Source: an uncultured Planctomycetia bacterium
GTDB lineage: Bacteria > Omnitrophota > Gorgyraeia > Duberdicusellales > 4484-171
DNA length: 64,000 nucleotides
Reading direction: 5' to 3'
Assembly (NCBI GenBank): GCA_964635565.1
Contig: CAZWON010000002.1
Span: forward strand, 14,936-78,935
Shown: positions 1 to 64,000 of the stretch, piece by piece
Layout of the letters: the number at the start of each line of letters is the position of its first letter
Numbering within the stretch: position 1 is the stretch's first letter
Notes under the pieces: generated by a model
Seen by the model: the letters and a program-made list of their open reading frames with translations, nothing else
Databases searched by the model: none
Told to the model about the DNA's origin: nothing
Made by a program: the position numbers and the translations under genes

Positions 1-3000
1 TTACTGGCACCTCCTCGCCCAAAGAATAAGGCAAAAGATTGCTCTTTAAAGCTTTGCCGACAGAACCCAGATACCAGGTTGCCATAATTCCCTCGCCGGC
101 GCCAATGCCTAAGGCCCAGGCAAAATTCCTCCCTGTGCTTTTTCCCCCTTGGGAAAGAGGAGTAAGCTCGTAATTTATGGCGTTTATTATACCTCCCGCT
201 GAAGCTCCATAGGCATATTTTATTACCTTGCCTAATCTTGTCCTATTCCATATATCAACTACTAAATCCTCGCCCTTGCGGGAAAAGGGCACAATTACCG
301 CCGCCCCCATTAGTCCGCCGGTAGCAATGTTTTGCCATTGCACGCGGCCGTGTTTATAATACTGCTCTTTTATGGCCCTTAAGAAAGCTATGAAGGGGCT
401 ATTTTCAAGAGCACTTTCCTTCTCGGAATATTCAATAATCCCCTTAATCGCAGGATAAATTACTGCGCCAGTGGCCGGCCAAGACACATAATGCCATCCT
501 GACGCAGGAGAAAACGCCTTCAGCACTATCCCGCCAAACTTACTATTGGCAAATCGCGCAGAAGCGCTGTTTGCGATTTTATCTATGTTTTTAAGTTCAA
601 TTGAACTTAAACCAGTCTTTTCTGCCTGTTGTAATATATTGGCTTTAGATTTAACTTTTCCAAGAAATTTTTTATCAAGCGTTTTTACCTCCCTCACAGT
701 CAGAATTTCTATCTCATCAATCCTGTTTATCTTTTTAAGCTCATCCAGAAGCTTTCTTAAACTACTACCTTTAGGCAATTTCTCAACATTAACTTTTCTT
801 AACTCCTTTATACTCATTCCTTCTATATCAGCAGAGCTTTTAACCGGTTTTTTAAGCTGTTTGCTTAAGGTAGAGAAGTCCTTTTCTGTTATTGGTGTTT
901 TTGGTGAGAGGTCTTTCAGAGCTTTTTGGGCTTCTTCTATCGGTGCTGCTTTTTTAATAAGCTCTCTTGCCTTTTTGACTGTAATCCCTCTCTTGGTTAA
1001 CTTCTCTCCTATCTCTTTTGCGTCTTTTATGCTTTCTGGGTTTTCTTTTACGAATCTCATTGCTCGCTCAGAACTTGCTATTTTACTCAATCCCACCAAA
1101 GAAGAAAAAGCAGCTTCAAAAACCAAACCCTTAAGAAAACCTGTCATAAAATGTCTGTCGATTGTCAAAGCGCCTATTTTGTTATCTCCTGCATAAGCAG
1201 CAAGGGAAGTATTCATTACCGCCTCAATCTGCCCCCACAGATAAGCACCACTGGCAATTGAACGTGTAAATTGTGGCATTGAACCAAAAGCCTCTCCTTT
1301 GGCAATTGCCGGCATAACCCCTCCAAGAAGGCCGATTGCCGCCAGAACCATATTCTCCTCACTTAAGAATTTGCCTCCTATAGGCTTTCCTGTCCTAAGA
1401 TAACTTATCATATTAGGAACGCCTAAGCTTAAACCTTCACTTACTCCCACCCCTGCTAAAGTCCTTGCTCCCGGGCTCATCTTAGAAAACACCTTCCCCA
1501 CCGGCCCTAAACCTGCGCCCAATAAAGCTATGGGAACGCTTTGTACGCGTAAGTCATCCATTTCTAAAGCAGTACTGTTAAGAACAGAAGCAAGTTTCTT
1601 GCCCCTAAATACTACTGGCAAAACGAGTGCCTGGGCCGTATTAAAGGCATAAACAGTTGGCATAATTTTTGCTGCCCTCTGGGCAAACTCTCCTGCTTTC
1701 CCGGGAACCTCTCCTAAATTTTTAGCCAAACCTCTATATCCGCCAAGGGCTCCTGCTATATTGCCTGTGATATAAAACGCATTTACAAGAGCGCGCGTAG
1801 AATCAAAAGTTTCTTTCCCAGGCGGAAGGCTCCTTAAAGTTTCTACTGCTCCCAGCAATCCTCTAATTGAATCTGCTGGATTAAGGGAAAAAGCAACTAA
1901 ATCCACCCCCAAGCGGGCAGAAGGATAAGAGCGGAAAACGCCATAAGGAAAAGCCAGAAAACCCCATCCCCGTCCATCCTCTTTAGCTTTGGTGGTAATT
2001 GCGCCTAAAACTTTTTCTGTTTCAAAACGGGCTGACTTCTCTTCCCTTTCAACAAGCCCGTAGTTACCTATCAACCTCCCAAATCCTTTAAGTATCTCTC
2101 GGCCAGGGTTAAACAAAATACTCTTTGCAAAAGCTTCGCAGACAGAAGTATTTTTATCCGTAGGGTAATATTTATCCACTCCATAAGCTACAACCGTATC
2201 AACTCCTAAAGCACCTAAGGTTATTTTTAGAGCCTTTGTAGATGTAAAAATTCTTCCGCCCCTCAAAAGAAAATACGCCTGCAAAAATCGGACAGGAGCA
2301 TTTATCGCTATATCTTCGATTGACCGGCCTTCGTAAACGTCATAGGCAGCTCCGACCGCTGTATAGCCAAGAGCAATCTTAGCAGGATTTGCCAATGCTT
2401 TTGTTGCTAATCCAATTATATCTCTTAAAAGTGTGGTGCTTCCTGTTTCCGAAGCAAGAACTGCAACCTTACCAAGAACGCCTTTTGCCATATTCCAAGA
2501 AAATGACAGTGCTTTCGCGGCTATCAATACTTTGAAGTAGCTATCAACTATTTTAAATCCCATATCCTTATTGCTAAATCGCTCATTATAAGTCTCAAAA
2601 CGTGTCCCCAATGCGTTCCTCTTAGCATTCTCTACAAGATTCATCCACTCCTGCGCTCTCTCGGTCCATTTTGCACTATCACCTATTTTTGCTAAGATTA
2701 AATCACTCCCTATAGCTAAACCAGCATACACAGATATTGCTTCATTCTTAATCCGATCCCTGACATCTTCGTATTTGTATAAATTATTTTTTTCTATACT
2801 CCCATCCAATTTCATAACCGGTGTATAAACCTCTAAATTCTTTATTCCCTTCTTACTTAAAATCTTATCCATCACTATTTCTCTCTTAAAAGGCTTGCCT
2901 GTGATACAGCTTATACCTTGAATAGTCTGATGTGTTTCAATAACTAAATCACCATTGGGTGCTACCCCGACAATCTTATTCTGAGGGTTGGATAATAAGA

Positions 3001-6000
3001 GCGCTGCTTCTGGCGCTATATCAGCAGGAAACTCCCTCTTGACAGGACCTGTTGTTTTAATTTTCTCTCGTGAATCTTTGGTAAGATTGCCGTTGTGGTC
3101 AAATTTTACAACTTTACCGGAATACTCTACCGGCCTTGTCTCTGCCACAGAAATATTGCCGTGGTAGACTTTTGTTTCTGTTCCCACAAGCTTCTCGCCA
3201 AGCTTCTCGCCAAGCTTCTCGCCTCCCGTAACTCTGAGCCTGGCGTTTCCTAAATTCACCGTTGGAGCGCCTAAGAGAGGAAAGTTCATCTTCAATTCCC
3301 CATTATGATAAAGCGCCATCTCTTGATTTAAAGAAAAGGTTTCAGCGTCGGTATGGTCTTTAGAAAGTGCACTTTCAGGAGGCCTTCCTTGGTGATTCCC
3401 GGTAGGGTATTCCTGCTTTGTGTTTATAGGAGAGGGGCCAATAAAACCTTCTCCTTTACGGGAAACTTTAGCCATAAAATAACTCTGCGATAAAGTGCCG
3501 TAATCAACCGTTTCTAAATTGCCGAATACGCTTTTGAACTTTGTAATGCTTTTATTTGTGTGTAAATCTTGAGAATCCAGACGAACTTTATAGAATTTAC
3601 CGTCTTCTGATAAATATAAATACTCAGCGGGATTTTCAGCAATATCTACGGCTTCTTTAGAAATAGTCTGCCTAACCCAGAGCCTTCCTTTTTCGCCGCC
3701 GCTAAGGCTATAATCTATATAAGAACCATTTGAAAAAGGAACCATTCCTTTAGGAGAAACAACATAGGCTGTATAATGCTCAGTAAGTGCAAGGCTGCCA
3801 TCTGCATAAGGCACAAGTTTAACTTTCCCGCTCTTATCCTGTTGTACATAACCCCTGCGTTTACCTATAAAATATACTGTTTGATTAGAGAAACTGTTAG
3901 CTAATTGACTTGGCAGGCCTGTTTTGTCAGTATACTGGTAACGCCCGATAACCGTAGTATCTTCATATACCCGAGAAGAACGGATATAGTTTATAAAACC
4001 TGTCTTATCGGATACGAAAGTGTCTCCTCCAGCACTCTTAAACAATACACCATCAAAAACACCGGAAAAAGAACCATTGGAACTTACATTCACTAATAAA
4101 GGATTGCCATTATTAAAGTTTCCTCCCAGCGCATTATTAAGCGTCTGCATATCATTTCTGTCCTTACCCTTACCTGATAAAACGTTGTATTTATCAATAT
4201 TACCGTATCCGCCTTCTACACTGATTAAAGTAGGAACCCCCGGGATGCCGGCGCCGGAATAAGCAACAGAGCTTAAAACCGGCACTAATTCAGTTATATG
4301 CCGAACATTTGCTTTCCCTAATTGAAGTTTGTACCCAGGGATAGGAGAATTAAGTAAATTACTATTGGTGGGAGAAAAATTATACCATAAAGACCCAATT
4401 GCCTTTGATTCCTTATTATACATCTCGCCTAATACATTTTCTTTAACAACTTTTGTAGCCCGACCTGTTCCTTTTCCGCTCTTAGGAATATTTAAAGCTC
4501 GTGATACTTGAGGCGCATTTGGATTCTCAAAACCCAATGCCAATAGCCCTTTTGCCGGACCTCTATCTATAACCTGAAATCCCCTATAATTATAAGTGTA
4601 AATTTTCCCAGCCTCCTTTATGTAAAAGTTAGAAGATATGATATCTTTTGGCGTTAAACTGCCAGGATTAGCAATAGAGTAATGCTGGTTACCGTTTTTA
4701 TCTACAGAAAAATTGTAAATGATACCTGGTCCCCAATATAGTAAAAATCCGGCTTCGCTTTTTGTGCCAGTTTCTTTATTTAGAGTAAGCGTTCCAAAAG
4801 GCAACCTCCCTTTTCCTCTTTTCCGATATTTTTTGCCATCCCACTCAAGAGACGAACCTTTATCCCACACCACTCCTCTAAAAAGAACTCCGTCTTGAGC
4901 AATTTTATAATACCTGAGGTTAAAAACTACAGACCAAGGGTTAGAAACAGGGACCGGCTTATCTACCCTATATTCTGCGACAGGGACAATAACATTAGAG
5001 GGCAATTTACCGATTTCCTCACTGTTTTTACTATTACCAACTTTATTAATTATGCCTGTTCCTGTTCTATTCTCAGGAGTTATCTTTTTTGGTTTTACAA
5101 AAAGAGGGTTCTTTATATCTCCTTTTGATAAAGGAATATCAGAGAAGCAAGCAAAGGGTACTCTCTTTTTATAAGCAAGGGTACTGCCTCCACCCTTTGT
5201 TATTATATCAATAAGGTCACCAGGATTATAAGAATATGTGGATTGAAATATCCTCGTACCATCTGTTGACCGCACAGAGACGGTAGTCTTTCTTACTTTT
5301 TTATCATACTGGTTTTTAATCTCTATAGAGGCTACTCCCTTGCCGGAAAACTTAACAAACATTTTTCCTAATAATCTTAACTCCTTATGAGACCACGTTC
5401 TTTTATCTACAAAAGGTATTATTATTTCTGCAAGTTTTTTTATGGTTGGATGGTTAAGCTTATCTAAAGAAATTTTTCTCAAGACGTTTTCTATAAAATT
5501 GCTGTTATTATTGTCTTTACTTTTTATGGCGGTGACAATAGATTCCATAATGGTAAGACCGAGTTTTTCATACTGTGCTCCGTCGGAATAATAAAATTTA
5601 GGTATATCATTGTAAAAACCATAATCTCTATTGTGCTCAGCTGGTCTGCTTCCGGAAGAAGTAGTAATTTTAAAATTAGTGGGATATGGCAGACCTCGTG
5701 GATCCTGCTTTATATCAAAAACCAACTGTTTAGAGTTATTGTAATTAGGTATCGCAAATTTCCGCACCTCTGATACGCCCTTTTCATTGAGTACTATGAA
5801 ATTAACTATGGCTATATTAGGGCCACAGCCCTGAGGCGAAACTCCAAATCTTGTGCCTATTCTAATATCGTAAGGGCTGAGAGCAAAGTTCCTCCCGAGG
5901 ATAAAATCATTGTGCCGGATTTCTACCCCTCTTACAGCATTATTGTATTCTTCGCGAGTTATTGCCTGTGAATACCCTGTAGGGCGGTTTGATATAAAAT

Positions 6001-9000
6001 TATTCATACCTTGAACAACAGAATCCTCCAATGGAGTTCCTTGAAACATATCTTTGAAATACCCAGCTAATTTAAGGCCTATTGTTCCCCGACGGATATC
6101 CCCAGCGTCTAAGGACGCTTTCCCGTCCTTATCCAATGCCTTAAAAACTTTAACTGTGCCATCTTCATTGAATTTAATCCAATTGCCGGGAGCATTAGCT
6201 ACCAAAGCTGAGTCATAAACTGGTATACCTTTACCTTCATAACTCTCTTTTCTTTCAGCACTGGTCGTAAAAATAATGCGTCTAAAATTCTCTATAGTAT
6301 TGACATTAGGAGGGTTTGGGAGGGAAGAATCTCCTTTTCTAAGCAAAGATACAAAATTCCAAAGGACTGCTCCCAGCCCTCCTTCTATTGTATATTCATT
6401 GCTTCCCTTCTCTGTCTCTTTAAAATGCAAACTCGTCACTGCTCCTCCTAATCCCTCTATCTTATTAGAAAGCCAGATAAACTCTCCTCCAAGGCTATTA
6501 TTTGCATCTTTATCCAACAAATAAAATGTCCTTCCCTTGGGATTGCTTATTAAAGAGTTTATTCCAAAAGAAGCAGCCGCAGGTATATTCATATCAGCAA
6601 CTATAACCCCATCAACCATTCCGCTAATATTATGGTGAACCGCTGTAAATCTTGCAGGAGGCATCTTTTCTCCGGAAGGAGAAATAAAACCTTCTCCTAT
6701 AAGACCTCCTTCTATCCCTATATAAACATCGCCTTTAATCTGATGGGGATTATATACTTCATACACTGACCAACCGTCTCTATCCCTTTCTGTCCCAGGA
6801 GTAACAACTGTAATAGAACTATCTTTTGGCCAGGTTAAAGTATCAGGAAAATTAACTATAGAACCTCCGCCGAAACTGGGAGTAAGTCTCTGGTTGGTAT
6901 AAGAAAATTCAACCGTTCCTTCAGCATAAAATACATTACCTGAACCAACTTTATCAACTGTTAAATTTGTGGTAGAAAATAGAGGATTGCGGTATGCAAG
7001 GATTGGCACTGATGAAGATTTAGAATTTTTACCTGATGGTTTTTCACCAAAGCCCGTTACAATCCCGGCAGAAGCGTCAACCAAGCTAAATACTCCTTTA
7101 GTTATAAGACGGGGGTCAACATTCATAATATCGGAAAAATACAACCCTCCTTCTCCTGCGAAAGTTAAAGATAATCCGCCTTTTCTATCCGGCCTTAAAT
7201 ATGCTGTATTTATAGGGACCACCGCTGGTTTAGTGTCTCCTTCTAAAGGAACACTAAAGTAACTTGCTCCATAGAATTTGCCCTCTACTTTTAAAGACTG
7301 GCTTACTCTTTTCCATTTATGGTTTAAATTATTTAATTTCTCAGTTAAATTTTTTAATTTTATTTTTAGAACTCCGCTTTTTTTCGGGGAATTTAAATTC
7401 TTCATTTTCCATTCTGTCTTAAGTATTTCCCCTCTTACTTCTTCTATTTGTTTACCAATTTCTGATAAAGAATTATTCTCCCCATAAGTAACCTCATAAA
7501 TCTTATCTAATAGTCTTTCAAACATCTTTTGTGCACCAGGAGTATCTCCTTTTGCACCAATAACCATCTCTCCTGTATCGGCGATAAAGATACGGACATT
7601 TGCAGGATTAAAATACCCTGTTGCCATATTGAATTCTTTATTGGTAAAAAATCTTGAATTCAGAATAGGAATAACCCACGCTCCAGAAGCTTTAATTACT
7701 CTTCTCTGTACCTCAAAATCTATTTTTTTAGACCGTTCTACAGGAGTTAAGTTTAATTTATTAACGTCTTCAACTACCTCCTTGTAAATATCTCTGTAAC
7801 TTTTAAGCATATTCATCCTTAAGGTGCCATTAGGGCCATAATAGTAATATCTTTGATTGCTCTGCAATTTTCCCCTGGGCGTAAAAACAAAACCATTCTG
7901 AGTAACATAATAATCATTTGGATTATTGCCGTAATAAATATTTAAACCCTGGACTTCCGTAGTAGGAGTATTATCAATAATGGGCATAGTCCCGGTAAAA
8001 GATATAAGCACTGGCGCATCGGGATTCTGTTGGGCAAATTTTAGAAAAGCCTCTCTGTTCGTAATTTTTTCAAGCGTGCGAGGGTTTAAGGCCTTCGGCT
8101 GTTGGGTTAACTTGAATCCTGGAACTTCCGCGAGGCTATCTGTATTCGGCTTAGTTCTTTTTGAAAACGATTGGTTTAATGGGTCGGTAAATATACTTAT
8201 ATCGCCTGTTGCACGGCCAGCAAAAGAGAAGGCTCCTGAAGGAGAGAATATAATGCCTTCGTTTATATATTTATCTCCTTTGGGAGTACTTATAGAAAGA
8301 GAAACGCCTTTAGAAGCAATCAAATTGGCTTCTTTATAAAAAGGGGCACCTTTGGAAATGCCTCCAGGAGTAATAATACTGCCCTCAATATCGCCACCAT
8401 TTTCCACGCTGTATAATTTGTCATACTCTATAGGTTTATTAGAAGTATCAAAAATCCGAATTTCCCTGATAAATCCTCCGCCAGCAAAATTTTTACGGGA
8501 TGCCCATCTTACATTTAAAAATGAAACTTGGGGAGTGAAAGTTCCTTCACTATTTAGTCCTTTTGACCTCAGATTGTAAGTAGCAAAAAAGAATCTCTGG
8601 CTATTTGTGCCTGAGCCAACTATGGAAGATTGGCCTTGCAAGAATGTAGTTTTCTTATAACCGGAAGGGCTTTCTTTAGACCGACTAAGATTAACAAAAC
8701 TAAGACTTACGGGGTATGGCGATTTATCTATTAGCTCAAGGGCTAGGTATGAAAGAGGATCAGATTGAACATCTTTTTTAAACATCCCATATATCTCCTT
8801 TCCCTGTGCCTGTAGTTTATTTTTGGGCATATTCTTAAAAAACTTAATAATGTCTTCTCCTTCTCTTTCAAAGAATGTCTTGGTGATTTCTTTTTGAGAT
8901 ATTCTTTTTTCAATAATTGACCACGGAGAATAACCTCTTTGCCGTAATTTTAATACACCATGCGAAGACTCTATCCTTCTGCTAATAATGGTAGCACTAT

Positions 9001-12000
9001 TGGGATGGGGAGAATAATAAGGAATAATCGTTACTTTGTTCTCCTCAATAAGTTTCTCTTTACGTGGTTCTATATTAACTTCCCTTCCAGATAAACTACT
9101 GTACTCAGTAAATGATGATACAGTAGTAAAATCTTCTCCTGTAGTAGGGTTATATTGCTCATAATTTACATAAGCTAACAGATTTCCCTTAGGTGTGTTT
9201 ACCGGCGAAACAATAGTGAGACTGGATATATGAAATCCAGTAGGAGCTCCTGATGCATTTATGGTATACTCTTTTGTTCCTGAGTTAGAGCTGACCAATT
9301 TAAGCCCCTTAAGGTTATCAGAAGGAATATCAATAGATGAACCACGCATCATTCTCTCTATTTTATCCTGAGGAAGAATGGGAGAAAGTAAAGCGCTCAT
9401 TTGTGTCCAAGTATCTTTATACAATTTCTCAGGCAAGAAAGATACTATCCCTTCTGCACCATAATGAGAACTATCAACTTTATATATGTCTGCATCAGTT
9501 GCAGCAGCAAATGTAGAACTATAAAAACTACCTTCTCTTTGGTTCCAGACATATGTGGTTTTGGGGGTGTTGATAATGAGTTCCAATTTTCCCCTAATAG
9601 CTGCAGCCCCTAACACTCCTCCCTTATTTTTATTACCTGCTATACCAGCATAAAGATAATAAGGCTGTTGTATTAAGTCGGGATTGTTAGGTACTGTAAT
9701 ATTTCCCTTGTTTATTCCCTCTAAATACTTAGGGTTGAAAAATATTTCTAAAGTATGGAGCGTAGAATTAACTTCTCTGCCTTCTACTCCATATTGACCA
9801 GTAAAATTCACTCCATCACGCTCTCTCATAAGAATAGGATCACGTGCCCAAGATTTATCAAGTTTAACCTGCCGACCTACTTCCTTATGGGACATAAACA
9901 AACCAAGCAATCCTCCATTAGTCTTAACAGTTTCAAAGTATGCATTATCAGGTAAATTTACGACAATATCACCTTTTAATGGCTGAGGATGTAAAAGTGT
10001 TGCAGCCTCCTCTATATTGGCTATCCTATAAAAATCTCCATTGTAATAAAAACCTAACTGCCCATCAACAAGACTTAATTTCTCAGACTTTAAATTTCCT
10101 TCTTTATCAAATAAATCCAACGGTAGTTTTGATAACACATCAGGGGATAGTCCTGCTTTTGATATACTTTGCCGGTCAGTGCCGTATAGAGGGTTGTAGA
10201 TCATATCCAGAACAGGCATAACCACAGGAATCATTAAAACATTCATATTCTCCACTGCAGCGTAATGGAGAGTATCCTGAGTGTATCTAACCCAGGAATT
10301 GGTAAGAGAAGGGGTGATTGAGGTAAGATAGCCATCCTTTACAAATTTCCTCCAGGAATCATAACCATACATCTTCATTGCCCTGTCAGCATTTGCTTTA
10401 AAATCCGCATAACCTCCAAATTCGGCAATTTTATTCAGATACTGGACTTCACTCCATCCACCCTCGCCTTGAGTCCATATTGGAGAAGTTCTACCCCAGG
10501 TAGTATAATTAATAGCTAATTGGGCAAAATTATTCTTAAAACTATTCCAAAAAGTGCCCGCGCCAATTGCTCCTATGGAAGACAGCGCTATCGTGCTTCC
10601 TAAATAAGCAAGGCTGGAGGTTTGAAGGCGGGTTAAACCCCACTTATTCTTACCTGTTTTTTCATCATACTCTCCACCGATAGACTCTAAACCTACTGAG
10701 ATAGCTCCGGAAAGCACTCCTCTTCCTATAGCTTTCCAGAGATCGGCCCCCCCGAGACTTTGCCCGTCGGCCTTAACAGAGACTAAAGCACCTGCGCCTT
10801 CACCAAGCACGCGGGAAAATTTAAACTTTTCACCAAGAAGACACTCTACTGCTAAGGCAGTAGCCTGATAAATCAATGAAGTCCTGGCATCGTTCCATGC
10901 TAATTTTATGCCTCCTAAAAATCCTCCGCCAAAGTTGTCGGCAGAAAGGTTAACATAATCGCGGCCATAATACCCTCCCAAAGAATCTCCATTTACCACA
11001 CCAGGCTCTACCCCATTAGAATTCTGCAAGTCTTCCGATGATATACGGCCCCAGACTTTTCCATTTTTTTCATCAACAGGCGCTTTAACGGTAAGATTTA
11101 TCCCTAACGCGCCCATTGTTCCGCTAAATCCCGCGTATCCCGCGAATCCTCCTGCTATAGAAGCAAGTTGATTGGCAGCAAAAGGATTTTTCTTATAAAA
11201 ACCTGTATTTTTTATAGCATTGTAAGCTAAAATACTTCCTCCTCCTACAGCTGCGCCTTTAAGCCCTCCTACTATCGCTCCTGTAAGAACAGGATGCCTA
11301 TTCATCCATCCCCCAATCCCTAACCACCCTGAGTTTGAAGGAGAGGAAGAAGGAGTATACCAAGTTTTACTGGAAGGTATGCTCGCTGCTCCTACTAATG
11401 CTGAACTGAGTGTATACCCAAAAATTTGAGCTGATGCAGGTCCCATATCCAGTTCTTGCGCGGCGAAGGTAGTAAAGGCATTACCTACTGTCCCCATAAA
11501 TGCTCCCTGAGAAAAACTATGAAGAGCCTTCGTCCAAGTGAAATCTTGCGACAATACACCTCCTCCTATACCAATAGAAGCTATAGTAGTTACTGCGGCT
11601 ATTGCTATATCCCCCCAGGAAGGATCCTTAAAAATCTCATCAAATTTGGGAAGGTCATATTTGCGCGAATATGCTCCTAAAACGGACTTTGTCTCTTCAA
11701 TATCAAGGGGCTTTCTAAAATTAGAAGTTTTATTGGAAGCTGTAGCAATATAGCCACTAAAATTATTTAAAAATTCGTCATAAGAATAAACTTTAAACAC
11801 TCCATTGCTAATACAATAAAACTTATTATCTTTTATCTCTTTTACCACCACATAGTGCCCGCTTAAAAAATGGGCAATAAAAGGAGTAAAATCTTCTAAA
11901 ATATAGGAAGGAGTGTAGGGTTTAAATTTTAAAGAGTAAAGTTTATAGCCAAAAAATTCTCCTGCTTTTATAATAGCATAAAGAGAGTTTTTTAAATCCT

Positions 12001-12433
12001 GAGGTTTTGTTTCCAGATTTATATTCTGAGAGTTTTCTAAAATATCAATAGAAAAAATAATACTGGATACTTCCGAAGAAGTATTTTGCAAGCCAGAACT
12101 ATTTAATAAATCATATAAGGCGCGCGTTCCGCAAGGTTTTTCCTTAAGCAACCTATAAATTTGTTCTATTTTTGCTTTATTTAAAGAAGAAACACCTTTA
12201 AGTTTTAAAACCCTTCCTGAAGGAAATCTTACTCCTTTTATATGGGGGTATTTCTGTAGATTCTCTAAGATGCTCTTTATGATATCCGCAACATCCAGTT
12301 TTTTAAAGTTAGAAGAAGGGATATTAAGAAGAAGGTGGGATTTAGGAGGAATGAAGAAATTGGTGCTACCAAAAGCCCAGACTACATCCTGGTATAAAAA
12401 GGCAAAAATAACAACAAAAGCAACTATCCTCAT
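1..12433 (-). CDS. Giant secreted/surface protein (>4144 aa, 3' end beyond window). N-terminal signal peptide, then a peptidase C39-like papain-fold domain, Gly-zipper segments and long beta-rich T/N/S/G/Y regions.
   Basis: Manual translation of the reverse complement from the ATG at 12433 stays open in one frame down to position 2, with no stop in 12.4 kb of AT-rich DNA. The track lists no minus-strand ORFs over this stretch, consistent with an ORF open at the window edge. N-terminus MRIVAFVVIFAFLYQDVVWAFG. KPCGTRALYDLLNSSG and SGHYVVVKEIKDNKFYCISNGVFKVYSYDEFLNNFSGYIATA resemble the C39 Cys and His motifs. The only RBS is the weak CCCTGG. An alternative in-frame ATG lies about 75 nt upstream. 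Confidence 0.7.
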   Translation of the reverse strand, partial: MRIVAFVVIFAFLYQDVVWAFGSTNFFIPPKSHLLLNIPSSNFKKLDVADIIKSILENLQKYPHIKGVRFPSGRVLKLKGVSSLNKAKIEQIYRLLKEKPCGTRALYDLLNSSGLQNTSSEVSSIIFSIDILENSQNINLETKPQDLKNSLYAIIKAGEFFGYKLYSLKFKPYTPSYILEDFTPFIAHFLSGHYVVVKEIKDNKFYCISNGVFKVYSYDEFLNNFSGYIATASNKTSNFRKPLDIEETKSVLGAYSRKYDLPKFDEIFKDPSWGDIAIAAVTTIASIGIGGGVLSQDFTWTKALHSFSQGAFMGTVGNAFTTFAAQELDMGPASAQIFGYTLSSALVGAASIPSSKTWYTPSSSPSNSGWLGIGGWMNRHPVLTGAIVGGLKGAAVGGGSILAYNAIKNTGFYKKNPFAANQLASIAGGFAGYAGFSGTMGALGINLTVKAPVDEKNGKVWGRISSEDLQNSNGVEPGVVNGDSLGGYYGRDYVNLSADNFGGGFLGGIKLAWNDARTSLIYQATALAVECLLGEKFKFSRVLGEGAGALVSVKADGQSLGGADLWKAIGRGVLSGAISVGLESIGGEYDEKTGKNKWGLTRLQTSSLAYLGSTIALSSIGAIGAGTFWNSFKNNFAQLAINYTTWGRTSPIWTQGEGGWSEVQYLNKIAEFGGYADFKANADRAMKMYGYDSWRKFVKDGYLTSITPSLTNSWVRYTQDTLHYAAVENMNVLMIPVVMPVLDMIYNPLYGTDRQSISKAGLSPDVLSKLPLDLFDKEGNLKSEKLSLVDGQLGFYYNGDFYRIANIEEAATLLHPQPLKGDIVVNLPDNAYFETVKTNGGLLGLFMSHKEVGRQVKLDKSWARDPILMRERDGVNFTGQYGVEGREVNSTLHTLEIFFNPKYLEGINKGNITVPNNPDLIQQPYYLYAGIAGNKNKGGVLGAAAIRGKLELIINTPKTTYVWNQREGSFYSSTFAAATDADIYKVDSSHYGAEGIVSFLPEKLYKDTWTQMSALLSPILPQDKIERMMRGSSIDIPSDNLKGLKLVSSNSGTKEYTINASGAPTGFHISSLTIVSPVNTPKGNLLAYVNYEQYNPTTGEDFTTVSSFTEYSSLSGREVNIEPRKEKLIEENKVTIIPYYSPHPNSATIISRRIESSHGVLKLRQRGYSPWSIIEKRISQKEITKTFFEREGEDIIKFFKNMPKNKLQAQGKEIYGMFKKDVQSDPLSYLALELIDKSPYPVSLSFVNLSRSKESPSGYKKTTFLQGQSSIVGSGTNSQRFFFATYNLRSKGLNSEGTFTPQVSFLNVRWASRKNFAGGGFIREIRIFDTSNKPIEYDKLYSVENGGDIEGSIITPGGISKGAPFYKEANLIASKGVSLSISTPKGDKYINEGIIFSPSGAFSFAGRATGDISIFTDPLNQSFSKRTKPNTDSLAEVPGFKLTQQPKALNPRTLEKITNREAFLKFAQQNPDAPVLISFTGTMPIIDNTPTTEVQGLNIYYGNNPNDYYVTQNGFVFTPRGKLQSNQRYYYYGPNGTLRMNMLKSYRDIYKEVVEDVNKLNLTPVERSKKIDFEVQRRVIKASGAWVIPILNSRFFTNKEFNMATGYFNPANVRIFIADTGEMVIGAKGDTPGAQKMFERLLDKIYEVTYGENNSLSEIGKQIEEVRGEILKTEWKMKNLNSPKKSGVLKIKLKNLTEKLNNLNHKWKRVSQSLKVEGKFYGASYFSVPLEGDTKPAVVPINTAYLRPDRKGGLSLTFAGEGGLYFSDIMNVDPRLITKGVFSLVDASAGIVTGFGEKPSGKNSKSSSVPILAYRNPLFSTTNLTVDKVGSGNVFYAEGTVEFSYTNQRLTPSFGGGSIVNFPDTLTWPKDSSITVVTPGTERDRDGWSVYEVYNPHQIKGDVYIGIEGGLIGEGFISPSGEKMPPARFTAVHHNISGMVDGVIVADMNIPAAASFGINSLISNPKGRTFYLLDKDANNSLGGEFIWLSNKIEGLGGAVTSLHFKETEKGSNEYTIEGGLGAVLWNFVSLLRKGDSSLPNPPNVNTIENFRRIIFTTSAERKESYEGKGIPVYDSALVANAPGNWIKFNEDGTVKVFKALDKDGKASLDAGDIRRGTIGLKLAGYFKDMFQGTPLEDSVVQGMNNFISNRPTGYSQAITREEYNNAVRGVEIRHNDFILGRNFALSPYDIRIGTRFGVSPQGCGPNIAIVNFIVLNEKGVSEVRKFAIPNYNNSKQLVFDIKQDPRGLPYPTNFKITTSSGSRPAEHNRDYGFYNDIPKFYYSDGAQYEKLGLTIMESIVTAIKSKDNNNSNFIENVLRKISLDKLNHPTIKKLAEIIIPFVDKRTWSHKELRLLGKMFVKFSGKGVASIEIKNQYDKKVRKTTVSVRSTDGTRIFQSTYSYNPGDLIDIITKGGGSTLAYKKRVPFACFSDIPLSKGDIKNPLFVKPKKITPENRTGTGIINKVGNSKNSEEIGKLPSNVIVPVAEYRVDKPVPVSNPWSVVFNLRYYKIAQDGVLFRGVVWDKGSSLEWDGKKYRKRGKGRLPFGTLTLNKETGTKSEAGFLLYWGPGIIYNFSVDKNGNQHYSIANPGSLTPKDIISSNFYIKEAGKIYTYNYRGFQVIDRGPAKGLLALGFENPNAPQVSRALNIPKSGKGTGRATKVVKENVLGEMYNKESKAIGSLWYNFSPTNSNLLNSPIPGYKLQLGKANVRHITELVPVLSSVAYSGAGIPGVPTLISVEGGYGNIDKYNVLSGKGKDRNDMQTLNNALGGNFNNGNPLLVNVSSNGSFSGVFDGVLFKSAGGDTFVSDKTGFINYIRSSRVYEDTTVIGRYQYTDKTGLPSQLANSFSNQTVYFIGKRRGYVQQDKSGKVKLVPYADGSLALTEHYTAYVVSPKGMVPFSNGSYIDYSLSGGEKGRLWVRQTISKEAVDIAENPAEYLYLSEDGKFYKVRLDSQDLHTNKSITKFKSVFGNLETVDYGTLSQSYFMAKVSRKGEGFIGPSPINTKQEYPTGNHQGRPPESALSKDHTDAETFSLNQEMALYHNGELKMNFPLLGAPTVNLGNARLRVTGGEKLGEKLGEKLVGTETKVYHGNISVAETRPVEYSGKVVKFDHNGNLTKDSREKIKTTGPVKREFPADIAPEAALLLSNPQNKIVGVAPNGDLVIETHQTIQGISCITGKPFKREIVMDKILSKKGIKNLEVYTPVMKLDGSIEKNNLYKYEDVRDRIKNEAISVYAGLAIGSDLILAKIGDSAKWTERAQEWMNLVENAKRNALGTRFETYNERFSNKDMGFKIVDSYFKVLIAAKALSFSWNMAKGVLGKVAVLASETGSTTLLRDIIGLATKALANPAKIALGYTAVGAAYDVYEGRSIEDIAINAPVRFLQAYFLLRGGRIFTSTKALKITLGALGVDTVVAYGVDKYYPTDKNTSVCEAFAKSILFNPGREILKGFGRLIGNYGLVEREEKSARFETEKVLGAITTKAKEDGRGWGFLAFPYGVFRSYPSARLGVDLVAFSLNPADSIRGLLGAVETLRSLPPGKETFDSTRALVNAFYITGNIAGALGGYRGLAKNLGEVPGKAGEFAQRAAKIMPTVYAFNTAQALVLPVVFRGKKLASVLNSTALEMDDLRVQSVPIALLGAGLGPVGKVFSKMSPGARTLAGVGVSEGLSLGVPNMISYLRTGKPIGGKFLSEENMVLAAIGLLGGVMPAIAKGEAFGSMPQFTRSIASGAYLWGQIEAVMNTSLAAYAGDNKIGALTIDRHFMTGFLKGLVFEAAFSSLVGLSKIASSERAMRFVKENPESIKDAKEIGEKLTKRGITVKKARELIKKAAPIEEAQKALKDLSPKTPITEKDFSTLSKQLKKPVKSSADIEGMSIKELRKVNVEKLPKGSSLRKLLDELKKINRIDEIEILTVREVKTLDKKFLGKVKSKANILQQAEKTGLSSIELKNIDKIANSASARFANSKFGGIVLKAFSPASGWHYVSWPATGAVIYPAIKGIIEYSEKESALENSPFIAFLRAIKEQYYKHGRVQWQNIATGGLMGAAVIVPFSRKGEDLVVDIWNRTRLGKVIKYAYGASAGGIINAINYELTPLSQGGKSTGRNFAWALGIGAGEGIMATWYLGSVGKALKSNLLPYSLGEEVPV
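3187..3222 (-). repeat. In-frame 12-nt tandem repeat x3 (caagcttctcgc) inside the giant ORF, encoding (GEKL)x3.
   Basis: Seen directly at 3187-3222; the translation there is RVTGGEKLGEKLGEKLVGTE. Confidence 0.8.
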
Positions 12434-12640
12434 CCAGGGTTTAAAATGAGGCTTTTGTGTTTGAGTAAATACACCTGCTTGTGGACATTCTTGTGCTTTA
12501 TCCATTATTTTTACCACACCAGATTAACGCAGAATAAGAGAACAAATGAACACAGATGGTTATGGATTGATATAGAAAAAAGCAGAGTTCCCCCTTTCCC
12601 CCAAAAATCTATATTTTCCTTTCCAGGAATCATATTCAAA

Positions 12641-12690
12641 AAAAAGCCGAGCTACCAAATTAAGCTTCGGCAGCCCGGCTATCCTGCTTT
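12641..12690 (-). terminator. Rho-independent terminator-like hairpin on the minus strand, about 200 nt upstream of the giant ORF start.
   Basis: Minus-strand AGCCGGGCT-(18-nt loop)-AGCTCGGCT followed by T8. 9-bp stem with one G-U pair. Confidence 0.5.
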
Positions 12691-13315
12691 GCTTTTCAGA
12701 TTAACACAGAGTTAAAACAGATTATCGCTGATAAAAATATCTGCGATTATCTGTATGTTTTATCTGTGTTCATCTGTGTTTTTTGGATCCGTGGCTTTGC
12801 GCCCCTTGTGTTGCCACAAGGTTTGCCTTTTCGTGCCTTCCTTAAGAATACCATTAAAATTTAACATATTATATTATTAATTTCAAGGGGTTAGGTAAAT
12901 TTTGCCTTATTTTTGAAAAAATTTTTCAGAAAGAAGGATTATTTGTAAGTCACTAAACAACAATATCTTATGTATTATATCTCTTTTTCTCATTCAGAGA
13001 GCAAAATTTTTTTCTTTTGTAAATATAATAATTATAATCTATTTTTTAAATAATATAAAAGAAGTGAAAAAAAATAATGCCTGCATCTGCAGAAATAGTC
13101 GTTTTTGTCTTTTATTTTTTATGTAATATACTGATATTGCTAATCTTAGAGAGATATTGAAATAATGAACAATAATAAATAGTGTATTATTTTATTATCC
13201 TGCCAATGCCTCCCCTCATAAAATCCAACAATACTGGACCTCCTACAATAATAAGGAATTATGGGGAGGATAAAAAATAATTATCAGAAATTATCTTAAA
13301 AGTCTCCTTTTATTT

Positions 13316-13756
13316 TTATTCTTTCCATTCCATTCTAATAAGTTTTCTTTTACCATTAGGATAATTAACTATTGTTAATAATAAAACTTTATTATTAAGA
13401 TAATCAGTAGCCACTACTGTTATACCTTTGTTAACAGAAAATATCCGCCAGTTGGTAAATTTATTCCATTTTCCTCCTCCCTGACGGAAACTAAAGGCAA
13501 AACTTTCTATAAATCTCTTTACATATTCCTCTTTTTGCTGCATAGTCCTCAGTCTGTTAACTGTTCCCCCTACATTTATTCCCACTGCTACAAAAGAAGT
13601 CCAATCAATCAATCGCCCCACAGAAAAATCTCCTTTAATTAATCCCTTTAAACAACGGCGAGCAAAATCCACATCATTTCTTATCCCCGTGCATCCACTT
13701 ATAATAAATACAAAAACAAAAAATAAAGTAAACATATTTTTGGGTTTAATCTTCAT
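13316..13756 (-). CDS. Small lipoprotein of unknown function (146 aa).
   Basis: MKIKPKNMFTLFFVFVFIISGC gives a signal peptide with a lipobox Cys. Last gene of the Tad-like cluster. Confidence 0.55.
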   Translation of the reverse strand: MKIKPKNMFTLFFVFVFIISGCTGIRNDVDFARRCLKGLIKGDFSVGRLIDWTSFVAVGINVGGTVNRLRTMQQKEEYVKRFIESFAFSFRQGGGKWNKFTNWRIFSVNKGITVVATDYLNNKVLLLTIVNYPNGKRKLIRMEWKE

Positions 13757-13811
13757 CTTTCTCCTCCTAAGTTTAAAAAAGTTAAAATACCTAATAATAT
13801 TATTGCCAAGT

Positions 13812-16415
13812 TTAATGATCAGACCTACGGACAGATTTAATTCCTACTTTATCGTAACTATAATACACATAACACTCCTTAGTAATCTCACCAGCAATCC
13901 GTGGATTCCATATACCTAAAATGCCCACCTTTTTATTGGTAGAGTCGGGGTCTTTGCGAGTAACTTTAATCCAGGTTCTCTCTCCATTGTCCTTATAATC
14001 CTTCATTATAAGACAAATTTTTTTAACCAAAAAACACCCACTTTCTTTTTTTTCCAGACGAGCAAGTTTAAAAGGCCCGACTTCTACAGTTATGGAATGA
14101 TTCTCTAAAGTCCCTCCTCGTTTATCCTGCCAGGAATAAGTTATACTGCCTCCCCCGTCTTCCGCTCTCTCCGTGGTCTCTATAACATGAATTTGGTTAT
14201 AAAATTCCTCTATCTCGGAAAGGAAATCACTTATTTCTTTCTGTCTGCTCTCAAGAGAATCCAATACAGGCCTAAACTCATCATCCCATCTAATATCAAT
14301 GGTAGCAAACTCATCATCAACACTATTTAATTTTTCTTCCATCTCATCTAATACTCCTAAAAATGCCTCTTCGCCCATAGAAGGTATCTGCAAATCAGGT
14401 GTAGAAAGCTGTTCAACTCCTTGTTTATCCCCTTCATAAGTATTATCTTCGCAGATAGTATTACAATTTCCTTCGTCATCACATTCCTCATGGCAGCACC
14501 TGCAGGTATATCTATAATGAAAGTTGTAAGAAATCGTACCTCTTCCTTCTCCTAAATTTCTCCTCTCGCAAGGAGAATGAATATTGCCCTTTAAGGAAAT
14601 CTTTAAACTCTCAATTTCTACCTCGCCAACTAAAGAACAATTATCTTGTGAGCACACATCAAAGAACTCTCCTTCTCTAATACGATCTTTAAGACTCCTT
14701 ACAAATTCTCTTACTATACCTATCTCATCTGTTAACTTATTTTTATCATCAGCATAAAGCTTACACACAGGATTAGGAAGAATTACCCCTGATACTTCTC
14801 GTGAATCTTGTGTCCAATTACAGGGGTAAATAGGCTCATCAGGAGGATTATAATTATTACAGGAGGGTTCATCTTTTATACTTTCTTTAACTGAGCAAGG
14901 TGTGATTATGTATTCCAACTGACAAGGAGTAAGATTATTGCGAATATCAATGGTTTCCTCTATCCATTCACCCATTGCAGAAACAATAGACTCTAAATCA
15001 TTATAAAAATCGTTCCCCCTGCCAGGATTATATAAATAATCTACCCAGTCATAATTTTTGTCTAAATCCCCGACGTTGTGTTTTAATATTCCCTCGGCAT
15101 AATCAATAAATTCCTCCAGATGGTAACGTGCTCCATCTACATCATCATAGCCGGAAGGCACAGGACAACTCTCGCAATCTTTCTTATACCACCCTACAAG
15201 AGATGCCTTGTCAGGTCCTGGCTCCCAGAAGCTAACCTCATAATTGCAATCTTCCAATGCCCGCCACAACTCTATAGGAGGAGCATCACAAGATACACAA
15301 TCACATTCCACCTCTTTTCTATCCATCTCTGAGAGAAATTCTTCAATATTCTGTTTAAAAGGCCTGAGAGAATTATTTACAAAATTATTTATAACATCTA
15401 CTCCTGAAATTAAACTTTCTTTTAAATCTTTTATGTGCTTATCCCACCATACTAAAAATGCAGGAACTTTGTCATCTGTCTTCCCATCACAATCTATATC
15501 AGTGGTATCGGTAACCTTATTAGGATCATCCACTGTTTTTGAAAGAACCTGAAGAAATACGCCTTCTCTAATACGCTCATAGTCAGGAAGGCCATTAAGT
15601 GCTTTGACAAAATTTTCCATACCCGCTGCAAGGCTCTTATCCATCATAAGGCCAGTATAAATACTTGCCCCCACAGCAAGAGAGCCGCCAATAATAGCAC
15701 CTGTTGTAGAAGCAAAAGCAGTAACAACAGAACCCTGCAGTAAGGTTCCTCCTTCTAACACCCATCCCGATATTGCCTTCCCTGCCTCAAAAACCATTAA
15801 TCCACCTGTAGAACTACCAGCAGCACCCCCTCCTACCTCAAATGTTGCTCCTCCTGCGCCTGCTACTGATTGTGTTCCTCCCAAGAGACTTGCCCCTCCA
15901 GCAATTGCTGCTCCAATCATCGCTCCTTGAATTGCCCCCATCGCCATTCCTTTAAGAGGGTTATTAGCAGTAAAAGATCCTCCTATTGCCCCTCCTATTG
16001 CCCCTCCTATTACTGCAGCAAGACCAGGGCCACCAATAACAAACCCTATTATTGCTCCAATAATAGCAAGAACTACTCCTAAAAGCCCCCCTTTCTTGCA
16101 TTTCTTTGTTTTGTTGCCTAACGATTCATACAACATATGACTTTTAGATGCCAACTGAGAACCTAAATAAAGACCTGCTGAATCTATAGCATTAGAAATT
16201 TGTGTTAACCTGTTTGTGACATTTCCAATATTTATCACCACAAGAGTAAAAATTAATACAAAAATAATCATTAAAATAAAAAGAGTGGCTATTTGACCTC
16301 TTTTATATATACTTTTTACAGTTTCAAATATATAATTATTTTTTTTCTTCTGGGTAGAAATTTTAAGTCTGGTTAAGTTCTTTAAAGAAATTATCTTGCC
16401 TAAACCAGAAAACAT
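13812..16415 (-). CDS. TadG-like pseudopilin / minor pilin (867 aa) with a Gly-zipper segment and a large Cys-rich acidic C-terminal domain. Putative pilus-associated adhesin.
   Basis: N-terminus QIATLFILMIIFVLIFTLVVINIGNVTNRL resembles the TadE/G N-terminal motif (PF13400-like). GGAIGGAIGG-type glycine zipper, then about 600 aa rich in Cys, Asp and Glu. Sits in a Tad gene neighbourhood. Confidence 0.5.
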   Translation of the reverse strand: MFSGLGKIISLKNLTRLKISTQKKKNNYIFETVKSIYKRGQIATLFILMIIFVLIFTLVVINIGNVTNRLTQISNAIDSAGLYLGSQLASKSHMLYESLGNKTKKCKKGGLLGVVLAIIGAIIGFVIGGPGLAAVIGGAIGGAIGGSFTANNPLKGMAMGAIQGAMIGAAIAGGASLLGGTQSVAGAGGATFEVGGGAAGSSTGGLMVFEAGKAISGWVLEGGTLLQGSVVTAFASTTGAIIGGSLAVGASIYTGLMMDKSLAAGMENFVKALNGLPDYERIREGVFLQVLSKTVDDPNKVTDTTDIDCDGKTDDKVPAFLVWWDKHIKDLKESLISGVDVINNFVNNSLRPFKQNIEEFLSEMDRKEVECDCVSCDAPPIELWRALEDCNYEVSFWEPGPDKASLVGWYKKDCESCPVPSGYDDVDGARYHLEEFIDYAEGILKHNVGDLDKNYDWVDYLYNPGRGNDFYNDLESIVSAMGEWIEETIDIRNNLTPCQLEYIITPCSVKESIKDEPSCNNYNPPDEPIYPCNWTQDSREVSGVILPNPVCKLYADDKNKLTDEIGIVREFVRSLKDRIREGEFFDVCSQDNCSLVGEVEIESLKISLKGNIHSPCERRNLGEGRGTISYNFHYRYTCRCCHEECDDEGNCNTICEDNTYEGDKQGVEQLSTPDLQIPSMGEEAFLGVLDEMEEKLNSVDDEFATIDIRWDDEFRPVLDSLESRQKEISDFLSEIEEFYNQIHVIETTERAEDGGGSITYSWQDKRGGTLENHSITVEVGPFKLARLEKKESGCFLVKKICLIMKDYKDNGERTWIKVTRKDPDSTNKKVGILGIWNPRIAGEITKECYVYYSYDKVGIKSVRRSDH

Positions 16416-16459
16416 TTTCTTCTCCTTAAATTTTACACCCCTTTATTCTTCTCATTTTA

Positions 16460-16714
16460 TTACTTAAAAACATCTAAATCAGGATACTCCGATTCATCAA
16501 CAAACACAGGCTTATCACTATGTTGGGTATCTTCTGATGCAGCATCGCGACGGGTATCATTATAATCTTTTTCTCTCTGAACCATCTGATTATTCATCCA
16601 CACAAATATATTGACTGCTCCTACCATTAGTATTACTACAACTGCTAAACTTACGGTAAGCTCTAATATAACCTGAGTTTTTTTAATAACTTGTCTGCCA
16701 CTCATTAGAATCAT
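16460..16714 (-). CDS. Small TadE-like pseudopilin (84 aa).
   Basis: RBS GGGAGGA before ATG (MILMSGRQVIKKTQVILELTVSLAVVVILMVGAV). Shares the KKxQ...E class-III-like prepeptide with the Flp array. The N-terminal part of the track ORF 16460..16936 overlaps the upstream gene and is rejected. Confidence 0.5.
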   Translation of the reverse strand: MILMSGRQVIKKTQVILELTVSLAVVVILMVGAVNIFVWMNNQMVQREKDYNDTRRDAASEDTQHSDKPVFVDESEYPDLDVFK

Positions 16715-17702
16715 TCCTCCCTTTAATGGTAGAAATGCTTTTAGAAGTATAACTACCTGATTCATCTCCATAAGGATGGTAAATAACCTCCCGGGTTGTA
16801 GTAAATGACCAATTAAAATCATCTTTTGAGATAATTTTTCCTTGCGGCTGTTGGTTAACTGTAAGGGTATCGTTTCTTTCTTTAACTTGAGCAATCTCGG
16901 GCTGGATTCCCATCGCTTTGGGCTTAATCTGCTCACCCCCTATAATACCGCCGAGATTAGCAAAAGCAAATAGCTCTTCCAGCTTATCACAATACCAGGG
17001 AGTATTTATAGATACCGCACACACTTCTTCACAGCTAAACTCGTAAGCACCTCCCTCTTCTCCGCTCCACCTGCCTTCTTCACACTGCTGGGCGCATACA
17101 TCCTTATCTGTAATCATTCTGCAAATTCTTACTGCTGAGCCGTAATCTATACTTTCTCCTGAATAGGGGTCTATTATGGTTACAACCCCTGAATCTTCAT
17201 CCCACTTAATATTTGAACCTCCATATATCTCTTTATATTTTTCTACTATCTTTTTTACTTCCTCATCCCCGCTACTACCCACATTTTCCTCTCTAATTGC
17301 AGCAAGATAAAATGTCTCTTTTCTACTATCATTTCCCTGAAACTCCATTGTTATTCTGGGTAGCTCTTCTTTGGTATCAGCAGTTTTATCTATACGATAA
17401 TTACGAACTACAATTGCACTACCGCTAAAACCTTCAGCGCTTCCCACCCCAAAAGGGTCGGAAGGGCTGGGAATATGCTTATCTCTTACAAGAAAATATG
17501 TTGCCTCGCGCATATCACGAGAGGCAGATGCCAAAGCTTTCCTAAAAGCATGCTGGCTTGTTCTCTGCTGAAAGTTATACTTGAGTCCGTAACTTACAAG
17601 AACACCTAAAATAAACAAAAAAACTCCTCCAAAAATGGCAGTTTCCACTAATGATTGTGCCTTTTTTCTGCTGGTATTATATTGCTCTATAATATTCATC
17701 AT
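16683..17702 (-). CDS. TadE/TadF-like pseudopilin (339 aa) with a Cys-rich C-terminal domain.
   Basis: N-terminus SRKKAQSLVETAIFGGVFLFILGVLV carries the same KKAQS motif as the pilins. The C-terminal region has many Cys (CAQQCEEGRW...SCEEVCAV...WYCDK). Confidence 0.5.
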   Translation of the reverse strand: MMNIIEQYNTSRKKAQSLVETAIFGGVFLFILGVLVSYGLKYNFQQRTSQHAFRKALASASRDMREATYFLVRDKHIPSPSDPFGVGSAEGFSGSAIVVRNYRIDKTADTKEELPRITMEFQGNDSRKETFYLAAIREENVGSSGDEEVKKIVEKYKEIYGGSNIKWDEDSGVVTIIDPYSGESIDYGSAVRICRMITDKDVCAQQCEEGRWSGEEGGAYEFSCEEVCAVSINTPWYCDKLEELFAFANLGGIIGGEQIKPKAMGIQPEIAQVKERNDTLTVNQQPQGKIISKDDFNWSFTTTREVIYHPYGDESGSYTSKSISTIKGRNDSNEWQTSY

Positions 17703-17707
17703 TCATA

Positions 17708-18559
17708 TTATATCCCAAATAACCCTCCCTCTTTAAACCGTATGAGAACAGGCCCTCCTATAATAATAATTACAACACCTAAAATAAGAATCAAAGGTAG
17801 AATAATAAGAATTGATGCTCTTATAGCTTGCTTTTCTCCTATTTGAATTCTCCTCTCCCGCGCATCCTCGGAAATAATGTCAAACACCTCGTGGATAGGT
17901 GTCCCCATCCGCTCTGCCTGAATTAATGTATTGGCAAAACTGCGTATTTCAGGAAGATTGATTCGGTTAACCAAGCTTAAAAGAGCCTCCTGCCTTGAGC
18001 GACCCATAATAATTTCATTTACAACAATCCGCAAATGATAAAGTAAGGGATTCATCTGTGTTTTTTCCAGTATCCACCGCAAACCGGAGAGGAAATCAAG
18101 ACCAGCCTCAATACATAACCCTAAAAGATCTATTGTCTCAGGAAGATGTTTTAAAATTTGAAATTTATATTTTTTAACCTTATCTATTAGCCAGATATCC
18201 GGTAAAACAAACCCTACTATACTAAATATAACAATAAGTGTAACATCCGTAGAGTTAGTAATTAAATAAAAACCAAAACCTCCTCCTATAGCAAATATTT
18301 CTTTTATAAACATAAAATCTTCAGGATTAAGGCGAGAATTAATAAATTGCAATTTACTGCGAAAAAAACCTTTAAGCCCCAGGATGCTTAATAAAAAAGT
18401 ATTTAAAGGATAAAATGGTAGGCTTAAAAAAACAATCGGCCTTTTTCTGGTATAATCTATATTTAATCTTTTTAATATAGAAACTTTTTCCTTTCCTGTA
18501 AAGGCTGTAAAAAATAAATACACTGCGGCGACAATAAAAACTATAATTATACCAACCAT
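17708..18559 (-). CDS. tadC: Tad pilus inner-membrane platform protein TadC-like (T2SSF/GspF family).
   Basis: T2SSF-domain-like sequence (GLDFLSGLRWILEKT...ARERRIQIGEKQAIRASILIILP) with several TM segments. Confidence 0.65.
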   Translation of the reverse strand: MVGIIIVFIVAAVYLFFTAFTGKEKVSILKRLNIDYTRKRPIVFLSLPFYPLNTFLLSILGLKGFFRSKLQFINSRLNPEDFMFIKEIFAIGGGFGFYLITNSTDVTLIVIFSIVGFVLPDIWLIDKVKKYKFQILKHLPETIDLLGLCIEAGLDFLSGLRWILEKTQMNPLLYHLRIVVNEIIMGRSRQEALLSLVNRINLPEIRSFANTLIQAERMGTPIHEVFDIISEDARERRIQIGEKQAIRASILIILPLILILGVVIIIIGGPVLIRFKEGGLFGI

Positions 18560-18569
18560 AGCCTCCCCC

Positions 18570-19439
18570 TTAATAATGCACGGTAGTAAAGATTTTGATT
18601 AAAAACAATGCTATCACTTGAAGGACTACCGCTGTTACCAAAAGCATTCTCCCCAAATCGCTCTGAAACATTATCTCAAAATGATGAGGATCCATTTTAT
18701 GCACCACTATAACAAATACAACTGGTAATATAGAGATAATCCCTGCCTGCATTCTCCCTTGAAAAGTCATAATCTTCATCTTATCATTTACTTTTTTTCT
18801 TTCCCGGATAGTCATAATGAGACGGGAAAATACTTTCACCAAGTTACCTCCTGTTTCTTTACCAATCACAATAGCTGTAGTCATAAGTTTTAGATATTCG
18901 GAATTAATCCGTTTGTTTAACATTTTTAAAGATTCCTCTAAAGATGCCCCTATTTTGTGTGCTCTTAATACCAGCTCAAACTCATCCTTTAAAGGAGGAA
19001 TACTGATGCTAACCATTGACTCAATAGCCTGAACAAAACTCAATCCTCCTTTGAGAGCATTGGAAATCTCAACTAAACCATCAATGAGCTGTTCATTAAA
19101 GCTCTCTATTCTTCTTTTTTTAAGTATTCTTAAGAATAAAGATGGAACAACAAAACCAATTGCAATTCCCATCACAGTAGTAAATACTGTCTTGGTCAGT
19201 ATATAGGCTATAATTCCTAGAACAAAAGGAAAAATTATTAAAAAAAATCTCAATTTAGAGGAAGGAGTGTAAAAAATATCTTCCAATTGAGAAGAAAATC
19301 TCTCAACTCTTTTATGGTGCAGATGGCTTATTTTTCTCAAATACTTATAAAAAGGTAAAGAGGGAAATGCCTGCGTAAACAGAAGTACAGCACCTCCTAC
19401 AAAAATGAGCGAGCTTGACAAAAGTAATCCTGGACTCAT
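18570..19439 (-). CDS. tadB: Tad pilus inner-membrane platform protein TadB-like (T2SSF/GspF family).
   Basis: LVEISNALKGGLSFVQAIESM...GKETGGNLVKVFSRL is typical of TadB/CpaG. Confidence 0.65.
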   Translation of the reverse strand: MSPGLLLSSSLIFVGGAVLLFTQAFPSLPFYKYLRKISHLHHKRVERFSSQLEDIFYTPSSKLRFFLIIFPFVLGIIAYILTKTVFTTVMGIAIGFVVPSLFLRILKKRRIESFNEQLIDGLVEISNALKGGLSFVQAIESMVSISIPPLKDEFELVLRAHKIGASLEESLKMLNKRINSEYLKLMTTAIVIGKETGGNLVKVFSRLIMTIRERKKVNDKMKIMTFQGRMQAGIISILPVVFVIVVHKMDPHHFEIMFQSDLGRMLLVTAVVLQVIALFLIKIFTTVHY

Positions 19440-19448
19440 TATTCCTCC

Positions 19449-19637
19449 TTAAGGCTGGTATTGACGACCATAACCAAACACATCAACTGAGGCTTTCCAC
19501 TTCCCGCAAATTGCTTTTTTCAAATAACCCTGCACCATAATTAGTGCTAACACTATAGTTAGGATAAATACCCCATACTCTATAAGAGAAACTGCTCTTT
19601 TATTTTGTAATTGTCTGGTCTCTAATTTGTGTAACAT
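19449..19637 (-). CDS. flp: Flp-family pilin paralog (62 aa).
   Basis: NKRAVSLIEYGVFILTIVLALIMV has a hydrophobic core after the conserved EY. Member of the tandem array. Confidence 0.6.
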   Translation of the reverse strand: MLHKLETRQLQNKRAVSLIEYGVFILTIVLALIMVQGYLKKAICGKWKASVDVFGYGRQYQP

Positions 19638-19917
19638 CTTCCTCTATATTCTCGACAGTTACTAACCCTAAATAATTCTCTCCATTTATGGTGACATTAT
19701 CTATATAACTATTCGTTGTACTATAAGAAGTTACGCTATAAGTAGAAATTGAATTTATCCCTTCTGTATCATACAACATCCCTAAGGAGTCTGATTGTGT
19801 TTTAACTCTTCCTGAATAAGCTCTTTTTAAATAAATACTCATCAGAACCAAACTGGCAGATATCACAGCAACCATCACACTATACTCCAATAATGTCTGG
19901 CTTCTTTTAATCTTCAT
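19600..19917 (-). CDS. flp: Flp-like pilin paralog with C-terminal extension (105 aa).
   Basis: MKIKRSQTLLEYSVMVAVISASLVLM. Confidence 0.55.
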   Translation of the reverse strand: MKIKRSQTLLEYSVMVAVISASLVLMSIYLKRAYSGRVKTQSDSLGMLYDTEGINSISTYSVTSYSTTNSYIDNVTINGENYLGLVTVENIEEDVTQIRDQTITK

Positions 19918-20239
19918 GCTCTATTTCTCCTTGCCAGGATGAAGAAGTTGCTTCTATAGAGACCTTGCTCTCTGAATCTATCATATGGGCGGTTGCGTTT
20001 TCCTCTATGGTTTTATTTTCATTGCTCTCAGTTGTTGTCTGGGAACCTAAGCTGAAACTTTTTTTAGGATTGAACTCTATAGAATACTGTTTTCCCTCGC
20101 TCATTTGATCAGCCTGATATTTCACTACAGACTGAATACTTCTCTTTATATAAGTCTGCATACTAATTACTGCTGCTGTAAGAACACTTACTAAAATTAC
20201 ATATTCACCAATAGACTGTGTTTTTAGCTTTACTCCCAT
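19907..20239 (-). CDS. flp: Flp-like pilin paralog with C-terminal extension (110 aa).
   Basis: MGVKLKTQSIGEYVILVSVLTAAVISM. Confidence 0.55.
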   Translation of the reverse strand: MGVKLKTQSIGEYVILVSVLTAAVISMQTYIKRSIQSVVKYQADQMSEGKQYSIEFNPKKSFSLGSQTTTESNENKTIEENATAHMIDSESKVSIEATSSSWQGEIEHED

Positions 20240-20706
20240 AAATTTTCTTGTTTTAAACTCACTCCTGAAAAACTGTCTGTATAGCTTGTTTTTGTATACT
20301 CGTCTTCCAATAGCTCATCTTTAACTTCTCCATTAAACTGAAAAGTCCTTCTTGTATGAGAAAAAGAATGGGTTGATTTTACAAGATTACTATGTGAAGG
20401 AGAAAACTGAATTCCTAAAGCATTAGCATCTTTCATTAATCTTCCTTGATTGGCTGTTTTTATATAGACAAAAGAAATCACCATAGAAACCCCAATTAAA
20501 GCAATCAATACCCCATATTCAATTATAGCCATAGCTTTTCCAGATTCTTTTCTTTTTTTTGTATAGCCAAAAGAAGATATGTGTGTGCTGTAATTATTAA
20601 TAATTTTTCTAATACCCTTGTTCAATTTTAATCTCCCTCTCTCTGAATTTCTTAGAAATATCTTCTCAGAACCTAAAATAGCTTTTAGTCTAGAAAGCAT
20701 TACCAC
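20230..20706 (-). CDS. flp: Flp-like pilin paralog with C-terminal extension. Start uncertain: possibly a TTG after RBS AGGGAG, giving about 133 aa.
   Basis: KKRKESGKAMAIIEYGVLIALIGVSMVISF motif. The track ORF starts further upstream. Confidence 0.45.
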   Translation of the reverse strand: MVMLSRLKAILGSEKIFLRNSERGRLKLNKGIRKIINNYSTHISSFGYTKKRKESGKAMAIIEYGVLIALIGVSMVISFVYIKTANQGRLMKDANALGIQFSPSHSNLVKSTHSFSHTRRTFQFNGEVKDELLEDEYTKTSYTDSFSGVSLKQENLWE

Positions 20707-20709
20707 CTT

Positions 20710-21033
20710 CTAATTCCACCCATCATCCTGAGTTGAATCTATTCCTGTTATCCTCTGGCCCCTCGTAGTTGTATTAGTAGAAAATGTATGTTGTATATCC
20801 GAAGCGCTATGACTTTCCTTACTTTCCTGATAAGTTTCTGTCTCTATATTCTCAAAGATATAATATGGGGTATACTGGCGAGGCACCCCTGCTATCTCTG
20901 TTACAAAATCACTTGCTCCTTTTAATCTTGCCTGATAACCCCTTTTAATAAAAGTCTGCATAGCGATAAAAGCACTTATCACTACTCCTACTAAAAGGGC
21001 ATATTCAGTTATGCTCTGTGCTTTCTTATTCAT
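20710..21033 (-). CDS. flp: Flp-like pilin paralog with C-terminal extension (107 aa).
   Basis: RBS GGAG, then ATG MNKKAQSITEYALLVGVVISAFIAM. The track used an upstream TTG. Confidence 0.55.
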   Translation of the reverse strand: MNKKAQSITEYALLVGVVISAFIAMQTFIKRGYQARLKGASDFVTEIAGVPRQYTPYYIFENIETETYQESKESHSASDIQHTFSTNTTTRGQRITGIDSTQDDGWN

Positions 21034-21035
21034 TA

Positions 21036-21197
21036 TCAATGGTCTCCAATAATATGTGATATTTTATCTCCCAAGGCATTATAGTAAGTATCAAGCCCAT
21101 TTTTAATAGAGCCCTTAAATCCTATTATCAAAGCCAAAATAATAGCAGTAACCATCAAAAGATACTCTACTGTAGCCTGACAACTTTTACTACACAT
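21036..21197 (-). CDS. flp: Flp pilin (53 aa), missing from the ORF track because it is under 60 aa.
   Basis: RBS GGAG. MCSKSCQATVEYLLMVTAIILALIIGFKGSIKNGLDTYYNALGDKISHIIGDH read by hand from the reverse complement. Confidence 0.55.
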   Translation of the reverse strand: MCSKSCQATVEYLLMVTAIILALIIGFKGSIKNGLDTYYNALGDKISHIIGDH

Positions 21198-21199
21198 AC

Positions 21200-21574
21200 T
21201 TACTCACTCCAAATATCAGATTCATTACCTTTAAGGTTGTAATTGATTCCCCAGTCTTTCTTACTGACCTGCCCTCCCTTATAATTGAGATCTATCTCGC
21301 TCTCTAAGCCTAATCCGCTATCAACCAATTGTGATTCTGACCAGTATCCACTACCAATAGCATCACTTGACCCTGTGGTTTCATTTGAACTGGCCTGATC
21401 CCAGCTATTGCTCGTATAGTTTGCTCCAAAATGTTCAGTGCTTATGCTATCTGCGGAACTCTTAAATCTACCACTAATAGCTTGTTTCACGTATCTCTGT
21501 GCTATTATTACAGCAGCAAGAAAGACAGCAATTAACACTGCATATTCTGTCATACTTTGTGCCTTTTTTCTCAT
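21200..21574 (-). CDS. flp: Flp-like pilin paralog with C-terminal extension (124 aa).
   Basis: RBS GGAGGTGAG, then ATG MRKKAQSMTEYAVLIAVFLAAVIIA. The track ORF is extended 5' to 21703. Confidence 0.55.
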   Translation of the reverse strand: MRKKAQSMTEYAVLIAVFLAAVIIAQRYVKQAISGRFKSSADSISTEHFGANYTSNSWDQASSNETTGSSDAIGSGYWSESQLVDSGLGLESEIDLNYKGGQVSKKDWGINYNLKGNESDIWSE

Positions 21575-21608
21575 TCTCTCACCTCCGCTCTGTATTTCTT
21601 CTATTACA

Positions 21609-22007
21609 TTACCTCTCTTCTTCCCATAAGTTATCAGCGGTATCACGAAGCGCATGCTGTTTAGAAAATCCCCCACTTCCTCTTCCACTAATCTCACTGC
21701 CACTGATATTAGCTACATAATCATTATTTACGTTGATATCGGTTTTACTGGCCTGTTGAGTTTGATATTGTGATTCTAAATAGTAAGGTTCGTACTGCTT
21801 TATGCTCTTAAACTCTGCTGTTACGTCTGTCATATTTTCAGCTGTCATTGTAAAAGACGGCTGAGTCAAAGCATTTACTCCTGCAGCTGTTCGAGCCTGT
21901 AAACCACGTTTGATATATACCTGCATTGCCACTGCCGCAGAAATAACCACACCCAGAATAATTGCATATTCCGCTGTTGATTGAGCTTTTTTTATCCTTA
22001 TTAACAT
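21609..22007 (-). CDS. flp: Flp-like pilin paralog with C-terminal extension (132 aa).
   Basis: MLIRIKKAQSTAEYAIILGVVISAAVAM. Confidence 0.55.
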   Translation of the reverse strand: MLIRIKKAQSTAEYAIILGVVISAAVAMQVYIKRGLQARTAAGVNALTQPSFTMTAENMTDVTAEFKSIKQYEPYYLESQYQTQQASKTDINVNNDYVANISGSEISGRGSGGFSKQHALRDTADNLWEEER

Positions 22008-22032
22008 ATTACCCCCCTTTTTTTATGGAATA

Positions 22033-22230
22033 CTACTCCTCACTTAACCCCATTTTACTGCTTATCTCAGTAGAAGCTTTGTCAATAATCTGTCCTGCAG
22101 TATCTGCCATCTTCTCTGCTTTAGGCTTAATAACACTCTTGGCAGCATAAATAAATGCTAATATCAATGCGGCAGCAAGTAAAGTATATTCCACAGTAGA
22201 TTGGCCGTTTTTCTTTAACTTCATAAACAT
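22033..22230 (-). CDS. flp: Flp pilin (65 aa).
   Basis: RBS AAGGAGG with a 5-nt spacer, then ATG MFMKLKKNGQSTVEYTLLAAALILAFIYA. G at -5 relative to the EY Glu matches the G/XXXXEY TadV site. Confidence 0.6.
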   Translation of the reverse strand: MFMKLKKNGQSTVEYTLLAAALILAFIYAAKSVIKPKAEKMADTAGQIIDKASTEISSKMGLSEE

Positions 22231-22249
22231 AAAACTACCTCCTTTTATT

Positions 22250-22414
22250 TTAAGATGCTTCACTTTCTGCTTCTATATTAATCTGATCCTCAATAAGCTT
22301 AAGATTTGCCTGCGTCGCTCTCTGGACATAAACACTCATTGCCACAATAGCTGCAGCTACAACACTTACTAACATTATATACTCAACAATACTCTGAGAA
22401 GCTCTTTTCACCAT
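22250..22414 (-). CDS. flp: Flp pilin (54 aa), missing from the ORF track.
   Basis: RBS GGGGG. MVKRASQSIVEYIMLVSVVAAAIVAMSVYVQRATQANLKLIEDQINIEAESEAS. Confidence 0.6.
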   Translation of the reverse strand: MVKRASQSIVEYIMLVSVVAAAIVAMSVYVQRATQANLKLIEDQINIEAESEAS

Positions 22415-22415
22415 C

Positions 22416-22595
22416 CTACTTTACCCCCATCTCTTCCATCTTTCTAACAAAGAAATCTTCGCTTTCTTCTTTTACTCTCTGGATAGCATTATTAAAACCC
22501 AAAACCGTTAAAATAATAATCAAAGCAAACGCTAAGAAATATTCAACTACTGCTTGAGCTTTTCTTTTCCTTTGAATATTTTTATCTGACCTCAT
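22416..22595 (-). CDS. flp: Flp pilin (59 aa), first gene of the array, missing from the ORF track.
   Basis: MRSDKNIQRKRKAQAVVEYFLAFALIIILTVLGFNNAIQRVKEESEDFFVRKMEEMGVK. An AT-rich 770-bp promoter region lies upstream. Confidence 0.6.
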   Translation of the reverse strand: MRSDKNIQRKRKAQAVVEYFLAFALIIILTVLGFNNAIQRVKEESEDFFVRKMEEMGVK

Positions 22596-22913
22596 TCTAT
22601 TCTAATTACCCCTCTATTTTAGAAACAAAAACGATTTACTCCCTCTTTCTGTTATTCATCCACACTGTTATTACAAATAAATACTCGCTTTTTAAGATTA
22701 TTCTTTTATTGCCTCCCGCTGACCACTTCAATATAACATATTAAATAATAGAAAAACAAGGGAAAGGAACATTTTAATGAAAGCGTTTTCTTATCTGAGA
22801 AAATATAATTAGTTAGTATGATTAATTATTCTAATAGACAATAAAAAGATAACAAAAAGGGGATAATTTCGGATATATTAAAGCTAACAGGCTCAACTCT
22901 TCTCTATTCTATT

Positions 22914-22945
22914 TTTAGGCCTATTTTTAGGCCTAAATATAGGCT
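22914..22945. promoter_or_regulatory. Candidate operator upstream of the pilin array. Palindromic AGGCCT hexamers as direct repeats at about a 12-bp spacing (TTAGGCCTATTTTTAGGCCTAAATATAGGCT).
   Basis: Seen directly in the intergenic region between the cpaF-like gene and the first flp. Confidence 0.3.
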
Positions 22946-23370
22946 TTGTAGAAATACTCATACGCTTTTGGATAATTTTTCTTCTCTAAATATACTCTTC
23001 TTAGTATCCTTTACTCTTATAGAAAAATAAAAATGCTATCCACAGAAGTAAATTTAACTTCGCTCTTATTATGAATCCTTTAAGAAACAACATTTACCTG
23101 CTAAAACATAAATTTTCTATTAGAAGTAACGGGTTTGATGTCTTGGCTATAGGAATTAATACTCTTTTATCAGAAAGAAAAAACTCAAAAGGGGAATAAC
23201 AAGAGCTTCTTTATAAAATCTTGCCAAAGCAAATCTATTTTTAATTAGAGAACTTCATTTGAAACATTATTGCTGGCGAAATAGTTAATCCCGCAAGCAT
23301 TATAATAAAAAGAATAAAGTCAACTTTCTTCAACATATTCTACTTATTATTTATATCTTTTCTATCTTTT

Positions 23371-25539
23371 TTAGGTATGAGGAGAAAAAATATCAGAAGA
23401 GAGTTTAATGTCTCGCGAGACAATCTCATCATAGAATGTGGGAATATAACCGGTTGGAGAAAAATCGCCAACAATCTCACCGCCAGGAGCAACACCTTTT
23501 TGTTTAAAAACAAATATATCTTTTAAGTTGGGTCTGCCATTGGGTGTTAATCCTGCGAGTTCAGTAATCTGAATAACTTTTCGTGAACCATCGGATAAAC
23601 GAGCGGTGTGGACAATTAAATCTATGGCAGAGGCAATTGTTTCTTCAATTGCTCTTAAAGGTAACTCTATGCCACTCATAAGAACCATATTATCTAATCG
23701 GATAATAACTTCATGGGTAGAATTAGCATGGATAGTTGATAATGAACCATCGTGCCCTGTATTCATTGCCTGAAGCATATCTAAAACTTCTTTACCCCGA
23801 CACTCCCCAACAATTATTCTATCCGGGCGCATACGTAATGCATTTCTGAATAACTCCCTTATAGTAACTTCTCCTTTACCTTCTATATTAGGAGACCGTG
23901 CCTCTAATCGAATCCAATGGGTTTGAGACAACTTAAGTTCTGCGGTATCCTCAATAGTTATAATGCGCTCGTTAACAGGTATATAGGTAGAGAGAATATT
24001 TAAAAGGGTTGTTTTGCCAGAACCAGTTCCTCCTGAGATTAAAATATTCTTCCGGGCCATAACTACTGCTTCTAAAAATTCCCCCATTTGTGGTGTAAGA
24101 GACTTAAATCTGTTAATCAATTCTTCCATTCCTAATCTTTTGTAAGGAAATTTTCGAATAGTAAGGGTAGGTCCACTTAAAGATAAAGGAGGGATTATGG
24201 CATTCACCCTCGAACCATCAGGAAGACGTGCATCTACATAAGGAGAAAATTCATCAATCCGTCTTCCCAAAGGAGCAAGGATTCTATCAATAATTAACTT
24301 CACTTGTTCATTTGAGATAAACCGTTTGCTGGTAAGTTCGATTTTACCATTTTTCTCAATAAAGACTTGGTCCATATTGTTTACCATTATTTCAGTGATA
24401 TTGGGATCGCGTATCAAATCCTCCAAAGGACCCAACCCTAAAGCTTCATCAACAATCTCTTGAACCAATTTTCTTCTTATCTCCAAAGAAGAAATGAAGC
24501 TTTGAGTTTCTTCTATTAAAATATTATTTACGACTCTTTCTGCTGTTTCTCTTAATTCCTTAGACTTATCTGTATCTAACATTAAAACTTCTACAGGCAT
24601 CCTCTTCAGGTCCATTCGCTCAATTAATTTCCGGTGAACTTTTTCTTTTAAGGTTATAATTGGGTCTTCCTCTCTTGTCTTAACTTGAAGAGGCTCCACT
24701 AATCCCAGATTAACTAATAAACTACTTCCTCCATCAATTACCTCTGCGGGTCTCTTTCTAAGCTTAAGTTCAGACAGCTCTTTTGTAGGAAGATAAATAT
24801 CCTCTCTTTCTAAAAGCTCATCTGCTAATTTCTTTATAGCTAAAGTTACACTACTACGGGAATTATCTAAAACTACAGGAATACCTTTATTTAAAGCAAC
24901 TCCTACAGATTTTCCTTCCGAAGGAATCTGAGAAAAAATCTCTACAGGAAAAACCATCTTTACTTCTCCTACATCCACTCCTCCTCTACTCTCTGCCCTA
25001 TTAAGAATAATTTTTAACATTTTTAAAGGAAAATATAAACTCTGTAAAGTATCCAATATCCACTCAGTATGATAAACGGAAAGGATATCAGGAGTTACTA
25101 TAAGAAATATCAAATTAGAATTATTAAAAATTTTCACCAAATTATCGCTTAGACTTCTACCGCCGTCTATAATAATAAAGTCATAATCCAATTTTTGAAA
25201 TAAGGTTAAGAATTCTTCAATATGTTGGGGTTTAATATGATGAATTAATCTTAAGGAAGATGCTGCTGACAAAAAATCAAGAGAAGAATTTAAAGAAGTA
25301 AAGAAACTTTTTACATCTTTCTTGCCTCCCATAATTTCTTTAGTGTGAGCAATTAAATCTATCAGGGTCCTTTGAGGCTTTATATTAGCCATTTTCACCA
25401 TATCTAAGGGGGCATTCAGGTCTAACGATATAAGTAGAATTTTTTTCTTCTGTAAAGAAAGGCTAACCGCAACATTAAGAGTAACCATGGTTGTACCCAC
25501 GCCACCTTTTGTGCTAAAAAATACAACTGTCTTTGTCAT
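23371..25539 (-). CDS. Fused TadZ/CpaE-like (MinD/ParA-family, degenerate Walker A) and TadA/CpaF secretion ATPase (722 aa).
   Basis: N-terminus VVFFSTKGGVGTTMVTLNVAVSL is ParA/MinD-like. The C-terminal half has a T2SSE-type P-loop ILISGGTGSGKTTLLN plus Asp/His boxes. Confidence 0.7.
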   Translation of the reverse strand: MTKTVVFFSTKGGVGTTMVTLNVAVSLSLQKKKILLISLDLNAPLDMVKMANIKPQRTLIDLIAHTKEIMGGKKDVKSFFTSLNSSLDFLSAASSLRLIHHIKPQHIEEFLTLFQKLDYDFIIIDGGRSLSDNLVKIFNNSNLIFLIVTPDILSVYHTEWILDTLQSLYFPLKMLKIILNRAESRGGVDVGEVKMVFPVEIFSQIPSEGKSVGVALNKGIPVVLDNSRSSVTLAIKKLADELLEREDIYLPTKELSELKLRKRPAEVIDGGSSLLVNLGLVEPLQVKTREEDPIITLKEKVHRKLIERMDLKRMPVEVLMLDTDKSKELRETAERVVNNILIEETQSFISSLEIRRKLVQEIVDEALGLGPLEDLIRDPNITEIMVNNMDQVFIEKNGKIELTSKRFISNEQVKLIIDRILAPLGRRIDEFSPYVDARLPDGSRVNAIIPPLSLSGPTLTIRKFPYKRLGMEELINRFKSLTPQMGEFLEAVVMARKNILISGGTGSGKTTLLNILSTYIPVNERIITIEDTAELKLSQTHWIRLEARSPNIEGKGEVTIRELFRNALRMRPDRIIVGECRGKEVLDMLQAMNTGHDGSLSTIHANSTHEVIIRLDNMVLMSGIELPLRAIEETIASAIDLIVHTARLSDGSRKVIQITELAGLTPNGRPNLKDIFVFKQKGVAPGGEIVGDFSPTGYIPTFYDEIVSRDIKLSSDIFSPHT

Positions 25540-25543
25540 AAAT

Positions 25544-27160
25544 TCATCTTTCTGCTCTATACACTATGGGGACTTCAATATTTACCTCTTCCAAACGCAT
25601 CTGGGGAGAAAAAGGAGGGTAAGATAATTTTCTTACTACTTTTAATGCTTCTTCGTCAAATATCTTATAGCCTGAAGAACGAACAATACTTACATCTTTA
25701 AGTTCTCCTGCGGATGATAGTCTTAAAGATAAAACCAAATTCCCTTCCCACCCTGTATGTCGTAACACGCGAGGATAAGAAATATTACTTAAAATTCTTC
25801 TCTGAACCTGATAAGCATACTCTTTAAACTCATCCGGAATATTAGTCTGGCCGTACAATTTAAATATCCCCCTTTTTGTGGAAAATTCTTCCTGCAAAAA
25901 ATCATCTTCTTTGTCCGCTTTGCTTTCCATATTAATAATATGAGGAGTTAAAGTAATAAAAAGTTCAGTATTTCCCCTTTGACCTGCACCCCCTCCTATA
26001 CTTATGGATCTGTGTCTGAAAAAAGCTCCTAATACAGGAAGGTCTGCTAACCAGGGAAATCTTTTTAAATCCTCATCTGTCTTTTCCTTTATAAGTCCTC
26101 CTATAGAAAGAGTTGCTTTATCTCTTAAAGAAACCTCTGTAGAGATTATCCTCTTTGTTAAAGGATATGCTTTAGCTGTAGGAGCATCAGGATCCCCTAT
26201 AGTTTCTACCGGTTGTAATTCGCTTACTTCTATATCCAATTTAATATCCACCTTATCTCTATTGACTACTTTGGGTTCAATATTTAACTTTATTCCATAT
26301 TCTTTATATTCAATATTAGTACCCTCTCCTTCAGAAGAAACTTCTGTAGCAAAAATGGGAACTTCTCCTCCTATAAGAAGGCTAGCGGTTTTACCGCTTC
26401 TACACACCAATCGGGGACGAGACAAAATTCTTGCCTCGCCTTTCTGAATTAATAAATCTAATGTGAAGCTAAAAGCAGAGCGTGTCCAGTCAGAAACGTG
26501 AAGTAATGCTGAAAGACCTGTTACTGCCTGGACAGTTGGCCCGCTTGACTCTGTAAACTTAATAGCACTGGGCATATCAAACCCTAAGGTTCTAACGGCA
26601 TCTTTGCTTAATTCTAACACCTGCACTTCAATCTCTACACTTGATTCTTCTTCCCGCACATTAATAAAATCTAAAACTTTATCTTTAAGTTTCCCTAATG
26701 CTGCCATAAGTCTATTTTTCTCTTCTTCTGTTTTTACTTCTCCTTTTAGCAAAACCTTATTCTCGCTGTCTAAGGCTTTGGTATAAATATTTAAAAACCC
26801 TATATTTTTTAAAAGATTATCAATTCTTTTCTTAATCAATGCCATATTCTCCTTATATACTTTAACTTCTATACTGTGGTGCCCAAATTTATCCCACCAG
26901 TTAAAAGAAGTTTCTCCTTCGGTTTTACCTACAATAGTTATATCTTTTTCTGTAACATTAACCACATCTATTACCTCAGGATTACCAATAGCAATACGCT
27001 GGGGGCTGTTTACAGAAATTACTTTCTGTTCATTTACATATAAAACAAGAGTTGTTTCATCGCTACTAAATAAATCCTGGAAATTTTGAGAAAAAAGAAA
27101 TGAACTGTTTCCTAAAAATATTACACAAAAAAGAATAATCTTTAAATATGTTTTTTTCAT
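25544..27160 (-). CDS. cpaC: CpaC/RcpA-type secretin with a C-terminal TonB_C-like domain (538 aa).
   Basis: Signal peptide. QRIAIGNPEVIDVV is a pilus-formation N-terminal motif. Secretin core LLIQKGEARILSRPRLV...FPWLADLPVLGAFF. C-terminus YPRVLRHTGWEGNLVLSLRLSSAGELKDVSIVRSSGYKIFDEEALKVVRKLSYPPF matches the TonB C-terminal fold. Confidence 0.65.
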   Translation of the reverse strand: MKKTYLKIILFCVIFLGNSSFLFSQNFQDLFSSDETTLVLYVNEQKVISVNSPQRIAIGNPEVIDVVNVTEKDITIVGKTEGETSFNWWDKFGHHSIEVKVYKENMALIKKRIDNLLKNIGFLNIYTKALDSENKVLLKGEVKTEEEKNRLMAALGKLKDKVLDFINVREEESSVEIEVQVLELSKDAVRTLGFDMPSAIKFTESSGPTVQAVTGLSALLHVSDWTRSAFSFTLDLLIQKGEARILSRPRLVCRSGKTASLLIGGEVPIFATEVSSEGEGTNIEYKEYGIKLNIEPKVVNRDKVDIKLDIEVSELQPVETIGDPDAPTAKAYPLTKRIISTEVSLRDKATLSIGGLIKEKTDEDLKRFPWLADLPVLGAFFRHRSISIGGGAGQRGNTELFITLTPHIINMESKADKEDDFLQEEFSTKRGIFKLYGQTNIPDEFKEYAYQVQRRILSNISYPRVLRHTGWEGNLVLSLRLSSAGELKDVSIVRSSGYKIFDEEALKVVRKLSYPPFSPQMRLEEVNIEVPIVYRAER

Positions 27161-28104
27161 TCAGAAATAGATATATATTCTTTATTTAGTCCCCGGTAAA
27201 TCTCTATCTTTTTAGGCTCAAGCTTTTTAGGCTCAAGGGGTTTTACCTCTACCTGGGGCAAAGTAGAATTTATATACTGAAAAAGAGTATCCCATCCTGC
27301 AGGAGGAAGAGGTTTTACTTTTGCATCGGCAGGAGAACGTAAAACCAGACGAATTCTTCCCTGTTCAACAACAAAAGACAATAAACTTGCCTCTTGAGGA
27401 GAAAGTGCCAAGGTAATCAAAGGATTTTTTTCTTCTTTTGTACTTCTTTGTTTTAACCGCAAACTCCATAAACCAGTCTTTCCTTTTTCTTTTTTTTCTA
27501 ATAACTTTTCTCCTACAGCTAAAACTAAAACTTTCTGAAAAAGGGGTATAGTAGTATTAGTAGTCTTAGTCCCTTCAGGAGTTTTAACAGGTAAAGGTAA
27601 AAGAGCAATAACATCAACATAGTCTCCTGGTTTAATCATTCCTACCAAACCACTTATATTATCCACACTAACCGTAATTGCTCTTTTACCTACAGGTGTT
27701 GCCATTGCCAAAGATTCCCCCCTTGCCATCGTGGGAGACATCAGTTTACTTAAAGTAATCTGTTCTCCCTTGTTTATAGCAACAACTGTTTTCATACCAA
27801 TTATTCTGTCTGCGGAAGTTACAGATTTAGGCTGGATATATTCATTAGGAATTACTTTCGTCTCAATCATACTCTGTACAATTTCTGCTCCGGCGGGTAT
27901 ATCTTTTTTAGCGACAATCACTGAGTTTAAATTTTTATATCTTTCCATAAATGTCTTCTTTAAATTATTATACATTTTATTCCTTTCTTCTTTTATATAA
28001 GTATTTATAAGAATAATTGCGCCTATACTTAAGATGATCCCTCCGCTTAAACTTAACATCTTTTTAGATATTCTTGGCCCCATTAAACCTCGCCTTTGTT
28101 TCAA
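27157..28104 (-). CDS. cpaB: CpaB/RcpC-like Flp pilus assembly protein (SAF domain).
   Basis: N-terminal TM segment, VIVAKKDIPAGAEIVQSMIE SAF-like, GMIKPGDYVDVIAL. Confidence 0.6.
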   Translation of the reverse strand: MKQRRGLMGPRISKKMLSLSGGIILSIGAIILINTYIKEERNKMYNNLKKTFMERYKNLNSVIVAKKDIPAGAEIVQSMIETKVIPNEYIQPKSVTSADRIIGMKTVVAINKGEQITLSKLMSPTMARGESLAMATPVGKRAITVSVDNISGLVGMIKPGDYVDVIALLPLPVKTPEGTKTTNTTIPLFQKVLVLAVGEKLLEKKEKGKTGLWSLRLKQRSTKEEKNPLITLALSPQEASLLSFVVEQGRIRLVLRSPADAKVKPLPPAGWDTLFQYINSTLPQVEVKPLEPKKLEPKKIEIYRGLNKEYISISE

Positions 28105-28125
28105 AAAGGAATATGTTAAGATATA

Positions 28126-29040
28126 TTACTGAATCTTATCTTCCATTATCTCTATTTTAGCATTTCTTGATAAATTACCCACAAGGTCATCTATTCTTTT
28201 CTGCTGTTTTATAAATGTCAAACCTCTCTTTATATCATCCCACATCTCGGAGAGAGTTTTTTGTTTTCCTCCTTTTTTACCCTCTACAGTAATAATATAA
28301 TACCCATCTGGCCCTTTAAATACACTGCTTATCCCCCCTACACTCAAAGCATCGGAAAAAGCTATCTCATCAAATTCTTTAAATTTTGTGCCTGGCTTAA
28401 TGAAGCCTAAATCCCCTCCTTTCTCAGCAGTAGGTGCCTTAGAGTACTGGCGGGCTAAAGAAGCAAAGTCCTCACCTTGCAATAACCTGATTAATAAATC
28501 TTTTGCTTGAGATTCACTAATAACTACTATTTCTCTTATCTTTCTTTCTTCTGGCTCTTTTAAATTTTCTTTAGCAACATTGTAATAATCCTTAATTTCT
28601 TGAGGAGTAACGTTTACTTTATCTGTTTCCTCCTTAACTAACTGGTAGACAAGCAGTTGCTGTTTAGTATTCTCCAATGCTTTTATCACCTCAGGATTCC
28701 TATCCAAACCTCTATCCAAGGCTTCTTGATAAAGAAGAATGCGCTTTATAACTTCATTTTTTAAATAATCTAATTTTTTTTCTCGTGTAGTTATTTTAAG
28801 CTCAGGTTTATCCTCAGGGACTGCATTATTATAACGGTCTATTTCCTCCTCTAAATCTTCTAAAGTAATGGGATAACCATTTACCTTAGCAATAACTGTT
28901 CCTGTAACAGGAAGTTTGGAAGTAAAGGGCTCTTTTTTGGACTCTGAGGCAGGTTTTTTACTGAATTTTAATTTATCACAGCTCACAAGAAAAAAACTAA
29001 TACAGACAATTAATCCTATTATAAAACTCCTCCCTTTCAT
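28126..29040 (-). CDS. Parvulin-type peptidyl-prolyl isomerase lipoprotein (PrsA/SurA-like).
   Basis: Lipobox LVSC. PPIC motif region QYSKAPTAEKGGDLGFIKPG. Confidence 0.6.
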   Translation of the reverse strand: MKGRSFIIGLIVCISFFLVSCDKLKFSKKPASESKKEPFTSKLPVTGTVIAKVNGYPITLEDLEEEIDRYNNAVPEDKPELKITTREKKLDYLKNEVIKRILLYQEALDRGLDRNPEVIKALENTKQQLLVYQLVKEETDKVNVTPQEIKDYYNVAKENLKEPEERKIREIVVISESQAKDLLIRLLQGEDFASLARQYSKAPTAEKGGDLGFIKPGTKFKEFDEIAFSDALSVGGISSVFKGPDGYYIITVEGKKGGKQKTLSEMWDDIKRGLTFIKQQKRIDDLVGNLSRNAKIEIMEDKIQ

Positions 29041-29188
29041 CTTGCCTCCTTTGGTTAATTAATTACAATTAAAAGAAATATCTATAAATTTAATACCATA
29101 ATATAGGGGAGTTTGCAAGGAAAAAATATTCAAAAAATAAGAAACTAAGAGGATATATTACGCGTAAGATATATTAAAATAAAAAAAC

Positions 29189-29261
29189 AGCCCCAACCGG
29201 ATTTGAACCGGTGCCTCGTGGCTGAGAACCACGCATCCTCAACCAGACTAGACGATGGGGC
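29189..29261 (-). tRNA. tRNA-Glu (anticodon CUC), CCA not encoded.
   Basis: Minus strand GCCCCATCGTCTAG...CGTGG-TTCTCAG-CCACG...GGTTCAAATCCGGTTGGGGC. Cloverleaf checked by eye. Confidence 0.6.
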
Positions 29262-29466
29262 CACCATAACTATTCCCTATAGCTTATCGAGGTATTATAT
29301 TATTCTATTTGTCTTCTGAAATATGTCAAACATAAATGTACAGCAGTTTGCCTCCCCAAAATTGATATAGCCTCTAAATAAATCTGTATTCTAAGCACTT
29401 AATTCTAAAAGAAAAATTTTCAACTTTCAATTTCTAATTTTTATTAAATTATCAATGAGACAATTT

Positions 29467-29648
29467 TTAATAGAAAGTGTAAAGCGAAAAGTGTAAAGTG
29501 CAAAACGCAAAGTTTAAAGTGAAAAGTTATAGGGAGTGCAAAGCGAAAAACTAAAAACAAACAAATTTAAAAATAAGAACTTTAAGTTTTGCGCTTTTCG
29601 CTTTGAGTTTTTAGTTTTACACTTTGCGTTTTGAGTTTTGAGTTTTTT
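29467..29648. repeat. Long imperfect nested hairpin of about 150 nt. Purine-rich left arm built from k-mer repeats (gtgtaaagcgaaaa / caaaacgcaaagt), complementary T-rich right arm.
   Basis: Left arm 29500-29552 pairs in nested fashion with right arm 29590-29640. Lies in a divergent intergenic region between tRNA-Glu and nfeD. Confidence 0.6.
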
Positions 29649-29982
29649 CAAATATTATTGTCTCAAGTATATTCTGGAAGTATATCCTCCCCTTCCTTTA
29701 CTAATACCTCAACTTTTTAGACACGGTCGTGGCTGAAAAGCTAAGGTATGTTCTGTTACTATTATTATGGTTTGGTTTGAATAGTTTTAATATCTAATAA
29801 GTTTTTTACAATATCTAAAATCTTTTGTTGAAGCTAGTGGTGTTTACTTCTCCGCCAAAATAATTGTGAGAGTAAAACAAAAAGTTAACCCTTTCCTTTC
29901 TCCCCTCTACTTTATCTCTTTCCTGACAGCCCTAAACAAAATTGTTTGATTTTTTAACTATTTCTGATAATATTAATAATAA

Positions 29983-31251
29983 ATGAAAAAAAAGCTTCTT
30001 TTTTTATTCTTCCTCTTTCCCTATCTTTGCTTGGCCCAAAAAATAGAAATTGCTACTATTAAAAACTATATAATCAATCCTGTAACGAGTGAATATATTA
30101 TAAGATGCTTAAAAAAAGCAGAAGAAGAAAAAGCCATATTTATTCTACAATTAGATACGCCAGGGGGACTACTGAAATCTACAGAAAAAATTGTAAAATC
30201 ATTTCTTAATTCTTCTGCTCCCGTTGTTACTTATATAACCCCCAGCGGTGGACGCGCTGCAAGCGCAGGTGTCTTTATAAGTTATGCTTCTCATATAATC
30301 GCTATGAGTCCAGCAACTCACATTGGAGCAGCCCATCCTATAATTGGAGGAGGTAGCTGGGGTAAGTTAAGTAAAGAAATGAAAGATAAAATTCTGAATG
30401 ACACTGTAACATGGGCAAAAACCATTGCTGAAAAAAGAAAACGGCCTATAAACTTTATTAAAAATGCTATAAAAAAAAGTATCTCTGTTACGGACAAAGA
30501 AGCAGTAAAACAAAAAATATGTGATATTGTTGCCTTGGATTTAAATGATTTAGTCAAAAAACTTAACGGAAAAACTGTAGTCACCAAAAAAGGTAAAATT
30601 ACCCTTAAAACATCTAAAACCAACATAGAAAAGATTCCTTTTAAACTTCGCGAAAGGGTATTAAATGCCATTATCGATCCTAATATTGCTTATCTTCTTT
30701 TTACCCTTGGTTTTTTGGGGTTAATTTTTGAAATAACTCATCCCGGCTTTGGTTTTCCGGGAATTGCAGGAACTATATGTCTTCTGCTTTCCTTTTATGC
30801 TTTCAGTATTCTTCCTCTAAATTATGCGGGATTAGCGTTGATAATCTTAGGAATTATTTTCCTTATCGTAGAAACCTTTACCCCCACTTTTGGGATGTTT
30901 ACTCTGGGGGGGATAATTGCTCTTTTCTTTGGGTCAATGATGCTTTTTAATCAACCACTTCTTTTAAAAGTATCTTTTAAAGTTTTTCTTCCTTTAATAA
31001 TATTTTTTTCTGTAGTTGTTCTTTTTATTGTAAGTAAAGCAGCCTCTATCTACCGCCGGAAATCAAAAACAGGAAAGGATGGCTTAACAGGAGAAGAAGG
31101 TATAGCTTTAACAGATATATACAGAAAGGGGAAAGTAAGTATCCATGGAGAAATATGGAACGCCTATTCTGACACCAAAATATCTAAAAATGCAGAAGTT
31201 ATAGTAGAAAAAATTAAAGGTCTTTTGCTTAAAGTAAAAGAAAGGAGGTAA
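29983..31251 (+). CDS. NfeD-family membrane-bound ClpP-class serine protease.
   Basis: [32 protein letters not shown]. Followed by a stomatin gene, the classic pairing. Confidence 0.75.
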
Positions 31252-31252
31252 T

Positions 31253-31999
31253 ATGAGTTTATTTACTATTATAATCCTTATCATTATGTATCTTTTTCAA
31301 TGTATAAAAATAATCCAGGAATATGAAAGGGCAGTAATCTTTCGGTTAGGAAGGGTTCTATCTGAACCAAAAGGGCCGGGTATATTCTTTATTCTCTGGC
31401 CTATAGATAAGATGGTTAAACTTTCTCTTCGCACCATAACTCTGGATGTCCCCCCTCAAGATATTATAACTAAAGACAATGTCTCAGTGAAAGTAAATGC
31501 TGTCGTCTATTATAGAGTCCTGGATCCTATAAAAGCAGTTATTGAAATAGAAAACTACAACTTTGCTACTTCTCAAATTTCTCAAACAACTTTGCGAAGT
31601 GTAATTGGACAGGTAGAACTTGACGAACTCCTTTCCAATCGAGAAAAAATTAATTCTGCTTTACAGGAAATAATTGATAAACAGACCGACCCCTGGGGAA
31701 TAAAAGTTTCTATGGTAGAAATAAAGCATGTCGACCTTCCTGAAGAAATGCGTCGGGCAATGGCACGCCAAGCAGAGGCTGAGAGGGAAAGACGGGCAAA
31801 AGTTATCGCTGCTGAAGGAGAACAGCAAGCAGCAGGAAAATTAAGAGAAGCAGCAGAAACCATTGCTAAACATCCCATGGCTTTACAAATGCGTTATCTG
31901 CAAACATTAGTAGAAGTATCTTCAGAAAAATCTTCTATTTTAATTGTACCTGTACCTATTGATTTGTTTAAAGTTTTTATGGAAAAAAATAAATCTTAA
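31253..31999 (+). CDS. SPFH/band-7 stomatin-like protein.
   Basis: [26 protein letters not shown]...[21 protein letters not shown]. Confidence 0.8.
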
Positions 32000-32025
32000 G
32001 CTAATTCTTCAAAATTAGCCTCCCT

Positions 32026-33177
32026 ATGGGAAAAGAAAAACTTGCTATAGCATTTAGTCAGAATTATGACACGGACAGTGCTATAAAAATGATTTCAAGA
32101 AACATAAAATCTTCTCTTGGCACTCAACCAATTTCTTTAGCTCTATTGTTCTTTACTCCTCGATATCAACCAATGTTCATAAAGGAAACATTAAGTATTA
32201 CATTAAAATCAGAGAATATCTTTGCTATCCAATCTCCCCTTCTTATCTTCCAGAATAAAATAATCAAAAGAGGGATTGTCTGTTGTTGTTTAACCAAAAA
32301 TAACATTTCTGTAAAAAGCTCCTTTATCAAGAAAACAGATGTTACAGATGTTGAGTTTCTTTTTAAGAAAAATATTATCTCTCTTAAAGAAAAACAGCGC
32401 TTCCTTATTTCCTCTTTAGGGCCCCAAATTAATGTTTATAATTACCTAAGGGGGTTATCGCTGGCTGTAGGGAGGAATTTCAATGTTTTTGGTGCGGGGT
32501 TTTTAAAAAAATACGGGATAAAAAACTTCTTAGTAGTAAATAATACAATTGAAGAAGGACTGGGGAGTATAATTCTGGGAGGGAAATTTAATATTGATAA
32601 TATAAAGGTTGGAGGATTTATCCCTTTAGGAAAAAAATTTACTATAACAAAGGTTGCTTTAGAAAAAAACAGAATTATCGAAATAGATAAAAAACCTGCA
32701 GGTTTAATATATAAGAAATATCTTGGAGATAAATTTGATTTATTTAAAAAAACATCGATGTGTTCTTTTTATCCTATAGGCATAAAGAATAATGGAAATT
32801 ACAATTTAATTCATATTATTGATATTCTACGAGATGACTCTCTCTTTTGTATAGGTAATATAAAGGAAAAAACGGAAGCTCATATTATGATAGCTACACA
32901 GGAGACTTTACTAAAAGAAGTAAAAAATGCAGTGCGCTACATAAAAAATGATTTTGATTATGACGTTGCTATCATCTTCAATTCTTTAGCAAGAAGAAAA
33001 ATATTAAAAAATAATGCTGATAAAGAAATACAAAATTTAAAAGGAATTCTTGGAGAGAAAACAAAAGTAATTGGCCTGTACTGTGATTATCAGATTTTTC
33101 CCAGTGATTATATAAAAGAATTCACTATAGGAAACTATTTCCTTAGTATGATATTATTAAAATATGGGGATTATTAA
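32026..33177 (+). CDS. Putative FIST-domain sensory protein (tentative).
   Basis: About 380 aa and soluble, immediately upstream of a histidine kinase and a REC-GGDEF regulator. The domain call is by length and context only. Confidence 0.3.
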   Translation: MGKEKLAIAFSQNYDTDSAIKMISRNIKSSLGTQPISLALLFFTPRYQPMFIKETLSITLKSENIFAIQSPLLIFQNKIIKRGIVCCCLTKNNISVKSSFIKKTDVTDVEFLFKKNIISLKEKQRFLISSLGPQINVYNYLRGLSLAVGRNFNVFGAGFLKKYGIKNFLVVNNTIEEGLGSIILGGKFNIDNIKVGGFIPLGKKFTITKVALEKNRIIEIDKKPAGLIYKKYLGDKFDLFKKTSMCSFYPIGIKNNGNYNLIHIIDILRDDSLFCIGNIKEKTEAHIMIATQETLLKEVKNAVRYIKNDFDYDVAIIFNSLARRKILKNNADKEIQNLKGILGEKTKVIGLYCDYQIFPSDYIKEFTIGNYFLSMILLKYGDY

Positions 33178-34642
33178 ACTTATTTTACAATTAAATCCTT
33201 ATATACTATTAGGATGTGCTCTGGGTATAATAATTTTTCTTGTTTTTTATTTACTCTCAAAATTACAAAAAATAAAATTATTGAACGACAATATTTCACA
33301 GCTCTATAGAGAACTACAAGAATTAGATAACCAAGCAAAACTCATTATTCAAAGTGATATGGAGTTAAAGCTTTATCAAGAAGATGTAGAAGATAAGTTA
33401 AAAAAATTAACACTCCTTCGAACATTAATAAGTTCCTCTATTAGCATTCTTGATGAAGAAGAACTTTTTTCTAAAATTGATGAAGAATTAATTAATAACC
33501 TGGGATTCAAAAAATCTCTCCTTATTTTATACCCCACTAAAGAGACAAAACTCAATATAAATTTTACCTCCTCTCAAATAGAGGGGTTTAAAGATTTAAT
33601 AACTCATTCTTTTGAGTTAATAAAAACTTCCTCTGTAACTTCATATAAAACATTCGTCCACAAAGAAGAATTAAAAGAGTCCTTGGGGGAAATCGTAAAT
33701 CAAGATTTTCTCCTTGCACCTATCCGAATGGGAAAAAATATATATGGAATATTTATTCTTGCTAATTGTATTCTCCCCCGGGGGGTAACTGCAGCGGAAG
33801 AAGAAATCTTTTACATTATATGTATGTATTTAGGTCAGTGTCTTGACAATATAAAGCTATTTGAATCGCTTTATAAAGCAAGTGAAGAACTTGAAAGTAA
33901 AGTAAAAGAAAAGACATTTCAGCTTAAAAAAAGCTTAGACGAAATAAAAGCAATTAGCAAATTGAAGTCAGAATTTATTTCCGGCGTATCCCATGAATTG
34001 CGAACGCCTCTTACCTCTATAAAAGGATTTTCTAGTCTTTTGGTAGCAGAAAAATTTGGCACGCTTCCTGAAGAAGCAAAAGAAAGACTGAAAAAAATAG
34101 ACACCAATGTAGATAAATTAGTTAATATGGTAAATACACTTTTAGATATTTCGAGGATAGAATCTAAAAAGGTAGAAATAAAAATTACTCCTACTAATAT
34201 CGTCAAAATCATAAAAGATGTAAAAGACTTCTTTATGCCTCAAGTAAATAGTAAGAATATAAACCTTGTTCTTAATACCCCTAATTATCTTGATGTTTAT
34301 GCTGATAATAATCTTATTGAAAGAGTATTTATAAATATAATCAATAATGCTATAAAATTTACTCCCCAAGGAGGAACAATTACTGTAGGATGTACCCCAA
34401 AAGACACTCATGCTTTAATATCTGTAAGCGATACAGGTTGTGGTATGACAAAAGTTGACTGTGAAAAAATATTCCAAGAATTTTACCGGGCAGATAATGC
34501 TTTGAATAAAAAAGTTCAGGGTACAGGACTGGGTCTTTCTCTAGTAAAAAAAATAATAGATACTCACGGAGAAAATATATGGGTAGAATCAGAACTCAAT
34601 AAAGGAACTACTTTTTACTTCACCCTAAAATTAGTAAAGTAA
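33164..34642 (+). CDS. Sensor histidine kinase (TM, GAF-like, HisKA, HATPase_c).
   Basis: H-box ISGVSHELRTPLTSIKGF. G2 box GTGLGLSLVKKII. Confidence 0.8.
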   Translation: MGIIKLILQLNPYILLGCALGIIIFLVFYLLSKLQKIKLLNDNISQLYRELQELDNQAKLIIQSDMELKLYQEDVEDKLKKLTLLRTLISSSISILDEEELFSKIDEELINNLGFKKSLLILYPTKETKLNINFTSSQIEGFKDLITHSFELIKTSSVTSYKTFVHKEELKESLGEIVNQDFLLAPIRMGKNIYGIFILANCILPRGVTAAEEEIFYIICMYLGQCLDNIKLFESLYKASEELESKVKEKTFQLKKSLDEIKAISKLKSEFISGVSHELRTPLTSIKGFSSLLVAEKFGTLPEEAKERLKKIDTNVDKLVNMVNTLLDISRIESKKVEIKITPTNIVKIIKDVKDFFMPQVNSKNINLVLNTPNYLDVYADNNLIERVFINIINNAIKFTPQGGTITVGCTPKDTHALISVSDTGCGMTKVDCEKIFQEFYRADNALNKKVQGTGLGLSLVKKIIDTHGENIWVESELNKGTTFYFTLKLVK

Positions 34643-34653
34643 ATTGCACAAAT

Positions 34654-35583
34654 ATGGATAAAATAAAAATATTAGCTGTTGATGATGATCCAGATATTCT
34701 TGAGCTTTTAGAAATTACTTTAGAAGAGGATTTTGAAGTAATAAAAGCCTCTACAGGAAAAGAGGCGCTTGATAAAATAGAAAAAGAAAAACCCAATATT
34801 CTGATTTTGGACTATATGCTTCCTGATATAACTGGAGTAAAACTATGTCAACAGCTTAGAAGTAATCCTTTATTTTTACACCTTCCTATTTTAATGCTTA
34901 CAGGAAAAGGAGAAGTAGAAGATAAGGTGGCTGGTCTTGGTGCAGGTGCAGACGATTATATGGTAAAACCTTTCTCTCCCCCTGAATTAACCGCGCGCAT
35001 TCAGATGCTTATAAGACGTTCTACAATTAGCTTAGATGCCAACCCTTTAACTCGCCTACCTGGCAATGTCTCTATAAACAATGAATTAACTAAACGTCTC
35101 AAAAATAAAGAAAAATTTGCTGTACTTTATATTGACCTCGATAATTTTAAGGCTTTAAATGATTATTATGGTTTTGAACGAGGAGATGAGGTTATTAAAG
35201 AAACGTCTCAAATAATAATCAAGAGCGTGCAAAAAGAAGGGACAGTAAATGACTTTATTGGACATGTAGGGGGGGACGACTTTGTTATCATTACTTCACC
35301 ATCCTATGGAGAAAAAATTGCTAAAATGATAATAAATAACTTTGATAAAATTGTACCGCAGTTCTATGATGAAAAAGACAGAATAAAAGGGTATATTGAG
35401 ACTGCGGATAGAAGTGGCTTTCAGAGAAAATTCCCTTTTGTTACTATTTCTATTGGCATTATAACTAATCTTTCTAAAAAATTTACTCATATTGCAGAAA
35501 TAAGCTCTATAGGGGCGGAATTAAAGGAAGCAGCAAAAAGAATACCCCACAGTAATTATGTTATAGACCGTAGAACTTCATGA
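34654..35583 (+). CDS. Response regulator with REC domain and GGDEF-like domain (motif GGDDF).
   Basis: LAVDDDPDILE...LDYMLPDITG...DDYMVKPF for REC. C-terminus FIGHVGGDDFVIIT. Confidence 0.75.
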   Translation: MDKIKILAVDDDPDILELLEITLEEDFEVIKASTGKEALDKIEKEKPNILILDYMLPDITGVKLCQQLRSNPLFLHLPILMLTGKGEVEDKVAGLGAGADDYMVKPFSPPELTARIQMLIRRSTISLDANPLTRLPGNVSINNELTKRLKNKEKFAVLYIDLDNFKALNDYYGFERGDEVIKETSQIIIKSVQKEGTVNDFIGHVGGDDFVIITSPSYGEKIAKMIINNFDKIVPQFYDEKDRIKGYIETADRSGFQRKFPFVTISIGIITNLSKKFTHIAEISSIGAELKEAAKRIPHSNYVIDRRTS

Positions 35584-35939
35584 AATACGCGATACAATCC
35601 TCAGCTTAAAAAGTCACCAAGATACAAGAACATATTTATTAGCATGTATTTCTTAGCAAGGAGTCAATAAATCGAGAGTCAATAAGCCTTTGATTAAATA
35701 TTGTGTAAAAAAAGCCTCTTCCCTTAATCCGATACATCAATATTTTGAACACGGTCGTGGATTAAAAGTTGATGCTTATTTAGGATGGATATTTAACTAT
35801 TTCTTTTTATTTTCTTTTTTTATTTCCTCTTTTATTTCCTCTTTAAGTGTGTTTTTCTCTAAGTGTGTTTTTTACTAAACTTCTTGAATCTAATCATAAG
35901 AAAATGCTAGCTATACCCTAATCACTACGCTCTATACCT

Positions 35940-36431
35940 TCAAGAAGAATACTTTTCTAAATCATTAAAATTATAATAAACATCAAACTCAGAAATATCC
36001 TCATCTTCTAAGGAAAGCTCCATTTCTACCTGAAGAATTTCCATACTTAAGTTTGAAGTAGGCGTCTTTTTATACTTTACTGTTGGTAAAAGCAGTAAAA
36101 AAATAATTATCCCTGCAATAACAGAAGCAACCTTATAACGGAAAATAATTCCATACCATAGACCATTAAAAAAATACCCTACTTTCTCTCTCAAATTTTC
36201 TCCTTTCTCATCTGTAAGCCTCGCTCTTACTGCTTTTATTAGAGCTTCGATTTCTAAAGAAGAAATTTCTTTTTTTTGTATTTTTAATGTAGAGAAAAAC
36301 TTCTTGCTCTCTTCATATAGCCTAAAACAACGCCCACATTCCTTTAAATGATTTTCTATTTCTCTTTTTTGTTTTTCTGCTATTTCCCCATAGCAAAAAA
36401 GAACCATTTCTTTCTTAGATATACAGCGCAT
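35940..36431 (-). CDS. Anti-sigma factor (zf-HC2, single TM).
   Basis: HLKECGRCFRLYEE. Overlaps the ECF sigma gene. Confidence 0.6.
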   Translation of the reverse strand: MRCISKKEMVLFCYGEIAEKQKREIENHLKECGRCFRLYEESKKFFSTLKIQKKEISSLEIEALIKAVRARLTDEKGENLREKVGYFFNGLWYGIIFRYKVASVIAGIIIFLLLLPTVKYKKTPTSNLSMEILQVEMELSLEDEDISEFDVYYNFNDLEKYSS

Positions 36432-36978
36432 TTTTACCTCCTATAATTTTTTTCAAATTTTCTACAGCTCGGTAAAGATAGGTTTTTACACTGCTTTCTG
36501 AACACCCTAAAACTTTGCTTATTTCGTTTATCTTAAGCCCCTCAAAATGTTTAAAGATAATTACTTCTTTTTGCCGAGAAGGAAGTCTTTCTAATGCTTC
36601 CTCAATAAGCACTTTTTTATCCCTTCTTACAATTTCATCTTTTATGTTTTGAGTAGCTTTTCTATCTTTAGTTATACCTTCTTTAAAAGAAATAACCTTT
36701 CTTTTACGACGGATAAAATCTATAGATGTGTTAATCACTATACGGTAAATCCACGTCGAAATATTTGCTTCTTGTCGGAACCCTTTTAACTTTCTGTAAA
36801 GCTTAATAAGTACTTCCTGAGCAATGTCCTTCGCATCTTCAATATTGCCTACATAATAGCAGGCAATATTTACCACATCAGAAGCAATGAGGCGGACAAG
36901 AGAATCGAAACTATTCTCTTTTCCACCGAGGAACTTTTCTACACACTGTCTAATTTCTCCTTCTTTATGGGCAAGCAT
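36415..36978 (-). CDS. ECF-type RNA polymerase sigma factor.
   Basis: Region 2 and region 4 motifs: DIAQEVLIKLYRKL...TWIYRIVINTSIDFIRRKRK...LKINEISKVLGCSESSVKTYLYRA. Confidence 0.75.
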   Translation of the reverse strand: MLAHKEGEIRQCVEKFLGGKENSFDSLVRLIASDVVNIACYYVGNIEDAKDIAQEVLIKLYRKLKGFRQEANISTWIYRIVINTSIDFIRRKRKVISFKEGITKDRKATQNIKDEIVRRDKKVLIEEALERLPSRQKEVIIFKHFEGLKINEISKVLGCSESSVKTYLYRAVENLKKIIGGKNALYI

Positions 36979-37041
36979 TTCTCTAAATTCCTCTCAAAGA
37001 ACATACTTAAACTGTCTACAATTTTTCATTATCACCTTCCT

Positions 37042-37713
37042 CTATTTTTCTTTTTGCCATCTTTTCTTTAAATAATCATACTTTTGAGGGTTATTCTCTT
37101 TAAACTTTTGCCTTCTCTCTTCTATTCTTTTTTTGATTACTGCGCACTTTTCAGGGTCGTTCTTACAGATATATTCTAAACGCCGTCTTGCTATCTTTCT
37201 TCTATGAGCAATTATTTTTTTAAATTTTTCAGGATCAGTCTCACGTAACTTCTCCAGCCTCTTCCTTACCCTTTCTCTATGTTGGGTCATAATCTCTTTA
37301 AACTTCTCGGGATCATTTTTCCGCAACTCCTCAAGACGCTTCCTTATTCGTATACGTGCACGCATAACAATCTCCTTAAATTTTTCGGGATCAGTCTTAC
37401 GTAGCTCCTTTAAATAATCTCTACGTGCTTTTATCCTCTCTTTAATAACTTTTTTGAACTTCTCAGGGTTTGTCTTTTTAAGTTTAAGCAATTGTTCCTT
37501 CTCCTCATCAGATAAACTTTCAAAGAGAATTTCTCTACCTACACCCCAACCTATACCTTGCTTCTTATGAGATGAAGCGGTTAGGTGTAAAGGAGATGTT
37601 GTTTCCTGCCAAGCATCTTTTTGGGCATAGACTACCTGATAACCCCCCTTAAAGAAAAAACTCATTGCTACTACTAAACCCAAACAAACTATTGTCTTTT
37701 TCATTACTCTCAC
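37042..37713 (-). CDS. Secreted basic repeat protein with 5-6 repeats of about 30 aa built around NDPEKFKEI...RKRLEELRK. First gene of the ECF sigma operon.
   Basis: Signal peptide MKKTIVCLGLVVAMSFF. Repeats seen directly. Confidence 0.5.
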   Translation of the reverse strand: MRVMKKTIVCLGLVVAMSFFFKGGYQVVYAQKDAWQETTSPLHLTASSHKKQGIGWGVGREILFESLSDEEKEQLLKLKKTNPEKFKKVIKERIKARRDYLKELRKTDPEKFKEIVMRARIRIRKRLEELRKNDPEKFKEIMTQHRERVRKRLEKLRETDPEKFKKIIAHRRKIARRRLEYICKNDPEKCAVIKKRIEERRQKFKENNPQKYDYLKKRWQKEK

Positions 37714-37829
37714 CTCCTTCGTCTAATTAGACGAAGAAAAGAATAAAAAAGTCTACACATAGAAGAAAACAATATAATAAAATCCCCTTAAACTAAATGG
37801 GAAATTTATCAATTTATCTCTGTAGATTT

Positions 37830-38399
37830 TTAATCTCTTTTAGAAAAAATAAGACTTAGGGTCTCCTGACGTGTCTTTTGGTTTTTACGGAAAATTCCTC
37901 GGACTACAGAAGTAGTAGTAATTGTCCCTGATTTCTTTATGCCCCGCATAGACATACACAGGTGTTCTGCTTCAATAACCACCATTACTCCTTTGGGATG
38001 AAGTTTTTTCATAATTACATCAGCTATTTTTGTAGTAAGTCGCTCTTGGACTTGAGGACGGCGAGATAAAATTTCTACTACTCTTGCTAATTTACTTAAC
38101 CCTGTTATTTTCTTATTAGGAATATAAGCAACATAAGCCTTCCCAATAAAGGGGAGAAAATGGTGCTCACATATAGAATAAAGAGGTATATTTTTTAAAA
38201 GAATAACCTCATCATGTTCCTGTTCCAATATAACTTCTAACTCTTTGTAAGGGTCTTGTGACATCCCAAAGAATATTTCTTCATACATATTTGCTACTCT
38301 CTTAGGAGTAGAGGCAATATCTCTTCTTTTTAAATCCATCCCCAATCCCTCCAACATCATCCTTACACCTTTCTCTACTTTCCTCTTATCCATAATCAC
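37830..38399 (-). CDS. folE: GTP cyclohydrolase I.
   Basis: SICEHHFLPFIGKAYVAYIP. Confidence 0.85.
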   Translation of the reverse strand: MIMDKRKVEKGVRMMLEGLGMDLKRRDIASTPKRVANMYEEIFFGMSQDPYKELEVILEQEHDEVILLKNIPLYSICEHHFLPFIGKAYVAYIPNKKITGLSKLARVVEILSRRPQVQERLTTKIADVIMKKLHPKGVMVVIEAEHLCMSMRGIKKSGTITTTSVVRGIFRKNQKTRQETLSLIFSKRD

Positions 38400-38411
38400 T
38401 CCTTTATTAAA

Positions 38412-39815
38412 CTATTTACCAATACAAAACTTGCTAAAAATTTCCTTTAGAATCTCCTCACTAATATTCTCACCCATTAATTTACCTATTTCTTCTAATG
38501 ACTCTTTTAAAGGTAAAATTATAAAATCGTAAGAATATCCTTTTTGAATAAGACCATCCGCTTCATCGATTTTTATCAATATTCTTTTAAGAATATCTTC
38601 CTGCCACTGGCTAAGAATAAATTGATTGCTTTCTGTCCTCAAGCTTTTTCTATAAGAGAGTTTAAAAATAGCCTCCTCTAATTTGTTTATTCCTATATGT
38701 TTAAGTGCACTTATTCTAACTATTGGTTTTCTAGATGGTTTTAATTTCTTAATTTCTAATCCTTTTTTTAAGTCAATTTTATTGATTACAAAAATAACAT
38801 TTTTTTCTTTTATTTTCTCCCATAAAGAAAAATCATCTTTACTTAAGTTTTGTGAAGTATCTAAAACAAAAAGAACAATATCAGCCTCTTTCAGCTTCCT
38901 ATAAGATTTCTCTATGGCTTTTTTATCAACAAAATCTTTAGGTTCTAAGATGCCCGCTGTATCAGAGATAACTACAGGCAACCCCTTTATATTAATAGTC
39001 TCTTCAACTACATCACGTGTAGTAGCAGGAATATGTGTAACAATCGCCCGTTCTTCTTTTAAGAGACAGTTAAATAACGTAGATTTTCCTACATTAGCTT
39101 TACCGCATATAACGCATTGAATTCCTTCTCGAAAAATTCTACAATCTCTACTATCCTCTAAAAATCTCTTTAAAGTATTCTTTGTCTTTCTAAGTACCCC
39201 TCTTAACTCTTTTAAATTTATAATTATTTGGTCATCGGGGAAATTTATATAAGCTTCTAATTTATAAACTAAATTTCTCAATAAGTCTTTGATAGTGTTT
39301 AACTTAGAGGAAAAATCCCCTTTAAGTTGCCTCGTTGAAGAAAGAAGAAATCTCTCTGTTTTTGCCTCTACAATATCAAGTATTGCCTGGGCTTGAATTA
39401 AATCAATCCTTCCCTTTATAAAAGCACGGTAACTGAACTCCCCCGGCTGGGCTAAACGTCCACCTCCTTTTAATACTAAAGAAAGTATCTTATTTAATAC
39501 CACAATCCCTCCATGAGAAGATATTTCTACTACATCTTCACGGGTATAAGAATAAGGTCCTCTCATTATACTTACTAAGACCTCATCTATTATCCTGGGA
39601 GCTTTTTCTTTAGAAAACCTATCAACTATCCAACCATAATGCAAGGTGTATGTTTTTTCTTCTTTTATATTTTTTTTATTTTTCGGCAGGAAAATCTTTG
39701 CGACAATAGAAAGCGCTTTACTCCCAGAAATCTTAATTACTCCTAAAGCAGAAGTTGAAGGAAAAGTTGCTATAGCAGCAATTGTATCTTTCAAATTATA
39801 GTTATTTAGCCACAT
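38412..39815 (-). CDS. mnmE: tRNA modification GTPase MnmE.
   Basis: DTIAAIATFP N-terminus. G1 GKANVGKSTLFN. C-terminal CIGK. Confidence 0.85.
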   Translation of the reverse strand: MWLNNYNLKDTIAAIATFPSTSALGVIKISGSKALSIVAKIFLPKNKKNIKEEKTYTLHYGWIVDRFSKEKAPRIIDEVLVSIMRGPYSYTREDVVEISSHGGIVVLNKILSLVLKGGGRLAQPGEFSYRAFIKGRIDLIQAQAILDIVEAKTERFLLSSTRQLKGDFSSKLNTIKDLLRNLVYKLEAYINFPDDQIIINLKELRGVLRKTKNTLKRFLEDSRDCRIFREGIQCVICGKANVGKSTLFNCLLKEERAIVTHIPATTRDVVEETINIKGLPVVISDTAGILEPKDFVDKKAIEKSYRKLKEADIVLFVLDTSQNLSKDDFSLWEKIKEKNVIFVINKIDLKKGLEIKKLKPSRKPIVRISALKHIGINKLEEAIFKLSYRKSLRTESNQFILSQWQEDILKRILIKIDEADGLIQKGYSYDFIILPLKESLEEIGKLMGENISEEILKEIFSKFCIGK

Positions 39816-41137
39816 ATTTTCCTTTTAAAAATCCTCTTTGCTTCTGCTACAAGAAAGAACGATCCACTTATTAAAATAATATACTTCTTATTATAATAAG
39901 CGTATGCAATTTTTAAAGCATTTTTCAGACTATTTGTAATATCTGCTTTCAGGTTGGTAATAGAAGCCATTTTGAAAGGATTAAAGGAACGGGGGTTACA
40001 AAAAGAAGTAAAAATTAATTTATCATAATGGATTAAAGAAAGCATCTTCTTTATGTCTTTATCTTTTGAAGCGGAAAAAATAAGAATGACCTTCCTTTCA
40101 GGAAAATATGTTTTTAAACACTGTGCCAATACTTTAAAAGAAGATGGATTATGTGCTATATCTAAAAGTATGAAGGGATTTTTATTTACTAACTCAAACC
40201 TTCCTTCTAAAAAAGTTTCTCTTAAAGCTTTCCTAATAAATTTTTTATTATTCCCTATAATCAAATGAGTAGCCATAATCGCTAAAGAAGCATTCTCTAT
40301 CTGGTGCATTCCTTTTAAAGAAATACATACGTTTTTCATCTTAAATTGATTAAAATTAAAATCAAAGTAGCTATAATTTCTCATTAATTTAACATTAGAA
40401 AAACAAAAGTCTCTATTTAAAACAAAAAGGGGAGAATTTGTTGCTTTAACTTTTTTAAAAATTACAGCAGCTGCGTCTTTTTCTTGTTGAGCAGTTACAA
40501 CAGGAATGTTCCTTTTTATAATCCCTGCTTTTTGATAAGCGATATCTTTTATGTACCTTCCCAATTTTTGAATATGATCGTATCCTATATGGGTAATAAT
40601 GCTTACCAGTGGTTTAATTATATTAGTAGCATCAAAACGACCTCCCAAGCCCACCTCTAAAACAACATAATCAAGTTTTTTATCAAGAAAATATTTAAAA
40701 GCCAATGCGGTATATACCTCAAAAAAAGTTATTTTGCCAAACTCTTCAGTAAAACGTATCTTCTCTAAATAGGGTTTAAATTCCTCTATGATTTTTACCA
40801 CATCTTTAGAAGAAATCTTTCTTCTTATTATTTTTGTATTTTTATTTTCTAATACTTCTATCCTTTCTCTTAAATCTTTAAAATGAGGGGAAGTATAAAG
40901 ACCAACCCTAAACCCACTTTTAGCCAATATATAAGCAACAAAATTAGCACAAGAGCCCTTCCCTTTGGTGCCAGCAATATGAATGGCTTTCAATTTTCTG
41001 TAAGGAATATTCAGAATAGAAAAAAGGTATCTCACCCGTTTAAGCTTTATAGTTTTTTTATAAATATAATTATTATCTCTTTCATAATTAATAAATGTAT
41101 CTAAATAATCCTTAGTTTGTTTAAAATTTACCTTCAT
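39806..41137 (-). CDS. folC: Folylpolyglutamate synthase / dihydrofolate synthase (Mur ligase family).
   Basis: IHIAGTKGKGSCANFV. Confidence 0.75.
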   Translation of the reverse strand: MKVNFKQTKDYLDTFINYERDNNYIYKKTIKLKRVRYLFSILNIPYRKLKAIHIAGTKGKGSCANFVAYILAKSGFRVGLYTSPHFKDLRERIEVLENKNTKIIRRKISSKDVVKIIEEFKPYLEKIRFTEEFGKITFFEVYTALAFKYFLDKKLDYVVLEVGLGGRFDATNIIKPLVSIITHIGYDHIQKLGRYIKDIAYQKAGIIKRNIPVVTAQQEKDAAAVIFKKVKATNSPLFVLNRDFCFSNVKLMRNYSYFDFNFNQFKMKNVCISLKGMHQIENASLAIMATHLIIGNNKKFIRKALRETFLEGRFELVNKNPFILLDIAHNPSSFKVLAQCLKTYFPERKVILIFSASKDKDIKKMLSLIHYDKLIFTSFCNPRSFNPFKMASITNLKADITNSLKNALKIAYAYYNKKYIILISGSFFLVAEAKRIFKRKICG

Positions 41138-41175
41138 TTAAACTTTAATAGCGACTAAAGAAGATTTATGATTTA

Positions 41176-42690
41176 TTAATGGCGGAAATGGCGGATGCCC
41201 GTAAATATCATAGAAATATGATACTTATTACATAGGTCTATAATCTTCTCATCCTCTATAGAACCGCCTGGCTGGATTATTGCTTTTATACCATATTTTT
41301 TGACAAGCTTTATGGCATCATCTTTGGGGAAAAACGCTTCCGAGGCAATCACTGCACCCTTAGGAGATTTACAGGCATTCTCTATAGCAACTCTAACTGC
41401 TCCTACACGTGAGGGCTGACCCGTCCCTATTCCTATGGTAGCAAGATTTTTGGCAATTACCACAGCATTAGATTTGACAAACTTCACTACCTTCCAAGCA
41501 AAAAAAAGGTCTTTTGTCTCTTTAGCAGTAGGTCTTTTTTTAGTTACTATTTTAAGATTGCTTTTCTCCCAACTTATAGTATCAAGATCCTGAACTAAAT
41601 ACCCAAAAGAAGTCCTCTTAATATCTTTTGCCTGAGGTCTCTTAGCAAAATCTGCCTCAATAACTCTTAAGCTTCTCTTCTCAGAAAAGATACGTATTGA
41701 TTCCTTAGAGTAGTTAGGGGCAATAATGCATTCTCTAAAACCACTTTTTATAATTTCCTTTGCTGTTTTTTTATCCACTTTACGATTTAAACCTATAACT
41801 CCTCCAAAACTAGAAAGAGAATCTGCTTTATAGGCTTTAATATAAGCCTTATATATATTCTTATCAATGGCAACACCGCAAGGAGAAAGATGTTTTATTA
41901 CAACAGAAGCAGGGTCAGAAAATTCCTGCAAAAGCAAAAGCGCACTATCTAAATCTAAAAGATTATTAAAGGAAATCTGTCTGCCTTGTAACTGCTTAAA
42001 GACAACCCTATCTTCATTTATTAACCGAAAAAGAACAGCTTTCTGATGAGGATTCTCTCCATATCTTAATTTAGCAAGTCTTTCTAAATTCCAAATCAAC
42101 ACATCTTTATTTGTAAGATAACTGTAAATATAACTGTCATATTCTTTAGTTAATCTGAAAACTTCACAAGCAAGCTCTCTTAATGTGTGTTCACTGATAG
42201 AACCTTTGTTTTTTTCCATCTCGGATATGATCATTTTATATTGATGGGGAGAACTTATACAAGCTACATTTCTAAAATTTTTAGCAGCGGCACGTAAAAG
42301 TGCAGGCCCTCCAATATCAATATATTCTAACATCTGACCAAAACTTAAATTTTCTTCCAGCATTTTTTTAAAAGGGTAAAAATTTACCACCACCATATCA
42401 ATTGGCTCTATATTTAAATTTTTTATCTCCTCTAAATGTAAAGGGTGCTTCTTATTTGCCAAAATAGCACCAAATACTTTGGGATGAAGAGTTTTTACTC
42501 TCCCGGAAAGAATCTCAGGAAATCCTGTAAGATTAGAGACTTCCTTTACAGAAATTCCACTTTTATGCAAAAGGGAAGCTGTCTTCCCTGTAGATATTAT
42601 TTCCACATTAAAATTTTTTAATTTCCGGACTAACTCAATAACTCCATGCTTATCCCATACACTTATAATCGCTCTTCTTATCTTTAACAT
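41176..42690 (-). CDS. purH: Bifunctional AICAR transformylase / IMP cyclohydrolase.
   Basis: RRAIISVWDKHGVIELVRKL...TGGTA-like N-terminus and full length. Confidence 0.85.
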   Translation of the reverse strand: MLKIRRAIISVWDKHGVIELVRKLKNFNVEIISTGKTASLLHKSGISVKEVSNLTGFPEILSGRVKTLHPKVFGAILANKKHPLHLEEIKNLNIEPIDMVVVNFYPFKKMLEENLSFGQMLEYIDIGGPALLRAAAKNFRNVACISSPHQYKMIISEMEKNKGSISEHTLRELACEVFRLTKEYDSYIYSYLTNKDVLIWNLERLAKLRYGENPHQKAVLFRLINEDRVVFKQLQGRQISFNNLLDLDSALLLLQEFSDPASVVIKHLSPCGVAIDKNIYKAYIKAYKADSLSSFGGVIGLNRKVDKKTAKEIIKSGFRECIIAPNYSKESIRIFSEKRSLRVIEADFAKRPQAKDIKRTSFGYLVQDLDTISWEKSNLKIVTKKRPTAKETKDLFFAWKVVKFVKSNAVVIAKNLATIGIGTGQPSRVGAVRVAIENACKSPKGAVIASEAFFPKDDAIKLVKKYGIKAIIQPGGSIEDEKIIDLCNKYHISMIFTGIRHFRH

Positions 42691-42692
42691 CG

Positions 42693-43364
42693 CTATACCT
42701 TAAACTTTATATTTATAATATCTCCCTCCTCAACAATATAATCCCTATCCACAATCTTCATTACACCTCTTGCTTTGGCGCTGGATGGGTTATCAAAACT
42801 ATCTAAGTCTTTTATGTTATAAACTTCTGCACGAATAAATCCTTTTGCTAAATCCGTATGAATTTTACCTGCAGCCTCAATTATATTCCTTCCCCTTTTC
42901 AATAACCATCCTTTTATCTCATTACTATTGACAGTAAAAAAAGATATATACCCACAAACTTCAAGAATCTTCTTTAAAAGCGCTAAGGTATCCTCATTAT
43001 TAAAAATCACTAATGGCCTTGCTGTTAAAAAAGCATATTCTTTTATCTGGGAAATTTTAGAAAAAGAAAGATTGCCAAAAATAGGCTTCTCTTTTTCTAA
43101 AAGATCTTTTATCTCACTTAACAGTTCTTTGAGAGAAGTTTTCTCCCACAATCTATCTATCTTTTCTAAATCTTGAATTATATAGCTAATTAAATTCTCT
43201 TCTTTAATAAGTAAACACTCGCATAAGGTAGGATTCTGGTTAGTAAATTCTATAGAAATAAAAGTTAATTTTTTTGATTTAAACCTCTCTTGAAGTTTAT
43301 TTAAACGAATATCTTTATAGGTCTTCTTACCCATTAACTCTTCTATCTCTGTAAATACCTTCAC
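42693..43364 (-). CDS. YchF/Ola1 C-terminal (helical plus TGS/DUF933) domain protein lacking the GTPase domain. GTG start overlaps the EF-G-like stop (GAGTGAAGG).
   Basis: AFLTARPLVIFNNED and AAGKIHTDLAKGFIRAEVYNIKD match the YchF C-terminal half. No P-loop. Confidence 0.55.
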   Translation of the reverse strand: MKVFTEIEELMGKKTYKDIRLNKLQERFKSKKLTFISIEFTNQNPTLCECLLIKEENLISYIIQDLEKIDRLWEKTSLKELLSEIKDLLEKEKPIFGNLSFSKISQIKEYAFLTARPLVIFNNEDTLALLKKILEVCGYISFFTVNSNEIKGWLLKRGRNIIEAAGKIHTDLAKGFIRAEVYNIKDLDSFDNPSSAKARGVMKIVDRDYIVEEGDIINIKFKV

Positions 43365-45361
43365 TCTTCTTCTTTTGTCTTCTTTGCTTTAGCAATAATC
43401 CCCTGAGCAATCCGATTAGGCACTATCTCATAATGAGAAAAACTCATCGTATAACTTCCTCTTCCTCCTGTAACTGATCTTAAATCAGAAGCATATTTAA
43501 ACATCTCTGCCAAAGGAACCTGGGCTTTTACTACCTGACTTTTACCTTTGGGTTCCATCCCTAATACTTTACCCCTGCGACCATTAATATCACCCGCAAT
43601 CTGGCCCATAAACTCATCAGGGACTACTATCTCTACATTCATAACTGGTTCTAAAAGCACACTACCTGCCTGTTCTAAAGCTTTCTTAAGAGCCATTGAA
43701 CCAGCTATTTGAAAGGCAATATCTGAAGAATCCACAGGATGGTAAGAACCATCATATAAAATTACTCTTATATCTGTAATAGGGTATCCTGCTAAGATAC
43801 CTTCGGCCATTGCCTTTCTTATCCCTTTCTCCACAGAAGGAATGAAATTACGGGGAATAGCCCCTCCTACAATTTTATCTACAAATTCAAAATTCTTACC
43901 ACGCTCTAAAGGCTCTACTTCAATCCAGACATCTCCATATTGACCACGTCCACCTGTCTGCTTTTTATATTTCCCCTGGACTTTAACGGATTTTGTTATG
44001 GTCTCCTGATAAGGAACCTTGGGTGTTCCTAACTCTACATTTGCCTGATACTTCCGTTTCATTCTCTCAATAATAACATTAAGATGTAACTCTCCCATCC
44101 CAGAAATAATTAATTCCTTAGTTTGGGTATCCCGCGAGACTCCAAAAGTAGGATCTTCACTAGTAAGCCGTGAAAGGGCAGTAGAAATTCTTTCTTCATC
44201 CTGACGGGTCTTTGGTTTTACAGAAGCAGAATAAGCAGGAGAGGGAAATTGTAAAGGAGAAAAGACTAATGGCTTTGAACTACTACAAAGGGTATCCTGA
44301 GTCTGTGTATTTTTTAATTTAGCTACTGCTCCTATATCACCAGCATACAAAATATCCTTTGCAACCTGCTGTTTTCCTTGAAGAGCATAAAGCTGACCAA
44401 ACTTCTCCTTATGACCTTTGGTAGCATTGAATACTTCTGTATTGGAAGAAACTTTTCCTGAAAACACTCTAAAAATATTAAGTTGACCCACATAAGGATC
44501 AATTATAGTCTTAAAAACTTGAGCACTGAAAAATGTTTCAACAGCGGGAGAAACCTCAATATCATTGCCTTTAGAATCTTTTGCTCTCCGCGAAAAATAA
44601 TCTCCTACTGCGGGCATAATATCAACAATTAAATCTAATAATACATCTATACCTTTTTGCTCTAAGGCCACTCCTCCTACGATAGGGAAGATTTGAGAAT
44701 TTAATATAGCCTTCTTTAACGCAGTATTTAACTCTTCCTCTTCTAAAACCTCTCCTTCTAAATATTTTTCCAGCAAAGAATCATCGCTTTCCGCAATCAT
44801 CTCTATGAGCGAACTGTAAAGAGAGCTATCTTTGTCTTTGTTCTTTAGGATATTTAAAATAGTATCTTTTTCAATTAAAGAAAAAACGGTTGCTCTTTTT
44901 GTTAAGGTATTTTTTATTTCCTCTACTATTTTGTTAAAATCCGTATTTTCTTTATCTAATTTATTAATAAAGAACATACAGGGGATATTTTCTTTTCTTA
45001 AAAGCTCCCAAGCTTTTTCTGTACCAACCTCTATGCCTCCTGTAGCATCTACTACAAGAACAGCAAAATCAACTGCCCTTATAGCAGAAATTAACTCTCC
45101 AATAAAATCTAAATAACCAGGGGTATCTATAAATTGCAGAATATTATCTTTATATTTAGCATTCAAAACAGAAAGATTTATAGAGCTTTTTCTTTCTTTC
45201 TCATCTTCCTCATAGTCGCTTAAAGTAGTACCATCATCTACTTTTCCTAACCGGGTAGTTGCCCCACACTTAAAGAGTAGAGCCTCACCTAATGTGGTTT
45301 TTCCTCCTTGGGCATGGCCACATAAAAGAAAAATCTTCTTCTTTGCTAAACTACTCTCCAT
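43361..45361 (-). CDS. Elongation factor G-like translational GTPase (EF-G paralog, 666 aa).
   Basis: G1 GHAQGGKTTL, DTPGYLDF, domain IV HPVDSSDIAF. Confidence 0.75.
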   Translation of the reverse strand: MESSLAKKKIFLLCGHAQGGKTTLGEALLFKCGATTRLGKVDDGTTLSDYEEDEKERKSSINLSVLNAKYKDNILQFIDTPGYLDFIGELISAIRAVDFAVLVVDATGGIEVGTEKAWELLRKENIPCMFFINKLDKENTDFNKIVEEIKNTLTKRATVFSLIEKDTILNILKNKDKDSSLYSSLIEMIAESDDSLLEKYLEGEVLEEEELNTALKKAILNSQIFPIVGGVALEQKGIDVLLDLIVDIMPAVGDYFSRRAKDSKGNDIEVSPAVETFFSAQVFKTIIDPYVGQLNIFRVFSGKVSSNTEVFNATKGHKEKFGQLYALQGKQQVAKDILYAGDIGAVAKLKNTQTQDTLCSSSKPLVFSPLQFPSPAYSASVKPKTRQDEERISTALSRLTSEDPTFGVSRDTQTKELIISGMGELHLNVIIERMKRKYQANVELGTPKVPYQETITKSVKVQGKYKKQTGGRGQYGDVWIEVEPLERGKNFEFVDKIVGGAIPRNFIPSVEKGIRKAMAEGILAGYPITDIRVILYDGSYHPVDSSDIAFQIAGSMALKKALEQAGSVLLEPVMNVEIVVPDEFMGQIAGDINGRRGKVLGMEPKGKSQVVKAQVPLAEMFKYASDLRSVTGGRGSYTMSFSHYEIVPNRIAQGIIAKAKKTKEEE

Positions 45362-45558
45362 AATCCTCCTTTTGTTAGGGAAATTAAATTCTTTAAGGAT
45401 GCTATTTTTTAAGAAACTTTATTATATTAAAAATACCTCAACCCGTCAACTAAACTCCCTAAAAAATGGATATCTAAAGAAAAATATATTTTATATTTGT
45501 AACTTACTGATTTTCTTTAAATTAGAATAATTAAGATTTTTAAGAAACTGGTTAAATC

Positions 45559-47094
45559 TTATGCGGGCCGGTATTTTCCTCTAAAAATAGTCAATTCTAA
45601 GAAAGCCTGCAGTCTTCGAGAACGGCTGGGATGACGAAGCTTCTTTAAAGCTTTTGACTCTATCTGTCGGATTCTCTCTCTAGTAACCTTAAAAACATTG
45701 CCTACTTCTTCTAAAGTTTTAGGCGAACCGTCCTCTAAACCAAATCGTAAGATAAGAATCTGCCTTTCTCTCTCTGTAAGAGACTCCATAGCTTGAGTAA
45801 TCTCTTCTTTTAACATGGAATAAACAGTAGCATTAGCAGGAGAAGTAGCTTTCTTGTCCTCTATAAAATCCCCAAAATAAGTATCTCCATCATCACCTAT
45901 AGGAGTATGAATAGATATAGGCTGTTGAGAAACCTTAAGGATATCTTTTATTTTTGACAATGGCAATCTTAATTCTTTAGCAAGCTCTTCAGGAGTAGGC
46001 TCTACACCTTTTTCTTGGATGTAAAGACGGGATATCCGGATAATCTTATTAATAGTCTCTGTCATATGGACAGGTATCCTTATGGTGCGAGCTTGATCTG
46101 CAATTGCACGTGTTATTGCCTGTCTAATCCACCAAGTAGCATAAGTAGAGAATTTATAACCTCTTTTATATTCAAATTTTTCTACTGCCTTGATTAAACC
46201 AATATTTCCTTCCTGAATTAAATCTAAAAAAGATAATCCACGATTAACATACTTCTTAGCAATGCTTACTACCAATCTTAAATTAGCTTCAACAAGAGTC
46301 TTTTTAGCTTTATTATAATAATGCTGTTTTGCTAAAATGATCTTAAACTTCTCATGGAGATGACGAGGGTTAAACAACAATCGACGCATTAACCTATTTC
46401 TCCTTCTGACAAGAGAATTTGCCAATTTTCTTTTATGTCTTCCTTTTAAACGTTTAAGTTTCCTATTTATAGAATCAATTTCTCTCATCGTAGTCTTCAT
46501 ACGAAAAATTATATTTTCTATCACGCTTATAGTAAAATTAAATTTATTAAGAACTTTCCTTTGAGAATCCAATCTTCTGATACGCCTTAATTGAGTTATA
46601 AGCTTTTTAATTCTTCTTATTTCTCTCTCTTTATTTTTTATCTCTCCTTTTACAAAGTCATCAGGATTAAGCTCTCCCTTAATAAGCTTATCGCAAATAT
46701 TTAAAAAAGCCTCTTTGGCAATATTAGTTTCAAATATCTCCTTTCTTAAGGCACTTTCTTTTTCTTCTATTTCTTTCGCCAGTTCTATCTCATTTTCCCG
46801 GGAAAGCAGAGGAATTTGACCCATCTGCTTTAGATACATCTTTACAGGGTCGTCGATAGGTAAAGTTGCCGGAGAGACAGTCTTCTTCGTCCTCTCCCAT
46901 TGATCTACTTCTGCTGTCTCTAAAATATTTATATTTTGATTACCGAGGCGGTCCAAAATAAAATCCATATCATCAGCGGTAATAATCTCCTCAGAAAGAA
47001 AATGGTTTATCTCATCATATGTAAGGTATCCTTTCTTCTTGCCCAAATCAATCAATTGACCGATGTTTCTTTCTAAAATCTTCTGTTTAACCAT
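45559..47094 (-). CDS. rpoD: RNA polymerase sigma-70 factor RpoD.
   Basis: [54 protein letters not shown]. Confidence 0.9.
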
Positions 47095-48832
47095 TTCTTA
47101 CCTCGCTATTAATCTTATTAAATCTCGCCATTAATTCTCTTACTCTTGCTGTATCGTGAAGACTTTCAGCTTGACGAATCTGCTGTTTTATCTCCTCCCT
47201 TATAGTCTTTAGGCGGTTTCTCCTGAGTTTCGCCACGCAATCTTTCAACAAATTTTTATCAATCTTAACACCATCATCCATCATTATCTCCGACAAAAAA
47301 CTACTGATTTCTTTATCGTTTATAATCCCCAATAAATCTCTGTAAGTAAAAGACGGCTGTTCTTTTACTTTCTCCATAAAAAGAGTAAACGTCTTTTTTG
47401 CTAAAGGGTGCGAAAAATCTCCTGCATTAAGTTTATCTTTTAATGCATAGGAGACTTTTTTATTAGAAAACATACTTTTTATGACTATCTTTTCTACCAA
47501 AGGAATCGTCTCTATCCTTTTTGCAAAAAATGCCCCTTCTCTTCTTATATTTTTATCTATCTTTCTTATCTCAGATAAAAGCACTGTCTCTTTTACTTTT
47601 AATATCTGAGAAAGTTTCTTTATGTATTCGTATTTTTCTACTTCACTGGTAAGTTTACTAATGGTACCAAGCAGTTCTTCTGCAATCTTTACTTTCCCTT
47701 CAATACTTTCAATATCATAAAGATTGCGAAAAATATCAACTTTATAATCGAAAAAATCAATTCTTTTTTCTAAAAGAGATAAGACAAACTTAACCCCTTT
47801 TTCTCTTATTGCTAAATCTAAATCTAATCCTTTAGGGATCTGGGCAATTTCTGCCTTCATTCCTTCTTCTATAAGAGAGTCTACTGCTTTTAAAGTTGCT
47901 TTTTCCCCTGCTTTATCAGAATCAAAAACAAGAATTATATTGTTAGTGTATCGCTTAATAATCCTGATTTGTTCTATGGTAAGGGCGGTTCCTAAGCTCG
48001 CAACTATATTCTTAATGCCACAGGCAAAAGGAGTAATCATATCCAAATAACCTTCGGTAACAATAACGCTATTTTTGTTTACAATCTCCTCCTTAGAAAG
48101 ACTAAGGCCAAATAAATGTTCTCTTTTACTATATAAAATGTTTTCAAAAGAATTGATATACTTAGGCACATCTTTTTTATCCTTAATAATTCTTGCCCCA
48201 AAACCTACAGGTCTTTTGCGAACATCATAAATAGGGAAAATTATTCTATCTCTAAATAAATCAACATAACTGCCATTTTGCTTTGAAACTACTAATGATG
48301 CTTTCTCTAAAATGTCTATAGTAACTCCTCTTTTGCGCATATATCCAATCAGCCTGTTCCCTAAAGGAGCATATCCTATGCTAAACATATCCACTATTTC
48401 TTTATTTATCCCTCTTGAGTTCAAATAATCTAACGCTTCTTTTGCAGATGGTAAGGAAATTAAATTATTATGAAAAAAACTACACGCCTCCTTTACTACA
48501 TCATAGAGAATAATTTTTAACCTATCTTTTGATGAAACCTTTTGATAAGGAATGGATATCCCTAATCGGCGTGCCAAAAATTCTACACTCTCTATAAAGC
48601 TCATCCGTTCATACAACATAAGAAACTGTAAAACCCCTCCTCCTTGACCACAACCAAAACAGTGAAAAATCTGTCGCTGAGGACTTACAAAAAAAGAAGG
48701 GGTCTTCTCATTATGAAAAGGACAAAGAGCTTTGAAATTCCTTCCTGCTCTTTTTAGAGGAATATAGCTAGAAATTAAATCAACAATGTCTGTCTTCTCT
48801 TGAATCTCTTCTATAAATCCTTGAGGAATCAT
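47087..48832 (-). CDS. dnaG: DNA primase.
   Basis: Zn-finger [13 protein letters not shown]...HCFGCG. Toprim region. Confidence 0.85.
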
Positions 48833-48850
48833 TTTTCTCTTTAATAAATT

Positions 48851-49810
48851 TTATTTTTTATGAGAAAATCTCTTGAATCCTGAGAATTCATAAATTTTAA
48901 TTTTTTCTTTAGAAGTAAGATAGTCTAACATAAGATTAATTCCTAAAGTATCTGAGGCGATATGAGAAGCAACAATCACATTGATATGTTCTTTTTTACA
49001 CTGTTTAAAATGCTCCTCAGACTGATGCATAGTTATAATAGTATCTATACCAGCATTAGAGAGCTTGTTATAAATATCTTGGGGACCTTCCGTACCTCCT
49101 GTAAACTCTATATGAACCTTAGAAACTCTACTTTTAGGATTACCGATAAAAATCTTTGGGGGATTATTATTTTTTGCTGCCTCTTTGTATTCGGGTATTT
49201 CAACAAAAAGGTCAATAATATCCTTAAGATATCTAGGTTTTTCCTTTGCTATTTCTTTCTCAATATAGCGGTAGGCTAAATTATCCGCAGGGGTATGTAT
49301 ACACATAAAGTTTAAATTTAGCCAGCGTGCAATATCAATAGCTCGCAGATGATTTGCTGAGCCTACGCGCCTTTCTACTTGGGACTTTCTCTCATAAAGA
49401 AGACTTTCTGCTACACTTAAATTTACCCCTTGCTTCTTAAACATATCTACCTGTAAATCCATTACATCATAAAAATTGGCGTAAGCCTTTCCCTGGGGAT
49501 GATGAGCAATAACAAGGTCAATTTTTATCCCCTTTTCCTTAAGTCGATCCACAAGAAGAAACTCTCCCCCCTCAACATCGATACCTACAATAGCAGAACG
49601 AATATTACTACTTTCCTTTCCCCAGAGAATTCTTGTATCGCTAAAAGGATTAAACAGAGAATCTTTATCATAAAACTCTTTTTCTTTAAGCTCTAAAGCT
49701 TCAAATTCCTTCTTGCGCTTTTTTAAAAGTGTTTCTATGGCTTTTTTACCTCGGGGATCAGCCTCAATACCTTTTTTTATTACTTCCTGGTAAATTTTTG
49801 ACAGCTTCAT
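48851..49810 (-). CDS. NIF3/YqfO-family dinuclear metal centre protein (tentative).
   Basis: DLVIAHHPQG and the position next to dnaG-rpoD. Confidence 0.45.
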   Translation of the reverse strand: MKLSKIYQEVIKKGIEADPRGKKAIETLLKKRKKEFEALELKEKEFYDKDSLFNPFSDTRILWGKESSNIRSAIVGIDVEGGEFLLVDRLKEKGIKIDLVIAHHPQGKAYANFYDVMDLQVDMFKKQGVNLSVAESLLYERKSQVERRVGSANHLRAIDIARWLNLNFMCIHTPADNLAYRYIEKEIAKEKPRYLKDIIDLFVEIPEYKEAAKNNNPPKIFIGNPKSRVSKVHIEFTGGTEGPQDIYNKLSNAGIDTIITMHQSEEHFKQCKKEHINVIVASHIASDTLGINLMLDYLTSKEKIKIYEFSGFKRFSHKK

Positions 49811-50339
49811 AATAATTTAATACCTCCTTGTTTACTTTTATAGAAGGATTGATCTTTTTATACATTCCATAAGTTTTTATATAAATTAAAGGAGCAACTT
49901 TTTTAAATACTCTAAAGGAAATACTTTTATCAATGTTTCTGTGAGAAAAGAAAACAAAAGCGCAAAATAAAAAAATGCTTACAATAGTTGATGCTCTTAA
50001 AATTCCTAAAATACATGCTATAATCCTTTCTCCTAAAGCATGCCTTTCTTTAAGAGAAATTATAGAAATAATTCTGGATATAAGAAAGAAAATAAAAAGA
50101 GTGAAAAAGAAAATGATAAAAAAAGATAATGGGTCAAGAATACTTCTATCAAAAGAAAACGGTTCTTTCCCAAAAAACTCTCCCAAAAACAAAGAATAAT
50201 ACTGTAAAGAAAAAAAGGAAACAAGGAAAATACCTAATAATTTAACTATTTCATAGATAAGTCCTCGCTGAAATGCAATGTAAATTATACGTATAAAAAG
50301 AACTAAAGAAAGAAAATCTATCCACGGGAATTTACCCAT
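49764..50339 (-). CDS. cvpA: CvpA-family membrane protein.
   Basis: MGKFPWIDFLSLVLFIRIIYIAFQRGLIYEIVKLLG. Confidence 0.6.
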   Translation of the reverse strand: MGKFPWIDFLSLVLFIRIIYIAFQRGLIYEIVKLLGIFLVSFFSLQYYSLFLGEFFGKEPFSFDRSILDPLSFFIIFFFTLFIFFLISRIISIISLKERHALGERIIACILGILRASTIVSIFLFCAFVFFSHRNIDKSISFRVFKKVAPLIYIKTYGMYKKINPSIKVNKEVLNYYEAVKNLPGSNKKRY

Positions 50340-50477
50340 TAATTTCCTTAATTTTAAACTTCAAACTCTCTTTTTATTATTAAGAGAGCTAAAGAATTAA
50401 TTAGTATATAACATATTGAATAAGAATTGTCAAGAAAACGTTTACGAGAAATTATCTTAAAAATTACCCTCTCTGGC

Positions 50478-51737
50478 TTATTTTTTTAATCCTTCTAAAT
50501 AATTCAAAAACTCTCGTATCCTTTTTTCTTCGCCCACACGTGAAGGAAAATAGTATTTCTTAGTAGCACCATACTCCTGTTTTATATAACTACCGATTTT
50601 TTGATGTTCGGTGTAGCTGTGGGGGTATTTATAATCGGAAGCATAAGTCTTTAGGTGCGAAGGCACCTCTTTATTTTCTGCTCTCTTAACATCCTCCATA
50701 GCATTACTGAAAGCTTTGTAAGAAGCATTGGACTTTACAGAACAAGCAAGATAAATAGTGGTCTGCGCAAGAATGAGACCTGCTTCAGGCATTCCTACAA
50801 ATTCAACAGCTTGAAAACAACTCGTTGCCAATACTAAAGAAAAAGGATTAACATTCCCTATATCTTCGCTTGCTAATATCACAAGTCTGCGAGCAATAAA
50901 ACGAGGATCTTCTCCAGAAACTAACATTTTTGCTAACCAATAAAGAGCGCTGTCAGGATCAGAGCCACGCACTGATTTGATAAAAGCAGAGATAGTATCA
51001 TAATGATAGCTGTCTTTCTTATCGTAAAAAATATTTTTCTGAATGGTTTCTTTCGCTACCTCTAAATCAAACTTTATCTTACCATCTTTATCAGAAGGTG
51101 TAGTTAATACTCCTAATTCTAAGCTACTTAATGCCCGGCGGGCATCTCCACAAGAATTTATGGCAATGTAATCTAAAGCATCCTCAGTAATTACTACAGC
51201 AAAGTTTCCTAAACCCTTCTTATCTTCTAAAGCTCTTTTTAATATCAAAATGATTTGTTCTTTACTTAAGGGTTTAAATTCTGCTAATACAGAACGGGAT
51301 AAAAGTGAAGGGATAAGATAATACCGAGGATTATAGATTGTTGCCCCAATAAAAATTACTGTCCCCTTTTCCGTATCGGGAATAAGGGATTCCTGCTGGA
51401 GTTTATTGAAACGGTGAATCTCATCTATAAAAAGAACTGTTTTTGCATTACCTTTTTCTACCTTTTTATTTGCCTCTTTAAGAATATCTTTTATTTCTCT
51501 TACGGAAGAAAAAGCAGCATTCACATATCTAAACTCTCCTTGTGTATGACGAGCAATAATGAATCCTAAGGTAGTCTTTCCTGTCCCTGATGGCCCATAA
51601 AAAATAAGCGGAGGGATTCTCTTAGAGAAAATTATACGTCTTAAAAGCTTCTTTTCTCCCAGAATATGTTCCTGGCCAACAAAATCTTCTACTTTCTGAG
51701 GCCTTAGGCGAATAGTTAAAGGTAAGTCTTTCTGCAT
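50478..51737 (-). CDS. rarA: Replication-associated recombination protein A (AAA+).
   Basis: FYGPSGTGKTTLGFIIA. Start moved to MQKDLPLT because the track N-terminus runs through the GC-rich hairpin region. Confidence 0.8.
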   Translation of the reverse strand: MQKDLPLTIRLRPQKVEDFVGQEHILGEKKLLRRIIFSKRIPPLIFYGPSGTGKTTLGFIIARHTQGEFRYVNAAFSSVREIKDILKEANKKVEKGNAKTVLFIDEIHRFNKLQQESLIPDTEKGTVIFIGATIYNPRYYLIPSLLSRSVLAEFKPLSKEQIILILKRALEDKKGLGNFAVVITEDALDYIAINSCGDARRALSSLELGVLTTPSDKDGKIKFDLEVAKETIQKNIFYDKKDSYHYDTISAFIKSVRGSDPDSALYWLAKMLVSGEDPRFIARRLVILASEDIGNVNPFSLVLATSCFQAVEFVGMPEAGLILAQTTIYLACSVKSNASYKAFSNAMEDVKRAENKEVPSHLKTYASDYKYPHSYTEHQKIGSYIKQEYGATKKYYFPSRVGEEKRIREFLNYLEGLKK

Positions 51738-51739
51738 AA

Positions 51740-51958
51740 TGAACTTAAAAAAAATCCCTGCCTTCAGTCCGTCGCAGGTTGCCGCTCTCAGTCCATTCCT
51801 CATACACGTGGGCGCCGCATCTTAGTGCCGCAGCACTAAGAGATATAAGCTCCCTTTTCTGAACTGTTGGCTGTAGCGCTATTACCTGCCGACGAGACAG
51901 GCAGGGATCTTTTCTTTCCATTATAATATACCACTTATATTTCCTATTTTCAAGGAAG
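51740..51958 (-). promoter_or_regulatory. GC-rich structured intergenic region with three hairpins (CCTGCC/GGCAGG, TCTTAGTGC-CGCA-GCACTAAGA, and a GGCAGGG hairpin followed by a T8 run). Probably pheST terminator(s), possibly a leader or ncRNA.
   Basis: Seen directly. Locally much higher GC than the surroundings. Confidence 0.4.
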
Positions 51959-51959
51959 C

Positions 51960-53942
51960 TTATCGCAAAGTAATCCCTTCTTTCTTAGAAAGTTCGTCGC
52001 GTAATTTAAAATGCAATTTGTCCACCTCTTCAGCAGTTAAAGTTTTATCTTTTGCCTGATAAAAAATTCTTAAAGTAAGAAACACAAAGCCCTTAGGAGT
52101 ATCTTTCCCTCGGTAGATATCAAGAATACGGTAACGATAAAATGTGGCTGTTAAGATATCAGAAATTGTTTTTTCTATTTCTTTAAATTTAACATCCTTT
52201 TTTAAGACCAAACTAATATCCCGAAAAACTACAGGATATCTACTAAAAGCTGAGTAGGTGATATCTCTTTTCAAAAAAGCCGCAAGTTTTATATCCATTT
52301 CAAAAAAACTCAATTTACTTTTTAAGTTAAAAATGGTTGTTTTTGGGTTTAGAACTCCTAAAAATCCTAAATTTTTATTATCTGCTATAATCTTTATTCC
52401 ACTTAAGAAATTCTCTTTTTTATCTTCTAAAAACTTTGCTTTCTTTATATTTAAAAACTTTATTATCTTTTCTACAATCCCCTTTAAATAATAAAACCCC
52501 CCTGACTCTTCATTAACTATACACCCCAAAAAAGGCTCCTCCAATATTTTTTTATTATATCTCTTATATACATCTGCTATCTCAAAGAATCTTAAATTAC
52601 TATTCTTCTGATTAATGTTATAGCGCATAGCCTCAACCATCCCTAAAAGCAATGTTGTTCTTAAAGCGTTCTCTTCGTGTCTTAGAGGATTATCAAGAAT
52701 AATGAAATTTTTTTCCTTTAAGGCATCAAGCTTCTCTATGCTGGTAAGACTATAAGTAATAATTTCGCTAAGTCCCAATCGTAAAAGAAATTCTTTCAAT
52801 TCTTCCTTAAAAATACATAAAGAATCCCTTTTGTGGGAATACCTTAATAAAGGCAATTCCTCTTTTATAAAGTTGTAACCATAACAACGAGCGATTTCCT
52901 CAAAAATATCTTCTTTTATACTAATATCTGTTCTAAAAAAGGGAGGAAAGACAAAAAAGTTTTCTTTACTCTTAACTTTTACAGTAAAGCCAAGGTTACT
53001 AAGGATTGTTTTTACATTATTAAAAGAAAAAATCTTACCTATATAAGTATTCAGTTGTGATAAATTAAAATATATCCTCTTTTTAGAAAGAGAAACCTTC
53101 TTACCAACTTTCTTGTATCCAGAATTTATTCCTCCACAAGTTCTAATAATAAAATCAGCAGCATCATAAGAAGCTATCTCTAAAAGCTTACTTAAAACAC
53201 CCCTCTCAAAACGATAAGAAGAGTCTGTATCTAATCCTACACTTCTGCGGGAGCGCCTAATAGTAAGCGGAGAAAAAATAGCTCCTTCTAGTAAAATATT
53301 CTTCGTATTGAAATCTACTTCTGTATTTTTCGCTCCTATTACTCCTGCAAGAGCAATTACTTTTTTATCATCGCTAATAACCAGATTCTCTCTACTTAAT
53401 AAATATTCCTTATTATCTAAACCAACAAAAGTCTCTTTATCTTTTGCTCTTCTAATATGAATATTTCCTTCTATTTTGTCAAAGTCAAATGCATGCAGAG
53501 GATTGCCCCATTTAAGCATACAATAATTAGTAATATCAACGACACTATTAACGCTATTAATCCCACAGTTAATGACCTTTTCTTTAACGTTCCTTATTGA
53601 AGGAAGTATCTTTACATTTTTAATAAGTCTAGCAATATAAAGAGGGCAGTCACGGAAATCTTCTATATCAATTGAAATTTCTTTAAGAAGAGGGGTATAA
53701 GTTACCTTAGGAATTTTAAATTTAATTCTCTTACCACATAAACCTGCCAGCTCATGGGCAATGCCAAAAATAGAAAGCCAATCACTACGGTTAGAAGTCA
53801 CTTCTGCTTCAAAAATATAATCTCCCTTTACCTTTTTGATATCTTCAATCTCTAAGCCTCCCATTGTTAAAATAGAGGCTATTTTACGGGGAGACATTTT
53901 AAAATCTAAAAACTCTTTTAAGAAACTCAAACTAAACTTCAT
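51960..53942 (-). CDS. pheT: Phenylalanine--tRNA ligase beta subunit (short form, 660 aa).
   Basis: MKFSLSFLKEF N-terminus. B3/4 and class II core region. Confidence 0.8.
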   Translation of the reverse strand: MKFSLSFLKEFLDFKMSPRKIASILTMGGLEIEDIKKVKGDYIFEAEVTSNRSDWLSIFGIAHELAGLCGKRIKFKIPKVTYTPLLKEISIDIEDFRDCPLYIARLIKNVKILPSIRNVKEKVINCGINSVNSVVDITNYCMLKWGNPLHAFDFDKIEGNIHIRRAKDKETFVGLDNKEYLLSRENLVISDDKKVIALAGVIGAKNTEVDFNTKNILLEGAIFSPLTIRRSRRSVGLDTDSSYRFERGVLSKLLEIASYDAADFIIRTCGGINSGYKKVGKKVSLSKKRIYFNLSQLNTYIGKIFSFNNVKTILSNLGFTVKVKSKENFFVFPPFFRTDISIKEDIFEEIARCYGYNFIKEELPLLRYSHKRDSLCIFKEELKEFLLRLGLSEIITYSLTSIEKLDALKEKNFIILDNPLRHEENALRTTLLLGMVEAMRYNINQKNSNLRFFEIADVYKRYNKKILEEPFLGCIVNEESGGFYYLKGIVEKIIKFLNIKKAKFLEDKKENFLSGIKIIADNKNLGFLGVLNPKTTIFNLKSKLSFFEMDIKLAAFLKRDITYSAFSRYPVVFRDISLVLKKDVKFKEIEKTISDILTATFYRYRILDIYRGKDTPKGFVFLTLRIFYQAKDKTLTAEEVDKLHFKLRDELSKKEGITLR

Positions 53943-54963
53943 AGAATTGATTCAAAAATCTTACATCGTTTTCGTAAAATAAGCGAATGTCATTTATCCC
54001 ATACTTAAGCATAGCAATTCTATCTATACCCATTCCAAAAGCAAAACCTGTATATTTTAGAGGGTTAATCCCACAATACTTTAAAACCTTGGGATGTATC
54101 ATCCCACATCCCAATATCTCAAGCCACCCTTTATGGGAGCATACACTACAACCTTTACCCTTACATATCATACAACTTATATCTACCTCTGCTGACGGTT
54201 CAGTAAAAGGGAAAAAATGGGGACGAAAACGTAAATCTACGTCAGAAGAAAAAAAACTTTTAGCAAAATAAAATAGAACACCTTTGAGATGGGAAAAACT
54301 TATGTTTTTATCTACACAAAACCCTTCAATCTGATGGAACATAAAAGAATGCGAAGCATCTACCTTATCAGGTCTATAAACTCTGCCCGGAGAGATTACC
54401 GCTAAAGGGGGTTTATTATTTTCCATTATCCTAATTTGCGAAGGAGAAGTATGACTACGTAAAAGTAGACACCCTCTTTTTTTCTCGTAAGAAGGAAGAT
54501 TAAGATAAAAAGTATCAAAAGCTTCTCTAGAGGGGTGCTCTAAAGGTATATTAAGAGCAGTAAAATTATGCCATTCATCTTCTATTTCTCTTCCTTCAAT
54601 AACAACAAACCCTATCCTTTCAAAAATACCACATATTTTCTGATTAACTACACTTAAAATATGTTTCCTGCCAAAATAAATCTCTTGGGAAGGAAAAGTA
54701 ACATCTAATTCTTCTTGCTCTTCAGAAAAAGTACTTATTCTGTTATTAATAATCTCGGTTATTTTTTGTTTAAGACTATTCAAATTACGACCAAAGGAAG
54801 CTCTTTCTTCTTTTTCAAGATGGCTGATTTTAGAAAAAAGTTGATTAATAGTTGACTTCCTCCCTAGATATTTAATACGTAACCTTTCTAAATCATTAAG
54901 GCCATTAATTTCTCTGAACTCTTTTAGAAAATCTTCTTCTATTTTTTTAATATCTTCGTGCAT
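53932..54963 (-). CDS. pheS: Phenylalanine--tRNA ligase alpha subunit.
   Basis: FRPHFFPFTEPSAEVDI, GFAFGMGIDRIAML. Confidence 0.9.
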   Translation of the reverse strand: MHEDIKKIEEDFLKEFREINGLNDLERLRIKYLGRKSTINQLFSKISHLEKEERASFGRNLNSLKQKITEIINNRISTFSEEQEELDVTFPSQEIYFGRKHILSVVNQKICGIFERIGFVVIEGREIEDEWHNFTALNIPLEHPSREAFDTFYLNLPSYEKKRGCLLLRSHTSPSQIRIMENNKPPLAVISPGRVYRPDKVDASHSFMFHQIEGFCVDKNISFSHLKGVLFYFAKSFFSSDVDLRFRPHFFPFTEPSAEVDISCMICKGKGCSVCSHKGWLEILGCGMIHPKVLKYCGINPLKYTGFAFGMGIDRIAMLKYGINDIRLFYENDVRFLNQFYEV

Positions 54964-55462
54964 ATCTTAATCTTATAAAATAAATAACTACCAACACCAG
55001 ACACATTATAGCTAAGCTTATTGAAATTTTTTCTTTTAATTTAGAAACATTCTCTTTTAAAATATATCCTTTATGTAAAACCTCTATATTTAAAAGATGA
55101 ATATCCCGCTCAGCATGAAGAGGGCAGTTTTTATAAAAAATCCCTTTGACTTCTATTATATCTCCTTTTGTATGATAGTTACCCAGATATTTAACATTTT
55201 TTAATAGGTTCCTTTTGGGTACATAAATTCCTATATTATACCCTTCACTGAGAAGATTAATCCACACACCTTTTTGAGAATCTTTTAAAATATCTCCTAT
55301 AACTTCTCCTTTTAAGATTACAACTTTTCTATCAAAAAGATTGGGATGCTTAAGTATCTCCTTTAAAGTTGTCCTATTATAACTCCATACCCTGCCTTCT
55401 GTCGGAAAGAAGAGCATAATCAATATCAAAATACTTACTTTCTTTAACTTCTTTATTTTCAT
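54947..55462 (-). CDS. Hypothetical membrane-anchored protein (signal peptide, C-terminal TM).
   Basis: Hydrophobic N- and C-termini only. Confidence 0.35.
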   Translation of the reverse strand: MKIKKLKKVSILILIMLFFPTEGRVWSYNRTTLKEILKHPNLFDRKVVILKGEVIGDILKDSQKGVWINLLSEGYNIGIYVPKRNLLKNVKYLGNYHTKGDIIEVKGIFYKNCPLHAERDIHLLNIEVLHKGYILKENVSKLKEKISISLAIMCLVLVVIYFIRLRYARRY

Positions 55463-56943
55463 TTTTTAAATAAAGAAAAAATAAAACCTAACATAACAAA
55501 TACCGCCAAAAATTCCAACCTTCCTATCCACATCTGAAGAATATAAACAACTTTTAGAACTGCTGGCATAGAAGGATGGGTTATACCCAAAGATAAACCT
55601 ACATTAGCAGTAGCAGACACTGATTCAAAAAGAGAGGCCAACAGAGGATAACCTAAAAATATTCCTATTATAGCACCTATAAGATAAGTGACTAAAAATA
55701 AACTACAGAAAATGAATATCTCCTTTATTCTCTTATCATCAATCATCTTATCTTCAAGGTGGTGATAACTATCTTTATATACTGCCTTAAATGGCATCAT
55801 TAATCTTCTAATTTCCATAAAAAAAGATTTAAACACAAGACCTAAACGCATAAGCTTAACTCCTCCTGTAGTAGAACAAACTCCTCCTCCGATCATCATA
55901 GCAAATATAATTGCCAATAAGCTTAAACTACTTATCCCTTTTAATTCTCCAAAAGCTAAATTGGTAAATCCACACCCTGTATGAGCTGAGATTAATTGAT
56001 AAAATCCTTTACGAAAAATAGAAAAATGAGAAAGACCCCTTAGAGAGAAAAAAAGCATAAACAAAAGCAAAAAAAAGCTTACCATAAAAGTCCTTATTTC
56101 AAAATTCTTAAATATTTCTCTCTTATCCTTAAACCATATCCAAAAATGAAGATTAAAGTTAATTGCTCCTAACATCATAAGAATAATGGTTATAAATTCT
56201 AAATTTAAAGAATGATAATAGACAATATTTTGAGCTTGTGGAGCAAACCCTCCTGTATCAAATGAAGCAAAGAAAATCCACAAACCATGGAGAAACGCTC
56301 TGTCTAAACTCATCCCTTTATGAGAAAGAAAAATTGTTAAAATAAAAACTCCTGTTATCAAATAAATAATACTTACCTTCCATATAAATCGAGAGGTGGC
56401 AATAATATTAGGTAATATTTTTTCTGTTCTGGCTTCCCCTATGTACAATCCTAAAACCGGTCCTTTGGCATGAAAAAGAAGAGAAATGCTTGCAAGAATG
56501 ATTCCCTGACCACCAATAAACATCATAAGATGGCGCCACATATTATGAGAGAAAGAGAGATGATCTAAATCTCTCACTAATGTCAAACCTGTGGTAGCAA
56601 ACCCACTCATAGCTTCAAACCAGGCATCAAGAAAACCAAGATAATGCGAAGATAAATACAGAGGAACCGCCCCCAACAAAGAAGCAATAAGCCAACCCAA
56701 GCTTACAATAAAAAAGGTATGAATCCGGCTAATTTCTTTTTTGAGAGGGAAAATCATCATTAAACTTATTCCTAAAATCGCTGAAAAAGAAATTGCTAAA
56801 GAAAAATCATAGAAGGCAGATACTTCTTTATAGAAGATAGCAATCAAAAAAGGTAAAACGAGACACAGGCTTAAGCCGACAATAATTCTTCCTAAAACAT
56901 GAAAAATTGTGGAAAAATCGTCTCTATCGGGGGATATGGTCAT
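55459..56943 (-). CDS. trkH: TrkH/KtrB-family K+ transporter.
   Basis: Selectivity-filter-like GFATTGLT, FDTGGF, CSTTGGV, ANVGLSLG. Confidence 0.8.
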   Translation of the reverse strand: MTISPDRDDFSTIFHVLGRIIVGLSLCLVLPFLIAIFYKEVSAFYDFSLAISFSAILGISLMMIFPLKKEISRIHTFFIVSLGWLIASLLGAVPLYLSSHYLGFLDAWFEAMSGFATTGLTLVRDLDHLSFSHNMWRHLMMFIGGQGIILASISLLFHAKGPVLGLYIGEARTEKILPNIIATSRFIWKVSIIYLITGVFILTIFLSHKGMSLDRAFLHGLWIFFASFDTGGFAPQAQNIVYYHSLNLEFITIILMMLGAINFNLHFWIWFKDKREIFKNFEIRTFMVSFFLLLFMLFFSLRGLSHFSIFRKGFYQLISAHTGCGFTNLAFGELKGISSLSLLAIIFAMMIGGGVCSTTGGVKLMRLGLVFKSFFMEIRRLMMPFKAVYKDSYHHLEDKMIDDKRIKEIFIFCSLFLVTYLIGAIIGIFLGYPLLASLFESVSATANVGLSLGITHPSMPAVLKVVYILQMWIGRLEFLAVFVMLGFIFSLFKK

Positions 56944-57071
56944 GATTAAAATATTAAAATACTGTCGAAAGAATATACCCCATAAATATTACACAAACAC
57001 AGAAAAGAATTTCTACAATAATACCAAAAATAATCTTCATCTAATTACGGAAATGGACGCTATTTGTATAT

Positions 57072-57737
57072 TCACAATTTTCCGATAAGCGATCTTATTA
57101 ACTGCTTTTCATTATCAATAATAGTCACAGCAATAATTTCATCGCCTGCTAATATTTTGGTTAAGCCTGAAGGAATAATTATTTCGGGCCCCCTTAATAT
57201 AGAAATAAGCACTGCGCTGGGAGGAAGAGAAATGTCCCGCAATATTTTATTTACTACAGGAGCATTTTGAGGTATATCTACCCTAACAATAGAAAGCCTC
57301 CCTTTTTTAATACTTAAAAGATTCATTACATCGGAAAAAGATGCTTCTTCTTCTACGATTCTTGCTAATATAGAAGTGGAATCAATGGGAACATCAACAT
57401 CCATATGTTTATAGAGAAGAAGATGTTTGGGGTCGTTAACACGAGAAACTGTCCTTTTTATAGAAAAGGCATCCTTAGCAATATTACAAATAATAATATT
57501 ATCTGCATCGGATGAGGTTGTACTTACCAATATATCGGCCTTTTCTACCTTTGCTGACTTTAATACATCAGGATTGGTGGCATCTCCTTGAATAATAAGG
57601 ACTCCTTTTAATTCTTCTGCAAGACGATTACACACTACTTCTGATTTATCAATAATGGAAACTTGATGTTTATCTTCTTTAAGTTTTTTGGCTAAAAGTA
57701 TACCCAACCTTCCTGCTCCGGCAATTATAATAAACAT
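57072..57737 (-). CDS. trkA: TrkA/KtrA regulatory subunit (RCK N and C domains).
   Basis: IIIAGAGRLGILLAKKL Rossmann motif. Confidence 0.75.
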   Translation of the reverse strand: MFIIIAGAGRLGILLAKKLKEDKHQVSIIDKSEVVCNRLAEELKGVLIIQGDATNPDVLKSAKVEKADILVSTTSSDADNIIICNIAKDAFSIKRTVSRVNDPKHLLLYKHMDVDVPIDSTSILARIVEEEASFSDVMNLLSIKKGRLSIVRVDIPQNAPVVNKILRDISLPPSAVLISILRGPEIIIPSGLTKILAGDEIIAVTIIDNEKQLIRSLIGKL

Positions 57738-58123
57738 TTTTTAAAAACCTCTACTAAAATATAAGTTTTATTTACTATAATCAATCCTTCTTCAGAAAAT
57801 ATCCTCTTTTTGGTTGTGTCATATACTTGAAGAGCTATTTTTTTTATATTCTTATAGAGTTTCTTTGCCACTTTGCTTATAACAATATTCACATTATCAT
57901 TGCCTGTAGCTAAAATCAACGTATCTGCTTCTTTTATTCCTGCAGTCTCTAATACTTTAAGGTCTAAAGCATCACCCAATACTTTTCTTCCATTAAAATC
58001 TTCTCCCAAAGCATCCAAGGCATGTTTTATTCTATCAATAACAACTACATTATGCTCTTTAGAAAACTCCTGGGCCAACTCCTTTCCTGTCTTACCGCAT
58101 CCAATAATCACTATGTACTTCAT
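57725..58123 (-). CDS. TrkA-N (RCK N-domain only) protein.
   Basis: IVIIGCGKTGKELAQEF. Confidence 0.65.
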   Translation of the reverse strand: MKYIVIIGCGKTGKELAQEFSKEHNVVVIDRIKHALDALGEDFNGRKVLGDALDLKVLETAGIKEADTLILATGNDNVNIVISKVAKKLYKNIKKIALQVYDTTKKRIFSEEGLIIVNKTYILVEVFKKCLL

Positions 58124-58136
58124 TTCTCTTTAAAAA

Positions 58137-58481
58137 TTAGTTTTTAGCTAACTCTACAAGCATATCAAAAGCTTTAGGCTCTTCAACAGCAATTTGAGCA
58201 AGGATATCCCGAGAAAGTAACACCTTTTTTTCCTTAAGACGTGCAATAAATTCTCTGTAGCTTAAACCTCTTTCTCTTAGGGCTGCATTAATCCTTGTTA
58301 TCCAAAGAGAGCGAAACTCTCTTTTTTTTACTCTTCTGTCACGGTAGGCGTAAACTAAAGCTCTACGCACTGACTCCTTTGCCCGCCTATACTGTTTAGA
58401 ACGTTTTCCCCAAAATCCTTTTGCCAATTTTAAAATTTTTTTCTTTCTTTTCTTAGCTGATACTGCGTGTTTAGTCTTCAT
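58137..58481 (-). CDS. rplT: 50S ribosomal protein L20.
   Basis: RRAKESVRRALVYAYRDRRVKKREFRSLWITRINAA. Confidence 0.9.
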   Translation of the reverse strand: MKTKHAVSAKKRKKKILKLAKGFWGKRSKQYRRAKESVRRALVYAYRDRRVKKREFRSLWITRINAALRERGLSYREFIARLKEKKVLLSRDILAQIAVEEPKAFDMLVELAKN

Positions 58482-58501
58482 ATAAACTCCTTTTCTCCTT
58501 T

Positions 58502-58702
58502 CTATCTACTATAGGGCAATGCTTCTTTTATGAGGCGACGTTCACTGGAAGAAACCTTACTGGACCTTCTTAAACTTCTTTTTCTTTTTTGGGATTTACC
58601 GCTTAATAAATGTCTACGACCTGATTTACGACGTAGCATTTTCTTCTTCTTGGTAATTTTTATCCTTTTCGCTAAGGCTTTCTTTGTTTTCAACTTAGGC
58701 AT
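58502..58702 (-). CDS. rpmI: 50S ribosomal protein L35.
   Basis: RBS GGAGG, then MPKLKTKKALAKRIK. The track ORF is extended 5'. Confidence 0.85.
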   Translation of the reverse strand: MPKLKTKKALAKRIKITKKKKMLRRKSGRRHLLSGKSQKRKRSLRRSSKVSSSERRLIKEALPYSR

Positions 58703-58792
58703 AAATCCTCCTTTACAATAACATAGCAAGGTAAATATTTTATAGAAATTGTGAGCATTTTATCCGCTCTTTTTAACGGTAATTTTCTTAAG

Positions 58793-59299
58793 CTATTTGG
58801 GAGCAAAAATAGTTATTATAGAGTGCCCTACAGTTTTTGGCTCTTTATCTACACGCCCAACCCCTTGAATATCATTTATCAATCTATCAATTATTCCCTT
58901 ACCTAACTCTTGATGCGCAATTTCTCTCCCTTTAAAAAACATTCTAATTTTAACTTTAAATCCTCTTTTTAGAAAATCCTGAATATGTTTTAATTTAACT
59001 GCATAATCGTGTGATTCTATGCGGGGTGTAATTCGGATCTCTTTAAGCTGGGAATGCCGCTGGTGTTTTTTTGCTTCTTTTTCTTTCTTTTCCTGCTCAT
59101 ATTTATATTTAGTAAAATCCATTATCCGACAAACGGGAGGATTAGCCTGAGGCGCTATTTCCACTAAATCCGAATCAAACTCTTCTGCTTTTTTTAAAGC
59201 AAGCTCTCTAGGAAATATACCTAATTGTTCTCCATCAGGACCAATTACGCGAACCGTTTTAGAAAAAATCCTCTCGTTTACACGAACATACCGTTTAAT
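58793..59299 (-). CDS. infC: Translation initiation factor IF-3, with an ATT start codon.
   Basis: Upstream of the track M, the frame continues IKRYVRVNERIFSKTVRVIGPDGEQLGIF...LVEIAPQANPPVCRIMDF. AAGGAGGTG, 4-nt spacer, then ATT. The classic infC AUU start. Confidence 0.8.
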   Translation of the reverse strand: MKRYVRVNERIFSKTVRVIGPDGEQLGIFPRELALKKAEEFDSDLVEIAPQANPPVCRIMDFTKYKYEQEKKEKEAKKHQRHSQLKEIRITPRIESHDYAVKLKHIQDFLKRGFKVKIRMFFKGREIAHQELGKGIIDRLINDIQGVGRVDKEPKTVGHSIITIFAPK

Positions 59300-61004
59300 C
59301 TTGCACCTCCTTTTTTAATTTATCCACAAAATCTTCTACTTTCATTGGTCCTAAATTTTTACCACCGTGCTGACGCACATTTACCTGCTGGTTGCTTTTT
59401 TCTCTTTCCCCTACAATTGCCATATAAGGGATTTTTTCCAGCTCTTTATTCCTTATTTTTCTCTGAAGGGTTACATTTTGTAAATCTAATTCCACACGAA
59501 ACCCTTCTTCTTCTAAAATTGCTTTTACTCTCTGGGCATAATCTTTACTCTCGCTACTTATACTGAGTATAGCTACCTGGACAGGAGAAAGCCAAAGAGG
59601 GAATTTACCTCCATAATGCTCAATGAGAGTAGCTAAAAACCTCTCCAAACTGCCTAAAATTACACGATGGATCATAATTACCCGCACATCTTTACCACTT
59701 GCATTCCGATAGGTTAAATTAAACCGCTCAGGAATACTGTAATCAAGCTGAATAGTAGCACATTGCCACTTTCTTTCTAAAACATCTTTCAATTTTATAT
59801 CTATTTTGGGGCCATAAAAAGCTCCTTCGCCCTTATTAATAGCATAAACAATTTTTTTTCTCTGTAGAACCTCCTCTAAAATACGTTCTGCTAAATCCCA
59901 ATCTTCACTTTTTCCAATAAATTTATCAGGTCGGGTACTCAACTCAGCATCAAAATCCTTAAAACCAAATTTTAACATAGCTTCTTTCACAAAATCAAGC
60001 ACTCCTTCTATTTCACTGTATAAATCATCTTTTCGACAGAAAATATGAGCATCGTCCTGGGTAAAACCTCTTACCCTTAAGAGACCATGAAGAACCCCAC
60101 TTTTCTCATAACGGTACACTGTCCCTAATTCAAACAGCCTAAGAGGAAGCTGGCGCCAGCTCCGTAATTGAGACTTATAGATAAGAATATGTCCTGGACA
60201 ATTCATTGGCTTTAGAATAAATTCCTGATTTTCCTTAGTTATAGGATACATATAATCTTGGTAATATTGGAGGTGACCGCTTTTTTCCCAAAGACTTTTA
60301 TCCATAATGCTGGGTGTAATCACTATTTGATAACCGCGCCTTAAGTGTTCCTTTATCTCCCAATCTTCAATTATCTTCCGTAAGATAGCTCCTTTGGGAA
60401 GATAAAATACTAAACCCGCTCCTGCCTCTTTATAGTAAATATCAAACAAACCCAGCTGTCTGCCTAAAATTCTGTGGTCTCTTTTTTTTGCCTCTTTCAG
60501 TCTCATAAGGTATCTATCGAGTTCGTCTTTAGTAAAAAAAGCTACCCCATAAATGCGCACAAGCTGAGAATTATGTTCGTCTCCTTTCCAATAAGCACCG
60601 GATATAGAAAGGAGCTTAAAATATTTCACCTCACCTGTAGAAGAAAGATGCGGACCTCTACATAAGTCTATAAAATCATTGTGCTTATAAATGGAAACTT
60701 TTTCTTCTTGCAAATCCTTTATCAACTCTACCTTATAAATTTCATTTCTTTCTTCAAAAAAACGAAGGGCATCCTTACTGCTCCACTCTTCGTGAATAAA
60801 AGGCATATCCTCTTTAGCAATCTCTCGCATTATTTCTTCTATTCTATCTAAATCTTCTTCTTTAATACCACCAGGAATATCAAAATCGTAATAAAACCCT
60901 TCCTCAATAGCAGGACCAATACCTAACTTTGCCTGAGGATAAAGTTTTTTTACTGCACTCGCCATAACATGAGAACACGAATGTCTTAAGGTTTCTAAAT
61001 TCAT
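59295..61004 (-). CDS. thrS: Threonine--tRNA ligase (569 aa, lacks the N-terminal TGS domain).
   Basis: Editing domain RHSCSHVMA. Class II motifs. Confidence 0.85.
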   Translation of the reverse strand: MNLETLRHSCSHVMASAVKKLYPQAKLGIGPAIEEGFYYDFDIPGGIKEEDLDRIEEIMREIAKEDMPFIHEEWSSKDALRFFEERNEIYKVELIKDLQEEKVSIYKHNDFIDLCRGPHLSSTGEVKYFKLLSISGAYWKGDEHNSQLVRIYGVAFFTKDELDRYLMRLKEAKKRDHRILGRQLGLFDIYYKEAGAGLVFYLPKGAILRKIIEDWEIKEHLRRGYQIVITPSIMDKSLWEKSGHLQYYQDYMYPITKENQEFILKPMNCPGHILIYKSQLRSWRQLPLRLFELGTVYRYEKSGVLHGLLRVRGFTQDDAHIFCRKDDLYSEIEGVLDFVKEAMLKFGFKDFDAELSTRPDKFIGKSEDWDLAERILEEVLQRKKIVYAINKGEGAFYGPKIDIKLKDVLERKWQCATIQLDYSIPERFNLTYRNASGKDVRVIMIHRVILGSLERFLATLIEHYGGKFPLWLSPVQVAILSISSESKDYAQRVKAILEEEGFRVELDLQNVTLQRKIRNKELEKIPYMAIVGEREKSNQQVNVRQHGGKNLGPMKVEDFVDKLKKEVQD

Positions 61005-61049
61005 ATAATTACCTCAATATATAAATAGAAATGAGCGGGGCTATCCTCT

Positions 61050-61256
61050 GGAAAACAACCACTCTTTACCCTACCCCTTATTCTATCTTAATAACAATGG
61101 GCGGTAGAGGATTTGTATGCAATCTTCGCTGTAAAGCGAAGCGTCCTTTTTAAGGACGCATTGCATCCAAATGAATGTAGCTCTCATAAGGAAAACAGCC
61201 ATTCTTTACTCTACCCCCTCATTCTCTATCAATAACCATGGGCGGTAGAGGATTTG
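61050..61256 (-). repeat. About 140-bp tandem duplication (2 copies, roughly 85% identical 67-nt cores) containing the 3' end of tRNA-Val. Copy 1 is followed by a compound palindromic hairpin, copy 2 by the complete tRNA.
   Basis: The 67-nt ggaaaaca(a/g)cc...atgggcggtagaggatttg core is present at 61050-61116 and 61190-61256. Hairpin gcgtcctttttaaggacgc / atgcaat...attgcat at 61117-61180. Confidence 0.6.
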
Positions 61257-61311
61257 AACCTCTGACCTTCTGAATGTAAGTCAGACGCGCTCCCAACTGC
61301 GCCAACCGCCC
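61239..61311 (-). tRNA. tRNA-Val (anticodon UAC), CCA not encoded.
   Basis: GGGCGGTTGGCGCAGTTGGGAGCGCG-TCTGA-CTTACAT-TCAGA...GGTTCAAATCCTCTACCGCCCA. Confidence 0.7.
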
Positions 61312-61487
61312 AAGAGTAAATCTTCCTTCTAACTTCTCATTTAAGAAACTTCTTTTCTAACGAGATAAATAATACCAAAATCTTTAAAAAAAGCAAGAAT
61401 TCTCTCTAAATTAGCTGGTTTTGAATTATTGTAAAACGGTAGGCCAATTTTCTTCTAAGAACCCCCCTAAATTTTAAAACCTTCCTT

Positions 61488-62099
61488 CTATCTTCTGATT
61501 ACATCCTTAATTCTTAACAGCTGAGACAAAAACTCTCTTTCTATTTCTACAAGTTTAGACTCAATAAATTTTATTGAATCCGCTATTTGAGGTATCAATA
61601 TGTATTCTAAAGCATTTACTCTTCTTCTTGTCTTTAAAATTTCTTTGCCCACCATTTCTATAGCAAGGTAAAGTTCGACTATCTGGACTAATTTTTCTTT
61701 AACCTCCTTTTTTATATGATAGACTTTATCCCATTGATAAGGGATATTTTTTGGGGAATAAGGAGATAAATCTTGTCTTTTAAAAGAAATTTTAAGCAGT
61801 CTTAAATTTAAAAGTCTCTGATAATTTATCTCTATCTGATGGGGAATTAAATTATCCAGAAGCGTTTTAAGCAAAGAAGGGGAAGTCTGTATTTTTAATA
61901 TAAGATACTCATCAAGAAACTGTCTAAAAATATCCTCCCACTCATAAGAAGTCTTTTTAAATAACCTTATAAGGCGATGAAATTCTGAAATTAACTTCTC
62001 TAACTTGTCCTGCAGAAGACGATGCCCTTTTTCTGAAAGGAGAAGCCTTCTTTTTAGTTTAAGCAGTTCCATTCTATTAGGGTTTACCTTGAGTTTCAT
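61488..62099 (-). CDS. atpD: V-type ATP synthase subunit D.
   Basis: [32 protein letters not shown]. Confidence 0.8.
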
Positions 62100-63466
62100 T
62101 TTTTATAATATTCTTTCAAAATATTTGGCCTTACTCTTCTTAACTCACTTTCGGGAAAATCACCTAAAAGGCGCCATCCTAAATTTAAGGTTTCTTCTAT
62201 TGTCCTTTCCTCAAATTCTTTTTGCCGTACAAATTCATTCTCAAACCTATCCGCAAACTGTAAGTATAACTTATCAAGAGGGCTTAAAGCTTCTTCTCCT
62301 AAAATTAACGCTAACTCTCTTACTTCTTTCCCATGAGCATAACATGCAAAAAGCTGGTTAAGAAGGTCACTATGATCTTGGCGTGTTTTATTTTCCCCAA
62401 TACCTTTATCTTTTAAACGGGAAAGTGAAGGTAATACATCAATAGGAGGATAGATTCCTTTTTTATGGAGTGCCCGTGATAAAATTATTTGTCCTTCCGT
62501 AATGTAACCTGTCAAATCAGGAATGGGATGAGTTTTGTCGTCATCAGGCATAGTGAGAATAGGAAACATGGTGATGGACCCTTTTTTACCTTTAATCCTG
62601 CCTGCTCTTTCATATATGGTAGCTAAATCTGTATACATATAACCGGGATAGCCCCTTCTTCCGGGCACCTCTTTACGAGCATTAGAAACTTCTCTCAGTG
62701 CTTCACAATAAAAAGTCATATCAATTAAAATTACTAAAACATGCATTTGCAAGTGAAAGGCAAGATACTCCGCAGCAGTTAAAGCAAAACGAGGAGTAGA
62801 AATCCTCTCTATTACTGGTTCATTAGCTAAATTTATAAATAAAACTGTCCTTTCTAAAGCGCCTGTTTTTTTAAAGTCATCTATAAAAAAATTAGCCTCT
62901 TCAAAAGTTATCCCCATTGCCCCAAATACAACCGCAAAAGATTCATCATCGGTTAAAACACGCGCCTGGCGAGCAATCTGAGCAGCAATCCTATTATGAG
63001 AAAGGCCCGAACTTGAAAAAATAGGTAATTTCTGGCCTCTCACTAAAGGATTCATTCCGTCAATACAGGAAATACCTGTCTGAATAAATTCAGAGGGATA
63101 ATCTCTAGCTACAGGATTAATGGGCGCACCATTAATGTCTAAAACTTTCTCTATTCGGGGAGAAGGAAGATTATCGCGAATCTGGCCTCTCCCATTAAAT
63201 ATTCTCCCTAAAATATCTTTTCCTACACCCATGGTTTCACTTTTACCTAAAAAATTAACCTTGCTTTTGTCCACATCCAAACCATGAGTCCCTTCAAATA
63301 CCTGAACAACAGCTAAATCAGTGGAAACATCCAATACCTTACCAAAACGTTTTGTATTATCAGGAAGAATTATCTGGGCAAGCTCTCCATATTTAACGTC
63401 TTCTATCTTTTTAACAATTAAAAGTGGCCCTTGAATCTGGGTAATAGTCTGGTATTCTCTAAACAT
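62096..63466 (-). CDS. atpB: V-type ATP synthase subunit B.
   Basis: [15 protein letters not shown]...[22 protein letters not shown]. Confidence 0.9.
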
Positions 63467-64000
63467 TCTCTACTTCCTCTATAACTTTTTTTTCTATATC
63501 CTTAAACTTATCCCTTTTGTCTTCGGGAATAAATTTACTTCGAGAAATTTCCATCCTTACAGGCAACTTCAATAACCCAACAAGCTCTTTCCCATCTCTT
63601 AAGGCCTTCTGACAGCTATGGTAAAAATAAAGTATTACCTTTAACATAAAATATTGCTTTTTTAAAGAAGTGAATGTGTCTTCGAAGTGGAAGGCATTCT
63701 GATGAAGAAAATCCTCCCTAATGGAACGGGCTATCTCAAGTTTTAATTTATCTTCACTACTTAATGCTTCTTCACCTACGAGTCGGGCTATTTCTTTTAA
63801 TTCGTCTTCCTCCTCTAAAAGTTTCATTGCTTCTATTCTTAAAAGGTCAAAATCTTCAGCAATATCTTCCCTCTTAAATTCTTCCAAAACCTGATGGTAT
63901 AAAGAATAGCTTGTCAGCCAATTTATTGCAGGGAAATGTCGAGCATTAGCCAACCTATCATCTAACCCCCAAAAAACTTTCACTACCTTTAAAGTTGCTT
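63459..64000 (-). CDS. atpA: V-type ATP synthase subunit A (C-terminal part; 5' end beyond window).
   Basis: [16 protein letters not shown]. Confidence 0.8.

Follow-up and report, generated by a model that had tools for sequence, protein, structure and literature searches.

Canonical Tad/Flp systems, such as those of Aggregatibacter (flp-1/tadV/rcpCAB/tadZABCDEFG) and Caulobacter (pilA/cpaA-K), carry one to three flp genes together with tadE/tadF, and their pilins have Gly at the −1 position. In the Kil system of Myxococcus xanthus, the major pilin KilP is accompanied by the Flp-type adaptors KilK and KilO and by KilLMN tips (PMC12075869); the tips are TadE/F/G-like trimers from four separate clusters. 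Bdellovibrio requires flp1, flp2 and flp4 individually, and none of these genes can stand in for another (PMC5430801). The four to six scattered flp genes of BALOs were called the largest type IVb complement known in 2017 (PMC5430801). A predatory lifestyle has been proposed for Omnitrophota, as for Bdellovibrio and Myxococcus (PMC10066038), and a conserved 'T2SS-like' locus has been reported upstream of their giant genes (West-Roberts et al. 2023, bioRxiv 10.1101/2023.11.21.568195; Seymour et al. 2023, PMC10066038). In the passages of these two sources found by keyword, the small genes are not counted, classified or analysed; in the passages retrieved, the small pilin-gene arrays of the phylum receive a single sentence in one preprint.

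We analysed such an array in a 64,000-nucleotide stretch of DNA (the window) from an uncultured member of the Omnitrophota, a relative of 'Omnitrophica bacterium 4484_171'. The locus shares with canonical Tad systems RcpC, a secretin, TadZ, TadA/CpaF, split TadB/TadC and a TadG-like protein, and its pilins share the leader, Glu+5–Tyr+6, the hydrophobic helix and helix-only subunits of about 45–55 aa. It differs in having eleven tandem pilin genes, placed between tadA and tadB, plus three larger pilin-like genes; in its TadZ–TadA and secretin–TonB_C fusions; in its short leaders (5–15 aa, and 56 aa in g8); and in the lack of tadV and of any PF07811 (TadE/F) match in the locus. At −1, most of the pilins carry Ala, Ser, Thr or Cys where canonical ones have Gly, and Gln follows at +1. 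As in the predator pili of Myxococcus (PMC12075869) and of Bdellovibrio/Halobacteriovorax (flp1–4; PMC5430801), several non-redundant Flp-type pilins occur with larger pilins, here the candidate minor subunits of a tip. TadV is also missing from Bdellovibrio, and the 'G/QSTVEY' processing motif of two Bdellovibrionota-type loci (L003, L004) matches that of Omnitrophota. Here, however, the eleven genes form one operon. Although unusually large and poorly annotated, the set is conserved, and the machine to which it belongs is of a type already described. Relative to the retrieved passages on Omnitrophota, the gene number, the conserved order, the orthology, the long-pilin family and the −1 anomaly are new.

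An array of eleven genes within a Tad locus

The initial annotation described eleven consecutive minus-strand pilin-like genes, and both the ORFs, tightly packed at 19449–22595, and a motif scan bear this out (Table 1). All six frames of the entire window were scanned for [GASTC]xxxxE[YF] with a hydrophobic stretch free of charged residues behind it. Eleven of the twelve matches are the array genes, on one strand and within 3.1 kb, and the twelfth is a false positive at 62785; this clustering far exceeds chance. All eleven products share a short basic leader, a small −1 residue, Glu+5–Tyr+6 and a hydrophobic helix of about 20 residues. The build is operon-like, with intergenic spacing of −38 to +34 nt (g8 and g9 share 10 nt, at the end of the former and the start of the latter) and a Shine–Dalgarno match of at least 4 nt at seven of the eleven genes, compared with 23% of random ATGs. 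The site of g3 (AGGAGGT, spacing 6) is the strongest of the array, equalled by that of g5. For four genes the likely start is not that of the longest ORF: g3 (22230, 65 aa), g5 (21574, 124 aa), g7 (21033, 107 aa) and g8 (20700, 156 aa). The long-leader form of g8 is real, because its orthologue in the relative Omnitrophica 4484_171 (locus L081) also has a long leader, of 41 aa and divergent in sequence, without Met at +1.

Three genes were said to be absent from the ORF track. They are, and the length cut-off alone accounts for it, these being the three ORFs shorter than 60 aa; in public collections all eleven are gene-called, without names, with differing start codons for g5 and g10. One public call of g10 (P0009, 91 aa, in the NCBI/Logan/ENA set) begins at an internal Met and thereby loses the signal. 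The count of three minimal pilins has to be raised to five helix-only proteins: g1 (59 aa), g2 (54 aa), g3 (65 aa), g6 (53 aa) and g11 (62 aa).

Table 1. Features of the pilin array and the surrounding Tad locus (positions in the window)
Feature	Position	Strand	Description
SurA-like peptidyl-prolyl isomerase	28126..29040	-	Pfam Rotamase_2/3; first gene of locus
RcpC/CpaB	27157..28104	-	Pfam RcpC 1.4e-21, SAF
RcpA/CpaC-type secretin with C-terminal TonB_C	25544..27160	-	Secretin 1.7e-36, T2SS-T3SS_pil_N, TonB_C 9.7e-18
TadZ (ParA-like)–TadA/CpaF secretion ATPase fusion	23371..25539	-	722 aa; T2SSE 5.5e-63, AAA_31/CbiA/ParA
Conserved non-coding block upstream of g1	22705..22795	-	promoter-like TTGTTT-N17-TATATT
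g1	22416..22595	-	short pilin S1; 59 aa; 13-aa leader ending KRKA, then QAVVEY; mature 46 aa, helix-only
g2	22250..22414	-	short pilin S2; 54 aa; leader MVKRAS, then QSIVEY; mature 48 aa
g3	22033..22230	-	short pilin S3; 65 aa; leader MFMKLKKNG, then QSTVEY; mature 56 aa
g4	21609..22007	-	long pilin, 'MQxYxKRGxQxR...QYEPYY' family; 132 aa; leader MLIRIKKA, then QSTAEY
g5	21200..21574	-	long pilin; 124 aa; leader MRKKA, then QSMTEY; strong Shine–Dalgarno (GGAGGTG)
g6	21036..21197	-	short pilin; 53 aa; leader MCSKSC, then QATVEY; mature 47 aa
g7	20710..21033	-	long pilin, QYxPYY family; 107 aa; leader MNKKA, then QSITEY
g8	20230..20700	-	long pilin; 156 aa; exceptional 56-aa leader ending GKA, then MAIIEY
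g9	19907..20239	-	long pilin; 110 aa; leader MGVKLKT, then QSIGEY; Thr at −1
g10	19600..19917	-	long pilin; 105 aa; leader MKIKRS, then QTLLEY; Ser at −1
g11	19449..19637	-	short pilin; 62 aa; leader ending NKRA, then VSLIEY; mature 47 aa, C-terminus GKWKASVDVFGYGRQYQP
TadB	18570-19439	-	platform protein; one Pfam T2SSF domain
TadC	17708-18559	-	platform protein; one Pfam T2SSF domain
339-aa pilin-like protein	16683..17702	-	leader ending KKA, then QSLVETAIFGG...; conserved large minor-pilin candidate
84-aa pilin-like protein	16460..16714	-	leader ending KKT, then QVILELTVSLAVVV...
867-aa TadG-like protein	13812..16415	-	KRG, then QIATLFIL...; weak N-terminal Pfam Tad (PF13400) match

The same-strand genes around the array (SurA-like isomerase, RcpC, secretin, TadZ–TadA, TadB and TadC) make up a full Tad (type IVc pilus) locus. 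The isomerase keeps its position in L083 and L086, and the secretin–TonB_C fusion recurs in L081, L083, L084 and L086. The best relatives of the TadZ–TadA fusion, at 50% identity, are in Omnitrophota MAGs. Upstream of g1, the non-coding block is the sole stretch that can be aligned between the window and L081. It may mark the start of the pilin/tadBC transcription unit; its promoter-like element was not significant in a generic promoter scan. Behind tadC, the 339-aa protein has orthologues in L002, L083–L086 and L090, with one homologue named 'pilus assembly protein'; its AlphaFold2 model was poor. Orthologues of the 84-aa protein (71–85 aa) are found in L084–L086 and TadG-like counterparts (456–800 aa) in L002, L083, L085 and L086. 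None of the candidate minor pilins matched TadE/TadF (PF07811) in a Pfam search. A giant ORF of at least 4172 aa, in the same orientation, starts immediately downstream at 12517.

Pilin identity and the processing signal

The plain HMM search that the initial annotation had named as a check supported Flp identity only marginally. None of the eleven proteins reaches the Pfam gathering score of Flp_Fap (PF04964; 32.2 bits), only two match it at all, and NCBIfam has no relevant match for the array proteins. The best score (E 0.0037, 17.5 bits) belongs to g11, the paralog nearest canonical Flp, whose orthologues (P0016, P0017) carry PF04964 and are named Flp; g11 lies directly before tadB in the window, L083 and L084. 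In a profile–profile comparison (hhalign), the eleven-protein profile matched Flp pilins of other phyla (38 proteins, 27 of them matching PF04964) with 97.1% probability and an E of 5e-11. The only PDB sequence matches, which are weak, are the Caulobacter Tad pilins 8u1k and 8u2b. Together with the full Tad locus, the hhalign result supports the original Flp-type assignment, and from their sequences the array products are very likely to be Tad pilins.

The processing motif is looser than first described. The supposedly conserved string KKAQSxxEY occurs exactly only in g4, g5 and g7, and only Glu+5 and Tyr+6 are invariant. Gln, also taken as invariant, is found at +1 in nine of the eleven, the exceptions being g8 (Met) and g11 (Val); genes in the g11 position have A, M or V at +1 in most loci checked and Gln in L083 and L086. 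Since Gln+1 is common among Flp pilins outside Proteobacteria (Firmicutes, Chloroflexi, Acidobacteria, Bdellovibrionota), it is no special feature of the array. Archaeal Epd-type pilins with class III signal peptides (PF04021, formerly DUF361/UPF0333) likewise have Gln+1, Glu+5 and a short basic leader. Three of the eleven proteins give weak, sub-threshold matches to PF04021 (g6 also matches Flp1_like weakly), and some homologues are labelled 'UPF0333 family'. The machinery here, however, is a bacterial diderm Tad system with a secretin, and Gln+1 is common in bacterial Flp too.

Ala was described as the usual residue before the cleavage site and is indeed the commonest there (six of eleven), with the other five divided among Ser (two), Gly, Cys and Thr (one each). 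The sole Gly, in g3, is Ala in the L081 orthologue, the Cys of g6 is kept there, and the orthologue of g7 has Thr. According to a recent review, the leader 'invariably ends with Gly or Ala' (PMC10191384). Four of the eleven have Ser, Thr or Cys at −1, so some of these pilins may be cleaved poorly or not at all. Neither the window nor 314 kb of related loci encodes a prepilin peptidase, and prepilin processing of the eleven is an assumption. Both the Ser/Thr/Cys residues at −1 and a locus that does not encode the peptidase are new.

The six long pilins consist of the helix followed by a C-terminal domain of about 50–75 aa. One search with g4 returned 4837 relatives; in another, the family numbered 5036 representatives at E≤1e-3, falling to 2016 at E≤1e-10. 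Judged by these sequence searches, this is a new, large pilin family (approximately 2,000–5,000 cluster representatives) that Pfam does not detect. The AlphaFold2 model of g4 has a confident α1 helix (residues 11–48, pLDDT 84–95) followed by four low-confidence β-strands arranged as a sheet; pLDDT in the β domain of the long pilins is 53–65. The C-terminal domain is probably β-rich. Fold searches with it gave no match.

Conservation and roles of the paralogs

The identical eleven-gene set, in the same order and with the same sizes, is present in L081 and L090. Orthologues in the window and L081 are 70–88% identical, whereas the paralogs share only 17–46% among themselves, and dN/dS is 0.08–0.27. 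All eleven are therefore under purifying selection. The most conserved paralog is g2 (motif AMSVYVQRAxQANLKLIEDQIN), whose mature protein is 88% identical to its orthologue (dN/dS 0.12); its alignment (A5) covers five further loci, and as a query it retrieved 20 metagenome loci. The values are 78% and 0.10 for g1 (orthologue A1), and dN/dS is 0.19 for g5. Orthologues were also found for g5 (P0004, P0005, P0007), g9 (P0010, P0011) and g10 (P0006, P0008, from Omnitrophica bacterium 4484_171, 'hypothetical protein'). Distant Omnitrophota-type loci follow a common plan, in which three short pilins precede several long ones and then pilin-like proteins of about 350 and 80 aa. Beside giant genes, 8–11 such genes plus two or three larger pilin-like genes are the rule for Omnitrophota Tad loci. 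An S1-type gene heads the array in L002, L083–L085 and most of L087–L104.

Antigenic variation, which the initial annotation had raised, would have the paralogs take turns as the major subunit, by exchange or recombination, so that the fibre surface changes, as in Neisseria pilE/pilS. A shared N-terminus ahead of many divergent C-terminal regions has this appearance, and in L081 and L090 the array is adjoined by an IS200-type transposase and a duplicated g1. We nevertheless hold this explanation to be very improbable, as each paralog has its own ordered orthologue under purifying selection. Repeats between paralogs are limited to the 47-nt motif-coding region (62–79% identity); long or near-identical DNA repeats are absent, and a recent duplication is not seen. 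There are no silent, promoterless or truncated copies: all eleven genes have start codons, most have Shine–Dalgarno sites, and the spacing is tightly operonic. Neither an invertible element nor a recombinase was found in the window array. Ordered one-to-one orthologues, low paralog identity and motif-confined repeats point to an old, fixed set of specialised subunits. Of the meanings offered at the outset, a mixed set of major and minor pilins fits best.

Pilin signatures, Tad context, orthology, purifying selection and the lack of recent duplication are established. Building on these, we consider it reasonably probable that the eleven genes are the pilin block of a Tad machine whose paralogs are individually specialised in major and minor roles; for the major/minor division of labour taken by itself, the balance is even. 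Each product would be a precursor of the type-IV-pilin class; its short basic leader would hold the N-terminus in the cytoplasm, and an aspartic prepilin peptidase, presumably encoded elsewhere in the genome, would cut after Ala, Gly, Ser, Thr or Cys. With its mature N-terminus (Glu+5 and the 20-residue hydrophobic helix), the subunit would be lifted from the inner membrane by TadB/TadC and the TadZ–TadA ATPase, and subunits would stack into a fibre leaving through the RcpC/RcpA secretin. The paralogs would be ancient and conserved, each with a different job, rather than interchangeable copies. The five helix-only proteins (mature 46–56 aa) would include the bulk fibre subunit or subunits, our best guesses being the widely conserved S1–S3 triad at the array head or the Flp-like g11. 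The six long pilins and the 339-aa, 84-aa and TadG-like proteins would be low-abundance minor pilins that prime assembly and form a tip or adaptor complex. In this lineage, the partner that the complex contacts is probably a prey or host cell, or else the giant surface protein encoded alongside; the bacterium itself is probably predatory.

The downstream giant ORF, and its linkage to the array also in L084 (5202+ aa), L085 (8591+ aa) and L086, would also suit a type-II-secretion-like device, in which the pilin-like proteins build a short periplasmic pseudopilus (endopilus) that exports or displays the giant protein, whole or in fragments. An excess of minor over major subunits, as proposed here, is typical of the T2SS. 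The machinery, however, is wholly Tad-type (RcpC, the TadZ–CpaF fusion, split one-domain TadB/TadC) without GspC/L/M or GspG-K, and five helix-only subunits of Flp size resemble those of extended Tad fibres. Many transmembrane regions are present in the giant proteins encoded at these loci, which would make passage through a secretin unlikely. We regard such a device as rather unlikely; it concerns the output of the machine and not the identity of the pilins, and so overlaps with the specialised Tad pilin block. It is also improbable that several paralogs (the three of the S1–S3 triad, for instance, or short pilins together with long ones) co-polymerise in comparable amounts into a heteropolymeric shaft decorated by the β-rich extensions. 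The short triad kept at the head of most arrays examined, the equal Shine–Dalgarno strength at g3 and g5, and a long-pilin family so large and conserved as to suggest more than a trace component all speak for it. Against this, the Caulobacter Tad pili (PDB 8u1k/8u2b) are listed with one pilin species, and the number of long pilins varies from two to eight across the loci compared, which fits accessory roles better.

The eleven-gene array and its products

The array is made of 11 consecutive ORFs on the minus strand (19449–22595; g1–g11), and its description in the initial annotation was essentially borne out. A six-frame search of the whole window for the pilin signature returned these genes and one false positive. 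Start codons were picked from the position of the Shine–Dalgarno sequence and by comparison with orthologues, and the intergenic spacing ranges from −38 to +34 nt. The lack of ribosome-binding sites at the small ORFs had been raised as a possible objection; a Shine–Dalgarno match of at least 4 nt precedes seven of the 11 starts, compared with 23% of random ATGs, and the best are those of g3 and g5.

Glu at +5 and Tyr at +6, counted from the first residue of the mature pilin, are the sole invariant residues of the cleavage site (11/11). Every protein has a Lys or Arg no more than five residues from the site and, past the EY, at least 12–14 uncharged hydrophobic residues in a row. The Gln that had been described as invariant is present in nine proteins, and the full string KKAQSxxEY, thought to be conserved throughout, occurs in three only. 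Five paralogs, and not three as annotated, are helix-only pilins with 46–56 mature residues.

Features of the pilin array and its surroundings (positions within the window)
Feature	Position	Strand	Length (aa)	Leader (aa)	Site or N-terminus	Remarks
g1		minus	59	13	A/QAVVEY	
g2		minus	54	6	S/QSIVEY	
g3		minus	65	9	G/QSTVEY	
g4		minus	132	8	A/QSTAEY	
g5		minus	124	5	A/QSMTEY	
g6		minus	53	6	C/QATVEY	
g7		minus	107	5	A/QSITEY	
g8	20230–20700	minus	156	56	A/MAIIEY	
g9		minus	110	7	T/QSIGEY	
g10		minus	105	6	S/QTLLEY	
g11		minus	62	15	A/VSLIEY	
p339			339		KKA/QSLVET...	pilin-like N-terminus; downstream of TadB/TadC
p84			84		KKT/QVILEL...	pilin-like N-terminus; downstream of TadB/TadC
TadG-like protein			867		KRG/QIATLF...	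weak PF13400 match at N-terminus
Predicted lipoprotein	13316–13756	minus	146			lipobox ISGC; between TadG-like gene and giant ORF
c-di-GMP-I riboswitch (RF01051)	12666–12837	minus				52.3 bits (gathering score 35), full model
Giant ORF	1–12517	minus	at least 4172			starts at 12517, continues past left window end
TadZ-TadA/CpaF fusion	23371–25539	minus	722			
Secretin with C-terminal TonB_C	25544–27160	minus				
FIST sensor, histidine kinase, response regulator with GGDEF diguanylate cyclase	32026–35583	plus				
tRNA gene	29188–29262	minus				
tRNA gene	61239–61311	minus				

The leader of g8 is exceptional in length, compared with 5–15 aa elsewhere. In its orthologue (9266–9688 of L081, a related contig, JGI Ga0073580_105155) the leader measures 41 aa; the length is roughly kept and the sequence is not. 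This leader is predicted to be cytoplasmic. In five of the six long pilins, the final 12 residues include a Trp with acidic residues after it, the ends being DNLWEEER (g4), DIWSE (g5), DDGWN (g7), ENLWE (g8) and SSWQGEIEHED (g9); the lower coordinates of these genes are 21609, 21200, 20710, 20230 and 19907, respectively. In the wider long-pilin family, a Trp lies among the final seven residues in 36 of 144 representatives.

Family models did not identify the proteins. The gathering score of the Flp model proposed as a check (PF04964, Flp_Fap; 32.2 bits) was missed by all 11, with two sub-threshold matches, g11 at 17.5 bits (E=0.0037) and g5 at 14.1 bits. None reached the 23.7 bits of PF04021 (Class_IIIsignal/UPF0333) either; three gave weak matches, the best being g6 at 16.0 bits (E=0.012). 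The NCBIfam scan of the 11 proteins gave nothing relevant, and the matches from Pfam and NCBIfam together were sub-threshold or spurious, for example to the herpesvirus US34A family and CoxD. At the profile level, the kinship with Flp is clear. As a reference set we took 38 short Flp-like ORFs located in the Tad loci of other phyla, of which 27 match PF04964; hhalign aligned their profile with that of the 11 at a probability of 97.1% (E=5.2e-11) over 49 columns. Two g11 orthologues retrieved with the profile of the 11 (P0016 and P0017) carry PF04964 and are named Flp, and a PDB sequence search with this profile matched Caulobacter Tad pilins alone, weakly. All 11 proteins have the features of type IV pilins, namely a basic hydrophilic leader, a hydrophobic α1N stretch and Glu at mature position 5. 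Because the profile match, the PF04964-bearing g11 orthologues, the Caulobacter matches and the Tad context all agree, we are highly confident that the 11 are Tad pilins.

The pilins are of different kinds. g1, g3 and g6 resemble classical Flp, with a helix, a Gly and then an amphipathic tail. The family of g4 and g7 has the motif [GA]/Q[SN]T.EY...MQxY[VI]KRG[LY]QG[RK]...QYEPYY, and g2, g5 and g8–g11 have the helix-proximal part of this motif in common. Relatives of the long pilins number 4837 at 90% clustering, and there are 5036 (E≤1e-3) or 2016 (E≤1e-10) representatives at 50% clustering. Among the best-scoring matches listed, nearly all are 100–165 aa long without a Pfam domain, and most are named "hypothetical protein [Candidatus Omnitrophica]". 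For g4, AlphaFold2 models a helix at residues 11–48 (pLDDT 84–95), which is followed by a four-stranded sheet of low confidence. A Foldseek search of the PDB with this model gave no match with E below 0.9, and at the sequence level the long-pilin profile had no relevant match in the PDB. The model suggests that the long pilin may be a minimal "lollipop", an α1 helix plus a sheet, a topology that the fold searches do not confirm.

Cleavage sites and conservation of the paralogs

The pilin leader has been described as ending "invariably" in Gly or Ala (PMC10191384). Seven of the 11 leaders follow this rule (six Ala, one Gly), whereas Ser (g2 and g10), Cys (g6) and Thr (g9) at −1 fall outside it. 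Ala had been called usual before the cleavage site, which holds for six genes and not for the other five. L081 and L090, two loci of the 4484_171 lineage, likewise have Ser, Thr or Cys at the four deviating positions, and these residues at −1 are nearly confined to the clade of the window, L081 and L090. The long-pilin family at large has Gly (60%) or Ala (40%) at −1, and among 78 genomes of other phyla the Tad loci have Gly there nearly everywhere. Non-Gly residues at −1 are distinctive. The Gln highlighted in the initial annotation is not, being widespread in the Tad loci of other phyla; the idea that Gln at +1 is a special, archaeal-like trait was rejected, as many bacterial Flp pilins from outside Proteobacteria share it.

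Neither the window nor 314 kb of related loci yielded an A24 prepilin peptidase motif or a polytopic candidate. An A24 peptidase is present in 25 of the 78 Tad loci of other phyla. The situation is similar to that of Bdellovibrio, where TadV is missing (PMC5430801), as is a locus-encoded A24 peptidase here. Prepilin cleavage by an A24-family peptidase would be an assumed step.

All 11 genes recur in L081 and L090, in unchanged order and with near-equal lengths. Several of the pilins have orthologues of 70–88% identity in Candidatus Omnitrophica bacterium 4484_171, compared with 17–46% between paralogs of the window, and dN/dS is 0.08–0.27 in every orthologue pair. We looked for the signatures of recombination or duplication proposed earlier and found no DNA repeats beyond 34–47 nt in the motif-coding region, with 62–79% identity. 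The array shows no trace of silent cassettes, gene conversion or recent duplication; the latter two were rejected on the low paralog identities and the absence of long repeats. Given the gap between orthologue and paralog identities, the low dN/dS, the motif-only repeats and the counterpart of the g8 leader, the paralogs are old and individually maintained. Antigenic variation had been offered as an explanation for the array. In Neisseria pilE/pilS, one expressed locus is accompanied by silent partial copies with shared DNA blocks, whereas here all 11 genes are complete with start codons, most with a Shine–Dalgarno sequence, and their order is fixed in L081 and L090. The proposal was not borne out; fixed, individually maintained paralogs without silent copies or long repeats make it very improbable and exclude it for practical purposes.

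More distant Omnitrophota-type loci (L002, L083–L086 and L087–L106) follow one plan. It comprises short pilins of the g1, g2 and g3 types (S1, S2 and S3; mature length approximately 44–56 aa), two to eight long pilins of approximately 100–125 aa, two pilin-like proteins of approximately 350 and 80 aa, and a g11-type short pilin that mostly adjoins tadB. The scan of metagenome loci used a three-sequence S2 alignment. By comparison, the Tad loci of the 78 genomes from other phyla have 0–4 such pilin genes, with a maximum of six. Seymour et al. (PMC10066038) count the Velamenicoccia family 4484-171 among those without Tad complexes. The L081 contig, from the MAG named 4484_171, encodes a secretin, TadZ-TadA and the full pilin array and breaks off where tadB begins. 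Faulty assembly or detection may explain the reported absence, or the MAG name and the GTDB family may denote different lineages.

The Tad machinery and possible roles of the pilins

The same-strand gene order is SurA-like isomerase, RcpC, secretin-TonB_C, TadZ-TadA fusion ATPase, the 11 pilins, TadB and TadC (Pfam, strong E-values). The Tad/type IVc core is all present, with the CpaF/TadA ATPase, the single-domain platforms TadB and TadC, RcpC/CpaB, the RcpA/CpaC secretin and TadZ. The nearest relatives of the ATPase are in Candidatus Omnitrophota MAGs (50% identity). Both the secretin-TonB_C and the TadZ-TadA fusions recur in L081, L083, L084 and L086. Unlike Tad systems with a dedicated TadV/CpaA and TadE/TadF, the locus has neither, and PF07811 (TadE/TadF) matched none of its pilin-like proteins.

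A division of labour among the pilins is the best-supported reading, by analogy with the Tad pili of predators. In the Myxococcus Kil pilus, KilP is the major pilin, KilK and KilO are Flp adaptors, and KilLMN form the tips (PMC12075869); Bdellovibrio flp1, flp2 and flp4 are each essential and non-interchangeable (PMC5430801). The fibre would be built from one or a few helix-only subunits. Its assembly would be primed by minor pilins (the TadG-like protein, p339, p84 and the long pilins), which would also make up a tip or adaptor complex. The mixed set of major and minor pilins put forward in the initial annotation is retained to this extent; candidates for the major subunit are S2 (most conserved), g3 (best ribosome-binding site) and g11 (most Flp-like). 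A heteropolymeric shaft seems improbable to us. In a rival reading the pilin identity would be kept, and the machine would act as a T2SS-like device for the giant protein, as West-Roberts et al. imply. No Pfam domains of T2SS pseudopilins (GspG/H/I/J/K) or of GspC/L/M were found in any gene of the locus, and in contrast to type II secretion, the platform and ATPase are of Tad type; we consider this device unlikely. We regard a broader scheme as doubtful. Here the Omnitrophota Tad machine would be a distinct type IVc sub-type with a fixed set of approximately 14 pilin-class proteins, including the unrecognised helix-plus-β "long Flp" family, and the fibre tip or adaptor would dock or deploy the adjacent giant surface protein in prey attack. 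The peptidase would have a relaxed −1 specificity (Ala, Ser, Thr, Cys), or else the Ser/Thr/Cys paralogs would be uncleaved, membrane-anchored regulators of assembly, and the whole system would be controlled by c-di-GMP.

Omnitrophota are abundant, uncultured and ultra-small, and at least one member preys on archaea and bacteria. Their Tad locus and the adjoining giant gene are the main genomic clues to cell attachment and killing. It has been published that Omnitrophota have Tad complexes and that these are linked to predation (PMC10066038). In the literature searchable here, partly in excerpt, we found no count, classification or analysis of these small genes, and the Omnitrophota papers searched for expression data on them contained none. 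The largest type IVb/c pilin complement claimed in the literature searched is 4–6 genes, in BALOs (PMC5430801). New here are the fixed, ordered block of 11 genes (14 pilin-class proteins in each locus); the long Flp-like pilins, a large family undetected by Pfam; Ser, Thr or Cys at −1; and the lack of a peptidase encoded in the locus. If the block is a conserved, ordered set of 11–14 specialised subunits, its members are the parts from which the fibre and its tip could be modelled or reconstituted. In that case, the failure of domain libraries to recognise most of these proteins points to an absent Pfam/NCBIfam family with thousands of members, and the odd cleavage-site residues could be used to probe the specificity rules of prepilin peptidases. 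The general view of type IV filaments is unchanged, and there is no surprise in principle.

Signals and insertions around the locus

The riboswitch has a 96-nt insertion in one hairpin and lies 149 nt upstream of the giant ORF start, which suggests that expression of the giant gene may be under c-di-GMP control. L084–L086, like the window, have a giant ORF downstream of the Tad locus (at least 5202 aa in L084 and at least 8591 aa in L085). L085 also encodes a 147-aa protein similar to the predicted lipoprotein, between the TadG-like gene and tadB/tadC. The FIST, kinase and GGDEF genes are oriented opposite to the Tad locus and lie just past its SurA-gene (upstream) end; L086, too, has a FIST gene next to its Tad locus. 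Together with the riboswitch, the genes of the window point to probable c-di-GMP signalling in the vicinity of the locus. The first of the two tRNA genes is directly upstream of the SurA-like gene at the locus head.

The gap between tadZA and g1 is a variable insertion site (22596–23370 in the window, 2589–7270 in L081, 4946–7812 in L083 and 2466–8730 in L084). The window has 775 nt of AT-rich DNA here that codes for no protein, and an Rfam scan of it found no known RNA family. A generic promoter/terminator scan did not exceed shuffled controls. In relatives the site contains large unknown proteins, DUF192, glycosyl hydrolase/PIG-L, an IS200-type Y1 transposase and a duplicated g1 copy. The sole part conserved between the window and L081 is a block of approximately 90 nt with a promoter-like TTGTTT-N17-TATATT.

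What the first reader, a model, noticed from the sequence alone, without database searches (positions are those of the whole stretch)
25544..27160. Secretin fused to a TonB C-terminal domain
The CpaC/RcpA-type secretin has an extra C-terminal segment of about 120 aa whose sequence (YPRVLRHTGWEGNLVLSLRLSSAGELKDVSIVRSSGYKIFDEEALKVVRKLSYPPF) matches the TonB_C/TolA_C fold. This could anchor the secretin to peptidoglycan or couple it to an energising system. Such a fusion is uncommon.
Basis: partly seen in the sequence, partly recalled or inferred. Interest (0 to 1): 0.6.

Follow-up and report, generated by a model that had tools for sequence, protein, structure and literature searches.

The report
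Tad secretin with tethered TonB domain
The outer-membrane pore protein of a pilus-like secretion machine in an Omnitrophota bacterium really does end in a TonB-type binding domain on a flexible tether; the fusion is the rule across this phylum, has apparently not been interpreted in print, and probably serves as a built-in anchor or docking ring rather than an energy coupler.

Summary
ORF 25544-27160 (minus strand, 538 aa) is one uninterrupted gene. It encodes a signal peptide, a CpaC/RcpA-type N-domain, a Secretin domain (aa 237-409), a variable linker and a TonB_C domain (Pfam 9.7e-18; predicted fold matches solved TonB C-terminal domains at 1.7-3.6 Å).

The fusion is not an artefact. All 80 best species-level genome loci, almost all labelled Omnitrophota, carry it in one stop-free frame. 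Of 265 family members with a complete secretin domain, 261 keep TonB_C and 13 have two copies. The spacer is low-complexity and 17-358 aa long.

The gene lies in a conserved operon: lipoprotein PPIase, CpaB, secretin, a CpaE-CpaF fusion, Flp pilins, TadB/C, then a giant ORF. This is the published "secretion system preceding Omnitrophota giant genes". No paper I could search identifies the TonB domain as part of the secretin.

It is not a TonB energy transducer. It has no membrane anchor and no SHLS motif, and the window holds no ExbBD.

The likeliest role is inferred, not shown: a tethered ring of TonB_C domains that docks or anchors the secretin to an envelope partner, standing in for the separate belt proteins of other secretins.

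It is a new variant of a known kind, of moderate interest.

The parts
25544..27160 (-). Whole gene: Tad-type secretin fused to a TonB_C domain (538 aa plus stop codon)
   Evidence: ORF; domains; identical protein P0001 found on a 169-kb public contig.
27089..27160 (-). Signal peptide (about aa 1-24): Sec-type, no lipobox
   Evidence: The only hydrophobic 19-aa windows lie at aa 4-24, there is no [LVI][ASTVI][GAS]C motif, and no SHLS motif.
26858..27055 (-). CpaC/RcpA-type N-terminal beta domain (PF13629), aa 36-101
   Evidence: Pfam 5.1e-12; pLDDT 95-97.
25934..26452 (-). Secretin pore domain (PF00263), aa 237-409
   Evidence: Pfam 1.7e-36. Foldseek ranks 1-40 are solved secretins, including RcpA 8odn. 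It is the most conserved region of the family (0.76).
25835..25933 (-). Variable tether, aa 410-442 (charged, one Pro)
   Evidence: pLDDT below 50 at aa 413-431. Majority-residue frequency is 0.23, against 0.60-0.76 for the domains. Across the family the spacer runs from 17 to 358 aa.
25547..25834 (-). TonB_C domain including its leading helix, aa 443-538 (Pfam core 459-535 = nt 25556-25786)
   Evidence: Pfam TonB_C 9.7e-18 and TonB_2 6.1e-06; TIGR01352; PDB sequence hits 6sly and 5lw8; Foldseek TM 0.62-0.77 normalised to target and rmsd 1.6-3.6 Å to TonB C-terminal domains; Y462, P463, G485, D502, F517 and P531 are invariant.
27157..28104 (-). CpaB/RcpC alignment protein, translationally coupled to the secretin
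   Evidence: Pfam RcpC 1.4e-21 and SAF 1.3e-08; found next to the secretin in 75 of 80 loci.
28126..29040 (-). First gene of the operon: predicted lipoprotein PPIase (parvulin domain plus SurA_N-like region)
   Evidence: Pfam Rotamase_3, Rotamase_2 and Rotamase; SurA_N matches fall below their cut-offs. Lipobox LVSC. Syntenic in 71 of 80 loci. Named as conserved in this locus type by West-Roberts 2023.
23371..25539 (-). CpaE(TadZ)-CpaF(TadA) fusion ATPase, 722 aa
   Evidence: Pfam AAA_31, CbiA and ParA at aa 3-206 and T2SSE at aa 367-647; syntenic in 76 of 80 loci.
19449..22595 (-). Array of 11 small Flp-type pilin genes carrying the 'xEY + hydrophobic helix' motif
   Evidence: Translations. 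A regex matched 7; the other 4 (starting 22263, 21197, 20239 and 19637) show ...VEY...VEY...GEY and ...IEY by eye.
17708..19439 (-). Two T2SSF-domain platform proteins (TadB-like and TadC-like)
   Evidence: Pfam T2SSF 1.5e-15 and 8.8e-15.
13316..17702 (-). Operon tail: 339-aa pilin-like protein, 867-aa TadE/G-like protein, and a 146-aa predicted lipoprotein
   Evidence: Pfam Tad (TadE/G-like) 2.1e-04, just below its cut-off; N-terminal KKAQSLVET motif and lipobox ISGC.
2..12505 (-). Giant ORF directly downstream (at least 4168 aa, runs off the window) with an N-terminal C39 peptidase domain
   Evidence: Stop-free frame; Peptidase_C39 at aa 174-259; matches the published description of Omnitrophota giant genes.

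Best explanation
The gene encodes the outer-membrane secretin of a Tad-like (type IVc) pilus or secretion machine. This is the machine that in Omnitrophota sits directly upstream of giant genes. After the last strand of the pore domain, where other secretins have an S-domain or a tail that binds a pilotin, the chain continues through a flexible low-complexity tether into a genuine TonB C-terminal domain. A secretin ring has about 13-15 subunits, so the assembled pore would carry a periplasmic ring of that many tethered TonB_C domains, twice as many in the two-domain variants. This is not a TonB energy transducer: it has no inner-membrane anchor and no link to ExbBD. The most likely role is a built-in docking or anchoring belt. 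Each TonB_C domain would bind a short beta-strand of another envelope protein by beta-strand augmentation, the binding mode named for TonB and TolA C-terminal domains in the paper read. That would fix or position the secretin in the envelope and could aid its assembly. The belt would stand in for separately encoded proteins used elsewhere: the TadD pilotin ring in Pseudomonas, and the OmpA-like CpaD belt in Caulobacter. What is shown: the fusion, the fold, its phylum-wide conservation, the tether, and the absence of TonB N-terminal features. What is inferred: the ring geometry, the binding mode, and the anchoring function.
For: The fusion and fold are real. All 80 of the 80 best species-level loci have a single stop-free frame across both domains. 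TonB_C is retained in 261 of 265 family members, and 13 have two copies. The TonB_C core is about as conserved as the secretin's own N-domains (0.60 versus 0.61-0.65), while the tether is not (0.23) and varies from 17 to 358 aa with K/E/A/S/P-rich composition. That is the pattern expected for a domain that must reach a target rather than pack on the barrel. The protein ends 3-4 residues after the last strand, so there is no RcpA-type C-terminal tail; in RcpA the last 4 residues bind TadD. No TadD-like TPR, OmpA, LysM or AMIN domain was detected in the operon proteins scanned. Other Tad secretins are known to be encircled by accessory belts tethered at or near this position. The modelled domain superimposes on TonB domains solved in complex with FhuA, BtuB, FoxA and TbpA.
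Against: A 146-aa predicted lipoprotein at the end of the operon and the lipoprotein PPIase at its start could act as pilotins, so the absence of a belt or pilotin is not established. The small pilin genes were not all scanned for domains. Tethers of 150-358 aa in some members are longer than a belt hugging the barrel would need, and suggest a more distant target. A few relatives lack TonB_C, so it is not strictly indispensable, although some of those come from short contigs.
Confidence: 0.42

Rival explanations
1. Direct peptidoglycan anchor. The tethered TonB_C domains bind the cell wall itself and hold the secretin against pilus extension and retraction forces, as has been proposed for the OmpA-like CpaD belt in Caulobacter.
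For: The tether lengths (17-358 aa) fit a domain reaching from under the outer membrane to the wall. Caulobacter CpaC is belted by a protein predicted to bind peptidoglycan. No other peptidoglycan-binding domain was found in the operon proteins scanned. From my own knowledge, not verified here: peptidoglycan binding and a LysM resemblance have been reported for the E. coli TonB C-terminus, and AMIN domains of PilQ and the LysM protein TsaP are described as wall anchors of type IVa secretins.
Against: The only binding mode named for this fold in what I read is beta-strand addition to a protein target. The Foldseek matches are only TonB and TolA domains, with no LysM, OmpA or other peptidoglycan-binding fold. 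No wall-binding motif could be tested here.
Confidence: 0.2
2. Inter-subunit staple. The TonB_C domains bind each other or a strand of the neighbouring secretin subunit, stabilising the ring or driving its assembly without a pilotin, as an S-domain does.
For: The domain occupies the S-domain position after the pore domain. TonB C-terminal domains have been crystallised as dimers (1ihr). The operon shows no recognisable TadD.
Against: Long and highly variable tethers, and tandem duplication of the domain, are not what a tightly packed staple needs. The monomer model keeps the domain separate behind a low-confidence linker. The dimeric TonB crystal forms match the model poorly (1ihr and 1qxx, E above 0.7).
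Confidence: 0.13
3. Cargo or effector docking. The TonB_C ring captures a TonB-box-like strand on a substrate, most interestingly the giant protein encoded directly downstream or a minor pilin, and so recruits it to the pore.
For: The secretion locus and the giant gene are linked here and, according to the published survey, across the phylum. A TonB homologue's C-terminal domain can bind a protein cargo directly: FusB-ferredoxin, 9hi3 and the paper listed.
Against: No TonB-box-like motif was identified in any candidate. A secretin lumen wide enough for a pilus says nothing about a protein of more than 4000 aa. How giant proteins are exported is unknown; the authors note SecA-like domains within the giant proteins.
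Confidence: 0.12
4. Energy or signal coupling. The domain links the secretin to a proton-motive-force-driven motor, directly or by competing for TonB boxes on TonB-dependent transporters, to gate the pore or position the machine, in the spirit of PocAB-TonB3 in Pseudomonas.
For: A TonB paralogue system is needed for type IVa pilus assembly and localisation, and a contact between TonB3 and the PilQ secretin has been proposed. Some family members have Pro/Lys/Glu-rich spacers resembling TonB domain II (P0151).
Against: There is no membrane anchor and no SHLS motif. No ExbB/ExbD/TolQR, TonB or TonB-dependent transporter gene lies anywhere in the 64-kb window. A domain fixed to the outer membrane cannot transmit force from the inner membrane by itself.
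Confidence: 0.05
5. Artefact. Two adjacent genes were merged by an assembly or sequencing error, or the TonB_C match is a chance hit.
For: None found.
Against: A single stop-free frame is seen in 80 of 80 independent assemblies. The identical protein occurs in several public sources. E-values range from 1e-14 to 1e-18 and structure agrees.
Confidence: 0.01

Closest known systems
RcpA/CpaC secretins of Tad (type IVc) pili (P. aeruginosa RcpA-TadD, PDB 8odn; C. crescentus CpaC)
   Same: It has the same N-domain (PF13629) and Secretin domain. It sits in the same kind of operon, with CpaB/RcpC, a CpaF ATPase, a TadZ/CpaE-like ATPase, two T2SSF platform proteins and Flp-type pilins. The predicted fold matches 8odn.
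   Different: RcpA ends in a short unstructured tail whose last 4 residues bind the TadD pilotin ring. CpaC is belted by the separate OmpA-like lipoprotein CpaD. Here the tail is replaced by a tether plus a TonB_C domain in the same chain, and no TadD or CpaD homologue was detected in the operon proteins scanned.
TonB C-terminal domain (E. coli TonB 2grx/2gsk, H. pylori TonB 6sly, P. aeruginosa TonB 6i97, FusB 7zc8)
   Same: It shares the fold (helix, two strands, helix, strand), the YP and SSG motifs, a full-length HMM match, and rmsd of 1.6-3.6 Å.
   Different: It is attached to an outer-membrane pore rather than to an inner-membrane helix that engages ExbBD. It has no SHLS motif, and the window protein has no Pro-rich spacer. 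NCBI's name for many members, 'TonB family protein', is therefore misleading.
The secretion system preceding Omnitrophota giant genes (West-Roberts et al. 2023, bioRxiv 10.1101/2023.11.21.568195)
   Same: It has the same gene set in the same order: gspD-like secretin, gspE-like ATPase, gspF-like platform proteins, rcpC, a Rotamase_2 PPIase, small class-III-signal-peptide genes, then a giant gene with an N-terminal C39 peptidase.
   Different: That paper does not mention TonB or describe the secretin's architecture. A 2026 preprint lists 'TonB-domain' genes flanking giant genes without linking them to the secretin.
Accessory anchors of other secretins (the CpaD OmpA-like belt; AMIN domains of PilQ; the TsaP LysM ring; GspD S-domain with pilotin)
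   Same: These are accessory modules at the periphery of a secretin that fix it in the envelope or aid its assembly. CpaD and TadD are documented, and TsaP bound to PilQ appears as 6ve2.
   Different: They use different folds. AMIN domains are N-terminal, and TsaP, CpaD and pilotins are separate proteins. None is a TonB_C domain. The roles of AMIN and TsaP are cited from my own knowledge.
PocAB-TonB3 of P. aeruginosa
   Same: It is a TonB-family protein functionally tied to a type IV pilus machine, with a proposed contact to the secretin.
   Different: TonB3 is a separate inner-membrane protein with its own ExbBD-like motor. Here only the C-terminal domain is present, and it is fused to the secretin.

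Membership tests
Secretin superfamily (PF00263) | Secretin pore domain above the curated threshold | tested here: met
   125.8 bits against a cut-off of 27.5, profile positions 2-168 of 169.
Secretin superfamily (PF00263) | Predicted fold matches solved secretins | tested here: met
   Foldseek ranks 1-40 are all secretins, E from 2e-23 to 2e-07, including RcpA 8odn.
Secretin superfamily (PF00263) | Forms a 12-15-mer gated ring in the outer membrane | not testable with these tools
   Only monomer prediction was available.
Tad/Flp (type IVc) pilus system | RcpA/CpaC-type secretin with a PF13629 N-domain next to RcpC/CpaB | tested here: met
   PF13629 5.1e-12; neighbouring RcpC 1.4e-21; synteny in 75 of 80 loci.
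Tad/Flp (type IVc) pilus system | CpaF/TadA ATPase, TadZ/CpaE ParA-like ATPase, and two single-domain T2SSF platform proteins | tested here: met
   T2SSE 5.5e-63 fused to a ParA/MinD-like N-domain; two T2SSF proteins.
Tad/Flp (type IVc) pilus system | Short Flp-type pilins with an xEY motif followed by a hydrophobic helix | tested here: met
   11 small ORFs carry the motif. Pfam gave no significant Flp-family hit for those scanned, so this rests on reading the motif.
Tad/Flp (type IVc) pilus system | Dedicated prepilin peptidase (TadV/CpaA) | tested here: not met
   No peptidase A24 hit in any ORF of at least 100 aa in the 64-kb window. It may be encoded elsewhere in the genome.
Tad/Flp (type IVc) pilus system | TadD-type TPR pilotin | tested here: not met
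   No TPR lipoprotein in the operon. Two predicted lipoproteins of other kinds are present.
TonB_C domain family (PF03544 / TIGR01352) | HMM match above the curated threshold over the full domain | tested here: met
   64.8 bits against 24.6, profile positions 2-78 of 79; TIGR01352 53.9 bits against 27.1.
TonB_C domain family (PF03544 / TIGR01352) | TonB C-terminal domain fold with YP and SSG motifs | tested here: met
   pLDDT above 90. The top 15 PDB matches are TonB C-terminal domains, TM 0.41-0.77 normalised to target, at least 0.62 for all but HasB. Y462 and P463 are invariant, and S495, S496 and G497 are at least 90% conserved.
TonB energy-transducer proteins (TonB/TolA class) | N-terminal inner-membrane helix with the SHLS motif that engages ExbB/ExbD (feature as described) | tested here: not met
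   The N-terminus is a cleavable signal peptide followed by secretin domains. There is no His in the first 35 aa, no SHLS pattern, and no second hydrophobic segment.
TonB energy-transducer proteins (TonB/TolA class) | Periplasm-spanning domain II between the anchor and the C-terminal domain | tested here: inconclusive
   The window protein has only a 33-aa charged linker with one Pro. Some relatives have K/E/P-rich spacers of 150-358 aa that resemble domain II.
TonB energy-transducer proteins (TonB/TolA class) | Cognate ExbB/ExbD (TolQ/TolR) motor and TonB-dependent transporters | tested here: not met
   None in the 64-kb window. The rest of the genome could not be examined.
TonB energy-transducer proteins (TonB/TolA class) | Binds a TonB-box strand by beta-augmentation | not testable with these tools
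   This needs multimer modelling or binding assays.

The most novel reading that the evidence does not exclude
This could be an 'inverted TonB': an arm consisting of a spacer plus a TonB C-terminal domain, anchored in the outer membrane through the secretin rather than in the inner membrane. It would capture a TonB-box-like strand on the giant protein encoded downstream, or on a motor-linked periplasmic partner. That would couple recruitment, export or surface display of the giant effector to the Tad-like pore. It would be a mode of secretin-substrate coupling not described in any paper I searched, and a handle on how Omnitrophota deploy proteins of more than 4000 aa.
Probability: 0.1. Interest if true: 0.8.

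Novelty: new variant of a known kind. Interest (0 to 1): 0.5.

Why it matters
Secretins are anchored and assembled with lineage-specific accessory proteins, and in Tad systems that layer is only now being resolved (TadD in Pseudomonas, CpaD in Caulobacter). A TonB_C domain tethered in the same chain to the secretin across a whole phylum adds a different solution. It also shows the TonB/TolA binding domain reused without its motor.

The machine concerned is conserved next to the giant genes of ultra-small, probably predatory or parasitic Omnitrophota. The partner of this domain is therefore a concrete, testable route to how that machine is fixed in the envelope, and possibly to how it relates to the giant proteins.

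There is a practical consequence too. Database names for these proteins each describe only half of the protein ('TonB family protein' at NCBI, 'CpaC' at JGI). At least one genome survey appears to have counted them as unexplained 'TonB-domain' genes.

Tried and rejected
1. Artefact or frameshift was rejected. All 80 of 80 independent loci have one stop-free frame and a single alignment spanning both domains.

2. A canonical TonB was rejected. The protein has no membrane anchor and no SHLS motif, and the window has no ExbBD.

3. A search for the fusion outside Omnitrophota was inconclusive. The exhaustive representative search carries no names. The cluster look-up named only two clusters: one Omnitrophota, and one 'Hydrothermarchaeota' on a 3.5-kb contig that is probably mis-binned. 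The genome scan titles are Omnitrophota or generic submitter labels such as 'uncultured Planctomycetia' and 'Patescibacteria group'. I could not get GTDB taxonomy.

5. Looking for a separate TonB_C gene next to the few unfused secretins (P0147, P0264, P0267) was not possible. Those ids are not accepted by the contig look-up, and their contigs are under 3 kb.

6. Partner prediction could not be done.

7. I considered whether the 'GTVIAKVNG' segment of the PPIase is a TonB box. I rejected this because, by my own reading of SurA and PrsA sequences, it looks like their usual N-terminal motif.

8. The literature searches found no description of a secretin-TonB_C fusion: secretin with TonB_C or PF03544, Omnitrophota with TonB, the TonB/TolA evolution paper, the type IV filament superfamily paper, and the Myxococcus Kil paper.

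9. My regex for Flp motifs was too strict and missed 4 of the 11 pilins, which are evident by eye.
Full report
**Observation.** Its ATG overlaps the stop codon of the upstream gene (ATGA), and the next gene starts 4 nt after its stop, so it sits inside a tightly packed operon.

Pfam places three domains above their curated cut-offs:
- A CpaC/RcpA-type N-domain (PF13629, aa 36-101, 5.1e-12).
- A Secretin domain (aa 237-409, 1.7e-36).
- A TonB_C domain (aa 459-535, 9.7e-18, 64.8 bits against a cut-off of 24.6, covering profile positions 2-78 of 79).

NCBIfam's tonB_Cterm model agrees at 1.7e-14. The C-terminal 129 aa also hit solved TonB C-terminal domains by plain sequence search (H. pylori TonB 6sly at 2.1e-07), with the alignment running from the helix before the YP motif to the last strand.

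**Structure.** An AlphaFold2 model built on a 63-sequence family alignment has mean pLDDT 77.9. The C-terminal domain reaches 86-96, behind a linker with pLDDT below 50 at aa 413-431. A domain-only model gives pLDDT above 90 with helix, strand, strand, helix, strand topology.

Foldseek of the whole model against the PDB lists 40 secretins first, including the Tad secretin RcpA (8odn). It then lists TonB C-terminal domains with TM 0.62-0.76 normalised to target and rmsd 1.7-3.2 Å. The domain-only model returns TonB domains as its first 15 hits, including TonB bound to FhuA, BtuB, FoxA and TbpA. TolA domain III follows, and nothing else is significant. Sequence and structure therefore both support a secretin fused to a TonB_C domain.

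**Is the fusion an artefact?** It is not.
- The 120 best homologues in the 5.8-billion-protein collection all carry Secretin plus TonB_C. They are 44-74% identical to the query and about 500-570 aa long. Where they are named, they come from Candidatus Omnitrophota.
- A scan of one genome per GTDB species found 273 relatives. All 80 best loci match the query through residues 533-538. In all 80, one stop-free frame and a single BLASTP alignment span the pore domain and the TonB_C domain.
- An exhaustive HMMER pass over 1.84 billion representatives found 293 clusters at E of 1e-30 or better.
- Among all 265 family members in hand with a complete pore domain, 248 have one TonB_C, 13 have two in tandem and 4 have none.

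**Anatomy of the C-terminal extension.** The TonB_C core is about as conserved across the family as the secretin's own N-terminal domains: majority-residue frequency 0.60 against 0.61-0.65, with the pore domain at 0.76. Y462, P463, G485, D502, F517 and P531 are invariant. The linker is barely conserved (0.23) and varies in length.

Family-wide, the spacer between the two domains runs from 17 to 358 residues. It is low-complexity and rich in K, E, A, S and P. In some members (P0151) it resembles the Pro/Lys/Glu-rich periplasm-spanning region of TonB. The protein ends 3-4 residues after the last strand. This is the signature of a selectively maintained binding domain on a flexible tether.

**What it is not.** TonB and TolA are defined by an N-terminal inner-membrane helix with an SHLS motif that engages the ExbBD or TolQR motor, a periplasm-spanning region, and the C-terminal domain. 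Here the N-terminus is a cleavable signal peptide followed by secretin domains. There is no SHLS pattern and no second hydrophobic segment, and the window protein's linker has one proline.

I scanned every ORF of at least 100 aa in the 64-kb window. Apart from the Tad operon, it is chromosomal housekeeping: EF-G, RpoD, DnaG, PheST, ThrRS, PurH, MnmE, TrkAH and a V/A-type ATPase. There is no ExbB/ExbD, TonB or TonB-dependent transporter. NCBI's product name for many members, 'TonB family protein', and JGI's 'CpaC' each describe half of the protein.

**Context.** The operon, all on the minus strand, runs in this order:
- A predicted lipoprotein PPIase.
- CpaB/RcpC.
- The secretin.
- A 722-aa CpaE(TadZ)-CpaF(TadA) fusion.
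- Eleven Flp-type pilin genes.
- Two T2SSF platform proteins.
- A 339-aa pilin-like protein.
- An 867-aa TadE/G-like protein.
- A 146-aa predicted lipoprotein.

The PPIase, CpaB, secretin and CpaE-F order is conserved in 71-76 of the 80 loci. Immediately downstream lies a stop-free frame of at least 4168 aa that runs off the window, with a C39 peptidase domain near its N-terminus.

This matches what West-Roberts et al. (2023, bioRxiv 10.1101/2023.11.21.568195) describe. [quoted passage not shown] The giant proteins carry N-terminal C39 domains.

That paper never mentions TonB. Seymour et al. 2023 (PMC10066038) discuss Omnitrophota Tad and RcpA, also without mentioning TonB. A 2026 preprint notes two 'TonB-domain' genes flanking giant genes and does not connect them with the secretin. 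The TonB/TolA evolution paper, the type IV filament superfamily paper and the Myxococcus Kil paper do not mention such a fusion, and targeted searches found none. The architecture is therefore visible in databases but, as far as I could search, uninterpreted.

**Mechanism.** Two published Tad systems show that the secretin barrel is encircled by an accessory belt:
- In P. aeruginosa, the TadD pilotin ring is held by the last four residues of RcpA's unstructured C-terminal tail and is required for assembly.
- In Caulobacter, the belt is the OmpA-like lipoprotein CpaD, proposed to anchor the pore to peptidoglycan, while the TadD orthologue is dispensable.

The Omnitrophota secretin has a covalently tethered TonB_C domain at that same C-terminal position. 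No TadD-, OmpA-, LysM- or AMIN-type protein was detected in the operon proteins scanned. The paper read describes TonB and TolA C-terminal domains as binding their targets by beta-strand addition, and the model superimposes on TonB domains caught in such complexes.

My best explanation (confidence about 0.4) is a non-energised ring of roughly 13-15 tethered TonB_C domains that docks the secretin to an envelope partner by strand augmentation. This would position or stabilise the pore and take the place of the separate belts used elsewhere.

The rivals are:
- Direct peptidoglycan binding (0.2).
- An S-domain-like staple between subunits (0.13).
- Docking of a cargo such as the giant protein or a pilin (0.12). 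There is a precedent in FusB, whose TonB-like domain binds ferredoxin.
- Energy or signal coupling in the manner of PocAB-TonB3 (0.05).
- Artefact (0.01 or less).

The fusion, the fold, the conservation, the tether and the missing TonB N-terminal features are shown. The ring geometry, binding mode, partner and function are inferred.

Several caveats apply. Two predicted lipoproteins in the operon could be pilotins, so I do not claim the system lacks one. The very long tethers of some members argue for a target farther away than the barrel surface. I could not examine whole genomes for Ton components.

**Verdict.** 'Uncommon' holds only outside Omnitrophota. The energy-coupling idea is disfavoured, and anchoring remains plausible but untested. 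This is a new variant of a known kind: a Tad-type secretin with a domain accretion that I did not find described. Its interest is moderate (0.5). Domain accretion on secretins is not surprising in itself, but this one is phylum-wide, reuses the TonB binding module without its motor, and belongs to the machine linked to Omnitrophota giant genes.

Noticed in passing
window 2-12505 (-): A giant stop-free frame of at least 4168 aa runs off the left end of the window, directly downstream of the Tad-like operon. Its only Pfam hit is a C39 peptidase domain at aa 174-259, so more than 95% of it is unannotated. It fits the published Omnitrophota giant-gene class.
   Followed up: partly
window 23371-25539 (-): The TadZ/CpaE-like ParA/MinD ATPase (aa 3-206) and the CpaF/TadA secretion ATPase (aa 367-647) are fused into one 722-aa protein. 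The gene is syntenic in 76 of 80 related loci; I did not check that the fusion itself is kept in each. This is a second gene fusion in the same machine.
   Followed up: partly
window 28126-29040 (-): The first gene of the operon is a predicted lipoprotein (lipobox LVSC) with a parvulin PPIase domain and a weak SurA_N-like region. It is syntenic in 71 of 80 loci and could be a dedicated chaperone, or a functional stand-in for a pilotin, for the secretin.
   Followed up: partly
window 13316-13756 (-): A 146-aa predicted lipoprotein (lipobox ISGC) with no Pfam hit lies at the end of the operon, just before the giant gene. Its size and position would suit a pilotin. tblastn found it in only 2 other loci, but most loci do not extend that far.
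   Followed up: no
window 19449-22595 (-): There are eleven tandem small Flp-type pilin paralogues (53-167 aa as listed) with an xEY motif followed by a hydrophobic helix. This is an unusually large pilin array for a Tad locus. No prepilin peptidase was found anywhere in the window.
   Followed up: partly
window 22596-23370: A stretch of about 775 bp between the ATPase gene and the first pilin gene has no ORF longer than 42 aa. It may hold a strong internal pilin promoter or a regulatory RNA. It was not examined.
   Followed up: no
window 13812-16415 (-): An 867-aa protein has a TadE/G-like N-terminus (Pfam Tad 2.1e-04, just under its cut-off), a long Gly/Ala-rich segment and a Cys-rich C-terminal half. 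tblastn at E of 1e-5 or better found it in only 2 of 80 loci, so it appears to evolve quickly.
   Followed up: no
window 32026-35583 (+): A FIST-domain protein, a histidine kinase and a response regulator with a GGDEF diguanylate cyclase domain lie about 3 kb from the operon start. West-Roberts et al. report PilZ genes after giant genes and GGDEF domains within them, so c-di-GMP control of this locus is conceivable.
   Followed up: no
proteins P0159, P0175, P0230, P0246 (family members, not in the window): These variant secretins have two tandem TonB_C domains and spacers of up to several hundred residues. P0230 (1091 aa) has two near-identical spacer-plus-TonB_C repeats, a long Lys/Glu-rich tail and a sequence near its C-terminus that looks TPR-like by eye. 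P0264 replaces TonB_C with a Glu/Lys-rich C-terminal region.
   Followed up: partly
locus L002 (MVCW01000039.1, Candidatus Omnitrophica bacterium 4484_171), match 3920-5530: This genome carries the PPIase, CpaB, secretin-TonB_C and CpaE-F cluster at 59% identity to the window. Seymour et al. 2023 state that Tad complexes are absent from the Velamenicoccia family named 4484-171. Their detection criteria may have missed this divergent system, or the genome and the family may differ.
   Followed up: no
loci L031/L044 (JAZDPH01) and L070/L074 (JBDRMO01): Two genomes each contain two separate loci encoding the fused secretin, so some Omnitrophota carry paralogous copies of the whole machine.
   Followed up: no
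window 61488-63983 (-): V/A-type ATPase subunits (D, B and the C-terminal part of A) lie at the right edge of the window. This is noted only as context for the organism.
   Followed up: no
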